DNA from: Heterodontus francisci
Taxonomy: Eukaryota
Assembly (NCBI RefSeq): GCF_036365525.1
Contig: NC_090380.1
Coordinates: forward strand, 79,485,784-79,549,783
Length of the DNA stretch: 64,000 nucleotides
Direction: 5' to 3'
Under the pieces are notes generated by a model. It did no database searches, was not told the DNA's origin, and saw nothing but the letters and a program-made list of their open reading frames with translations. Both the position numbers and the translations under genes were made by a program. The stretch's first letter is position 1; every line of letters starts with the position of its first letter. Positions 1-64,000 of the stretch are shown here, in pieces.

Positions 1-1340
1 AGAATGGCGGCGAAGGCATGGAGAGATCTACATGGAGGAGTAGGGGAGGGTCCCTCAGGAAGGGAAGGATGGGGTGATTGGGCCTGTAGATTACTACTTT
101 TGAGATCCTGCTTGCTAATTTCTTACCTAGCTTCCTAAGCTCTGACCGCAGGGCCACATCCCTCTTCCTACCTATGTTGTTGGAACCAATGTGGACCAAG
201 ACTGCTGGCTGTTCACCCTGCCCCCTCAGAGTGCTCTGCAGCCATTCAGTGACATCCTTGGCCCAGGATGGGGAGGCAACGCACCATCCTGGACTCACGT
301 CTGTGGCCACAGAAACGCCTGTCCATCCCCTAAATATCAAATCTCCTATATTGTTCTTCCAGTATTCCTTGTGCCCCACTGTGCAGCTGAGCCAGCCATG
401 GTGTCGTGGCCCATGGCCTTGGCTCTAGCTGCATTTCCCAGATGAAGCATCACTTCCCTCAATATTCAGAACTGAATACCAGTTGGAGAGTGAGATGCAT
501 TCACGGGACTCCTGCAGTACCTCCCTGTTTCCTCTTGGCTGCATGGCGGTCACCCATTCTCTCTTTCCCTGCATAATCTTAAGCTGCGGGGTGACCACAT
601 CTATAAAAATGCTATCCATGAAGCTCTCAACATCACGGATACACTGCAGAGGCGCCAGTCATTGCTCAAGTTCCAAAACCCGGATTTCGAGCTGCTGCAA
701 CTGATGACACTTCCTGCGCATATGGTTATCCAGAACATGGGAAGCAGCCTGGAGTTCCCAGATAGTAGAAGATGTGCACTCCTGAGGTCAGAGCAGCCCT
801 GCCATTCCTCGATCTACTAGATAATAAGCCTCGCTACTACTAATTTATACCTGAGAGGAGAAAGGAGAGGGAAAAAGTGAAAAAAAGATAAAATACTCAC
901 CAAACAATCTGCTTCCCAGTGACATCACACTTGATGGAACGCTGTTGGTCAGTCTGAACGTGCACACTATCTGCCCACTCTTTGCTAGTCCGCCGCTCTG
1001 GCTCTGCTCCCTCACCGGCCTGCTCTTTTCTAATTCACTGCTCTAGCTGTAAATTTTTTGCAATAGTTATATCTCCTAATACCAGTTAAACAACTGCCCC
1101 TATTTAGAGAGAGAAAAAACATTAAAACTCACCAACCACTCGCCTGACTGCTTCTGGGCTTCAGCTGTCACGTCTCGCTGCTGGTCTTTTGCTCCCTTTC
1201 TCAGACCACTCCTTTTTTTGTAAAAGGTCAGAGCAGCATGTCCTCCGTCATTGCACTGAATTTCCACACTTAAATTTCCAAGCTCATACTCTGTCTCGAG
1301 CTGCACTCCGTTATGAGCTGCCACCTTTGTGCCTGATTAC
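1..1340 (-). mobile_element. CR1 LINE 5' portion (5'UTR plus decayed ORF1 with SGNH esterase domain)
   Basis: Minus-strand frames give MDSIFIDVVTPQLK..REWVT..CISLSNWYSVL and decayed SGNH blocks (V-L-V-H-I-G-S-N-N-I-G), homologous to the ORF1 at 29019-29700. Confidence 0.7.
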
Positions 1341-1419
1341 TGATGCAACAGTTATTAATCCACTTTAAAAAAAAGCGTTAATGACTGTGTTTAAATAGTG
1401 CACAGGATTTCTATATAAG

Positions 1420-1830
1420 AAAGAGCTTGCATTTATGTAATGCCTTTCACATTCTCAGAATTGCTTCATGGCCAATGAATGAATGACTTTTAAATTCGCT
1501 GTTCTCATACAGGCAAATGCAGCAGCCAGTTTTCCTACAGCAAGTTCCCACACACAGGAATAGGATAAAGGACCAAATAATCCAGTTCTGCTGGTATTGC
1601 TGAGGGATAAATATTGGCTAGGACACTGGGAGAGCTCCCTTCACATCCTTAAATAGTACCATGGGATCATTTGCATCCACCTGATCAGGCTGACGAGCCT
1701 TGTATTAACATCTCATTTGAAAGATGGCACCTGCAGCGGTGCAACAGTTCATCAATACTGCACTAAAGTGACAGCCTAGGTTATGTGCCCAAATCCTGGA
1801 GTGGGTATTGAACCCATGACCTTCTGACTG
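1420..1830 (-). mobile_element. SacSINE1-like (Deu-domain) tRNA SINE
   Basis: Reverse complement matches the 11000-11426 copy (agtcagaaggtcatgggttcaa...ggtgccatctttcaaatgagatg) and has an L2-type tail. Confidence 0.75.
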
Positions 1831-1921
1831 CACACAGAGGAATTTCAATCATTTGATGTACAACTTCCTGTTAATAGTCTTGTGTATTTCATGATTATTT
1901 GGACCACTTAATAACTGACCA

Positions 1922-2674
1922 AATGGATGCTGGAAATCTGAAACACTAACTGAAAATGCCGGAAATACTCAGCAGATCAGGCAGCATCTGTGGTGGGAAA
2001 AGCAGAATTAACGGGTGGAATTTTGTGCTGGCAGCGGGGGTCTCGACTTGGTGGGAAACCTATACTGAGATCCTCACGTTGGCTCTTGTACGGAAGGCCC
2101 ACCGAATTTAATGCCAATCAGGCACTTAACTGAACAGCGGCAGGCCTTCTGTGCGATTTAGTACCCTGCCATCGGAAGTCACGGCCATGCAGAGCTGCTG
2201 GCCAATCAGAGGCCACCAAGGAGCGGCGCTGGAACCAGCCTCAAGGTACGTCAAGGAGGGAGGGGCTCGTGGGATGGGGGGACGGGGGGTCGGCAGAAAG
2301 GGCAGGGGTTGGCCCTCAGCGGACCCCCCCCCCCTTCCCGATGCCAGGTCCCTCATTCAGCCTTTGAACGAGGGACCCCCCACCCCCACCTGCAGCTGGG
2401 AAGCAGCCCACATGGTTTACTCGTGCTGTGCTTCCTGTGCGACGACAGGATCTCCTGTCACATGGCTAATTATGGCTCCAGCGGGAAGAGGCCCTTAATT
2501 AGAGGTTAATTACCCAGTTAAGGCTCTCAATTGGTGGTGTGTGGGAAGGCCGTTCACGGGCCTTCCCGCCCCAGAGTAAATTTCGGTGGAGGCATAAAAT
2601 TCCACCCAGTGTTACAAGTCGATGTCCTTTCATCAGAACTACCTGACCTGAGAATTTCTAGCATTTTCTATTTG
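1922..2674 (-). mobile_element. Penelope-type mini-element split by a MITE
   Basis: aaaatgccggaaatactcagcag...[MITE]...cctttcatcagaac. Flanked by the direct repeat ATAACTGACCA (1911-1921 / 2675-2685). Confidence 0.7.
2013..2607. mobile_element. GC-rich MITE (non-autonomous TIR DNA transposon, Harbinger-like)
   Basis: Perfect 12-bp TIR GGGTGGAATTTT...AAAATTCCACCC. Internal motifs are shared with the copies at 49995, 53841 and 59351. Confidence 0.75.
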
Positions 2675-2964
2675 ATAACTGACCAGTTGGGTATTTGATT
2701 CTCAAACAAACCAGTATGGATTCTAATCCCAAAGTTTCCTATTACTTGAATACAATTGTCTAAATTGAATGAATTTGAGCAATTATTAATTTACCTATCA
2801 AATAGAAGAGTGCACAAGCACAATATTTCAGATGTACATCAGTTCCTAGTGTACATGGGCTTAGAACGCAAAACTGTTCCTGATTTGGCACCAATCAGCA
2901 ATCCGAGAGGACATAGGTTGGCTGATGTGGGAAATGAACAAAATGGCAGCTTGTGGTAGTAGCT

Positions 2965-3510
2965 TTTTAAAAATGTATTTGTTCTTGGGATGTGAGCATC
3001 GCTGGCAAGGCCAGAATTTATTGCCCATCTCCACTAGCCCTTGAGAAGGTGGTGGTGAGCCGCCTTCTTGAACCACAGCAGTCCATGTGGGGTAGGTACA
3101 CCCACAGTGCTGTTAAGGAGGGAGACTCGGCAACAGTGACGGAACAGCAATATAGTTCCAAGTCATGATGGTGTGTGACTAGGAGAAGAACATTCAGGCG
3201 GTGGTGTTCCCATGCATCTGCTGCCCTTGTTCTTCTAAATGATAGAGGTCGTAGGTTTGGTATGTGCTGTGAGTTGCTGTAGTGTATCTTGTATATGGAA
3301 CACACTGCTACCACTGTGTACCTATGACGGTGGGCGTGAAGCTTCTTGAGTATTATTGGAGCTGCACTCATCCAGGCAAGTGGAGAAAATTCCATTGCAC
3401 TCCTGAGTAAATAGTGGATAAATTTTGGAGAGTCAGGAGATGAGTTACTTGTCACATACTTGTCACAAGTCTTTGGCTTTGTCTTGTAGCCACAGTATTT
3501 ATATGACTGG
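2965..3510 (-). mobile_element. 3' fragment of LINE family B (CR1/L2-group, tRNA-headed family)
   Basis: Homologous to 47400-47990, with the characteristic tail gatgggcaataaat..ggccttgccagcga. Confidence 0.75.
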
Positions 3511-3853
3511 CACTTTCAGCAGGTCTGTCATAGCAGAAAAATAATGCTGCAGACTAACAAAAAAAATAGATGAAATGAAAGAAAAACAAATGATCAATAC
3601 CCCCTTGGGGAAGTGCAAGAGAAAAACGAAGGTTGCTGGGAAGCAGAAATCTTAGTGGTGAAAAATAACACCAACTTCAAGTTAGATACAGGAGTAGCAG
3701 TTTCTGTCCTATCTGTTAAAACACCATGGCTGAGGAAGGAAAGGCTTAGGAAAACTTACAAGAAATCACATGAGCCAGGAGGAATTCAGATAAGGGTTGC
3801 AGGAGAAACACACAGAAATAACACCATTCCAGAAACTCTGTATGGTTATATAG

Positions 3854-5675
<1,822 letters not shown>

Positions 5676-6309
5676 GTCAATCCAAACAGAGAATCATGAT
5701 GGACGCTATAGAGCAAAAAATCAAACAGACCTATGACCTGAAGATTTGGTTTGGATCAAAGATCAGGCGCGATGTGGGGAAGTGATGGGGAAATCTCCAT
5801 ATCCTCGATCCTACATAGTCCAGACAGACCAGGGATGGATAAGAAAAAATAGAAGGTCATTGGTACTGACATCACAGAAAAAAAACAAATGGGAAAAATT
5901 CAAGAGAATCGGCTATCAAGAGAGCTGATGAACCGGTGATACAATGAACAACAGATCACCCAGATGACAGCAAAAACAGAGAACCTGAGTCACACAGGAA
6001 TGTGAGGAATAAGAACCAAAAGATCCAATACCCCAAACAAGTGAAAGAACACCACGCAATGGCAGAGTCGTGAGAACCCCACAACGTTACAAACCTGATG
6101 AATGATGTCAGAGACCTGGAGGGAGATCGCACAATGTAGATGGGGTAGATGTAGCTGGGTAGATTATGTACATAGACCTTAAGCATCATCATAGGATGTG
6201 ATATCATGAGTCTGAACCAGTGTTAATGTAGATGCCTTAGAGACAAGACCCCTGTATAAAATAAATCCTGTTGCTTTGACCCAAAGTCTACTATTCTCAT
6301 TTAATATTA

Positions 6310-7437
6310 ACAGCATACTGACCAGTATAGTATAGTTGCCACCTCATTTTTAGGTTGGCTTGGTGCCTCTCCTGGCATAGTCTCCTAGACACCTCATTGA
6401 ACCATGTTTGGTCCCCTGGCTTGATGATAATGGTAGAGTGGGGGTTATGCCGGGCCATGAGATTACAGATTATGGTTGAATACAATTATGCTGCTGCTGA
6501 TGGCCCATAGCACCTCACGGATGGCCAGTTTTGAGCTGCTAGATCTGTTCTGAGTCTGTCCCATTTAGCATGCTGGTCGTGCCTTACAACATGATGGAGG
6601 GTGTCCTCAGTGTAATGACGGGACTTCATCTCCACAGGACTATGCGGTGGTCATTCCTAACAATACTGTCATGGACAGGTGCATCTGCAACAGGTAGATT
6701 TTTGAGGATAAGGCCAAGTAACTTTATACTTCTTGTTAGTTCTCTCACCACTTGCCATAGGCCCAATCCGGTAGATATGTCCTTCAAGACTCAACGAGTG
6801 GTGCTACCACTCTTGATGACGGACATTGAATCCCCCACCCAGAGTACATTCTGTGCCCTTGCTACCCTCAGTGCTTCTATCATGTGGTGTTCAACATGGA
6901 GGAGTACTGTTTCATCAGCTGAGGGTGGGCAGTAGGTGGTAATCAGGAGAAAGTTTCCTTGCCCATGTTTGACCTGATGCCATGAGACTTCATGGGCACT
7001 GGAATCAATGTTGAAGACTCCCAGAGCCACTCCCCATGCCCCGGCTGTGTACCACTATGCCGCCACCCCTGATGGGCCTGGCCTGCTGGTGGGACAGGAC
7101 CAGGAATGGTGATGGAAGAGTCTGGGACATTGGCTGTAAGGTATGATTCCATGAGTATGACTATGTCAGGCTGTTGCTTGACTAGTCTGTGGGACAGCTC
7201 TCCCAACTTTGGCACAAGTCCCCAGATGTTAGTGAGGATCATGCAAAGTCTGCTGGGCAGAGTCTACCTTTGTCGTTTCTGGTGCCGAGATTGATGACAG
7301 GAAGTCTGTCCAGTTTTATTCATAATTGACTTTTCTGTAGTGCTTTGATGCAACTGAGTGGTTTGCTAGGCCATTTCAGAGGGCAGTTAAGAGTCAACCA
7401 CATTGCTGTGGGTCTGGAGTCACCTGTAGACCAGATT
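6310..7437 (-). mobile_element. LINE family B, 5'UTR plus APE endonuclease region
   Basis: LTNIWGLVPKLGELSHRLVKQQPDIVILMESYL, YCPPS and WVGD(F)N-type endonuclease motifs. Homologous to 45430-46100. Confidence 0.8.
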
Positions 7438-7439
7438 GG

Positions 7440-8290
7440 GTTTTCCACATGCCTTTTGAATGTTTCTATGAAATCTGATTCCACCACCCTTTTAGGTAGT
7501 GCATTCCAGATCTTAACAACCCTCTTCATGAAAAATACTTCTCCTCATTTCCTTTCTAGTTCTTTTGCCCATTATTTTAAATCTATAACAATTGGTTTCT
7601 GACCCACTTGCCAAAGGAAACAGTTTCTCCCGACTTGCTCTATCAAAACCCCTCATAATTTTGAATACTGTCTCTTTGCCCTCCTTATATAATTTTTTAA
7701 TTTCCCCCTGGACTCTGTACTCTGTCTAAGTTTTGGTTGTACTCTATATCTGACATATGTCATAAGCTGCGTTTTACTGTTTTATTTTAACCTCTATTTC
7801 CCTCGTCATCCAGGGAACTCTAGATTTAGATGCCCTGTCTTTCCTCCTTATGTGAATATGCTTGGTTTGTACCCAAACTATCTCCACTTTGAAGACCTGC
7901 AATTGCTCATTTACTGTTTTACTGTTTTTTGCTTCCAGTCCAGCTGTACTAGATCCCTTTCAAGTCACTGAAATTGTCTCTCTTCCAGTTGGGTATTTTC
8001 ACCTTAGATTTTTCTTATCCCTTTCCATTAGTACTTTAAACCTAATTATATAATGATCACTATTATCCAGTTTTTCTCCCACTGAAATCCATTGCACTTG
8101 CCCTACTTCACTCCTGAGAACAGATTTCACATTGCTTCCTTCTTCATTTGGCTAGAAAATTCCAGAATAAGAAAGTTCTCTTGTACCGATTTTAGGAATT
8201 CTTCATCCTCCTTGCCCTTTTCATTGCTTTCCCCCCTCAGTTTATATTATGGTAAATGAAGTCTACTAATTGTAGATTGGTAAATTTAAG
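7440..8290 (-). mobile_element. Decayed CR1 fragments
   Basis: RVVKIWNALPKRVVES 3'-end motif followed by eroded endonuclease-region sequence. Confidence 0.55.
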
Positions 8291-9455
8291 AGCTTGTAAT
8301 TACTTAAAGAGTGAGTCACTGTCACAGCTCCTTTTAAATATGTAATTTCTAAAAATTATGATTATCATTAATATTTTGTTTTGTCCTGTGAATTATTCCA
8401 GCATTTATGACTATATAATAATTTACTTCCCTCACATTTAACTCTCAATATTTCCATACTACATACTGCTGAGGATGTCATCAACATTCACTGTCTATGC
8501 AACAATATCTTAAAACTATGAACAGAAATTAACAGAACTGAAAGGGCGTTAATGTTAATCATATTTCACTGTATTGGATTTTTAAAAAGGGATTTTGATG
8601 GTAACATTTAAGTTTACTAGGTGCACGAGACAGAATATTTCCTTTATTATTTACAATTAAATGCTGAAGAATATTTGGCCCTGACAATGTGATGCTGAAT
8701 CATTGTTTTAAAGTTTTCATGAACCGAAAACGTAAGCAAATGGACAACTTCTCATAGAGAATAAGGGTAAACAGAACTTCCGGGTCATACAGACGCATTA
8801 ATGTGCACCTGCACCCTGGTGTCATTAACACAGACGCAGTGTCTGCTTGGTTTTCATAAATGGTTTTACCCTTCCAAATTATCATTTAAGAAGAATTTGT
8901 ATTGAAGTATTAGCAGGTACGTTTGACAGAAAAATTGTAGAGTATTCTGTTCACTGTAGTGAAACGGTTTTAAAATGGCACCTACTTGGGTGTTGTAAAA
9001 TGGTTTTGAAATAGAAAGCAATAATGTACAATTGTAATGTTTTTATAAAAGCTCTTTTCCAATGCTTATTGCTATACTTTAAAAATATGAAAGATGTGTC
9101 ATATGGTGCGCAAACAAGATAAAATGCATATTGCAGACAAAATAATGTAATTTAACAGGAATTTACGATACTCAGTTAACAGGAAACAATACAGTGGGCG
9201 TTGACAGAAAATGGTTTAGGTTTTTTAATTTCCACGGAACTCAAAAAAAATTCATTTGTCGTCTGTTGATTTCAAAAGTACTCATGAATAAGATGCAAGT
9301 CGGTATATTCCATCACAATTTGAGCACTGGTTTGTAATTAGTTAGAAGTATTTCTTAGTTGATAATTGAAAGATTTTGTGGCCTAATTAAAGCTAACTTA
9401 ACAGCTGGTACATAAAAGGAGCCTGTGAGAGGTATCATTCAGTCATTTCAGGTAA

Positions 9456-10420
9456 GTGGTATATATTAATGATTTGGACTTAAATGTGGGAGGCATGATT
9501 GGGAAATTTGCAGATGACACAAAAATTGATTGTGTAGTTGATTGTGAAGAGGATAGCAGTAGACTCCAGAATGATATCAAAGGTTTGGTTGAGTGGGCGA
9601 AAAAGTGGCAAATGCAATTCAATTCGGAGAATTGTGAGGTAATGCATCTGAGGAGGGCAAAGAAAGCGAGGGAAGACACAATAAATGGGAGGATATTGAG
9701 AGGGGTAGAAGACGTGAGAGACCTTGGAGTGCATGTTCACATCTCCCTGAAGGTGTCAGGACAGGTAGATCAAAGAAGACATATGGAATGCTTTCTTTTA
9801 TTGATGGAGGTGTAGAATACAAAAGCAGAGCTGCAATGCTGGAACTGTATATAACGCTGGTTAGGCCACAGTTGGAGTATTGTGTACAGTTCTGGTCACC
9901 ACATTACAGAAAGGACATAATTGCTCTGGAGAGAGTACAGAGGAGATTTACAAGAATGTTGCCAGGGCTTGAAGGTTGCAGCTATGAGGAAAGATTGGAT
10001 CGGCTAGGATTGTTTTCCTTAGAACAGAGGGGGCTGAGAGGAGATTTAATTGGGGTGTACAAAATTATGAGGGGCCTAGATAGTGTAGACAGGAAGGATC
10101 TGTTTCCCCTAGTGGAGAGGTCAATTATCAAGGGACACAGATTTAAGGTGATTAGTAGAAGGATTAGAAGGGACATGAGGAAAATAATTTTTACCCAGAG
10201 GGTGGCAGGTGTCTGGAATTCACTGCCCGGATCGATGGTGGAGGCAGAAACCCTTAACTGTTTTAAAAGGTACCTGGACCTGCACCTGAAGTACTGTACC
10301 TGCAAGGCTACGGACCAGGGGCTGGAAGGTGGGAATAGATTGGGTGGCTAGTTTTTTCAGCCGGCGCAGACACGATGGGCTGAATAGCCTTCTTCTGTGC
10401 CGTAACTTTTCTATGGGTCT
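9456..10420 (+). mobile_element. 5'-truncated CR1 LINE (RT C-terminus plus 3'UTR)
   Basis: [55 protein letters not shown]; tail ttctgtgccgtaacttttctatg. Confidence 0.9.
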
Positions 10421-10999
10421 AGGTGAGAATTTTATTTATTGTTAACCAACAAACATTTGTTTTAGCACATAGTGACATCAAAATTTGAAAATTACTGAAT
10501 GCTTGTCCCAATGATGTGGGATAGATGTATATGTTGAATGTGTCTTATATTATACTTTATCTGCTGAAATTTTATTATCAGAAATAGTCTATCCTTAGAA
10601 AAGAACTCAGCTACAGATACAACTATAAATACCTGAATTTAATTTATTCATCTCCAAAAAAATTGACAGAAGTTAGAAGTAGCATGTTAATAACAGCTCT
10701 GGGTTACTGGACTCTAAAACGTAAGACCAGAGTTGAAAGCCCAGTTCTGGCTTTGTTTAAGTTGCTTCAGTGGATGAGTTTAAGATGTAAATGGGTTTCA
10801 TAAGCCCTCGACTAAATCACTGGGGAGATAGAAATGGAAACATACCAGGACGATTCCGGCCCAGTAGAAGCATATTCTATTCATATCCGTGGTCTGTGCT
10901 CACAAAACTGCTCCATCCACTCTGAATGGGGAGAGATGGACAACGTCAGCTTTTTTAACTCCAATGAAGTGGAACTTCCAAAAGTCACTAAGCTGTCTC

Positions 11000-11426
11000 A
11001 GCGGTGGCTCAGATGTTGACAATTTTGCTTCTGAGTCAGAAGGTTGTGGATTCAAGTCCCACTCCAGGATCTGAACACACAAATCAAAGCTGACATTCCA
11101 GTACTAAGGGAGTGCTGTACTGTTGGAGGTGCCATCTTTTGGATGAGACATTAAAGTGGGGCCCCATCTACCCTCTCGGGCAGATGTAAAAGATTTTATG
11201 CCTCTGTTTTGAAGAAGAGCAGGGAATTATCCCCAGTGTCCCGACCATTATTTATCTCTCAACCAACATCACAAAAACAGATTACCTGGTTATTATCACA
11301 TTGCTGTTGTAGGACCTTTCTATGTGCAAATTGATTGCCGCATTTCCTACATTACAACAGTGACTACGTGCTTTGGGACATCCTTTGGTTGCAAAAGACG
11401 CTATATAAATGCAAGTCTTTCTTTCT
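11000..11426 (+). mobile_element. SacSINE1-like (Deu-domain) tRNA SINE
   Basis: A box tggctcag, B box ggattcaagtccc, central gtgctgtactgttggaggtgccatcttt, and L2-like tail cgctatataaatgcaagtcttt. Confidence 0.8.
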
Positions 11427-11458
11427 ATGCCAAGAAATCCAACTAAGACATGACGGAA

Positions 11459-11695
11459 AAAAAGCAAAATACTGCAGGAAATCTGAAATAAAAACAAAAA
11501 ATGCCGGAAACACTTAGCAGGTCTCACAGCATCTATGCAGAGAGAAAGACTTAACATTTCAGGTCTGTGACCTTACATTAGATCTGTTCTATTCCGATGA
11601 AAGGTTACAGACCTGAAACGTTAACTCTGTTTCTCTCTCTGCAGATGCTGCCAGTTCAGCTGTGTGTTTTCAGCATTTTTCTGTTTTTATAAAAG
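11459..11695. mobile_element. Penelope-type mini-element, palindromic (two inverted arms)
   Basis: Arm ~11485-11580 is the approximate reverse complement of ~11592-11690. Hammerhead-like core at 11594-11627. Flanking ATGAC/TGGAA repeat (11450-11458 / 11696-11704). Confidence 0.75.
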
Positions 11696-13744
11696 ATGAT
11701 GGAATTTAGCTCCGCATAGGCAAGTGAATTAGGTATTTAGACTTGGGCCTACAACGCATTTGTTCAAACTACAGTCTACATTTAACCAGTTGAGGAATTC
11801 AGAATTTTCGCACAAATCTTTTCTTTAAACATAGGGGAGCAGACCCCGGCCATGGTGAAAAGCATACCATGTAAACCTAAAATAGACAAATATCAAAACC
11901 TCAAAATTCTGTGTGCTGGCGGAATTCTAGTGGAATTGCGGTGAGGGGTTTTAATTTATCTCCCCTGATTTTTCACTTTATTAAACTATTTCACTGGGGG
12001 TAGGATAGAGGTTGGCAGGAGCTGCTTCTGTCCACTTCACTCAACGTCAATCTGAGAGGAGGTGTCAGTCCCATTCTGGGCACAGTGAAGGCCCTGAGAG
12101 TACAAAGTCCAGTGGTAATCGATCACCGTGTTGCTGAATGGCCCTGCCATTCAAAAGAATAAATTTCAAAAGGTTTTGCTTTTCCTGCAGATCCGAGCCT
12201 CTGCTTCATCCTCTTAGAGCAACAAGGAACCATTTTGAGTTCCTCCAGCTGCACCTCTACCAGCGCAGATACCCGCCCCTATTGTTTAAATGATCCAGTT
12301 CTTGGAATTTGGGTGGGGGCATTGCGGGAGCAGAATTTCTGTCCCACTACACTTCTGGCAGTGTAGGTTTGCTGTGGGTTTTCTGTGCTCCAGTCTCTAG
12401 AAATTACTTTAACTGGGCTGACGTGAGAAACAAAGGACAGTGTCGCATCTGGATGACTGTGGTTCAATTTGTGAAGTTGAAATCATTTTGACCTTCTTGC
12501 CACTGTAGCAGTGTTTCATGTATTCCTGACAAGGGTCCAACATGAAGTTCTTCTTTACCCTTAGAATGGTACAGAAACACTTGATACCATACGGTAGTCA
12601 CATTTTCTGTGGACTACTTGGAATGTTGTTGATGGTGCTGAAGTAAAATTGTTGCCACTGCAACACAGTTCCAAAAATAAGAATTAATCTGCCACAATAT
12701 TTTTTTCCAGATTGTATGCCTAGGTTCAAGTTTCCTTTGACAGACTACAAATATATATTTTAACACACCAATTAGAAAAGAACAATATCTTGCTCCTTAG
12801 TTTCTGATTATTTTAATGGGATCCTTTTATTTTGTGTAAATGTTGGGTGTGCTGTTGTTTTTAAGAATCTGAGTTTTTCTTTTCATCGTTCTACAGTGCC
12901 TCAATGCATCTTGTAGCTGTGTATGTAAACTGGGTTGTTTCCTCTGTAGAAAATACCCTATTAACAGATTTCAAACAATAAAATACAGGACAAATTCATA
13001 TATGCTAATTTGACATCAGCAGCTTTCTGATATAAGCACATTGTATTTGGTTCCAACTCATTCTTAACTACAATCAAAACAATTTGAAGAGATTTCAGTA
13101 AATTCTTGTTATGCACGCAGATTATCTGACATATTGCTTGCTGTAGGATTCAATTATAAACAACATGACTCCAACTAAGAACCAAATTTATAACTCAATA
13201 TGAATTATGTCCATTTTAAAGCTTGGCCACCTCCACACCATTCTTGAGGGTCAAGGTATCTGCACTGCTGAAAAAAACAGATGTGTGGAATGTTTGCTCT
13301 GCAAACTAGGTAGATGCTTCAGACTGTCAACCAGCTCTGCACTTGGATGGTAGATGAAACTATGATAAGGTGCAAAGCACCATTACTACACAGGAAATCC
13401 ACAAGCTTAGAGGTAGTTCCACTCATATAAACTCACCGCAATTAAGATGCTTTTGAAAGTTCTTTTAAACCACACTGAAAACATACTGCAAACAGCGAGA
13501 AATGCGTTATGCCACACGGAAGTTCACACAGTTTCAAAGCATCTTCACAATAAGTTTTATTATAATTCAGATGGGATCAGTGGTTATAGATATTGGAACT
13601 AGAATGTAAGGTGGAAGGGTGATATATTGAATCAGTTAAGCCATATGTGGATTGAAGAAAGGTATGACTGAAAATTAGCATTTTGTAAACAAAACTAATA
13701 TTTTGTTAAAAGCACATTTTTCAGGGGGAAAAAAGGTTAAACTC

Positions 13745-14040
13745 AGCTCAGGGGACATAGTTACAGAATAAGGGGACACTTATTTAAAACTGAGATGTGA
13801 AGGAATTTCTTCTTTGAGGGTAGTGAATGTCTGGAATTCTCTACCCCAGAGAGTTGTGGAGGCTATATCACTGAAAGTATTTAAAGAGGAGGTAGATAGA
13901 GTTTTGAAATATCGGGGAGTTGAGTGCTATGAGGAGCTGGCACGAAAGAGGAGTTGAGGTCTGGGGCAGATCAGCCATGATCTTATTGAATGGCGGGGCA
14001 GGCTTGAGGGGCCGAATGGCCTGCTCCTGCTCCTATTTCT
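13745..14040 (+). mobile_element. CR1 3' end
   Basis: Encodes RVVNVWNSLPQRVVEA, followed by the 3'UTR gatcagccatgatcttattgaatggcgg..ggccgaatggcctgctcctgctcc. Confidence 0.85.
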
Positions 14041-14044
14041 TATT

Positions 14045-14398
14045 TTTTATTTTATTTAGAGATACAGCACTGAAACAGGCCCTTCGGCCCGCCGAGTCTG
14101 TGCCAACTATCAACCACCCATTTTATACTAATCCTACGCTAATTCCATATTCCTACCACATCCCCACCTGTCCCTATGTTTCCCTACCACCTACTAATAC
14201 TAGGGGCAATTTATAATTGCCAAGTTACCTATCAACCTGCAAGTCTTTGGCATGTGGGAGGAAACCGGAGCACCCAGAGAAAACCCACGCAGACACAGGG
14301 AGAACTTGCAAACTCCACACAGGCAGTACCCAGAATTGAACCCGGGTCGCTGCAGCTGTGAGGCTGCGGTGCTAACCACTGCACCACTGTGCCGCCCC
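14045..14398 (-). mobile_element. HE1-type V-SINE
   Basis: Reverse complement gggcggcacagtggtgcagtggttagcacc (A box), gggttcaattc (B box), V-domain gtgtctgcgtgggtttctctgggtgctccggtttcctcccaca, and CR1-type tail gtgctgtatctctaaa. Very similar to 58008-58342. Confidence 0.85.
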
Positions 14399-14399
14399 A

Positions 14400-14880
14400 T
14401 CTAATTAAGAAATTGGGCTTAGAGAAGAAAGGAATGTTGACAATGGGCTGGTAGTTGATGAGGTAGCTGGCTAAGAGAATGGTTGATGACAGCAATTTTC
14501 AAATGACCAGGAACAGCGCCTGAGTAAAGATGAACAATTAACTATGCCACTAGCATGGGGGCCAGGAAGGGTAACTGAAACATCACAAACTGAGTGGAGA
14601 GGGGAATCAAGTTATCAGGAAATGTGTCTCTTGGAAGAGATGAGCTTAGAGAAGGAGGCAAGGTGGATGGAGGACAGGAGCTAGTGGCTAGAAGATTGGG
14701 AAGATAGCGAGGGATGGTCAAGGTGAGAGAATCAGCTACACAGATGGTCTCATTTTCAGAAATACAGACATCCATAAGCACTTTAGTCTTGGCTTTCGAG
14801 TTGAGGGTGAAGTGAGCAGGGTGAGGGATTTGAGGGAAGTGTTTAGTCCTCAGGTTCCTAGGAGGAAGATGCAGCAGAAG
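14400..14880 (-). mobile_element. Old L2 LINE fragment
   Basis: NYQPIVNIPFFSK, a decayed form of NYRPISNLPFLSK; purine-rich plus strand. Confidence 0.5.
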
Positions 14881-15609
14881 GTTTTAGAGGATAACTCCCT
14901 TCTAAAACATTTAGGATGTCTGAATATTCAGGACCATAATGTTCCTTTTTAATATTTTCAAAAACATAATTTCTGTATAATTACTTCATGTAGCTATTTC
15001 TCACTACATAGACATTTCCTCAGTTTAGACACACTTAATTAACTACAGAATCGAATTTAATACTGAGTATAACAATATGGTAAGTTCCCTGATATACTCA
15101 ATACTCACTCAAAAGAGTGATGTTAGAATTTTACCTAATTCTTTTTCCCACAGTAGCAATATTGAATAGGATAAAAAAAAGATGAGGAGGTACTTCAAAG
15201 GTTGACAGAAATGTCATCTGGACAGGATGCAATACATCCTAGGTTGCTGTGGGAAGTAAAGGTGGAGATTGTGGAGGCTCTGGCCATAGTCTTTCAATTC
15301 TCAGATATGGGAATGGCACCAGAGGACTGGAAGATTGCAAATGCTACACCCTACTCAAAGAAGAAAAGGGAGAAAGATAAATCCAGTAATTAGAGAACAG
15401 TTAACCTAATGTCAGTGGGGAAACTTAGAGAGACAATAATCCAAGATAAAATTATGTCACTTGGAAAAATGTGTTAATAAATCACAGTCAGCATGAATTT
15501 GTTAAAGGCAAGTAAAGTTTAACTAACTTGATTGCATTTTTTGATGAAATAACAGAGGGTGGAGAAGAATAGTGCAGTTGATGCTTTGGGACTTCCAAAA
15601 GGCATTGAT

Positions 15610-16042
15610 AAAAGAAAAGAAAAAAGAAAGTCTTGCATTTATATAGTGCCTTTCATGACCACAGGATGTCCCAAAGCACCTTACAGCCAATTTTGAAAGT
15701 ACTTTTGAAATGTGGTCACTGTTATAGGAAACGTGGCAAAAATTTGCACACAGCAAACTCCCACAAACAGCAATGTGATAATGATAAAGATTTGTTTTTG
15801 TGATGTTGATTGAGGAATAAATATTGGCCAGGGCAACTCCCCTACTCTTCTTTGAAACAGTGCAATGGGATCTTTTTTGCGCCCCCAAGAGGAACCTCTC
15901 ATCTGAAAGATGACACCTTTGCAAGTGTGGCACTCCCCCAGAATATCAGCCTTAATTTTTGTGCTTAGGTCCTGGAGTAAGAATTGAACCCATAACCTTC
16001 CAGCTCAGAGACAAGAGTGCTACCAACTGGGTCACAGCAGAC
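15610..16042 (-). mobile_element. SacSINE1-like SINE nested in CR1
   Basis: Reverse-complement homology to 11000-11426, including the tail ..ctatataaatgcaagac. Confidence 0.75.
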
Positions 16043-16164
16043 ACACCTAATAGTGCCACACAATAGACTTGTTAGAACAATTGAAGCCCATGGGATTAAA
16101 GGGACAGTGGCAGAGTGGATATGAAATTGGCTAAGAGACAGAAAGCAGATTGTAGTGGTGAATA

Positions 16165-16306
16165 AAAACATAATTTCCGAAGAAGGGTCACTGACCCGAA
16201 ACGTTAACTCTGCTTCTCTTTCCTCAGATGCTGCCAGACCTGCTGAGTGGTTCCAGCATTTCTTGTTTTTATTTCAGATTTCCAGCATCCGCAGTATTTT
16301 GCTTTT
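16165..16306 (+). mobile_element. Penelope-type mini-element (142 bp) with 16-bp TSD
   Basis: Perfect TSD ATTGTAGTGGTGAATA (16149-16164 / 16307-16322). Core CCGAAGA-A-GGGTC-act-GACCC-GAAA-CGTTAACTC. Confidence 0.85.
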
Positions 16307-18639
16307 ATTGTAGTGGTGAATAGTTGCTTTTCAAACTAGAGGGGGGTATTCAATGCTGTCTCCCAGTAGTTGGTATTAGGACCACTGATGTTTATCATAT
16401 ATATTAATGACCTGGACTTGGGTATCAGAGCATTATTTCAAAGTTTGCAAATGACATAAAAGTCATAGTAAACAGTGAAAAGGATAGTAAGAGACTTCAG
16501 AAGGACATGGACTGGTGAAATGGGCAGACTGATGTCAGATAAACTTTAATGCAGAAAAGTGTGAGGTGATGTATTTTGGTGGGAAGAATGAAGAGAGGCA
16601 ATATAAACTGAATGGTACAATTTTTAATGGTGTGCAGAGAAACCTGGAGATGTACATACAAAAATCATTGAAGGCCACAGGACAGGTTGCAAAGTCTGTT
16701 TAAAAAAAGCATACAGGATCCTTGATTTTATGTACAGAGGAATGGACTTCAAAAGCAAGGAAATTATGCTAAATATAAGTCACTGGTTAGGCCCCATTTG
16801 AGGTATTTTGTTCAATTTTGAGCATCACACTTTAGGAACAATCTTGAGGCCTTAGAGAGGGTGCAGAGGAGATCTACTAGAATTATATCAGGGATGCGGG
16901 ACTTTAGTTACTTGGAAAGATTAGAGAATATAATTTTCTGGGATAATTTTCCTTCCAGCAGAGAAGGTTAAGGGGAGATTTAATTGAGCGGTTCAAAATC
17001 TTGAAGGGTTTTGACAGAGTAAACAAGGAGAAACTGTTTCCAGTGCCAGGTGGGTCTCTAACCAAGGATGCAAATTTAAGGTAATTGGCCAAAGAAACAG
17101 AGGTGAGATGAAGAAAAAATTGTTTTCATAGCGAGTTGTTATGATCTGGAATGCACTACCTGAAAGGGTGGTGGAAGCAGATGCAAAGTAACTTTCAAAA
17201 GAATATTGGATAAATATTTAAAGGGGAAAAGTTTGCAGGGCTCTGGGTAAAGGGAAGAGGAGTGGAAATGATTAGATAGCACTTTCAAAGAGCCACTACA
17301 GGCACGATGGGCCGAATGACCTCCTTCTGTGCTGAATCATTCCATGATTCTGTGATGACAATTCTCCTTGTTTCTGGTCTGAGCCTTCTGCTCTTCAAAT
17401 AGATATCATGGCATCTTTTATGTTCACCTAGTCAGGCAGATGTGGCAGAGAAGAGTGATACCTGAAATCACTTGTCCAGCAAATCTGGTGATGGATGGTT
17501 AACCTAGTTGTGAACCAGGTATGCTAATGATTGTGCCCCTTCAACTTGAAGGAGCAAAAATTCTGGCCATTCCAGGAGAAACAACCAGGATGGGGACAAG
17601 AGCATCAAAGGTGAGGTAAAGAAATGACAGAGCTCATTGACAGCTCCAGAGTATCATATTAAATGGAAGGCAAAAGGCTAGGCAGTTGGTGGCTTAAGAA
17701 TGCAATCATAAAGTGACTTGGTAAAGAGTTTTTTCCAAGGTGGATGCAGAAAGAAGTTGGGTTGGTAGGGGGCAGAAGGATGTTTCTAGTGAGGGATAAA
17801 AGGAAAGGGTCAGAGATGGTTTGATGTATGATCAAGATGATGGAGCAGAGAGGCTATGTGAGATTGCAAGGTCAATAGGTATCCAGGAATAAGGATAGGA
17901 GAGTTTATATGGCGGAGAAGTTTAGGAAGCACAGGAAAACAGTAAACTCAGAGGACTGGGCAAGCTGCATTCAGATGGAGAGTGAATTCACCAAGGATGA
18001 AGACTTGCTCAGTGCAGAGGTTGGGAGGAAAGGAGGGGGTATATCTTGGTGGGGTGGGGGACAGGACAAATTTGGGATGGGAATTGCCAATGCCATTCTG
18101 CCATCTACAAGGCACAAATCAGGAGTGTGATGGAATACTGTTCACTTGTCTGGATGAGTGCAGCTCCAACAACACCATCCTGACTTGGAAATATATTGCC
18201 ATTCCTTCAGTGTCACTGGGTCAAAATCCTGAAACTCCCTATCTAACAGCACTGTAGGTGTGCCTTCACCACACAGACTGCAGTAAGTGTCTGCTTATAA
18301 GTTCTCAAGTAAGACCCCAATTAAGACCCTCCACCTGCATATAATCAAACAATTGAGACGCAATTAACAGATTAATATGGATTTGGGAGCCAGAAGCACA
18401 TTTGAGGACTTTGGAGAAGAAAGGGGGAGTGGGTTGGAGATCAGCTGGTAGTTTGCAAGGATGGAGGGGATCAAGGATTTTTTTTAGGAAAGGGGCCATG
18501 ACAGCAGATTTGAACGTGAGAGGGACAGTACCTGACGAGAGAGAACGTTAACAATATCAGCTAACATGAGGCACAGGAAGAGAAGTTGGTTGGTCAGCAA
18601 TTTGTTTAATGTAAAGTAACCAATGCATTGATTTATTGT

Positions 18640-18768
18640 ATAATAAAATCAATAAGTGCTGGAAAATACTCAGCAGGTCTGGCAGCATCTGTGGAGGGAG
18701 AAGCAAAGTTGACGTTTCCGGTCAGTGACCTTTCATCAGAACCGTTCTGCACTATTTTGTTTTTATTT
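18640..18768 (-). mobile_element. Penelope-type mini-element with 14-bp TSD
   Basis: TSD CA(T/C)TGATTTATTGT (18626-18639 / 18769-18782). Minus strand reads CTGATGA-A-AGGTC-act-GACCG-GAAA-CGTC. Confidence 0.8.
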
Positions 18769-19069
18769 CACTGATTTATTGTGATAGGAATACCTTGAAG
18801 TTGCAACAAAACATTTGAAGTCAGTTCCTATGCCTTGTGAAGTCAGGTGTTATTGTCTAATTACTGCCATCACCCTGCAAGCATCTCAATAATGATTTAG
18901 TAATTGGAGTCATCATTGTCGCTCCAAAACCACAACCAACATCTGGTATCATTACCTGGATGTTGATCAGTGATATCGCATTAAGCAATCTTTAAGTGTT
19001 TGCCTTGGCTCTCCACATTCACATTTGACATTTCTCACCTTCCACTTGGTCATATTATCACCAATCTTT

Positions 19070-22000
19070 GCAATATTAAGTTTGAAAGTGACATACTCAA
19101 GTCCAATACAAGAATCTTAAACTTAAACAAAGCCAATTATGTGGTATGAGGGGGGAGCTAGCTAAGATTGATTGGGTAAATAGACTAAAAGGTATGGCGG
19201 TAAATAAACAGTGGGAAACATTTAAAGAAATAATTCAAAATGTTCAACAAAAATACAGTCCATTGAAAAACAAAAACTCAGCGAGAAACATCCATCTGTG
19301 GCTTACTAGGGAAGTTAAGGATAGTAATAGATTAAAAGGAGAGGCATATAATGTTGCAATGAATATTAGTGAGCCTGAGGCTTTGGAGAGGTTTAAACAC
19401 CAGCAAAGGGCAACCAAAAAGTTGATAAAAAGGAAAAAATTACAATATGTGAGTAAACAAGCCAGGAACATAAAAACAGATTGTAAGAGCTTTTACAAGT
19501 ATATTAAAAGGAGAGTAGCTAAAGTAAATGTTGGTCCCTTAGAGGCAGAGACAAGAGAAATTATCATGGGGAATGAATGGGCAGACACTGAACAAATATT
19601 TTAAGTCTTCACAGTAGAAGACACACATTACACACCAGAAATCTTCTCCTTCTTCTTCTTCTTTGGCCTCCTTGTCTCGAGAGACAATGGGTAAGTGCCT
19701 AGAGGTGGTCAGTGGTTTGTGAAGCAGCACCTGCAGTGGCTATAAAGGCCAATTCTAGAGTGACAGACTCTTCCACAGGCGCTGTAGATAGAATTGGTTG
19801 TCGGGGCTGTTACACGGTTGGCTCTCTCCTTGCACTTCTGTCTTTTTTCCTGCCAACTGCTAAGTCTCTGCAACTCGCCACTCTTTAGCCCTGCCTTTAT
19901 GGCTGTCCGCCAGCTCTAGCGATCACTGGCAACTGACTCCCACGACTTCTGGTCAATGTCACAGGACTTCATGTTGCGTTTTCAGACGTCTTTAAAGCAG
20001 AGACTTGGACTCTGATACCAGTGACGCACTCGCTGTACAATGCGTCCTTGGTGATCCTGCCATCTTCCATGCGGCTCACATGGCCAACCCATTTCAAGCG
20101 CCGCTGGCTCAGTAGGGTGTATATGCTGGGGATGTTGGCCGCCTCGAGGACTTCCGCGTTGGAGATACGATCCTGCCACCTGATGCCAAGGATTCTCCGG
20201 AGGCAGCGAAGATGGAATGAGTTGAGGCATCGCTCTTGGCTGACATGCGCTGTCCAGGCCTCGCTGCCGTAGAGCAAGGTACTGAGGACACAGGTTTGAT
20301 ATACTCGGACTTTTGTGTTCTGTGTCAGTGCACCATTTTCCCACACCCTCTTGGCCAGTCTGGACATAGCAGCGGACGCGTTTCCTGTGTGCTTGTTGAT
20401 TTCTGCATCTAGAGACAGGTTACTGGTGATAGTTGAGCCTAGGTAGGTGAACTCTTGAACCACTTCCAGAGCATGGTTGCCAATATTGATGGATGGAGCA
20501 TTTCTGACGTCCTGTCCCATGATGTTCGTTTTCTTGAGGTTGATGGTTAGGCCAAATTTGTTGCAGGCAGCCGCAAACCTGTCGATGAGACTCTGCAGAC
20601 ACTCTTCAGTGTGAGATGTTAAAGCAGCATCATCAGCAAAGAGAAGTTCCCTGATGAGGACTTTCCATACTTTGGTCTTTGCTCTAAGACGGGCAAGGTT
20701 GAACAACCTGCCACCTGATCTTGTGTGGAGGAAAATTTCTTCTTCTGAAGATTTGAACGCATGTGAGAGCAGCAGTGAGAAGAAGATCCCAAACAGTGTA
20801 GGTGCGAGAACACAGCCCTGTTTCACACCACTCAGGATAGAAAAGGGGTCTGATGAGGCGCCGCTATGCTGAATTGTGCCTTTCATATTGTCATGGAATG
20901 AGGTGATGATACTTAGTAGCTCTGGTGGACATCCGATCTTTGCTAGTAGACCATGTGTGCTGACGAGGTCAAAGGCTTTGGTGAGATTTATGAAAGCAAC
21001 GTAGAGGGGCATCTGTTGTTCGCGGCAGTTCTCCTGTAGCTGGCGAAGGGAGAACAGCATGTCAATGGTGGATCTCTCTGCTCGAAAGCCACACTGTGCC
21101 TCAGGGTAGACACGCTCAGCCAGCTTCTGGAGTCTCTTTAAAACGACTCGAGCAAAGACTTTCCCCACTATGCTGAGCAAGGAGATTCCACGGTAATTGT
21201 TGCAGTCACCACAGTCACCCTTGTTCATATGGAGGGTGATGATATTGTCATCGCGCATGTCCTGTGGTAATGCTCCCTCATCCCAGCACAGGCAAAGCAG
21301 TTCATGGATTGCTGAGAGTATAGCAGGCTTGGCACTCTTGATTATTTCAGGGGTAATGCCGTCCTTTCCAGGGGCTTTTCCACTGGCTAGAGAATCAATG
21401 GCATCACTGAGTTCCGATTTTGTTGGTTGTATGTCCAGCTCATCCATGACTGGCAGAGACAGGGCTGCATTGAGGAAATAGAGGGTTACCAAAGGGCCAA
21501 TCAGAGTGAGGAACTTAAAATAATTAATTTCAGCAGAGAAATAGAGAAACTTAAGGAATTAAAAGCCAACAGATCTCCAGGATCTGATGGCCTACATCCT
21601 AGGATTCTAAAAGAGGTAGCTGCAGAGATGGTGGATGCACTGGTTATGAGTGTCCAAAATTCCTTCGATTCCAGAATGGTTCTAGCAGATTGGAAGTTAA
21701 CAAATGTAACACTGCTATTTAAGAAAGGAGGGAGAGAGAAAAACAGGAACAACAGGCCAGGTAGCCTGACATCAATTGTTGAGAAAATGCTGGAACCTAT
21801 TATTAAGGAAGTCTTAACAACGCACTGAAAAAATCATAGTATGATCAGACAGCGTCATGAAAGGCAAATTGTGGTTGACAAATTTATTAGAGTTTTTTGA
21901 GGATGGAACTAGTAGCGTTGTTAAAGGGGTACCAGTAGATGTAATGTACTTGGATTTTCAAAAAGTATTTGTTAAGGTGCCACACAAAAGGTTAGTATGA

Positions 22001-22982
22001 AAAATAAGGGCTCATGGAGTTGGGGCAATATATCAGCGTTGATGGAGGATTGGTTAACAGACAGGAAGCAGAGTGGGATAAATAGGGCATTTTCAAGTTG
22101 GCAGGCTGTAACTAGTGAAGTGCCACAAGGAATAGTGCTGGGGCCTCAGCTATTAATAATCTATATTAGTGACTTAGACGAAGAGACCGAGAATAATATA
22201 TCTAATTTTGCTGATGATAGAAAGCTAGGTGGGAATGCAAGCTGTGACGAGGACACAAAGAGGCTGCAAAGAGATATATACAGGTTAAGTGAGTGGGCAA
22301 CAAGGTGGCAGATGGCGTATAATGTGGGGAAGTGTGAGGTTATTCACTTAGGTTGTAAGAAAAGAAAAGCAGAATATTTTTTGAAAAAGGCATGAAACTT
22401 TTAAATGTTGATGTTCAGAGACTCTTGGGTGTACTTGTACAAGAAACACAGAAAGTTAGCATGCAGGCACAGCAAGCAATTAGGAAGTCAAATGGTATGT
22501 AGGCCTTGATTGCAAGGGGACTGGAATACAAGAACAAGGAAATCTTGCTACAATTGTATAGGGCTTTGGTGAGACCACACCTGGAGTACTGTGTGCAGTT
22601 TGTACTCCATATCTAAGGAAGGATAGAGAGTGAAGGTTTACTCGATTGGTTCCTGGGATGAGAAGGTTGTCCTATGATGAGAAGCTGAGTAAATTGGGTC
22701 TATACTCTCTGGAGTTTTGAATCATGGGAGGCAATCCCATTGAAATATACAAGACCCTGAAGGGGCATGACAGGGTAGACACTGAGAGGTTGTTTCACAT
22801 GGCAGGGGTGATTAGCCTCAGGATTAGGGTCAATTATTTAGGACTGAGATGAGGAGAAATTTCTTCACTCAGAGAGTTGTGAATCTTTGGAATTTTTTAC
22901 CACAGAGGGTTGTGGATGCTACATCATTGAGTATATTCAAGGCAGGGATAGATAGATTTTTGATGTCTCGGGGAATCAAGGT
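19070..22982 (+). mobile_element. CR1 LINE ORF2 (decayed), split by an RTE insertion
   Basis: WETFK..IKTDCKSFYKYIK, SPGSDGLHPRILKE, VPQGIVLGP..FADD, RRNFFTQRVVNLWN. Confidence 0.85.
19643..21474 (-). mobile_element. 5'-truncated RTE-clade LINE with an open RT frame
   Basis: About 500 aa open frame: GKAPGKDGI, NNYRGISLLSIVGK, QCGFR, GVKQGCVLAPTLF, LLFADD, FTYLGS, LLYGSE. (GAA)n-type tail. TSD GAAAT (19638-19642 / 21475-21479). Confidence 0.9.
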
Positions 22983-23639
22983 GAATGAACAGTGTTTGTT
23001 GTCATTATGCTTAGAGTTGCCAACAAAATTCCTGTGGGCTTTTACATTCAGATTTACAGTAATCAGACAATCAAATCAGTGCAGCGCTATCTACAGGATA
23101 TCTGGGACCTGTGTGCAGGAGATAAACAATCAGATTGAAGAATCCTCACTGAGATTAGCATGAGTTTAAAACAGGAAGTGCAATTTAGAATAGTTAATTC
23201 AATGTAAAATCATGTACAGAAAGCCAACTACAGATGAGGAAAGAAATATGGAATTAAGAGAGGCAAGTAAAAAAGACAGAAAAAAAAGTATTTTTCAAAA
23301 CCTTCAACATTAATTAAAATCTGAAGGAATGAGACTCCACACTTGTAAAATTTAATTTTCAGCACCAGAGAGGTTGTTTGGCAGCAATTAAGACTGATCA
23401 CAGTTTAAAAAAATTTACTTACACTTGAATGGATACACTCTAACTGTGTGACATCTTTAGTGGGTATCTGATGGGTAAATAATGCAACCTCATGCCCTTC
23501 TTGTGCTTTAATGCTGAATCTATCAGCAAGGTACAGATGTAGTGAAGCTTGTGGAAGAGAAAGGCAACACGGACAGCAACCTCCTGATTTCCACATTTAA
23601 CTGCGCTGTGACCCCCAAGATGAGCTTACGATCTCATGT

Positions 23640-24315
23640 TCGTGCCATCACAAAGACTACCTATTTCAAGCTCTGTAACATTGCCTGATCTCACCCTTGT
23701 CTGTGCTCATCTGGTGCAATCCTCATTCTTGCCTTTGTTATCTCTATACTTGACTATTCCAGTGCATTCCTGGCTGGTCTCCCACATTCTCTGCTCCATA
23801 AACTTGAGGTTATCCAAAGCTCAGCTGCCCATGTCTTAACTTGCACCAAGTCCCATTCCCCTGTCACGCCTGTGCTTGCTGACCTACATTTGCTCCTGGT
23901 CAAGCAATGTTTTGATTTTAAAATTCTCATCCCTGTTTTCAAATCTCTCCATGGTTTTGCCCTCCCCATCTCTGCAATCTCTTCCAGCAGCACAATGCCC
24001 TGAGGTATCTACACTCTTCTAATTCTGGTCTCTTGTGCATCCTCGAATTTAATCCCTTCACCTTTGGTGGCTGCGCCTTCAGTTGTATCGGCCCTAAGCT
24101 CTGGAATAATCTTCCTACACCTCTCCAGCTCTCAACCTCACTTGCCTCCTTTAAGACACTCTTAAAACCTACCTCTTTGACCAAGCTTTTGGTCATCTGA
24201 CCTAATATCTTCTTATGTGGCTCGGTGTCATATTTTGTTTTATAATGTTCCTGTGAAGTGCCTTGGGATGTTTTATTATTTTAAAGGTGCTATATAAATA
24301 TAAGTTGTTGTTGTG
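23640..24315 (+). mobile_element. L2 LINE 3' end
   Basis: LDYSSAFLAGLP..FKILI..LWNNLP..FKTLLKTYLF motifs; tail aaaggtgctatataaatataagttgttgttg. Confidence 0.8.
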
Positions 24316-25469
24316 TGGAGGCTGGAAGTTGCTGTCTGATTTACTACTTGAGAACAGTGAGTGCTGACAGCCTAAGTGTTATTTCTATCACAAAATCCAG
24401 GGCATTATCTTGCTCCATCCTTGCCAGTATTTCTTTGCATCAGTACAGAATTTCTCTTTAATAACTATTACTTTCCTTCTTGATCATATATGTTATATGC
24501 TGCTACTTTACAGTAATAGTCATAATTTATCTTTATGTTCTTCTTTAAGCCATCCAACTTGTTCCTGATTTCCTGCCAAGCTCTTTAATTATGGAGGAGG
24601 CAGTAAGCATGCTGATTTCTCATTGAAAGAGTGAATTCTATGACCATTAGAAGACTTGGCAGGAAGTCATAAAGATGTTGAATATCTTCATCAGCCAGAA
24701 TCTGATCAAGACCCTCCAGTACAGAGATCTCAAGGCTGAGTCAATAAATTGTACTTTTCTCAATTGTCATTGAGCCATCCACAAATATTTAACATCGACA
24801 GCTGCATTAATGATTTTTTGGCATTTGTACTGGTTAAGTGATTTATTAGATGCTTCAGAAGAATTAAAGGACGAATATTGCAGACGTACCATGAATAGTT
24901 GCTCTTATTTTGTTATCGCTGACAGAATACTTTCTCAGGAAGTGGCAAGGAACAATGCCATAATTTGCTTTTCAGTTAAAATGCCCATTCTTTGAGAAAT
25001 TAGGAAGACAGAGCTCTAGTATTCAGTGTTTATTGCAATTAATGACACTTTTATTACTTAACAATTAGAAATCATGAAAACCACACATGGAAGATTCATT
25101 GCCAAGACAATGATACTGTTGGAGTAAAAATGCATCTTCCCAGCAGCAGCAATGATGAGTTGCTAGCCTGCTGACCACGAAGAATATAAATAATATGTTG
25201 GTCTGATATAGACAGCTTTATACTCATAGGAAGTAAAGCTCACATAGCATGCATCCATGTTACCAATCACTTGAAAGACATCTTAAAGAGAATTATATCC
25301 TTGGTGATCTGCTCAGTAAGTTGGTTGTTCTTTACATTTATAAGTGTGGAATTTAAACACCCACCTCCTTCCCTTTTACATCTCATGAACAACTCTTAGG
25401 TTTAATACGTTTCCAAAAATGCCATAGGTAAAAGATTCCAGCCACCATCCTAGTTTTTCAGATATAACA

Positions 25470-25955
25470 TTTTTTTTTATTCATTTATGGGATGTAGGCA
25501 TCACTGGCTAGGCCAGCATTTATTGTCCATCCCTAATTGCCCTTGCGAAGGTGGTGGTAAGCTGCCTTCTTGAACCGCTGCAGTCCATTTGGGGTAGGGA
25601 CACCCACAGTGCTGTTAGGAAGGGAGTTCCAGAATTTTGACCTAGCGACAGTGAAGGAACGACGATATAGTTCCAAGTCAGGATGGTGTGTGACTTGGAG
25701 GGGAACTTGCAGGTGGTGGTGTCCCCATGCATTTGCTGCCCTTGACCTTCTAGGTGGTAGAGGTCATGGAAGGTGCTGTCTAAGTAGCTTTGGTGCATTG
25801 CTGCAGTGCATCTTGTAGATGGTACACACTGCTGCCACTGTGTGTCGGTGGTGGAGGGAGTGAATGTTTGTGGATGAGGTGCCAATCAAGTGGGCTGCTT
25901 TGTCCTGGCTGGTGTCGAGCTTCTTGAGTGTTGTTGGAGCTGCACCCATCCAGGC
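25470..25955 (-). mobile_element. LINE family B 3' fragment
   Basis: MGAAPTTLKKLDTSQDKAAHLIG..HSLHHRHTVAAVCTIYKMHC plus the family tail. Confidence 0.8.
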
Positions 25956-26079
25956 GACATAAAAGCATCTTGACTAATATAATTTATTTGATTCTTTCTT
26001 GCTGTCACATGATACAGAAGGCTACAATTGGTTACATTGGAGTCTGCCCGGCTCTGTAGTAGCACTTTTTGCTCTGAGT

Positions 26080-28110
26080 CAGAACATAGGAAAAGGAATA
26101 GGTTATTCGGGTCCTCAAGCCTGTTGCTCCTTGCAATTAGATTATGGCTGAGCTGTACCTTAAACCTATTTGCAAAACTTTATTGATCTCAGTCTTGAAC
26201 TTTCAATTGAGCCAGCACGTACAGCCTTTTGTGGGAGGAGAATTCCTGATTTTCACTACCTTGTGCATGAAAAGGTGACTCCTGCCTTTACTGCTAAATG
26301 GCTTAGCACAAATCCTAAGATTGGGCCCCCTTGTTCTGATTACCCGCCAAAGGAAATCATTTATTAATTCTATTGAATTATTTTATAATTTTAAATACCT
26401 CAATTAGATCATCCCTCAACCTTCTGAACTGAAAGGGATACAAGCCACGTTTATGTAACCTACCTTCAGAATTCAGCCCTCTAAGCCCTGATAATGTTCT
26501 AGTTAATCTGTGTTCTACCTGCTCCAAGACTAGTATATCCTTTCTGAGGTGTATTGCCCAAAACTGAGCATAATACTCTAGTTGGAATTTGACCAAGGCT
26601 CTGTGCAACTGAGGCATAACTTGGATATTGGAATACAGAGTGAAATTTTAAAATTTGCCAATGATAACAAACTTGTAGTTGTGGCAAACAGTGAGAATGT
26701 TACTAATCAACTGCAACAGGACATTGATAGGCTAGCAGAATGGGCAGACAAGTGGCAGATAGAATTTAATAAACAGAAGTATGAGGTGATGCATTTTGGC
26801 AGAGGGGATAGGGAGAGGCAATATAGACTTAATTAAAGTTCTGAAGACTGTACAGGAACAGAGGGATCTAGGAGTTCATGTGCATAGATCTTGGAAGGTG
26901 GCAGGACATATTGAGAGAGTGGTTAGCCAAGCATGTTACATCTTGGGCTTCATAAATAGAAGTATTGAGTAGAAATGCAGGGGGGCTATGCTGAACCTTT
27001 ATAAAGAGCTGGCTGGGCCCCAACTAGAGTATTGCGTCTAGTTCTGGTTGCCACACTTTAGGAATGATGTGAAGGTCCTGGAGAGGGTGCAGAGGAGATT
27101 TACCAGAATGGTTCCAGGGAAGAGGGATCTTAGCTATAAGGTTAGCTTGGAGAAGCTGGGGTTGTTCTTCCTGGAGCAAAGGAGGTTGAGGGGAGATTTA
27201 ATAGAGGCGTTCAAGATTATGATAGGTTTCGATAAAGTAGACAAAGATAAGCTGTTCCCATTAGATGATCATACAAGGACTAGGGGATACAGATTTAAGG
27301 TTTTGGGAAAGAGATGGAGGAGGAATGTGAGGAAAAACATTTTTCATGTCGCGAGCGGTAATGACCTGGAACTTGCTGTCTACAAGGGTGGTGGAAATGG
27401 GGATGAGCAATGATTTCAAAAGGAAATTAGATGGGCAATTGAAGAAAATCAACTTGCAGGGCTACAGGGATAGAACAGGGAAATAATATGGACTGGATTG
27501 CACTACAGAGAGCTGGCATGGACTTGATGGGCTGAATTGCCGCCTTCTGTGCCATTATGACTCTATGACATTCCATGAGGCACTTGGAATACTTTTTGTA
27601 CCTGTGCACTAGCTTTTATTGATTTGTGTACACAGCCAAATGTTTGCTCCTCCACAGTACCTACTCTTTCCCCACTTAGAAAGTATTCTGATTTGACCTC
27701 ACATTGAACTCCATCTGCAACAGTCTGCCAACCACTTAATCTGTCCATGTCCCTTTGAAACTTTATGCTCCCATCTTGACACATTACTGTGCTTCCCAAC
27801 TTAGCGTCATCTGCAAACTTGGATATACAGCTATCTATTCCTTCATCGAAGTCACTAATACATTTAGAAAACCCTGGGGAGCACCTCTTATCACATCAGA
27901 GAATGTTTCCTTTTTTCCTACTCTCTGTCTCCTGCCTCCCAACCAATTATCAACCCATTATCACAAGTTTACCTGAAACTCTGTGAACTCTCATTTTTGC
28001 TAATGACACATTGTATGGAAGCTTATCAAAGCTTTCTGAAAGTTGATATAGATAATATCCATTCCATGTCCAACACGCTTGTAACCTCCCCAAAAAATCC
28101 AACTAAATTA
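26080..28110. mobile_element. Cluster of three CR1 fragments (- 26080-26610, + 26612-27570, - 27590-28110)
   Basis: LEYYAQFW..LRDDLIEVFKI (-); KFANDNK..LQQDIDRLAEWADKWQ..LERVQRRFTRMVPG (+); FQRDMDRLSGW (-). Confidence 0.75.
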
Positions 28111-28389
28111 GGCAACGATAGCAACAACTTGTGTTTATATAGACCCAGGGTTGTGGGGCTGGAGGAGGTTACAGAGATAGGGAGGGGCAAGGCCATGGAG
28201 GGATCGAAAGAAAGGATGAGAAGTTTTAAATCCAGGCATTACTTAATTGGGAGCCAATGTAGGTCAGCGCATGCAGGAGTGATGTGTGAATGGGACTTAC
28301 TGTGAGTAAGGACACAAACAGGAGAGTTTTGGATGACTGTCTGCTCTTACTACTTTCATTAAAACCTTTACGATTAGCTTTGACATCCC

Positions 28390-28912
28390 TTGTTGCAGTT
28401 CATCTGGTGCAGGTACACCCACAGTGCTGTTAGGAAGGGAGTTCCTGGATTTTGACCCAACAACAGTGAAGGAACAGTGATATATTTCCAAGTCAGGAAT
28501 AGTGTGTAACTTGGAGGGGAAGTTGCAGGTGGTCGTGTTCCCATGTGCCCGCTGCTCTTGTCCTTCTAGGTGGTAGATTTACGGGTTTGAAAGATGGAAG
28601 GAGCTTTGGAAACTTGATGCAGTGCATCTTATAGATGGTACATTCTGTGTGCTGGTGGTGCAGGGGGTGAATGTTTAAGGTGCTGGATGGGGTGCCAAGC
28701 AAGCTGGCTGCTTTGTCCTGGATGGCGTCAAGCTTCTTGAATGTTGTTGGAGCTGCACCCATCCAGGCAGGTGGAGAGTAATTCCATCATGCTCCTGAAT
28801 TGTGCCTTGTAGATGGTGGACAGGCTTTGGGGTATCAGGAGGTGACTTACTTGCTGCAGAATTCCCAGCCTCTGACTGGCTCTTGTAGCCACAGTATCTA
28901 TATGGCTGGTCC
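28390..28912 (-). mobile_element. LINE family B 3' fragment
   Basis: MGAAPTTFKKLDAIQDKAASLLG..TIYKMHC. Confidence 0.75.
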
Positions 28913-28914
28913 AA

Positions 28915-30727
28915 TGGCAGGACAGGTGTTATGTTTCAGCTGTGGTATGTTCCGGACGACGGTCACACCTCTTAGAACAGGGTCATCTGTTTTAGTCAGC
29001 AGTGAGGGATAGGAGGATGTGACCATGAGTGAGGCAAGTAATGGGACTGAGCAGACTGTAGTGGAGGAGCAATTGTCAAACAGGTTTGAGGTTCTCTCAA
29101 CCTTTCTGTCCGAAAGCGAGGTCTGCAAGGTGGATGAGCAGACTGGCCATGGCACTGTGGTACAGAAACCATTCAAGTGGGGGGAGCAAAAAGGAATGTA
29201 GTGGTATTAGGGGATAGTGTAGTGAGGGGGATTAACACTGTTCTGTGCAGCCGAGAGCATGTGTCCAGATGGCTGTGTTGCCTACCTGGTGCCAGGGTTC
29301 AGGACATCTGCTCAGGGCTGGACAGGAACTTGGAGTGGGAGGGAGAGGATCCAGTTGTCGTGGTCCATGTAGGTACCAATGACATAGGCAGGACAAGGAA
29401 AGGGGTTCTGCATAGACAGTATGAGGAACTAGGCACCAAATTAAAGAACACAATCTCAAGGGTAATAATCTCTGGATTATTATCTGAGCCATGTGCCAAT
29501 TGGCAGAGGGCACCTTAGATTAATAAAATTAATACGTGGCTCAAAGGCTGGTGTGGGAGAAGTGTGTTTCAGTTCATGGGGCACTGGCACCAGTACTGGG
29601 GAAAGTGGGGGCTGTACCGTTGGGACAGTCTGCACCTGAACCGTGCTGGGACCAGTGTTCTAGCAAACCACATGACTAGGGAAGTAGAGAGGGCTTTAAA
29701 CTAAATAAGGGGGGGGGGGGGGGGTGGTGAGGGATCAAGCCTGGGTAGAGTCAAGGCAGGAGAACAGAATAGTAACATGGGAAATGTAGATCAGAGAATG
29801 GCAGAAAGAGACAGAGAGAAAAAAACTTAAGAACACACCAACAGTCAAGACTAGATGCTACAAAGATAACAAAAAGACAAAACTAAAGGCTCTGTATCTG
29901 AATGCACGCAGCATTCATAACAAAGTAGACGAATTGATGGCGCACATTGAAGTAAATAAATATGATCTGATAGCCATTACGGAGACGTGGCTGCAGGATT
30001 ACCAGGATTGGGTCCTGAATATTGTGGGGTATATGACATTCAAGAAGAAAAGGAAACTAGGTAAAGGTGAAAGGGTAGCACTGTTAATTAAGAATGGCAT
30101 TGGTACATAAGTTAGAGATGCCTTGGTTCAGGAGATCAGGAATGTGATGCTGCAACTGTATAAAATGCTGGTTAGGCCACAGCTGGAGTATTGTGTACAG
30201 TTCTGGTCACCACAATACAGGAAGGACATAATTGTTCTGGAGAGTACAGAGGAGATTTACAAGAATGTTGCCAGGGCTTGAAAGCTGCAGCTATGAGGAA
30301 AGATTGGATTGGTTAGGGTTGTTTTCCTTAGAGCAGGCTGAGGGGTGACTTAATTGTGATGTACAAAATTATGAGGGGCCTAGATAGAGTAGACAGGAAG
30401 GACCTGTTTCCCCTAGCGGAGAGGTCAATTACTAGGGGGCACGGATTTAAGGTGATTGTTAGAAGGATTAGAGGGGACATGAGAAAAAACATTTTCACCC
30501 AGAGGGTGGTGGATGTCTGGAATTCACCGCCAGGAATGGTGGTGGAGGCAGAAACCCTCAACTCATTTAAAAGGTACCTGGACATGCACCTGAGGTGCTG
30601 TAACCTCCAAGGCTACGGACCAGGTGCTGCAAGGTGGCATAGGATTGGGTGGCTAGTTTTTTCGGCTGGCGCAGACATAATGGGCTGAATGGCCTCCTTC
30701 TGTGCCGTAATTTTTCTATGGTTCTAT
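28915..30727 (+). mobile_element. Internally deleted CR1: ORF1 (SGNH esterase), start of endonuclease, then 3' end
   Basis: LSNRFEVL; VVVLGDSVVRG, CLPGARV, VVHVGTNDIG and HLN (SGNH blocks); LYLNARSI..IAITETWL; jumps near 30140 to [13 protein letters not shown] and a tail like that of 9456-10420. Confidence 0.85.
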
Positions 30728-30729
30728 AG

Positions 30730-33000
30730 CTTGGCACTTAGATAAACTCGGGAATAGTCAGCATGATTTTGTGAAAGGGAAATCATGTTTTTTGAAGGAG
30801 TAACATGTGCTATGGATAAAAGGGAGCCCATTGACGTAATGTACTTGGATTTCCAGAAGGCATTTGACAAGTTGCCACATAAAAGGTTATTGTGCAAAGT
30901 AGGAGCTCATGCTGTAGGGGGTAACATATTAGCATGATAGAAGATTGGCTGGTTGGCAGAAAACAGAGTATGCATAAATGGGTCCGTTTCTGATGGGCAG
31001 AATGTGATGAGTGGATTCCTGCAGGGGTCTGTGCTAGGGCCTCAACTTTTTACAATTTATATCAATGACTTAGATGAGGGGAGCGATGGCATGGTAACTT
31101 TGCAGATGCCACAAAGATAGTTAGGGCAGTACATTGGGAAGAGGACATAAGGAGGTTGCAGACCGATACAGATAGGTTGAGTGAGTGGGCAAAAATCTGG
31201 CAGATGGAGCATAATGTGGGAAAATGTGAAGTTGTTCACTTTGGCAGGAAGAATAAAAAAGCAGAGTATTACTTAAATGGAGAACGACTGCAGAATTCCA
31301 AGATGCAGAGAGATCTAGGTGTTCTAAGTGCACGAGTCACAAAAAGTTGGTATTTAGGTACAGCAAGTAATAAAGGAGGCTAATGGAATGCTATCCTTTA
31401 TTACGAGAAGAATAGAAAATAAAAGTAAGGATGTTATGCTTCAGTTATACAGGTCATTGGTGAGACCACATGTCGAATACTGTGTGCAGTTTTGGTCTCC
31501 TTATTTAAGGAAGGATGTAAATGCATTGGAGGCGGTTCAGAGGAGGTTAATCGATTGATACCTGGAATGAGTGGGTTGTCTTATGAGGAAAGGTTGGAGA
31601 GACTGAGCTTGTTTTCACTGGAGTTTAGAAGAGTGACGGAAGACTTGATTGAAGTTTATAAGATCCTCAACAGTCTTGACAAGGTGAATGTGGAAAGGAT
31701 GTTTCCTCTTGTGGGTGAATCCAGAACTAGGGAGCACTGTTTTAAAATTAGGGGTCGCCCTTTTAGGACAGAGGGGAGGAAAAATGTTTTCTGTCAGAGG
31801 GTTGTGCGACTTTGGACCTCTCTGACTCAGAAGGTGGTGGAGGCAGGGTCATTTAATATTTTTAAGGCGGAGGTAGATAGATTCTTGTTAGGCAAGGGAA
31901 TCAAAGGGAAACAATCGGGGGTGACAAAAACCACACCTGCCAAAATGAAATATATTAATTTTGTCATATGGAACATTATTTTTGAACTGTTGCTGGACAT
32001 TGAACAAACTTGTTTAAAAAGACCACAGAAGAGTGGCTGAAAACATGGCTGGACATTTGCATTCTGAAAGACAGTTGCATGGAGAGACAATGGGAGTACT
32101 CCCGAATTCAATTAGCCAGATTGGTTTTGTCAATAGTGATGATCAAGAGACAATGAGAGTCATTGAATGTGTAAGAGCCAGCATTCCACCCTACCCTGCA
32201 CCGCTCCCCCACCCCCGCACCCACCCAGAGTGTCTGGTAAGCTGTGATGAATCCACAAACCTCACAGGCGAGGCTGTCTCAAACAAATAGCTGTCAAATG
32301 ACTAACCTGCTGGCCAACCTGGAGTTAATTGAATTGTGCTCACAGAACAGTTTTGGAAGAGACTGCAATTGAACTTCAAGAAGAGAGCACTCCCTCTCTC
32401 TCTCTCTCTCACACACAAAGTTCCAGGGACCCACCGAAGTAACTTAAGCCTCAAGACAGAAGACCAGAAAAACAAGTTTGAAAGTGTGCACTGGGCCCCA
32501 ATGAGAACTGCAAGACTTAACTTCAATGAAAGACTTTACATCCAACCCAAAACCAGTAACGGAACTCCATCTATTACTTCAAACCTTTCCCCTTTAATTC
32601 CTTCTCCTCCTGTGTACCTATTTGCGTGTGTGTTTATCACACATACTTGCTAGTGTGGTCGCGTCGCATACTTTTAGTAGTTTTAACTGAGTTAGAGTTT
32701 AACTGAGTTAGTGTAAGTTAATAAATTTACACCCTTGTTTAAATCTGAGAAAACCTGAGTGATTGATTTCTTTGCAATTACAATTAGAGAGCAGTGAGCA
32801 AGGTCTCACTGAAGGGAAGCTAAAAACACAGTTTTAAAAGTTAAACCCTGTTATGGCCAAACCAGGAAAAGGCTGAGAGGGGACAGGGGTAGATGGGAGT
32901 GTGGAATTCGAGACACAAACAAATCAGCCATGATCTTATTGAATGGCTGAGCAGGCTAGAGGGGCCAAATGGCCTACTTCTGCTCTTAATTTGTATGTTT
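30730..33000 (+). mobile_element. CR1 LINE RT and 3' end, interrupted by a solo LTR
   Basis: [37 protein letters not shown] motifs. The 3'UTR resumes at 32886. Confidence 0.85.
31922..32885 (+). mobile_element. Solo LTR-like insertion (~0.96 kb)
   Basis: TG...CA ends flanked by GGGG on both sides, interrupting the CR1 3'UTR. AATAAA near 32720. U5-like segment resembles that of 55152-56184. Confidence 0.65.
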
Positions 33001-33129
33001 CTGGTCAATGGTAAGCACCAGGATGTTAATGGTGGGGGATTCAGCGATGGTAACCCCATTGAATATAAAGAGGAGATGGTTCGACTCTTTCTTGATGGAG
33101 ATGGTCATTGTTACTATCGAATATGCTTC

Positions 33130-35160
33130 TATCAGCCTTTTGGGCAGTGCAGAACCGATCATAACAACTCACTATGTAATTTTTATTTTCCCCGTGCCAC
33201 CTCTGGTTCTTTTGGCAATTACCTTAAATTTGTGTCCTCTCGTTGTCAAACATTAGTCACTGGAAACAGTTTCTCCTTATTTACTCTATCAAAATCCTTA
33301 ATAATTTTGAACACCTTTATCAAATCTCCCCTCAACCCTACATAGAACTATAAATACGGAAATAGGCTATTCAGTCCAACTGGTATATGCAAGTGGTAAT
33401 GCTCCATACGAGCCTCGTCACACCCTATTTCATTAAGTTCTAAATGCATATCCTTCTGTTCCTTTCTCTTACATGTACGTATTTAGATTCACCTTAAATG
33501 TATCTATGCTATTTGCCTCAATTACTCCATGTGGTAATGTGTACCACATTCTCACCACTCTGAGAAATTATGTTTCTCCTGAATTCCTTAGTGGATTTAC
33601 GAGTGACTATCTTAAATTTATTGCCCCTAATTCTGGTCCTCCACAAGTGGAAACATCTTCTCTACATCCACCTTATCAAATCCCATCACAATTCCAAAGA
33701 CCAGTACCATGTCACTCCTCAGCCCCCTGCCTTCTAGAGAAAAGAGTTCCAGCCTGTTCAATCTTTCCTGCTATTTAATAAGCTGTATTTCCATTGGGCT
33801 AATAAGAATCGTATCTGCTCAAAGGAGAAAAATCCAAGCTTCTCTAGTCTCTCCACATAGCTGAAGTCCCACATTCCTGGTACCATTTTAGTAAATCTCC
33901 TCTGCACCCTGTCCAAGACCTTGACATCCTTCCTAAAGTGTGATGCCAAGATTTGGACATAATACTTCTGCTAGGGCCTAGCCAGTGTTTACTAAAGGTG
34001 TAGTACAACTTCCTTGCTTTTGTACTCTATGCCTGTTTATAAAACAGATCGCGTGTGCTTTTTTAACAGCCTTCTCAACTTGTCCTCCCACCTTCAATGA
34101 TTTGTCTATACATCCCCAGCTCTCTGCGTTCTTGCACTCCCCACCCATTCAAATTGTACCATTTAGTTATATTGCCTCCCCTCAATCTTTCTACCAAAAT
34201 GAATTGCTTCAAACATCTCTGTGCTAAATTTCATCTGCCATGTGGCTGCTCATTTCACCAGTCTATGTCCTCCTAAAGTCTGTTAATATCCTTCTCGCTA
34301 CATTTCCGAGTTTCATGTCATCTGCAAACTTTTAAATTATGCCATGCATACCCAGGTCATTAGTATATCTGAGAAACAGTACTGCTCCTAATACCGACCC
34401 TGGGCAACACCACTGTATATTTTATTCCAGTCTGATAAGCAACCATTCACCACTACCATCTGCTTTCCGTCCCTTAGCCAATTTTGTATCCACACATCCA
34501 TTGCCTCTATAATTTCTTCAGCTGCAGAAGTTCCGAAGAAGGGTCACTGACCCGAAACGTTAACTCTGCTTCTCTTTTCACAGATGCTGTCAGACCTGCT
34601 GAGTGGTTCCAGCATTTCTTGGTTTTATCTTAGCCTTTAACAACTGTATCCTGGCTTTCGTTTATTAACCCATATTTTTCCAAGTGCCAATTAATTTTTT
34701 TCCTGGGTCATTGTCTCTAAAAGTTTCCCAACCTCCGCCATCAGGCTGACTGGCCTGTAGCTACCGGGTTTATTCCAAGTGTAATTTTTGTCTTTAATTA
34801 GTGTGTACTAGGCAATTGTTTTGTTTTTATTGAATCAAGAGCCTCTTTAAATACTATTATTTAACTATTAACAGCTACGCCCAGTTTACTGTGGTCAATT
34901 CATTTTTCACCTTCTGCAGTTACCTTACTTAAATTTAAAACCCTAGTCTGTGACTCTTGTTTCTCCCTTTCAAACATAATATAAAATTCACTCCTATTAT
35001 GTCACTATTCACAAGATATTCTCTTACAGCCAGATTGTTAGCCAATTCTGGTTTGTTACTCATTACTAAATCTATTATAGCATTCTTCCTTGATAGTTCT
35101 AAAATATATTGGTCCAGAAAATTGTCCTGAATAAATACTAGAAATTCATTGCACGTAATT
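33130..35160 (-). mobile_element. Patchwork of decayed CR1 fragments
   Basis: SHFRKDVKVLDRVQRRFTKMVPG, FADD-region sequence, NEFL..QDNFLDQY..IDLV endonuclease C-terminus. Confidence 0.7.
34530..34628 (+). mobile_element. Penelope-type mini-element
   Basis: Near-identical to 16175-16272, including CCGAAGAAGGGTCACTGACCCGAAACGTTAACTC. Confidence 0.8.
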
Positions 35161-35979
35161 GAGGCTAACATTTCAGTGCAATACTAAGGAAGAGCTGCAC
35201 TATTGGAGGTGTGCCTTTCAGATGAGACATTAAACTGAGGCCATGCCTTTCCTCCCAGGTGATTGTAAAAGATCTCATAATACTAATTGAAGGGGAGTTC
35301 TCTTGGTGTCTTAGTTAACATATACCTCAACCAACATTTAAAAGACAGATTATCTGGTTGTTTTTTGTAATGCTGTTTGTGTGACCATGTTATGCATAAA
35401 TAGATTGCAGCATTTTCTATATTTTAATAGTAATTACATATCAAAAGTTCATTGGTTGCAAAAGTATGAAGTATTAGGAGGAAAGTGGGCTGAGGAAGGT
35501 ATGAAGTTCCATAGTTTTGAGGTGCTACTAAAGGTTGAGCCACAGCAAGAGAATGTATGAAGAGCCTTGATTCCAATACAGTGAGGCTGCAGAGAAGAGG
35601 AAGAATGTGTAAGATAGGGGATAGGGTATTTACATGTCAGGAGGAACAAGACATTTGTACAGGTCAAAGAACAATATGGTGCCTGATAGGGAAATAGGTC
35701 TCTGATGAGAAACAGTGCCAGCATTCCACTTCACAGTTCTGTGCATTATTTTACATGGATCCACCCATTAAAGCATTGTATATGTTTGCGCTGCATTTAG
35801 TTCACTGTGTGTGAAGGGTGAAGAGTACTGAGGTGGATCACCCCTCGCTTGTGAGCAACAGACTCCACTGGTACAAAGCAGCACTTTGCAGCTGCCTGGC
35901 ATTTTGCTATTGGAGCAGAACCCAGTACTTGGGGATTCACATTTCATTAGGGTTTTTTCCCTTGGATTTCCCTTGGTTT

Positions 35980-36680
35980 TCAAAAGCAAACAGAACATTT
36001 GGTAGACTGTACAAACGTGTGTGGAGCAATCACAGTCTCAGTGCACAGACCAAACTCAAAATGTCCAAAGCCATAGTCCTCACCACCCTTCTGTATGGCG
36101 CTGAGTCATGGGTCCTATACCGCCATCATGTATGCCTTCTAGAGTGTTGCCTCCACAGCATCCTCAAGATCCGCTGGCAGCACCGCATAACAAACACTGA
36201 AGTCCTGGAAACAGCCAACATCACCAGCACAGAGGCCATCTTCCTGCAAAGCCAACTGCATTGGGTGAGTCATGTTGCTCAGATGGATGAAAGTCGCCTG
36301 CCCAAGATCGTGTTGTATGGAGATCTGACCACGGGTAACAGGAACAAAGGGGCCCCATGCAAACGTTTCAAGGACTCCCTGAAGAAGTCCCTCTCTGTGT
36401 GCCACATCGACCACTGCCAGTGGGAAGCGCAGGACATAGATCGTGATGCCTGGAGATGCTGCATCAGGAGGGCTACAGACACCTTTGAGACTGAGCGAAG
36501 AACCTGCATGAAAGAAAAAAGGAGAAGGATAGATCCATTTGCTCCCAGCAGCGACTACACCTTCACTTGTACCCGCTGTGGGAGAATCACGGATGGGCCT
36601 GACTCGCCACCAGCAGGCCTGCATCTAATGACTATACCTTCCCAAAATCTTCGTCCGCGAAGAAATGCCAAGAGATTCCT
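35980..36680 (+). mobile_element. RTE-clade LINE 3' fragment (second RTE family)
   Basis: SKANRTFGRLYKRVW..LTTLLYGAESW..ILKIRWQHRITNTEVL..RLPKIVLYG..FKDSLK, with C-terminal CTRCGR. Confidence 0.85.
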
Positions 36681-38479
36681 CGGATAAGATTTTGGGAAAC
36701 TGTTCACACATTTTCCTTAACTCTCTTGGAGTTAGTGGATATACCTATGCCCACGTTGACTACTTGAATTGTAACCAGGCACCACTGTTAACTCCTGGGT
36801 GGTAGGATCCTAGACTTGAGTCTTTTATTCTGTAAATGCATCCACCTGGATGATAACCGGCAATGTTGATCTGATCCCTGAAGTATCAAAGATAAATCCT
36901 ACTTTATTGTAGCAAACGAGAATTGGGACACTGTGATCCAATTCAAGTTCATAGGATTTGAATGATCTAATTTAAAACAGAGAGGGAGAAGAGACATTGC
37001 TGACATAAATGAATCTTCCCATAAGATATTTTCATGCATTGAATGCAAAAGAGGGCCACAGAATTTATCTTTGGAGGGTCACCTCTTATGTTGAGCCCAT
37101 CTTGAGAATTTCTTTTTTAAAAAAATGATTGCTTCATCTTTTGAATAATTGATGCTGCTAATTTAGCTCCTTTTGAAATAGGAAGACAAGGAAAATAACA
37201 TTTGAGTTCCAATTTACAGGACCCTAAATAATTGAATACCAAAATATATGACGAACAAATTATGAGGAAAAATCCCTTTCGCATATTACATTTCTTGAAG
37301 TCGGTAACATTTTGATATTTTGCAAAATAACGAGTGAGTGTATTCTTTTCAATCTTTCTTTTTACAGAATATAAGAATACATTCAATGAGCCTATGACCT
37401 CAGTGTTGAGCTATGCATGAAGGGGACATGGTTCAGGATTTAGGGCTTTGCTGTTATAGTTCCATCACACTCCCTTTGAATGTGTTGTTCAATGCTAGGA
37501 ATGAGAAATTGCTGAATTTACCTGACCGTTTCCATGAAACTTAAATCTACTGGGACCTTCAAGTATGGGACATATATATAATTATTGGGAAAATTCATCT
37601 CCATTTAAATAAATCAAAGCAGCTTGTTTTTCACACATTTTTCTATTATACTAAATCTGAACAGCCAAGCATCTTAGGTGTTATATAATTGGACATGTAG
37701 ACAGGGTAAGACACATCATATGAAATACCCAGCATATTAAGCACCAGTTTTGGAGAAATCTCCTTTCCCAATATAATTTCAAGTTCAAAGTTAGAATGTT
37801 TGCTAGAATTATTCCATAACCTATTATTTGTTCTAATGTGATAAATGGCACACTTCATCATTTAGAGTTGTAAACTTAGGGAACAAAATAAACATTTTTG
37901 AATAGAGAATTTGTGACATTATTTTGGGAAATGGACAACTACCGCAGCGATGATGGTAAAATCATGAGTGGGTACATAGAGAATGGGATGTCAAGATCAG
38001 TATTTCAAAAGGATGTACTGAACTGCTAGCTGTTGTACAAGTGGACAAGGGTAAACACAAATTTGGTACAAATATATGAAAATTAAGTGATAGAATAAAT
38101 CTTTTCTCACCATTACTGCTGCTACCCAGGCCTACCATCACCTTCCACCGGGCAGTTTCCAAAAGTGGGAGCAACAGAAGGGGAATAGGTTAGGCTAGGT
38201 TTTGTACCCCTGTCAGTCCTGGTGGGGGTGAAGGTAGAGAAATCAAGAGAGGGGCAGAAAAGTAGCAGAAGGGCCCAAGGCCTCATTTTCCCACCATTTC
38301 CAATGCCACCTTGCCAGCAAGTGCAGTAGAATTCAATCCATAAAAGTTTGAACACTTTGCTATAGCTTTTCACATTTCAGACCTGACCAGGAAACTAAAA
38401 GTAAAACAACATTTTTATGTTCAGCAGTGTGTTCAAGTGTGACTAAGAAACAACTGTCGAAAATATCAGAATTATTATT

Positions 38480-40270
38480 AGCAAAAACAGTAGCCAGTGA
38501 GAATTATATGGGGCAGAACAGCAAAAAGTATCCACTATTTGGAGGAGATACTCAACTGGAGGAGGCATAATTTCAATGAGCTGAAAAGGGATCTGGCCTA
38601 AGTAGATTGGAAACAAAGATTTACAGGTAAAATAGTACATGAGCATTGGGAGACCTTCAAAGGGGCGACTGTTTGTGTAGAGACGAGACACATTCCTATA
38701 AGGGGGAAAGGGCATCCAAAGCTAGAACTCCCTGGATGGCTAAAGATATGGGCATTACATTATGTTAAATGTCAGATGCATAATAAAATAGAGAAACAAG
38801 AAGAATACAAAAAGTGCTGATTACTGGGTAGCTTAAAAAGGAAAAAAAGGAAACTTGAATTTACATAACACCTTTCATGACTCCAGGATGTCTTAAAATG
38901 TTTTACAGCCAATGAAGTACTTTTGAAGTGTAGTCACTGTCGTAATGTAGGAAATGCAGCAGCCAATTTGCACACAGCAAGCTCCCACAAACAGCAGTGT
39001 GATAATGACCACGTATTCTGTTTTTCTGATGTTGATTGAGGGATAAATATTGATCGTGCCTTCAATGTCTACCTGAGAGGGCAGATGGGACCTTAGATTA
39101 ACATCTCATCTGAAAGATAGCACCTCTGACAGTACATCACTCCCTCAGTGCTGCATTGGAGTGTCAGCCTAGATTTCTGTACTCAAGTTCATATGGGACC
39201 TGTACCAACAATCTTCTGACTCGGGCAAGGGTGCAACCAACTGAGCCACAGCTAACACTGCAACAGTAAAGTCTTTTTTAAACAGTAAAAGGGTAGTCCA
39301 GAAAAGGATGAGGTCAATTAGGAACCAAAAAGATCATCTTGTAGAGCCAGAAGACATGGTTGAAGTACTAAATCAATACTATGCATCTGTATTCACAAAA
39401 TAGGAGGATGCTGCCAAAGTCATCATAAAAGAGGGGGTAATACAGAAATAGATAAAGACGATGTGCTTAAAAAGTTGGCAGCGCTCAAAGTAGAAAAGTC
39501 ACCAGCCCAGATGGGATGCATCTTAGGTTGCTGAGAGAAGTAAGGATTAAAATAGCATAGGCTGTAGCCACAATCTCCCATTCTCCTTGAATATGGGAAT
39601 GGTGCTAGAGGACTAAAGGGTTGTAAATGTTACACCCTGTACAAAAAGGGGAAGATGGATAAACTCGGTGACTATAGACCAGTCAGCCTAACATCAGTGA
39701 TGGGAAACTTTCAGAGAATGTAGTCTGGGACAAAATTAATTGCTACTGGTTAGGCCTAAACTGGACAATTCTGGGCACCATACTCTAGGAAGGATGTCAA
39801 GGCCTTGGAGAAGCTGCAGAGATTTACTAGAATTATCCCAGGGATGAGGAACTTCAGTTATGTGGAGAAATTAGAGAAGCTGGGATTGTTCTCTATAGAG
39901 CAGAGAAGGCTAAGAGGAGATATAATTGGGGTGTTCAAAATTTTGAGGGGTTTTAAGAGTACATTGGGAGGAATTGTTTGCACTGACAGGTGGGTTGGTA
40001 ACCAAAGGACATGGATTATCATAAAGAACCAGATGGGAGATGTGGAGAATTTCTTTTACAGTTGTTGTGATCTGGAATGTATTGCTTGAAAGGGCGGTGG
40101 AAGCAGATTCAACAGTATTTTCAAAAAGAAATTGGATAAATACTTGAAGGGGAAAATTTGCAGGGCTATGGGGTAAGAACAGGTGAGTGGGTCTAATTGG
40201 CTAGCTCTTTCAAAGAGCCAGCACTCATACGATGGACCAAATGGCTGCCTTCTAGGCTGTATGATTGTAC
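38480..40270 (+). mobile_element. Decayed, internally deleted CR1 with nested SINE
   Basis: KSPAPDGMH.RLLRE, YRPVSLTSVMGK, LEKLQRFTRIIPG..RLRGDII, and CR1 tail. Confidence 0.7.
38850..39255 (-). mobile_element. SacSINE1-like SINE
   Basis: Reverse-complement homology to 11000-11426. Confidence 0.75.
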
Positions 40271-42699
40271 GTGTGAACATGATAGATGTAAGCTATATAT
40301 CCAGACCTGTCTCTATCATGGTCTATCCGTTGAAGAAAGCAAAAGTCAGTTAAACATACTGACTCTGTATTTACGGCCACTTTGATGGACAGGTTCACAG
40401 AAAGGACCACAAATTAAAAACAGTAGCAGTCAGGAGCCAGAGACATAACACTATTATTTTGTAAAAGGATGTGGTTGGTTGAGTCTGAAAAACCTATTAT
40501 TCAGGCTTCCTGAACAGCTTTGAAAGTATATGTTCCCCAATCATATAACCACTAAATTTGTGTCACATTTATGCAATGTCAGTTACCTTATATATGTATT
40601 GTATTTATTCAAAATAAATATTTGCTAAGGTTTTATATACAATAATGAATAGCTGATAGTGATTCAGTGCATATTTAATTGAGGGATTTTAGTGGTATAA
40701 ACTGTAGGACAGCAGCTTAATTAAATTCCAATGATAACTAGATTACAGTTTTGGAGCTTTACTCTTTGCTTTAGTAAGGCTGTTGTATAGAGGGTGAACT
40801 CATCACAAGTGCACAGACACCCACTTTGAAGCTGGCTGAAGGGCAGATTGGCTCTATTGAAACATAACAAAGCTCTGACAGACACAGAGCCAGAACGAGT
40901 AGCTAGCAGTACAGTGATATCCTGCCGTATTACATAAACAGCAATCAGCAAATTCAGATAAAGCTATATATATTTCAAGTAACATAATCCTGTTTTTTTT
41001 AAAGCAAAAACATAAACAGGAAACAGTCCAATGGAAAACAATAAAAATCCATCAATGCATACGACATTCTCAAATATGATTCATATAGAAAGTAATAAAG
41101 TCAGAATCTCTCTGGGCAACAGCTTCCCTTCTTAAAATATGTCCCAAAGAATCAAAGTTTCCAATTTAGTCTCTGATTCATAAACTCTTATGAAAATCTT
41201 TTAGATTGCAATCAATGTGGCACTTTCCTATTGATTGACCAAAATGATCATCTGTGATTTCTGAGCCCTAAGCCTTTCATGCTTGGAATTTCTGCAGGAA
41301 TTCTCTTATAGGAGATCAGTGGATCTCCTCTCGCAGAGAAATCGTAGATGATTAAAATGGGCTGTTAACGTGGTTTTTCTTGGGTTTCCGCCGAAGTTAA
41401 AGTGGGAGATCCGTGTGAAAATTCAGCACCATAGCTCTTGTAGTTTTTGTTATTGTGGTTCAATAAGCTCAGAGGCTGTATGAAATAAACAACTGTTCCA
41501 AATGTTTAGAGTATCCACTGCTATCTCTTAATGTGTTCCTTGAGGACAATGCACTATTGATTCTGATAATAGAAATATATTTCTGGTGTAATGTGCTTAT
41601 TTAGCTAGTTGCTGAGGGAAACTTTTCTAAGTTAACTTATCTCAGCTGTGGTAAAGCTAAGGGCACTACAATTAGCCTGAGCACTCCTGGCTTAGGGAAG
41701 TGAAATTTGGGCAATGTTCTTGCTCTGTAGCAATATCCAGTAATTCCTGCAGGAATTCATATACGTGGGAAGTCTTGGTTTTGGCTGTGATGATTCTGCA
41801 GCTGAATAGCCTGATGGCGCTCACCACCAAAGTTTACATTACAATAATGATCATTTAGTGAGATGCAAGAGGATAACTTCTAAGAGCTGCCTTCAGTTAG
41901 AGGAGGAAAAGAAAGATAAATTTCAAGTGAGTAACTATGTTCACAATGCTTGTAGAGCACTGGTTCTCAAACTGGTGGGTCATAAAGCACATAGACAGAG
42001 CATGGCAACAGGCTGGAAGAACCAGAATCAGAGGTCTAAAAATAAATTTAATTTGAATAATGGTGATACTGCAGTGGTTCTTCTCATTTGGCTATAGTTC
42101 ACACCAAGCCTCACCCCTCAGCAGAGACCCACGCGCATTTAGTTATCATTTTAATTTAGACTCCACCACAGATTTCCTCCCCTTCTGAAGTTCAGATGAC
42201 GCACTCTCTCTGCTTCAGTGGTTCAAACCCATTCATTCCCATTCGCTGGGATTTCCTTTGATGACTCAAACCTCCTCTTCCAGTTCCTTGTGCTTCTTCA
42301 GGGGTTCCCATTTACTTCCTCCCCATTCCTGGAGTCTCCAGGCAGAAGAAAAGAGAATGGAAAGAAGAGAGAGTGAGAGATGGTTAACACTGCATTTGAA
42401 TTTCTGAATAAAAAACAGAGTTGGAGATGATGGCCTTGATCTTAACTCTGGTCACATTTAGGGCTTTCCCATGGACTCCTTGGCATGAGACCATGGCCAT
42501 TTAACTCCTAGGACTCCTTTGAATTGTTCAGGTATTGCTCCTGCCTGAAACAGGTGGGAGTGATATTATGGCCGGCGGGCAGGAGCAGGAGTTATGCCAG
42601 GAGCCGCGTACCACTGGGGATCCAAGAGAACAGTGTCCAGCACAAGGTCTGGCTCAGTGTCTGCCCTCTCTGGGCATAAAATATCCCAAAGAGGAACAG

Positions 42700-44720
42700 A
42701 GAGTTCTTAGGAACATAGGACTTAGCAGCAGGAGCAGGCTGTTCGGCCCTTCGAGCCTGCTCCGCCATTAAATAAGATTGCGGCTGATCTGGTTCTGGTT
42801 TCAACTACACTTTCCTGTCTGCCCCCCATTAACCCACGACTCACTTGTCTCTATCAAAAATCTATCTAACTCAGCCTTGAATAAATTCAATGACCCAGTC
42901 TCCACTGCTTTCTGGGGAAGAGAATTCCACAGACTAACAACACTCTGAGAAAAATTTCTCCTCATCTCTGTCTTAAAAGAGAGACCTGTTATTCTTAAAC
43001 TGTGTCCCCTAGTCCTCCCCCACAAGAGGAAATATCCTCCCGGTATTTACTCTATCAATTCCCCTCAGGATCTTATATGTTTCAATAAGATCACCTCTCA
43101 TTCTTCTAAACTCCAACAGGTATAGTCTCAACCTGTCCAACCTTTCTTCATAAGATAGGTCCTTCATCCCTGAAATTAGTCCAGTGAATTTTCCTCTCAT
43201 GCAATTGTATCCTTTTTCAAATAAGGAGACCAAAACTGTACACAATTCTTCAGATGTGGTCTCACTAAAGGTCCTGTACAGCTGCAGTAAAACTTCCCTA
43301 CCTTTATACTCTATTCCCCTTGCAATAAACGCCAACATTCCATTTACCTTCCTAATCACTTGCTGTAACTACATACTAACCTTTTGTAATTCCAGGACAC
43401 CCAGATCCCTCTGTCCCATTGAGTTCTGCAATCTCTCTCCATTTAAATAGGAGACAGCTTTTCTATTCTTCACATTTTCACATATTATACTCCATCTGCC
43501 AAATTTCTGCCCACTCACTTAACCTATCTATATCCTTTTGTAGACTCTTCACCTCCTCGACAACTTACTTTCCTTCCTATCTTGGTGTCATCCGCAAATT
43601 TAGTTACCATACATTTGGTCCCTTCATTCAAGTCACAGATATAGATTGTAAGTAGTTGAGGCCCCAGCACTGATTCCTGTGGTACTCCACTAGTTACAGC
43701 TTACCAACCAGAAAAAGACCCATTTATTCCTACTCTGTGTTTCCTGTTAGCTAACCAATCATCTATCCATGCTAATATGTTACTCCCTACACCATGTACT
43801 CTTATCTTGTGTAGTAATCTTTGATGTGGCACCTTATCAAATGCCTTTTGGAAATCCAAGTAGACCACATGGACAGGTTCCCTTTATCCACCTTGTTTGT
43901 TACCTCCTTGAAGAACACTAATAAATTATTTAAATACTATTTCCCTTTCACGAAACCATGTTGACTCTGTCTGATCGATTATGATTTTCTAAGTATTCTG
44001 CTATAACCTCCTTAATACTGGATTCTAGTAATTTCCCTAGAACAGATGTTAGGCTAATTGGCCTATAGTTTCTGCTTTCTGTTTCCTTCCTTTCTTGAAT
44101 AAAGGTGTTACATTTGCTATTTTCCAATTCGCTGGGACCCTTCCAGAATCTAAGGGATTTTGGAAGATTATAACCAAAGCCTCTACTATCTCTGCAGCCA
44201 CCTCTTTTAAGACCCTAGGATGCAGGCCATCTGGCCCTGGGGACTTGTCAGCCTTTAGGTCTAATAGTTTTCCCAGCACCTTTTCTCTTGTGATGGTGAT
44301 TGTTTTAGGTTCCTCCCTGCTTTTCACTTCTTGCTTTTCAAGTATCTTTGGCAGGTTTTCTAAGGCTTCAGCGGTGAAAACACACAAAATACCTGTTCAA
44401 CACCTCCGCCATTTCCTTGTTTTCCATTGTCAATTCCCAGACTCACTGTCTAGAGGACCAACATTAGCTTTAGTCACTCTTTTCCTATTTAAATACTTGC
44501 AGAAACTCTTACTATATGTTTTTATATTACTAGCTAGTTTTCTCTCATACTCTTACTTTCTCCCTCAATTTTTTTGTCATTCTTTGCTGGTTTTTAAAAT
44601 CAGTCCAATCTTCTGACCTCCCACTAATTTTTGCAGATTTGTACAGTGTTTCTTCTAATTTGATACTATCCTTAACTTCCTTATTTAGCCATGAATGATG
44701 CATCCTTCTCGAAGAATCTT
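42700..44720 (-). mobile_element. CR1 LINE ORF2 (RT) and 3'UTR
   Basis: KADKSPGPDGLHPRVLKE..VPANWKIANVTPLFKKG, SYEERLDRL..RGDLIETYKIL, WNSLPQKAVE. Confidence 0.88.
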
Positions 44721-44829
44721 TCTTCTCTGAAGTAGAGTTTTCTTTGTGCAGTTTTGAATTTGTAAATATCAGTAATTGAGAATGTTAGCAAATATCTATA
44801 TGAAGAAACCAAATAACTTTGCCAACAAC

Positions 44830-45184
44830 TTGCATACATATAAACACCTCCAGCATAGAAAAATATCCTAAAGTGTTTCACAGTGATGCAATCAGAAAAA
44901 ATGGACACCAAGCCAAAGAAGGAAATATTAGGAGGGGGTGATCAAATCTTGGATCAGTGAGATGGGTTTTAAGGACTGAATTAAATGAGTAGAAGAAGGA
45001 GAGGCAGAGAGATTTAGGGCGTGAATTCCAGAGCATAGGGCCTAGATAGCTGAAGATTTGACTGCCAATGGTGAGGTGAAGTGGAAAGAGATACATGAGA
45101 GTTCAGAGTCAGAGGAATGGAGAGTCCAGAGAAGGTTGCAGAGATAGGGATGGACAAGGCATGAATGGATTTAAACATGAGGGG
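44830..45184 (-). mobile_element. L2 3' portion (continues at ~47995-48060 and ~48470-48670)
   Basis: FSYLGPMLWNSRP..KTHL; ETLIHAVVITKL.YS further right. Confidence 0.6.
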
Positions 45185-47990
45185 GCGGAGGTGATGGCGT
45201 AGTGGTAAAGTCACTGGACTAGTAAGCCAGAGCCCCAGGCTGATGCTCTGGGAACATGGGATTGAATCCCACCATGGCAAGTGGTGGAATTTGAATTTAA
45301 TTAATAAATCTGGAATTAAAAGCAAGTCCAGTGGTGACTATGAAATCATTGTCGATTGTTGTAAAAACCCATCTGTTCACTAATGTCCCTTAGGGAAGGA
45401 AATCTTCCGTCCTTACCTGGTCTGGCTTAAAATGTCTTGCCTGGTCTGACTTCCAGGGCAACTCCCTCTCAACTGCATACCACTGTGCCACCACCTCTGG
45501 TGAGGGTGGCGTCTGGGACATTGTCTGCAAGGTATGATTCTGTGAGTATATGTCAGGCGGCTGCTTGACTAGTCTGTGGGATAGCTCTCCCAATTTTGGC
45601 ACAAGCCCCCAGTTGTTAGTAAGGAGGACTTTGCAGAGTCGATAGGCTGGGTTTGCCATTGTCATTTCCAGTGCCTAGGTTGATGCTGGATGGTCCATCC
45701 AGTTTCATTCCTTTTCTTATCACTGTCATCCATAACAGTATTGGTAAGAGTGACCACTGCACAGTCCTTGTGGAGACAGAGTCCTGTCTTCACATTGAAG
45801 GTACCCACCTTCGTGTTATGTGGTACTACCACCATGCTAAATGGGATAGATTTTGAACAGATCTAGCAAATCAAAACTGGGCAGCCATGAGGCGCTGTGG
45901 GCCGTCAGTAGCAGCAGAATTGTATTCAACCACAAGGCCTGGCATATCCCCCACTCTACCATTACCATCAAGCTGGGGGACCAATCCTGGTTCAATGATG
46001 AGTGCAGGAGGGCATGCCAGAAGCAGCACCAGGCATACCTAGAAATCAGGTGTCAGCCTGGTGAAGCTACAACACAGGACTATATGCATGCCAAACAGCA
46101 GAAACATCATGCAATAGACAGGGCTAAGTGATCCCCCAACCAACGGATCAGATCTATGCTCTGCAGTCCTGCCACATCCAGTCTTGAATGGTGATGGACA
46201 ATTAAATAAGTAACTGGAGGAGGTGGCTCCACAAACATCCGCATAATCGATTATGGGGGAGCCCAGCACATCAGTGCAAAAGACAAGGCTGAAGCATTTG
46301 CATCCATCTTCAGCTGGAAGTACTGAGTGGATGATCCATCTCAGCCTCCTGAGGTCCCCAGCATCACAGATACCAGTCTTCAGCCAATCGGATTCACTCC
46401 ACATAATATCAAGAAATGGCTGAAGGCACTGGATACTGCAAAGACTGTGGGCCCTGACAACATTCTGACAATAGTACTGAAGACCTGTGCTCCAGATCTA
46501 GCCATGCCCCGAGCCAAGCTGGTCCAAAATAGCTATAACACTGGCATCTACCCAGCAATTTGGAAAATTGTCCAGATATGTCCAGTGTACAAAAAGCAGG
46601 ACAAATCCAACCTGGCCAATTACCACCCTATCAGTCTACTCGTGATCATCAGCAAAATGATGGAAGGGGTCATTGACAGTGCTATCAAGTGGCGCTTGCT
46701 CAGTAATAACTTGCTCACTGAGGCTTGGTTTGGGTTCCGCCAGGGCCATTCAGCTCCTGACCTCATTACAGCCTTGGTCCAAACATGGATAAAAGAGCTG
46801 AACTCCAGAGGTGAGGTGAGAGCGACTGCCCTTGACATCAAGGCAGCATTTGACCTTGGTATCAAGGAGACCTAGCAAAACTGGAGTCAATGGGAATCAG
46901 GGGAAAAACTCTTTGTTGGTTGGAGACATACAGAGCACAAAGGAAGATGGTTGTGGTTGTTGGAGGTCTATCATCTCAGTCCCAGGACATCACTGCAGGA
47001 CTTCCTCAGGGTAGTGTCCTAGGCCGAACCATCTTCAGCTGCTTCATCAATGACCTTCACTCCATCAGAAGGTCAGAAATGGGGATGTTCGCTGATGATT
47101 GCACAATGTTCAGCACCATTCGTGACCACTCGCATACTGAAGCAGCCCTTGTCCATTTGCAGCAAGTCCTGGACAACATCAGGCTTAGACTGATAATTGC
47201 CAAGTAACATTTTCACCACACAAGTGCCAGGCAATGACCATTTTAAAAAAGAGAGAATCAAAGCATCTCCCCTTGATTTTCAATGTCATTACAATTGCTC
47301 AATCCCCAGTATAAACATCCTGGGGGTTACCATATGACCAGAAACTGAACTGGTCCAGCCACCTAAATGCCGTGGCTACTAGAGCAGGTCAGAGGCTGGG
47401 AATTCTGTGACACATAACTCACCTCCTGTCTCCCCAATGCCTGTCTACCATCTACAAGGCGCAAGTCAGGAGTGTGATGGAATACTCTCCACTTGCCTGG
47501 ATGGGTGCAGCTCCAACAACACTCAGAGCTCGACACCATCCAGGACAAAGCAGCCCGCTTAAATGGCACCCCCAACCACAACCCTCAACATTCAGTCACT
47601 CCAACACCGACACATAGTGGGCAGCAGTGTGAACCATTTACAAGATGCACTACAGCAATTCACTAAGGCTCCTTCGACATCACCTTCCAAACCCGCGACC
47701 TCTATCACCTAGAAAGACAAGGGCAGCAGATTCATGGGAACACCACCACCTGCAAGTTCCCTTCCAAGCCACACACCATCCTGACTTGGAAGTATATCGT
47801 TGTTCCTTCACTGTCGCTGGGTCAAAATTCCAGAACTCCCTTTCTAACAGCACTGTGGGTGTACTACACCTCATGGACTGCAGCGGTTCAAGAAGGCAGC
47901 TCTCCACCACCTTCTCAAGGGCTATGAAGGATGGGCAATAAATGCTGGCCTAGTCAGCGACGCACACATTCCATGAAAGAATAAAAACAA
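45185..47990 (+). mobile_element. Near full-length LINE family B with tRNA-like head and internal inversion
   Basis: Head with A box TGGCGTAGTGG (45195-45205) and B-box-like GGATTGAATCCC (45259-45270). Inverted EN start at ~45430-45720. Then SDH, GPDNI, NYHPISLL, GFRQG, LDIKAAFD, PQGSVLG, FADD motifs and the family tail. Confidence 0.85.
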
Positions 47991-48059
47991 ATGAAGAAGA
48001 GAATTTTAAGTTTGAGGAATTGGGGAACTGGGAGCTAATGTAGGTCAGCAAGAATAGAT

Positions 48060-48465
48060 CAGAACGTAAGAACTGGGAGCAGGAGTAGGCCATTTGGCCC
48101 CTCGAGCCTATTCTCCCATTCAGTAAGATCATGGCTGATCTGATCATGGCCTCAACTCTACTTTCCTGCTGGCTCGCCTCCCCCTCCACCCCCCCCCCCC
48201 CCCCCCAAATAACCCTCAACTCCCTTGTATATAAAAATCTGTCTAACTCAGCCTTGATTTTATTCAAAGACCCAGCTTCCTCTGCTTTCTGGGATAGAGA
48301 ATTCCAAAGATCAATGACCCTCGAAGAAATTCCTCCTCATTACTGTCTTAAATGGGAGACCCCTAATGCTGAAACTGTGCCCCCTGGTTGTAGATGCCCC
48401 CACGGGGGAAAATATCCTCTCAGCATCTACCCTGTCCAGCCCCCTCAGTATCATATGTTTCAATA
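48060..48465 (-). mobile_element. CR1 3' end
   Basis: KAELDRFL followed by the SAMILLNG-type 3'UTR. Confidence 0.75.
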
Positions 48466-48949
48466 ACATGGGATTGATGGGTAAGTGAGATTGCTGCAGG
48501 ATAGGATACAGACAGATTTGTTTTGGATGAGCTTAAGTTTATAGAATATGGGAGATTGGTCTGGAGAAGAATAGAATAGATAAGTTTGGTGATGACAACA
48601 GCATGAATGAGGGTTTCAGTAGCAGACAGGATGATGCAAGGGCAGAATGATATTACAGACATGGAAGTACGAACATACAAAATTGATGAGCATGAAAATA
48701 CCGATCACAGATCACCAACATTATCACTATGACCAACTAATTAGACCGGATATTGAACCAAGAATTATCAATTGAATCATCACATTCACCAAATTAGCTT
48801 TCAATACTCAAATAAAGTGCAATTGTATTGTGATCTGTTGCAAGCTTAACATGGACAGGATACTGGGCATCTTTAGTGAAGAAGGATCCAGATATCAACT
48901 AATACTTGGAAATATAGTTGACTGGAATTTTTGTTTGCCATTTTGACAG

Positions 48950-49053
48950 ATGCTGGCGGTATGAACCTAAGCGACCCTAAGTTGTGTTACATTCTGGATG
49001 GAATTCTCTTTGTGTATGGGATTATAATCACTGGTCTCTACCTTAAGCTGAGG
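48950..49053 (+). CDS. CD247: CD3-zeta (CD247) transmembrane exon (exon 2 equivalent)
   Basis: Acceptor ttttgacag|A and donor AGG|gtaagt. 104 bp, phase 1 to 0. Encodes (D)AGGMNLSDPKLCYILDGILFVYGIIITGLYLKLR, which aligns without gaps to mammalian zeta [34 protein letters not shown] and keeps the dimer Cys, the TM Asp and the Tyr/Thr pair. DPKLCY/DGIL and the longer ectodomain favour zeta over FcR-gamma. Confidence 0.9.
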
Positions 49054-49379
49054 GTAAGTCATTTACCATTATCTGTGAGTTTCAAAGGAACCATAAATAA
49101 AATATTTATTATAAATGAAGAACAATGCATATGTCTCTGCAGGTCACTCTGTAGCATTAATGTAATTTTTCCTAATGGACAGACAATGTACTTGTCTAAA
49201 CTGTATGAGGAGCAAATCGTCAATGTTATTACAGTGATTCATATGCAGTATGCTTGGCGTTTTAGTGGGTGCCAGAATCTAGATGTAGGTGTATCGATGT
49301 GCTGTAGCATTGAGTGGTAGGAAAGAACACCCATGATTTCCCACTCAAGAAGTTTCCAGGTTTGACCAAATACCATGTA

Positions 49380-49545
49380 GACGAGGAAATTACACAGGAA
49401 GGGGCACTCTCGCATTATTTTGGTAACATTAATTTGGTAATCTAACTTCAAATAGTCACGGCAAAAACATTTAAAATGGAATAACAAACTCCCACAACTC
49501 CTCCTAGTTGTTGTATAGATATGCACAAAATGAGGATGTGGCCCT
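49380..49545. promoter_or_regulatory. Candidate T-cell enhancer motif cluster in CD247 intron 2
   Basis: ETS:RUNX composite GAGGATGTGGC (49532-49542) plus GAGGAAAT and CAGGAAG ETS cores (~49383-49401), in non-repeat DNA. Motif evidence only. Confidence 0.3.
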
Positions 49546-49994
49546 AAACACACACAGCATTATTTTTTAATGAGATATATTTTTCTTTTTTCCTGCTTTA
49601 TTGCAGCATGATTTAGTAGAGCTGGATTTTTTTCCCTGAGGCATCTGTGGTAATTACTAGCACAGAAAGAACATTTATCTTGAGGTTTCTGTGCCTCAAC
49701 TCTTTCCCAAACATTAAATAATTATAACCACATAGACTAAAACTACATTTGTTTAAAATCAAAAGTGAGCTGATTGTCTATTCATCTATGGGAACATTTT
49801 GTTCCCTTCCTGATGCAGATCATAAAAATCTGACAAGCTAGCACACCAAGGACTCCATGATCATTTGATGACAATTAACACATTGATTTTACCACAAACA
49901 ACAAGGAAAATACTTATTTCTTACCGCATTGTACTATGGAGCAGAAATAGCACCAGTGTTGATGAAAAGAATATTTAGTCCTTTGTTAAATATG

Positions 49995-50727
49995 GGCTGG
50001 AATTTTATGCCCTCACCTAAAGAGTGGGCTAGTGGCGGTGTGGGGGGAGGGGCGTAAAATGGAGTGGGAGGCTTGGGGAGCCCTTCACAACAATCTCCCA
50101 CCTCCACCGCCATTTTACCTGGCCTGCCCGCCCCAGGCCAATCAAGACCCTTAAGTGGCCAAATAATGGCTATTTAAGGGCCTTTGCCCGCCGCCACAGG
50201 GATTTTACCGTTGGCGGGCAGGCAGCCCAGGCCGGAGAAAAGCAGCCTGACAAAAGTATGCGGCTTTCTGACGGGAGGGGGGAGGGGTCCTCCTAATCGG
50301 GCACACCGTGCCTGACGGAGAGCCGTCCCCGATGCCCCAACCACACCCAACACAACCCCCTCCCCCCCCCTAATCGACCCCCCTTGCGTCGCTGGGGCCC
50401 AACCGATCACCTCCCGTGATGTCCCAAAACCCTACCTTTTTCCGAGGCTGTCATTCCTTTTCTTGTGGAAGCTGGGTTGCAGTCCCAGCAGTGGCCACCG
50501 CTTCCGGTGGCCGCTGCTGGGACTAAGAACTGCTGGCCCGCTGATTGGCCAGTAGCTCCAACAGGCGGGACTTCCTGCCTCAGTGAGGTGGCAGTCCAGC
50601 CTAAGACCAATTAAGGGCCTGGGGACCATAAAATCTGGACTGGATCTCCAGGCCCAGTGGAGGCGGGATCGCCACCAACATTTCGGTTGGTGGACGGCTC
50701 CCGTCCGCCATGCAAAAAATTCCAGCC
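49995..50727. mobile_element. GC-rich MITE in CD247 intron 2
   Basis: Perfect TIR GGCTGGAATTTT...AAAATTCCAGCC with 3-bp TSD ATG (49992-49994 / 50728-50730). Confidence 0.85.
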
Positions 50728-51320
50728 ATGGTTTCTCTTGCTTGTAAGTCCGAACATGGCATTTATTTAGTACCATTCAGAAATAGATTATTAATGTTGT
50801 GAGATTTTTCTAATTTCACGTAATATTTTTGTGTACAGAGGACTCTTCAACAAGATACTGTTAGTGCAAGATATTTTGTGAATGCATGCACTTCTATTGT
50901 AATTTCTCAATTATTTTGTTATCTTTTCAGCACTCCATGGACAACATATGAACTGGGGTTAAAAGGGCAAACAAATGACCTGTTCTCTTGCCTCTTATAA
51001 TGGCTGAAAGGAGTAGCAGGAAAGTGGTCTAATTGAAAGTTTTGAAACTTTCTTTCAGATTCTCTCCCTTCCCCACCATTTGGAAAAGTGCATGAACAGC
51101 ACCTTCCCATGTAAGCAGGGCTGAGATTAATAACTATTGGTAACCTAGTAGTGTGGGAGACTGTGGGTGTCTTGATACAGGCTTCTCATTCCATAAAGGA
51201 CAGATTGCGAAATCTTGCACTTTATTTTTAATTTCCTGTAGTAATATATTTATATCAGGCAATGGGATTGGAAAATGAAATTTATTTTTGTAAAACATCC
51301 TTTTCCTTTTGTTTTCAAAG

Positions 51321-51389
51321 CTGACCAAGGTAAAAAGTAAACCTGAAGATATTCCTGCAAACCAATTGAATATAGAAGACCAATATCAA
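51321..51389 (+). CDS. CD247: CD3-zeta (CD247) juxtamembrane exon (exon 3 equivalent), ending at the first ITAM tyrosine
   Basis: Strong acceptor ttttccttttgttttcaaag|CTG and donor CAA|gtaagt. 69 bp, phase 0-0, in frame with the TM exon. Encodes LTKVKSKPEDIPANQLNIEDQYQ. The mammalian equivalent exon likewise ends Q-L-Y-N, just inside ITAM1. Confidence 0.8.
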
Positions 51390-52454
51390 GTAAGTAACTG
51401 CTTACATTTTCTTTAATTATTTTTTAACTGTTGCTGTGTTATCCAATTAATTACACCTGATACAAATCAGGATCCTACTGTCCCTGTGACAAAGTGAAAA
51501 TGTGTTTGTCACCACTACTGAAGGTCCTGATGCCTGAGTGTGCTGAGGTGTACACTGAGGTGGGTCAGTGTTCAGTTGCTTGCCACACACAAATCAATCA
51601 CCTTTTCTGCAAAAGATATTCACTCTTTTGGAGATGGGGCTAGATGAAAGGAAGACAAATACACATTCAGAGCATCATTTGTAATATTTACCACTGAAAA
51701 TTAATTGGAGGAACAGTAAAACAAAAGTTGACAAATACAAATTCATCTTCTTTGACGAAGCTAATTAGAGGATCTGTATTTTTCAACATTTTCCCTCTCT
51801 TCACCAATTCCCGTTCCATTATTGTACAAATCTCTGAAATGATTGAAGTGTTTTGTCAACATGATAATAACAAAATGAAACTGCCCTTCACTCTGGTAGA
51901 TGTGTGATCTTTTATCCTTGGAGCGTCGGGGGAGGGGGGAATTTATACCAGAGTTAAAACATTTTAAAAATCTTAGAATATAGGCATTTGTGTGATTTAA
52001 TAATTGTAAATTGTTAAGGATCAGTCACAGTTGAGACTGACATGTTGTGTAAATCATGTGGTGTAAAAGCTTAAGACTTCATGTGAAGGAATCGTTGACT
52101 AATGACACTTTAAAACAAATTGTATTTTATTTGAAGATGTACAAAAATGCACTGTACATTTCTCTAATTCTTCAATGTGCTGAGCATTCAAATTCTACAG
52201 AAAATATAATTATTTATGACATAATATTAGAACTTGCAGAGGGATTTCATAACAGTTGAAATTGTGGAGGCGTTAATTATTTTGTGGGCATATTGAACAG
52301 GATGTCCATCTCATGCAATCAGCAGGAGGCCTGATCAATTTTGTGGTTAGGCGGATGGGGGGCATTAACAAGGATTCCGTGAGGTGCCAGTGCTACTTAT
52401 TGGCAGCTCACCGATTTGGGAGGGTGGGAAATCCAGCAGGGCAGCTGATCTTGA

Positions 52455-53485
52455 TAAACACAAGAAATAGGAGCAGAAGTAGACCAAATGGCCCATCAAG
52501 CCTGCTTCGCCATTCAATACAATCATGGCTGATCTTGGGCTTCAATTCCACTTCCCTGCCCACTCCCCATATCCCTTAATTCTTTGATTCTATCTATCCC
52601 AGCCTTAAATGTATTCAACAATGGAGCATCCACAACCCTCTGGGATGGAGAATTCCAAAGATACACAACCCTTTGAGTGTAGTAACATTTCCTCATCTCA
52701 GTCCTGAAAGATTGGCCCCTTATCCTGAGACTGTGCCCCTGCGTTCTAGATTCCCTGAACAGTGGAAACAATCTCTTAACTTCTACCCTATCAAGCCCTT
52801 TCAGAATCTTGTATGTCTCAATTATATCGCCTCTCATTCTTCAAACCTCCAGAGAATATAGGCCAAATTTACTCAGCCTCTCATCTAGGACAACCCCCTC
52901 ATTCCAGGGACCAATTTAGTAAGTCTTTGCTGCACTGCCTCCAGTGTAAGAATATCCTTTCTTAAATGTGGAGACCAAAACTGCACACAGTATTCCAAGT
53001 GTGGTCTCACCAAAGTCCTGTACAATTTTAGTAAGACTTATTTATTCCTGTACTCTAATCCCCTGCAATAAAGGCCAACATGCCATTTGCCTTCCTAATA
53101 GCCTGCTGCACCTGCATGTTAACTTTGTGCGTTCCTTGTACGAGTACCCCCAAGTCTCCTTGAACATCAACAATTACCAGTTTCACATCTTTTTAAAAAT
53201 ATTCTGCTTTTCTATTTTTATGACCAAAGTGAACAACTTCACACTTCCCTACATTATATTCCATTTGCCTTCTTGTTGCCCACTCACTTAACCTGTCTAT
53301 ATCTCTTTGTAGCCTCTCTATGTCCTTCCTGCAGCTTACCTTTCCACCGAGCTTTGTATCATCAGCAAAGTAGATACATTACTCTGTCTCTTCATCCAAG
53401 TCATTAATATAGAGTATAAATAGCTGAGGCCCCAGCACTGATCCTTGCGGCACCCCACAATTCACTGTGGGCCAACTTGAAAACC
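52455..53485 (-). mobile_element. CR1 LINE RT C-terminus and 3'UTR
   Basis: RGDIIETYKILKGLDRV..RVVYLWNS; PQGSVLGP and FADD region. Confidence 0.85.
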
Positions 53486-53840
53486 GGTAGCAACAACTTA
53501 AAGAGCAGGGTGGAAGCATCAGGAGTAGCAGTTTATATTCTCATCAACATGCTGCCCCTTGACAACATCATCTGAAAACACAGTGTCAGTTTCCACATGT
53601 AAGCTAATGCTACCTAGCTCTACCTTACCATCTCATCTCTTGACCATTTCACTATCTCTAAATTATCAGACTGCTTGTTCGTCATCCAGTGCTGGATAAG
53701 TAGAAATTTCCTCCAACTAAATATTGGGAAGACCAAAGCCATTGTCTTTGGACCCCGCTGCAAACTCCAATTTCTAGCCATTAACTCCATCTCTCTCCTT
53801 GGCAACTGTCTGAGGCTGAACCAAACCATTCACAACCATG

Positions 53841-54551
53841 GGCCGGAATTTTACGCTGGGTGGACGGGAGCCGGGCTCCGACGTAAATGTCGGTTCCGAA
53901 CCCGCTTCCGCCCAGCCTGGGGATCCGTGCTGCATTTTATGGATCCCTAGGCTTTAATTGGCCCGAGGCGGGACTTCCACCCACTTGAGGGAGGAGGTCC
54001 TGCCTCAGTGAGTTGTCAGCCAATCAGCGGGTCTGCAACCTTAGTCTCAGCAGCGCCACTGGGAGCGGTGGCCACTGCTGGGACTGCATCCCAGCCGACT
54101 GAGGAGGATACCAAGGAGCCGGGACTGAAGGTAAGTTTGGGTTGCTTCACCACGGGAATCGTTTGTGCCCTAGTGAGGCTAGGGTGGTCGTTTGGGGGGA
54201 GGGGGCATCTTGGATCCCGGGGTTGGGTTGGGAGGCAAGGGCGGCTCTCAATCAGGACCCCCCCGGGGTGCAGAAAGGCTGGCAGCTATAGCTGGGCGGC
54301 CTTTCACGTCCCCAGCACACCCGCTTGCCACGGGTAAAATACCCGTGGAGGCGGGCGAGGGCCCTTAAGTGGCCACTTAAGGGTCTTGATTGGCCTTCGG
54401 CGGGTGGGCCACTTCTCACCCCCCCACCGGACCTCCTTAAACTTGGTTGGAGGCGGAATCAGGGCGGTTAGGCCTCCCGGAGCCTGCCGCTCCATTTTAC
54501 GCCACCCCCATGCCACCATCCGACCCGCTGGGGCGGCATAAAATTCCAGCC
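53841..54551. mobile_element. GC-rich MITE
   Basis: TIR GGCCGGAATTTT...AAAATTCCAGCC with TSD ATG (53838-53840 / 54552-54554). Removing it restores the L2 sequence cacaaccATGgtgtcatatttgac. Confidence 0.85.
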
Positions 54552-55151
54552 ATGGTGTCATATTTGACAATAAGATGAGCTCCTGACCACATTTCTGTGC
54601 CATCACTAAGACCGTCTATTTCCACTTCCATAACAGTGCCCAGCGTCTCCCTGTCTCAGCTCATCTGCTGCTCAATCCCTCATCTATACAATTATCTCTA
54701 GACATGACTATTCCAATGAACTCCTTGCTAGCCTCCAATAAACTCTGTAAACTTGAGGTCACTAAAATTCTGCTCCGTGTCCTAACTTAAACCAAGTCCC
54801 GTTCACCTATCACCCCTCGGCTCGCTGACCTATGCTGACTCCTGGTTAAGCAACACCTCAATTTTAAAATTCTCATCATTGTTTTCAAATCCCTTAACGG
54901 CCTCACCCCTCCCCATCACTGTAACCAATTCTTGCGAAACCCCAATTGTTATTGCTCTACTAATGGTGGCTGTGCCTTCAGCTGCCTAGGCCTTAATCTC
55001 TGGAATTCCCTTCCTAAATCTCTCCACCTCTCTATCCTTCTTTAAGATGCTCCTTAAAACCTTACTCATTGACCAAGCTTTTCTCCATCTCCCCTGTTTT
55101 TTTTTGGCTCGGTATCAAATTTTGATTGATCATGCTCCTGCGTAGTTCTTG

Positions 55152-56184
55152 TGTTATGAAAGTGCCTCTGTGTTTTGTTAAATATATTTTTTGAGTATTC
55201 ATTTTTGAAAGAGTGAAGAAATGTTGAACTTTGGGGTTTTCAAAGGGGTCATGTAAAGACCACTTAACTTTGAAAAACAGCCCCGGAAATATTTTTTAAA
55301 AGGGTTACTGAGAGATCTTGAGGAAAACAATTCTTTCTGGGAAACCACTTGACTTCCAGCAACAACAAGCCTTTCCGAAAAACCACTTGACTTCCAGCTC
55401 AATAAACAACAGAGAACTTTGGACACCTGGTGAAGTTGTTTATAAATAAGTGACAGGTCAAGATTGATGGCGGTCAAAAGGTTGACCGCCTGTTGGCGGT
55501 TTTGCTTTTGAATTGTTTTGAGCTGGGGTTGAACTGTATAAAAAGGGAGAGAACTTCCAAGGAGAGACGAGAATTCCCAAGGAAGGAGAGAAGACCCACA
55601 ACCCAGCTCAGCTTTCCAGCACCTCTCTAAAAGACCCCGAGAAGTCCACTGTGTCAACGCACCTCGTCTCCAGTCTTTGAAGAAAAGTCTGCTAAATTAA
55701 TTCTCAACGCCGCCTTAAAAGTACTGTTCTAAAAGATCCCATTGACCTGTCTATGTGTACTCAGAGGCCGGACTGTATGTAGTTTTGAAACACAACATAT
55801 CTCATCTGCCGTTTCTTCAAGAATGAGCAAGTATTCAGCCCAAGTGTTTTTTGTCTGTGATAGAGCTCTAAAAACCAAATTGCCTTTATTTTTCCAGTCA
55901 ACCGTTATCTGTGTGAGTGTGAGTGGCCAAGGTAAAAAGGAAACTTTAGTATTTCAATCTGTGTGTTTTCGCTTTATTTCATTACTGGTTAAGACTTGTT
56001 TTATAATAAACTGATAATTTTGTTGTTTATTAACAAAACCTAGTTAGTGTGTTTTATTCTGGGATAAAAATAGAGTTTCTGCTTGACTGTATCGGTAGGT
56101 GGAAAAAAATTTAAATATATGTTGTGACCCGTGGAGAAGTGGAACTAGAATAAATAGTCCACTCCTCCCACCTCGGTTGTAACA
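55152..56184 (+). mobile_element. Solo LTR (~1.03 kb)
   Basis: TGTTAT...GTAACA termini, TSD CTTG/CTTA, TATA-like gtataaaaa (~55537), AATAAA (~56005). 3' end homologous to 4580-4650 (reverse complement). Confidence 0.85.
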
Positions 56185-57525
56185 CTTAGAACATTTTAAT
56201 ATGCTAAAGGTGCTAGAAAAATATAAGTAGTGTTGTTATAGTGGCAGCACCTACCACAGCAAGGAAATAAATATTGGAAGTCTTTAAGGCTCAGTACACA
56301 AGCATGTGGAGGTAAACATGATATTTGATGATTTGACTCTACTCATGATGCTTAATCACGACATTTGATCACAAGCTTTGCCCACTGTTTGCAGATGTTG
56401 TTGCATTCAGCATACCATCGCCAAATCCCAAATATTTGACTGTTTTTTAGTGAGATGAATAACGATTTATAAATCAAAGAAAGATTTAAGTATAAGTAAG
56501 GTTTTGTACTGTTTGATTTTAGTTCAGGACTTACAGAAGGTCTTGTTTTTCTTAATGAGAATGAGTACTTCAGGCATTGAAGTCTGAACTGGTTCACACT
56601 CTTACAAAAGCTTAAGTGTTGGATCATCCCTCACTGGGATCATGTGATCTACATGAGCACTTCTCGCTTTTCCACCAATTTCAAAGTATTGCTTAGTACC
56701 ACAAACATTTCCCACATTCCACTTGTGTTACTTGTTCATTTCTCCTGATAACACGTTCTCGTTTGTTTGGATCATACTGACATTTCTGACTGAACTGTTT
56801 TTGTTCAACTTTTGCAGTCAAATTTGGATGAACTAAACTCAAACGTGTTCTTAATATTCGCTTCATTAAGAGCTCAGCCGATGTATACTGTGTAGAGTGT
56901 GGAGTTGTTCTGTATTTCAGCAGGAAATTAGCTAATCTCTGTTTTATGCTGAAACTTGAACATCCATGCAGCACTTACTTCGAGTGCTTCTTTGACTGTT
57001 CTCACTGATCTTTCTGCTGTTCTATTTGATGCCGAATGATATGGAGGAGCAAGGGTATATTTGATACCATTTTGCTTTATGAAATTCTGAAACAGAGTAG
57101 AACAAAACTGGGGCTGTTACGAGACGAGCTCCTTTGGTAAACCATGACGAGCAAAAATGGACTGGAACTCATCTATTGTCTTTCAGAATTTATGTTTTGA
57201 CCCATATGCTTTACTTTGATCCACTTAGAGTGACTGTCAATAAGCACCAAGAAATTCGCACTTTCCCTTTTGCAAAAGTCTACATACACTTTTTGAAATC
57301 TTCGGATTGCCCATGACTATGGTTGTAGAGGAGTTTCTGATGGCTTATTCCTGCAGTTTTGACAAATGGTACATTTTCCAACCAGTGATTCCGGATCGCC
57401 GTCTAGACCAGGCCAATAAACAAATCTTCTGGCTATGGATTTCATGCTAACTAAGCCCATGTGTTCAGTATGAAGTTCTGCCAGAATCTTGTTTCTTAAA
57501 GAACTAGGTACTAGCACTCTGTGAC

Positions 57526-58549
57526 AAAAGTCCGAGTGTATCAAGCCTCTGTCCTCAGTACCTTGCTCTACGGCAGTGAGGCCTGGACAATGTATGTCAG
57601 CCAAGAGCGACGTCTCAATTCATTCCATCTTTGCTGCCTCCAGAGAATCCTTGGCATCAGGTGGCAGGACCGTATCTCCAACACAGAAGTCCTCGAGGCG
57701 GCCAACATCCCCAGCATATACACCCTACTGAGCCAGCGGCGCTTGAGATGGCTTGGCCATGTGAGCCGCATGGAAGATGGCAGGATCCCCCAAGGACACA
57801 TTGTACAGCGAGCTCTTCACTGGTATCAGACCCACCGGCCGTCCATGTCTCCGCTTTAAAGACATCTGAAAACGCGACATGAAGTCCTGTGACATTGATT
57901 GCAAGTCGTGGGAGTTAGTTGCCAGCGATCGCCAGAGCTGGCGGGCAGCCATAAAGGCGGGGCTAAATTGTGGCAAGTTGAAGAGGCTTAGCAGTGAAGA
58001 GACTTGTGGGTGGCACAGTGGTTAGCACCGCAGCCTCACAGCTCCAGCGACCTGGGTTCAATTCTGGGTACTGCCTGTGCGGAGTTTGCAAGTTCTCCCT
58101 ATGTCTGCGTGGGTTTTCGCCTGGTGCTCCGGTTTCCTCCCACAGCCAAAGACTTGCAGGTTGATAGGTAAATTGGTCATTATAAATTGCCTCTAGTGTA
58201 GGTAGGTGGTAGGGGAATACAGGGACAGGTGGGGATATGGGATTAGTGTAGGATTAGTATAAATGGGTGGTTGATGGTCGGCACAGACTCGGTGGGCCGA
58301 AGGGCCTGTTTCAGTGCTGTATCTCTAAATAAAGTTTTAAAAAGCAGTTGGCAGGAAAAAAGACAGAAGCACAAGGGGCGAGCCAACTGTGTAACAGCCC
58401 CGACAACCAATTTTATCTGTAGCACCTATGGAAGAATCTGTCACTCTAGAATTGGCCTTTATAGCCACTCCAGGCACTGCTTCACAAACCACTGACCACT
58501 TCCAGGCGCTTACCCATTGTCTCTTGAGACAAGGAGGCCAAAGAAGAAG
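57526..58549 (+). mobile_element. 5'-truncated RTE LINE (same family as 19643-21474) inserted in Gypsy integrase
   Basis: TKVRVYQASVLSTLLYGSEAW..RLRWLGHVSRMEDGRIP; tail ggccaaagaagaag; 20-bp TSD AGGTACTAGCA(C/T)TCTGTGAC (57506-57525 / 58550-58569). Confidence 0.9.
58008..58342 (+). mobile_element. HE1-type V-SINE inside the RTE
   Basis: tRNA head, V-domain and tail as at 14045-14398; AGCAGT on both sides. Confidence 0.85.
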
Positions 58550-59350
58550 AGGTACTAGCATTCTGTGACCCCACTTAATGCATACCTGTTCACGTGCCAT
58601 TTCATTACATTGATTGTGGAACGATTTCAGCTCCCTGTCTGTAAACAGGTCAAAGTCTGTTCATAGACCTTTTTTAAAACTAGGTCTTTGAGTTTCAGTT
58701 GCAATGATTGGAAAGTCCTCATTCACAACTCCTGTTGTGAAGATTGCACCTTCATAGTCTACTTTCGAGTCTTTATGCAGCAAACGCAACAGTGCGTCAA
58801 CTACAGCATTCTCCTTTGAACTACAATATTCAATGTTGTAGTTGTATTATGAGAGAAGTAAGCCTACTGCTGCACCCTTGACGCTGCCACTGTCAGTATT
58901 GCAGAATTCAGCCAAAATATTTACTAAGGATTTATGATCTGTTACTGGTGTAAAGTTTCTACCCAACAAAAACTGGTGAAACATTTTGATTCCAAAGGTT
59001 TCCTTTTCTATCTGTGCATAGTTGTGTTCACACGTGGCCAGGATACGTAATGAGAATGCTTCTCTTGGCCATCATCCATGACATGAGTGATCACTGCTTC
59101 AACGCCATAGTTTGAAGCATCACATGCTAGCTTCAAGTCACAATTTGTGTCGTAATGAATGAGTTGTGCATCACTGGTCAAGCTTCTCTTACTTGTGACT
59201 CTGCATCATAAGCATCTAGTTGTGCTGTAGACCATTCCCATTTTACATCTTTCTTCAATAACTCATGTAGTGAAGCTAACACCGATACAAGTTCTGGCAC
59301 AAATCGTACTACTGAACCATTCGTAGAAACAATCTAAGCTCAGACACATC

Positions 59351-60084
59351 AGGCTGAATTTTATGGCTCCACCAGATGGGTTGAGGCAGGGAGCCCACAG
59401 AATTGTGATGGGCGGTGGGGATGGAGGGCCTGTTATGTCCCCGTTGCCATGCAATATTGTCAAGGGCGGGATAGGCCAATGACAGCCTTCCCACCCAGAG
59501 GCCAATTGAAGCCCTTAAAGGGCCTATTAACAGCCACTTAAGGGCCTCTTCCTGTCGTTACTGGGATTTAACCAGTGGGGGGGGGGACCCTCAACAGATG
59601 GAGAGTTCGCCCAATAAAATGAGGTGACCACCTTGTGGGGTTGGAGGGGGGGGCTTCCTCTGTGGGCAAGCTGTGGCCCACGGAGGGCCCCCACTAACAA
59701 ACAAAACACCTCCCTGTATCTACCTCCCCCCACCCCAACCCAACCATCGCCGGGGCCTTCAAGACTGACTCCAGCAACCTTGCCTCACTCATCTTGGGTC
59801 CGGGTTCCAGCGTTGGGTCTGCTTCCAAGGCCTCCTGCAGTACCAGCAATGGCAACTGTTCCCAGCTGGGCTGCCAATACTACTGAGCTTCCAGCCCTGT
59901 GATTGGCTGGCAGCTCTTGAAGGTGGAATTCCCATCTTTAAAGAATGGGATCCCAGCACTGGGCTGCTAATCGGCCCAACGCCATACCATTGTGTCTGGG
60001 TGGGGTGGGTTCCAAATGGCCGAGGTTCCATATGCTTTTTTGCTCTGGTGCAGGGAGCCCCACCACGGGCACAAAAGTAAGCCC
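59351..60084. mobile_element. Diverged GC-rich MITE inside Gypsy pol
   Basis: GGCTGAATTTT...AAAAGTAAGCCC termini and shared internal cccttaa..ttaaggg motif. Gypsy frame NALMPK|DVSELR resumes across it. Confidence 0.7.
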
Positions 60085-60746
60085 CTTTTGGCATTAGGGC
60101 ATTGACTATTGCCTCGATCTTCTCACTAGCTGTAGTCCTTTTCCATTCATTTTCTTGTCAAGGCACACTAGCTCAGATTACATAAAAACATACTTTCTCA
60201 TTTTTAACTTCACATTGTAATCAGTGAGCCTTTTTAACACTTCATCCAACACTTGAAGATTCTCTTCCTCTGTTGTGGTTGCAATCAACCCATCATCCCA
60301 ATTACACAAGCAATGCGGCACTCTTTACAAAATCCTATCCATTGTAGTTTGTAAGATTTTTGGAGAAGACTTCAAACCATAGGGCAGCTTTGTATAGATG
60401 TATAACCCCAAGCGTGTGTTTGTGAAATACTGTTGATTCTCTTGATCCACTTTGAGCTGTGCATAAGCATGGGACAAATTCAAATTTGTGAATAGCTTGG
60501 AGCCCGTTAACTCCGCATACAAATCTTAAGAGGCTGGTAGTGGATACTGCTCATCAGCCACTGCCTGGTTGATTGTGACTTTGTAGTTCCCCACATAGGC
60601 TTAGGTTTTTGTCTGCCTTGGGGACTATTAGAATTGGGTTGCCCAATTACTGTGGTCAGTTTTCACTAGCAAACAATTCCTCTCTAGCTTCTTTAGTTCT
60701 TCTAACCTGGGTTTTGAGAGCATAAGGAACCGGCTTAGCTTTACAA

Positions 60747-60845
60747 TAAAAACAGAAAATGCTGGAAATAATCAGCAGGTCCAGCAGCATATGTGGACAG
60801 AGAAACAGAGCCAACGTTTCAGGTCGATGACGCTACATCAGAACC
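60747..60845 (-). mobile_element. Penelope-type mini-element inside Gypsy
   Basis: aaaaacagaaaatgctggaaat..cagcaggtc..aacgtttcaggtcgatgac..catcagaac. Confidence 0.7.
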
Positions 60846-63800
60846 GTAAATTTGCTATCTACTGGTTTTGCATCAGGCTTAATTCAGATGTGCGCTTTCA
60901 CACCGATTATACCTTCATAGCTATCCTTGAAAATGTTCCTACAACTATGCAATAGCTGATCAAGCTTTTTGGTTGTCTCAACTTGGAAAACCTGCTTCCA
61001 GTCTAACTTCAGCTTACAAAGCTATCTACAACAATGGGAACTTTGAGGGGCTCGCCTTTAGCTTGGACTTTGTACTCCATTTGTCCACATCTTTCTAACA
61101 CCTCACCAGAGTAGGTTTTCTACTGAGCTGTGCTCTCACTTAGTGGTATACCACTGAATTTGCTCTCGTCTGTGTCTCTACTCATAATGGAGCAATCTGC
61201 AGCCGCATGTTGATGCACTGTTGATCTACCAACATCTTTATACAAACATCTCTGTCATTTGAGTAATTGCCAGTGGCATAAATGCTGTATAACCCTAGCA
61301 CCTCTTTGCTTAAACACTCTGGATTTACTTCAAGATTGTAAATTCCACCCTTGCTACGTTGCTGCTTTCCATTAGTACCAGAAAGAGTTCTCTTCCCTGC
61401 TTTGGTCTTTGCTCGGCAAGCAGTTGCAATATGGCCTATCTTTTGGCAATTAAAGCATTTGGCATTTCTGTACTGACATGCCTGTGTCCTGTGGTTGCCA
61501 TTACAGCGATAATGAATCACTAAACTTTTATCAACAGCATTCTTCTGATCAGGTCTCCCTGCTTTAGCTTTGGCAGAAGTCTTAACAGTGGTGGGAAGCT
61601 GTACTAGTCACTTGCATTGGAAGAAATTCCTGAGCATTCTTTGATGTTATCTCCATGGTAGAAGCAATCTCACCCGCTAACTCAAACATAAGATTTTGTG
61701 TGTTTAGTAACTTTGACTGGATTCTTTCATCCACCAATCCACACACAAATCTGTCTCTTAATGCACGGTTTCAGAACGTACCAAAGTTGCAACATAATGA
61801 TAAATTCTTCAGCGCCACAATGTACCTGCCAACTGTTTTGCTATTTCTCTGGTTTCTGGTTCCAAATTTGTAGCTTTCTGCTATTTCTAGTGGTTTAGGA
61901 TTTTAATGTTTGGCACATCTTTTGCCTTGTTAGGAGCATGAAGGTTTGTTAGCCTGCCATTCACTTCCGGGCCAATCTCTTAGCAAAATTGCTTCCTTGC
62001 ATTCAAGAATTACCTTATTCTGAGTCTGGGCCTCTTCCCTGTCACCTTTGAGTTCTATTATTAGCTCTGAAGAACATGTCCATTTTTTCAATATATGAAC
62101 AGAATGGTTCTCATGCTCTATCATACATTCCTAGCCTTCCAATATGTCTCGTGGGTGCAGCCATTTTATTCCAGTAAACACTTTACTATGGCTGTCTGTA
62201 ACAGTGATGCAAAAGCTAATTCAGCCTAATCAGAACAAATTCACCAAAGCCAGTGTAGTTGGTAGTTGAATCGATTGGACATTAGGACCCTGCAGAATCT
62301 ATTCAACTGAGTGTAGCCACGCATTTTTAGTAACAATGAGGCTCAACACAATCTAGTGAAAATCATCCTAGCAGGTAGGCCACTGGGAGCTAGTGCATTT
62401 TGTTGAGCACTGTCTCTACTTACATTTGCTGCAAAAATGCTTACACTTAATCCCATTTTGTTGCCAAAATGGGAGGAACTTGTGAAGAAAGATAGATACC
62501 AAGATGGCCAGATCACATTTCTAATGGCATTCTCACGCACTGGGCATGCTCATAACATAGGAATACATTACACACACTATTGCAGCCTCTGTGCACAGCT
62601 CAGTTCATGAACATACGGTTCATAAGTGTGCCAAGAAACGTTTGTCTCAAGCTGCCAGCAGTACTGCTCAGGAGACCAAGTGCCTACTCCAATAGGTTCC
62701 TTCCCAAAGCAAGAGAATTAGGGATCCTGCACTTGAGTGCCACATTTGTTTCCAGCTTTTCCTTATTGCAGCTAAGTGTCCCTTCAAATACTGCTGCGAA
62801 TGGCACCTTCTGACCTATGTCACCAATAGTTTGTGGGTGAGTAAAGGAACTGTCAAAAGTAATGAGGGTAGAAACAAAGATGACACTTGGGTCTTAATTA
62901 ATTTGACACCTATTTACCTATATTAATTAGGGCCTTGCCTATTTCAAGGGTCCTTTGACCATCTAAATCGAGGTTTACCCAAAACTTAGAACAGCTGGGC
63001 AGTTAGTGGTATAGTTGTGGGTTAATCCTCCACCTGATTTTGGTCTCACAGCCATCTCCTTTTTAGGTGTAAATCACCCCTTATATTCCAATGTTATCAG
63101 TTAGTTATAGTACCAGGGATATGATTTATTCCATGTGTAAAAGAAAAATATTTTTTAAGCTATCATCAATGTCTTTAGTTTGTAAGAGGCATCTTCCAAA
63201 CATGATGTCCAGTTTCCTAAGATTAAAAGTTGTTTTCCTAATCTTACCAGAATCAGTCTCCAGCTAAATCAGACAAGAATCACAGAATAAAAATATTTGA
63301 AGCAATCTAGACTACAGTAAAGAAACAAGTATTTATGTTGCATTTCAGGATTCAAAACAAATGGTTTGCATTCTTTTGATTAGAAAGCACAAGACAGGTG
63401 CAATGTTAAATAAGGAAATAATATTCTCAATTCTAGATTGGTTATTGATTAAGGTATTAAAACTTATTTTAAAACTTTAATTCATTGTGTCTAGATTGCT
63501 CTAAGCAAATCCCACTACCCTGTTCTTGTATCTTCCTCAAATTTTTATAAAAAAATTTCCCTTATATCAAATGGCCTCTGTTTCAACTAATCCCTATGTC
63601 AAAGCAATCCCCATCCTCCTGTCTACAGCAATTTCTCTTAGCTTTTTTAATGCTAAATTTTACTTGATGGCCTCTCATCACTGATTCACCAAAGAAAATA
63701 GCCTTTCCCTATTCACTCTATCAAAACTCCACTGCTCCAATAACATGTTTGATTGACATAGGGGAGCATCTCCTACCCTTGTAACAAATCTATCTCCCAC

Positions 63801-64000
63801 ATGAGTTATTCTGAATGATACTGGCAGTTTGGTATTAATTAGTGTTAAACCACCAGTAATTGCTTGATCTGGACTTGCATCACTAAGTGACTTGAGGCTG
63901 ACCAAACTGATTTCTAGAGAAAAAAAAAAGCTAGAGAACAGGCTATCCTAGACTGGGTATTGTGCAATGAGAAAGGATTAATTAACAATCTTGTGCGGGG

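Follow-up and report, generated by a model that had tools for sequence, protein, structure and literature searches.

What was inserted at positions 16165-16306 of the window (the whole 64,000-nucleotide stretch of Heterodontus francisci DNA analysed here), and does it belong to a self-contained non-coding family or to the end of a longer retroelement? The insert was 142 bp long and lay between identical 16-mers, which bears out the description of a mobile insert with a perfect 16-bp target-site duplication in an earlier, sequence-only reading. None of 1500 random flank pairs shared a string longer than 12 nt. The duplication and a short inverted stub at its left edge were placed as follows:

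16149-16164, plus strand: left target-site duplication, 16 bp, identical to 16307-16322
16307-16322, plus strand: right target-site duplication, identical to the left 16-mer
16161-16170, minus strand: inverted stub, 10 nt, a perfect reverse complement of 16264-16273 with its end at the proximal 3' terminus of the element

Four of the ten stub nucleotides lay within the left duplication, and a match of at least 10 nt to the reverse-complemented element was found in 9 of 3000 random 22-mers. The first three and last four nucleotides of the left duplication also fit the two termini of the element, which leaves a few bases of uncertainty in the true stagger. ATT began or adjoined the start of the duplication on both strands at this one locus.

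When the flanks of the insert were joined, they formed an unbroken alignment to a LINE paralogue at 34513-34352 (77% over 163 nt); the insert therefore sits in an older LINE, presumably a CR1-like one. RT fragments were what Pfam showed for LINEs in the window. Most LINE paralogue reads carried GA at 16150-16151, where the focal locus has TT, so the initial ATT of the duplication is particular to the focal target copy. A contig of run X1, which may be the source sample, covered the 3' junction (16286-16422) with no differences. An empty orthologous site was absent among the 15 read or contig joints listed, with 343 further joints in the set.

Using the focal copy alone, nhmmer recovered six other copies in the window (E 4.6e-27 to 1.5e-13). 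The six loci that had been called related copies were all homologous, with pairwise identities of 68-87% over aligned pieces; the copies themselves number seven, since 11459-11695 is a head-to-head inverted pair. In addition to the focal insert, these loci were:

1911-2685, minus strand: related locus with an 11-bp duplication; minus-strand copy at 1925-2012 and about 2609-2640
11450-11704, no single strand: related locus, head-to-head pair, with a 9-bp repeat with one mismatch
18629-18782, minus strand: related locus with an 11-bp duplication; tailless minus-strand copy at 18642-18745 and inverted tail piece at 18746-18771
34529-34628, plus strand: nearest relative of the focal copy within the window (94% over 104 nt), without a tail; duplication not found
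60745-60848, minus strand: older decayed copy, without a tail or a credible duplication

Direct repeats of 9-16 bp had been reported for four loci. Three proved perfect, namely 16 bp at the focal insert, 11 bp at 1911/2675 and 11 bp at 18629/18772; the fourth, at 11450/11696, was a weak 9-mer with one mismatch. No direct repeat was found at the 34530 locus, and the 60747 locus contained only chance-level 8-mers with a mismatch. An inverted partner was found at the 5' end of four of the six loci: the 11459 pair, 18746-18771, 2641-2674 and the focal insert. These partners differed in quality, as 2641-2674 was weak (E 0.09) and the focal partner was the 10-nt stub. In three of the four partnered loci, the proximal terminus formed one end and the distal terminus the opposite one; the fourth was partial. 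Within the head-to-head pair, the minus-strand copy carried a tail (about 11457-11589) and the plus-strand copy did not (about 11590-11695). The copy at 1911-2685 was interrupted inside its hammerhead by an element with terminal inverted repeats at 2013-2607, and was accompanied by the weak inverted piece at 2641-2674 (pieces E 0.047 and 0.091). Altogether, four window copies ended at element position 16273-16279.

Several other features were observed in the window. The element at 2013-2607 was MITE-like, about 595 bp long, with terminal inverted repeats of at least 12 bp; it lay in the hammerhead palindrome of the 1922 copy and had partial relatives at 59464-59552 and 50138-50191. The 34529 copy adjoined a LINE paralogue about 55-70 nt from the focal-homologous insertion position, possibly by chance in a LINE-rich genome. 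A 529-aa open frame with RVT_1 and DUF6451 matches (19969-21558, minus strand) represented a young LINE-like copy whose 3' part recurred inverted at 57524-58550 (88-93%). An integrase zinc-binding domain fragment at 57317-57619 (minus strand) is probably an LTR retrotransposon remnant, and a tRNA-like match at 14321-14393 (minus strand; 27 bits, below the Rfam cut-off) is probably the head of a tRNA-derived SINE. A CD3 zeta transmembrane exon was found at about 48950-49053 (plus strand; Pfam TCR_zetazeta, E 2e-16), followed by a GT donor, and a large part of the window may belong to the introns or the upstream region of this gene. A decayed RRM-encoding stretch at about 3900-4700 (plus strand; Pfam RRM_1) resembled a processed retrocopy, which we assume to derive from an RBMX/hnRNP G-type gene.

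The 5' part of the focal insert contained a candidate ribozyme:

16173-16209, plus strand: putative minimal type I hammerhead motif, in the register of Fig S3 of PMC4209133

In the focal copy, helix I (16173-76/16206-09) was 4 bp long with a mismatch from T at 16174, the core (16177-83) had C at position 4, and an extra A followed at 16184. Helix II (16185-89/16193-97) comprised 5 bp and was followed by GAAA (16198-201), the palindromic 15.2/16.2 pair, U16.1 (16204) and U17 (16205). The predicted cut falls between 16205 and 16206, after the GUU that directly follows GAAAC. Six copies were aligned over the motif; the seventh, split by the element at 2013-2607, was left out. All aligned copies had the order helix I, core, extra A, helix II, GAAA, palindromic C-G, U, H and helix I. 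Position for position, this family layout agreed with the minimal-hammerhead consensus of Penelope-like elements (PLEs), with both the extra base and H17=U in place (PMC4209133, Fig S3). The text of that paper calls the extra base and the palindromic 15.2/16.2 typical of PLE motifs, so the extra A had been wrongly counted among the departures from the canonical core. C4 occurs in none of the 56 PLE motifs published there. The core text described in the sequence-only reading held for three of the six aligned copies (16177, 34533 and 11594).

The chosen register paired 87% of helix cells, versus 15-44% in slid controls. A cut at a later UC had been proposed, with a stem III/UH register. This register was rejected: its closing helix I pair was U.U in six of six copies, and its helix I pairs amounted to 62.5% versus 79.2% in the chosen register, where the predicted cut triplet is GUU. 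Covariation of stem II, which had also been put forward, reduced to a single pair differing between two subfamilies. One of nine helix pairs changed on both sides, and among six related copies only the covariation score did not exceed that of shuffles, 138 of 500 of which reached it; the score of the UC register was reached by 16 of 500. A descriptor allowing C4 was passed by one of seven copies, that at 34533, and gave no matches in 60 simulated windows. The focal copy failed it at helix I because of T at 16174, a position at which 98 of 137 covering reads had G.

An Rfam scan of the window returned two weak matches and no hammerhead at E up to 5. Folding of the whole element was no better than that of shuffles (z -0.3), and when monomer or dimer was folded freely the hammerhead fold was not obtained, the dimer being paired via helix II instead. 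The motif could work only as a dimer, for which cleavage was described by Lunse et al. (as cited in PMC6765202), or with help from protein. Judged on sequence, the focal hammerhead is probably inactive, given C4 and the helix I mismatch.

The anatomy of the family was examined in reads from 4 of 24 listed runs, X5 and X17 being the small-word-share runs used. Depth in run X21 was about 22,000-31,000 over most of the element and about 3 over 16328-16369, which suggests element copies of the order of 10^4 at 86% or more, a rough figure from a capture library whose baseline may include paralogues. Loose ends of reads and contigs defined three further features:

16175, plus strand: common 5' boundary of short copies, from read and contig loose ends
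16210-16273, plus strand: terminal-repeat body, as far as the proximal 3' terminus, with 1,634 loose ends at 16273
16274-16309, plus strand: optional tail, 33-36 nt, to the distal 3' terminus, from 3' loose ends

Loose ends at 16175 were found in 11,865 reads, in 327 DNA contigs with varied flanks and in 57 contigs of a guessed RNA run, in which the element was present. At the distal terminus, 16306, 16308 and 16309 had 2,742, 2,594 and 5,281 reads, respectively; the last three nucleotides of the tail fall within the right duplication. Flanks of the 3' loose ends at 16273 and 16306-16309 were varied and AT-rich, and the two termini were 33-36 nt apart. In run X5, from a second organism, the distal terminus was shared, and depth was low over the 5' end of the hammerhead. 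Tail-to-tail inversion joints between the two termini occurred in 8 and 16 contigs; head-to-tail repeats, with 16306 joined to 16175, were seen in eight contigs, all from run X1.

Agreement of loose ends was 0.67 at 16175 versus 0.36-0.46 at the 3' termini; many reads therefore continue upstream into one shared sequence, by estimate roughly half of the reads with loose ends there. This run-on makes a shortened end of a longer element more likely than a self-contained family, and it counts against the separate non-coding 142-bp family first proposed. In both subfamilies the shared upstream sequence, known as 30-letter consensus ends, finished in a branch-point-like motif with YAG. A branch point with YAG is the acceptor consensus. 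The acceptor-like motif had no matches in the window.

C4 was present in three of the six aligned copies. At a read threshold of 86%, which favours focal-like reads, the 11,865 reads aligning up to 16175 compared with 1,501 reads of U4-type core clipped at 16182, as judged from the difference rows listed (140 further rows); this suggests that C4 is a subfamily trait. A U4C change considerably lowers activity in vitro and yet permits viroid infectivity (reviewed in PMC3088659), and U4C alone probably leaves the variant weak rather than dead. At 10.1/11.1, where G-C is usual in the motifs of PMC4209133, A-U occurred in one subfamily here and in one coelacanth motif there.

In Heterodontus francisci, gene models matched element-read peptides at 87-96%, and one catshark model did so at 82%, which identifies the family as a shark repeat. 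Several shark gene models contained such peptides (P0001, P0002, P0007, P0009 and P0010), including an RNF14 isoform and PIKfyve-like and peroxidase-like models, and several started at an ATG after the internal acceptor-like site at 16225-27; these cases represent exonisation or annotation artefact. Exact-pattern scans for further copies gave 0 and 0 matches in metagenomes and 0 in viral sequences. One match in a prokaryote genome (L001) was taken as chance.

A partner protein with RT and GIY-YIG domains and the same termini had been suggested as a search target. None was found in the window: Pfam on 128 of 178 window ORFs showed no RT or GIY-YIG gene linked to the element termini, the RT matches present being read as LINE-like, and PLE protein motifs had 0 matches in six frames; frameshifted remnants of a PLE ORF may still be present. 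Peptide searches (2 of 19 and 1 of 33 candidates, with 7 representatives) yielded 10 protein matches to element peptides, none with an RT domain. Apart from P0005, a repetitive protein (33%) taken as chance, these matches were interpreted as gene models, or as spurious ORFs that overlap the element. Absence of an RT/GIY-YIG open frame is expected for truncated copies.

Assignment to PLEs would thus rest on the RNA motif and the insertion anatomy rather than on protein. The anatomy comprised a tail within the 30-40 bp of PLEs between two 3' termini (16273 and 16306-16309), an inverted 5'-truncated copy by the 5' end of four of six loci, and short variable duplications (16, 11 and 11 bp perfect, 9 bp mismatched, two loci without). 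The minimal-hammerhead layout was present at the family level, with C at position 4 in three of six copies. Together these features support the broader proposal of the sequence-only reading, a PLE-related retroelement end with target duplications and a minimal hammerhead that is putative and dimer-only.

The insert is likely to be the 3'-terminal module (pseudo-LTR end) of an endonuclease-positive shark PLE, copied into an older LINE. This module would consist of a minimal hammerhead, a short body and an optional tail. The cutting, priming, extension and gap-filling steps proposed for it are drawn from published PLE biochemistry. A PLE RT/GIY-YIG protein would cleave the two target strands at AT-rich sites with a stagger of about 13-16 nt, and reverse transcription would be primed within uncleaved RNA, where two start sites are separated by about 34 nt. 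Extension of one strand from the distal site, stopping just 5' of the hammerhead, would give the main copy with its tail; extension of the other by a few bases from the proximal site would give the inverted stub, and gap filling would produce the target duplication. The hammerhead would merely be carried along, without defining the ends of the focal copy. Since the predicted cut site is internal to every copy, self-cleavage did not set the ends, and the template would have been uncleaved.

For an anole PLE, the protein cuts and extends both target strands with a preference for ATT, RT starts at two internal sites separated by the length of the tail, uncleaved RNA is the dominant insertion substrate in vitro, and the hammerhead cuts only with protein present (PMC11167929). 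Published PLE insertions are truncated at the 5' end and adjoin an inverted copy, and a tail of 30-40 bp is often confined to one of their ends (PMC8557442, PMC3846280). Self-priming is an alternative published model for inverted ends (PMC3846280), and is an alternative for those found here.

A point against the PLE-end explanation is a 5' boundary more sharply defined than would be expected from random truncation. It was shared by all six window copies with a preserved 5' end and by the 327 DNA contigs, and a self-standing non-autonomous family would account for it, its short copies starting near 16175, being transcribed themselves and relying on PLE protein for mobilisation in trans. Such a family would also fit the roughly 10^4 copies, the head-to-tail joints in eight contigs and the presence in contigs of the guessed RNA run, and in rotifers terminal repeats suffice for trans mobilisation (PMC3846280). 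It is nevertheless improbable, as an estimated half or so of the upstream loose-end reads enter one shared sequence, the additional bases on the 5' side of the boundary vary from copy to copy, tandem arrays were absent from the window, the hammerhead is minimal rather than canonical, and a cut at the internal site would cleave without releasing the unit. The term retrozyme-like, used in the sequence-only reading, fits poorly, as retrozymes are tandem repeats with canonical hammerheads. Less probable by far is a non-PLE origin from a SINE, a MITE or a LINE 3' fragment, with a hammerhead resemblance arising by chance. The missing partner protein, the non-significant covariation, the folding z of -0.3 and the lack of an Rfam match would fit such an origin. 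The full core and two helices in the published register, the 0 descriptor matches in 60 simulations, and the tail, inverted partners and variable duplications all speak otherwise, and no terminal inverted repeats or poly(A) end were seen in the sequence and no tRNA match at the loci.

The sharp boundary could also be a 3' splice site. Short copies would then derive from PLE RNA that had been spliced and whose first exon is very short, or RT would stop at the splice junction; long copies would derive from unspliced RNA. This variant refines the PLE-end explanation and does not oppose it; it is unlikely, if a serious candidate. The branch-point-like motif and YAG lie directly 5' of helix I in both subfamilies, two window copies have the same four nucleotides 5' of the boundary, unlike the run-on consensus, and at the protein level such a 4-nt leader would be compatible with a horn shark gene model. 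The 4-mer is post hoc and missing from the other four copies, the element is pyrimidine-rich with two more acceptor-like sites (16225-27 and 16275-77), and no donor or first exon was found. Distant PLEs have a 5'-UTR intron in common, and the intron of Penelope in D. virilis ends at the 5' end of helix I (PMC4209133); PLEs are, on the other hand, noted for intron retention (PMC3846280).

Among known systems, crocodilian 'Chompy' is a parallel. The metazoan PLE minimal hammerheads of Cervera and De la Pena 2014 (PMC4209133) were alike in type I layout, short helix I, the extra base between 9 and 10.1, the 5-bp helix II and palindromic 15.2/16.2, and in occurring mostly as single dispersed copies with some inverted pairs. 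Cartilaginous fish are absent from the 56 motifs of that paper, and the element here is from a shark. Endonuclease-positive PLE units (Craig 2021, PMC8557442; Arkhipova 2013, PMC3846280; Frangieh 2024, PMC11167929) shared the adjacent inverted copy, the one-ended 30-40 bp tail, short variable duplications, AT-rich targets and, as proposed for the insert here, 5' truncation and an uncleaved template. The window duplications of 9-16 bp are comparable to the 8-10 bp of rotifer PLEs (PMC3846280). Unlike those units, the window units were only 100-250 bp long, had no ORF seen and had a 5' end clustered at the hammerhead. The window copies do not allow assignment to a PLE clade (Poseidon, Neptune).

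Non-LTR retrozymes (PMC7229834; 10.64898/2026.07.22.740005) were alike in being non-coding, with a type I hammerhead, a PLE terminal-repeat link and duplications longer than 4 bp. They consist of tandem repeats with a hammerhead per unit and circular RNA, and the hammerheads in the 2020 paper are canonical (PMC7229834), whereas here the motif is minimal and copies are single or inverted with rare tandem joints. The window contained neither a tandem array nor a canonical hammerhead with helix III and loop-loop contacts. One cartilaginous fish is included in the 2026 retrozyme survey (10.64898/2026.07.22.740005), whose supplements may list the present shark family, and a PLE expansion has been noted in the whale shark (10.1101/443036). 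Minimal hammerheads in PLE terminal repeats have been known since 2014, with thousands of lone copies in fish and amphibian genomes (PMC4209133). A literature search, with Repbase, Dfam and most subscription papers outside its scope, found no account of PLE hammerheads in sharks and none of a PLE motif with C4.

The value of the present family is mechanistic and modest, bearing on the role of the PLE hammerhead and on the formation of tails and inverted ends. A more specific version is tentative and, taken as a whole, unlikely: a recently amplified shark PLE subfamily of about 10^4 copies would have spread with an attenuated U4C hammerhead, both target strands would have been primed at two internal RT start sites, and the 5' end would have been set by a splice junction abutting helix I. 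If true, it would provide a genome-scale in vivo record of PLE tail and inverted-end formation and would argue that PLE spread either does not require cleavage or disfavours it. In a family that is young, abundant and flanked by clear duplications, thousands of natural insertion junctions are available for testing the in vitro model.
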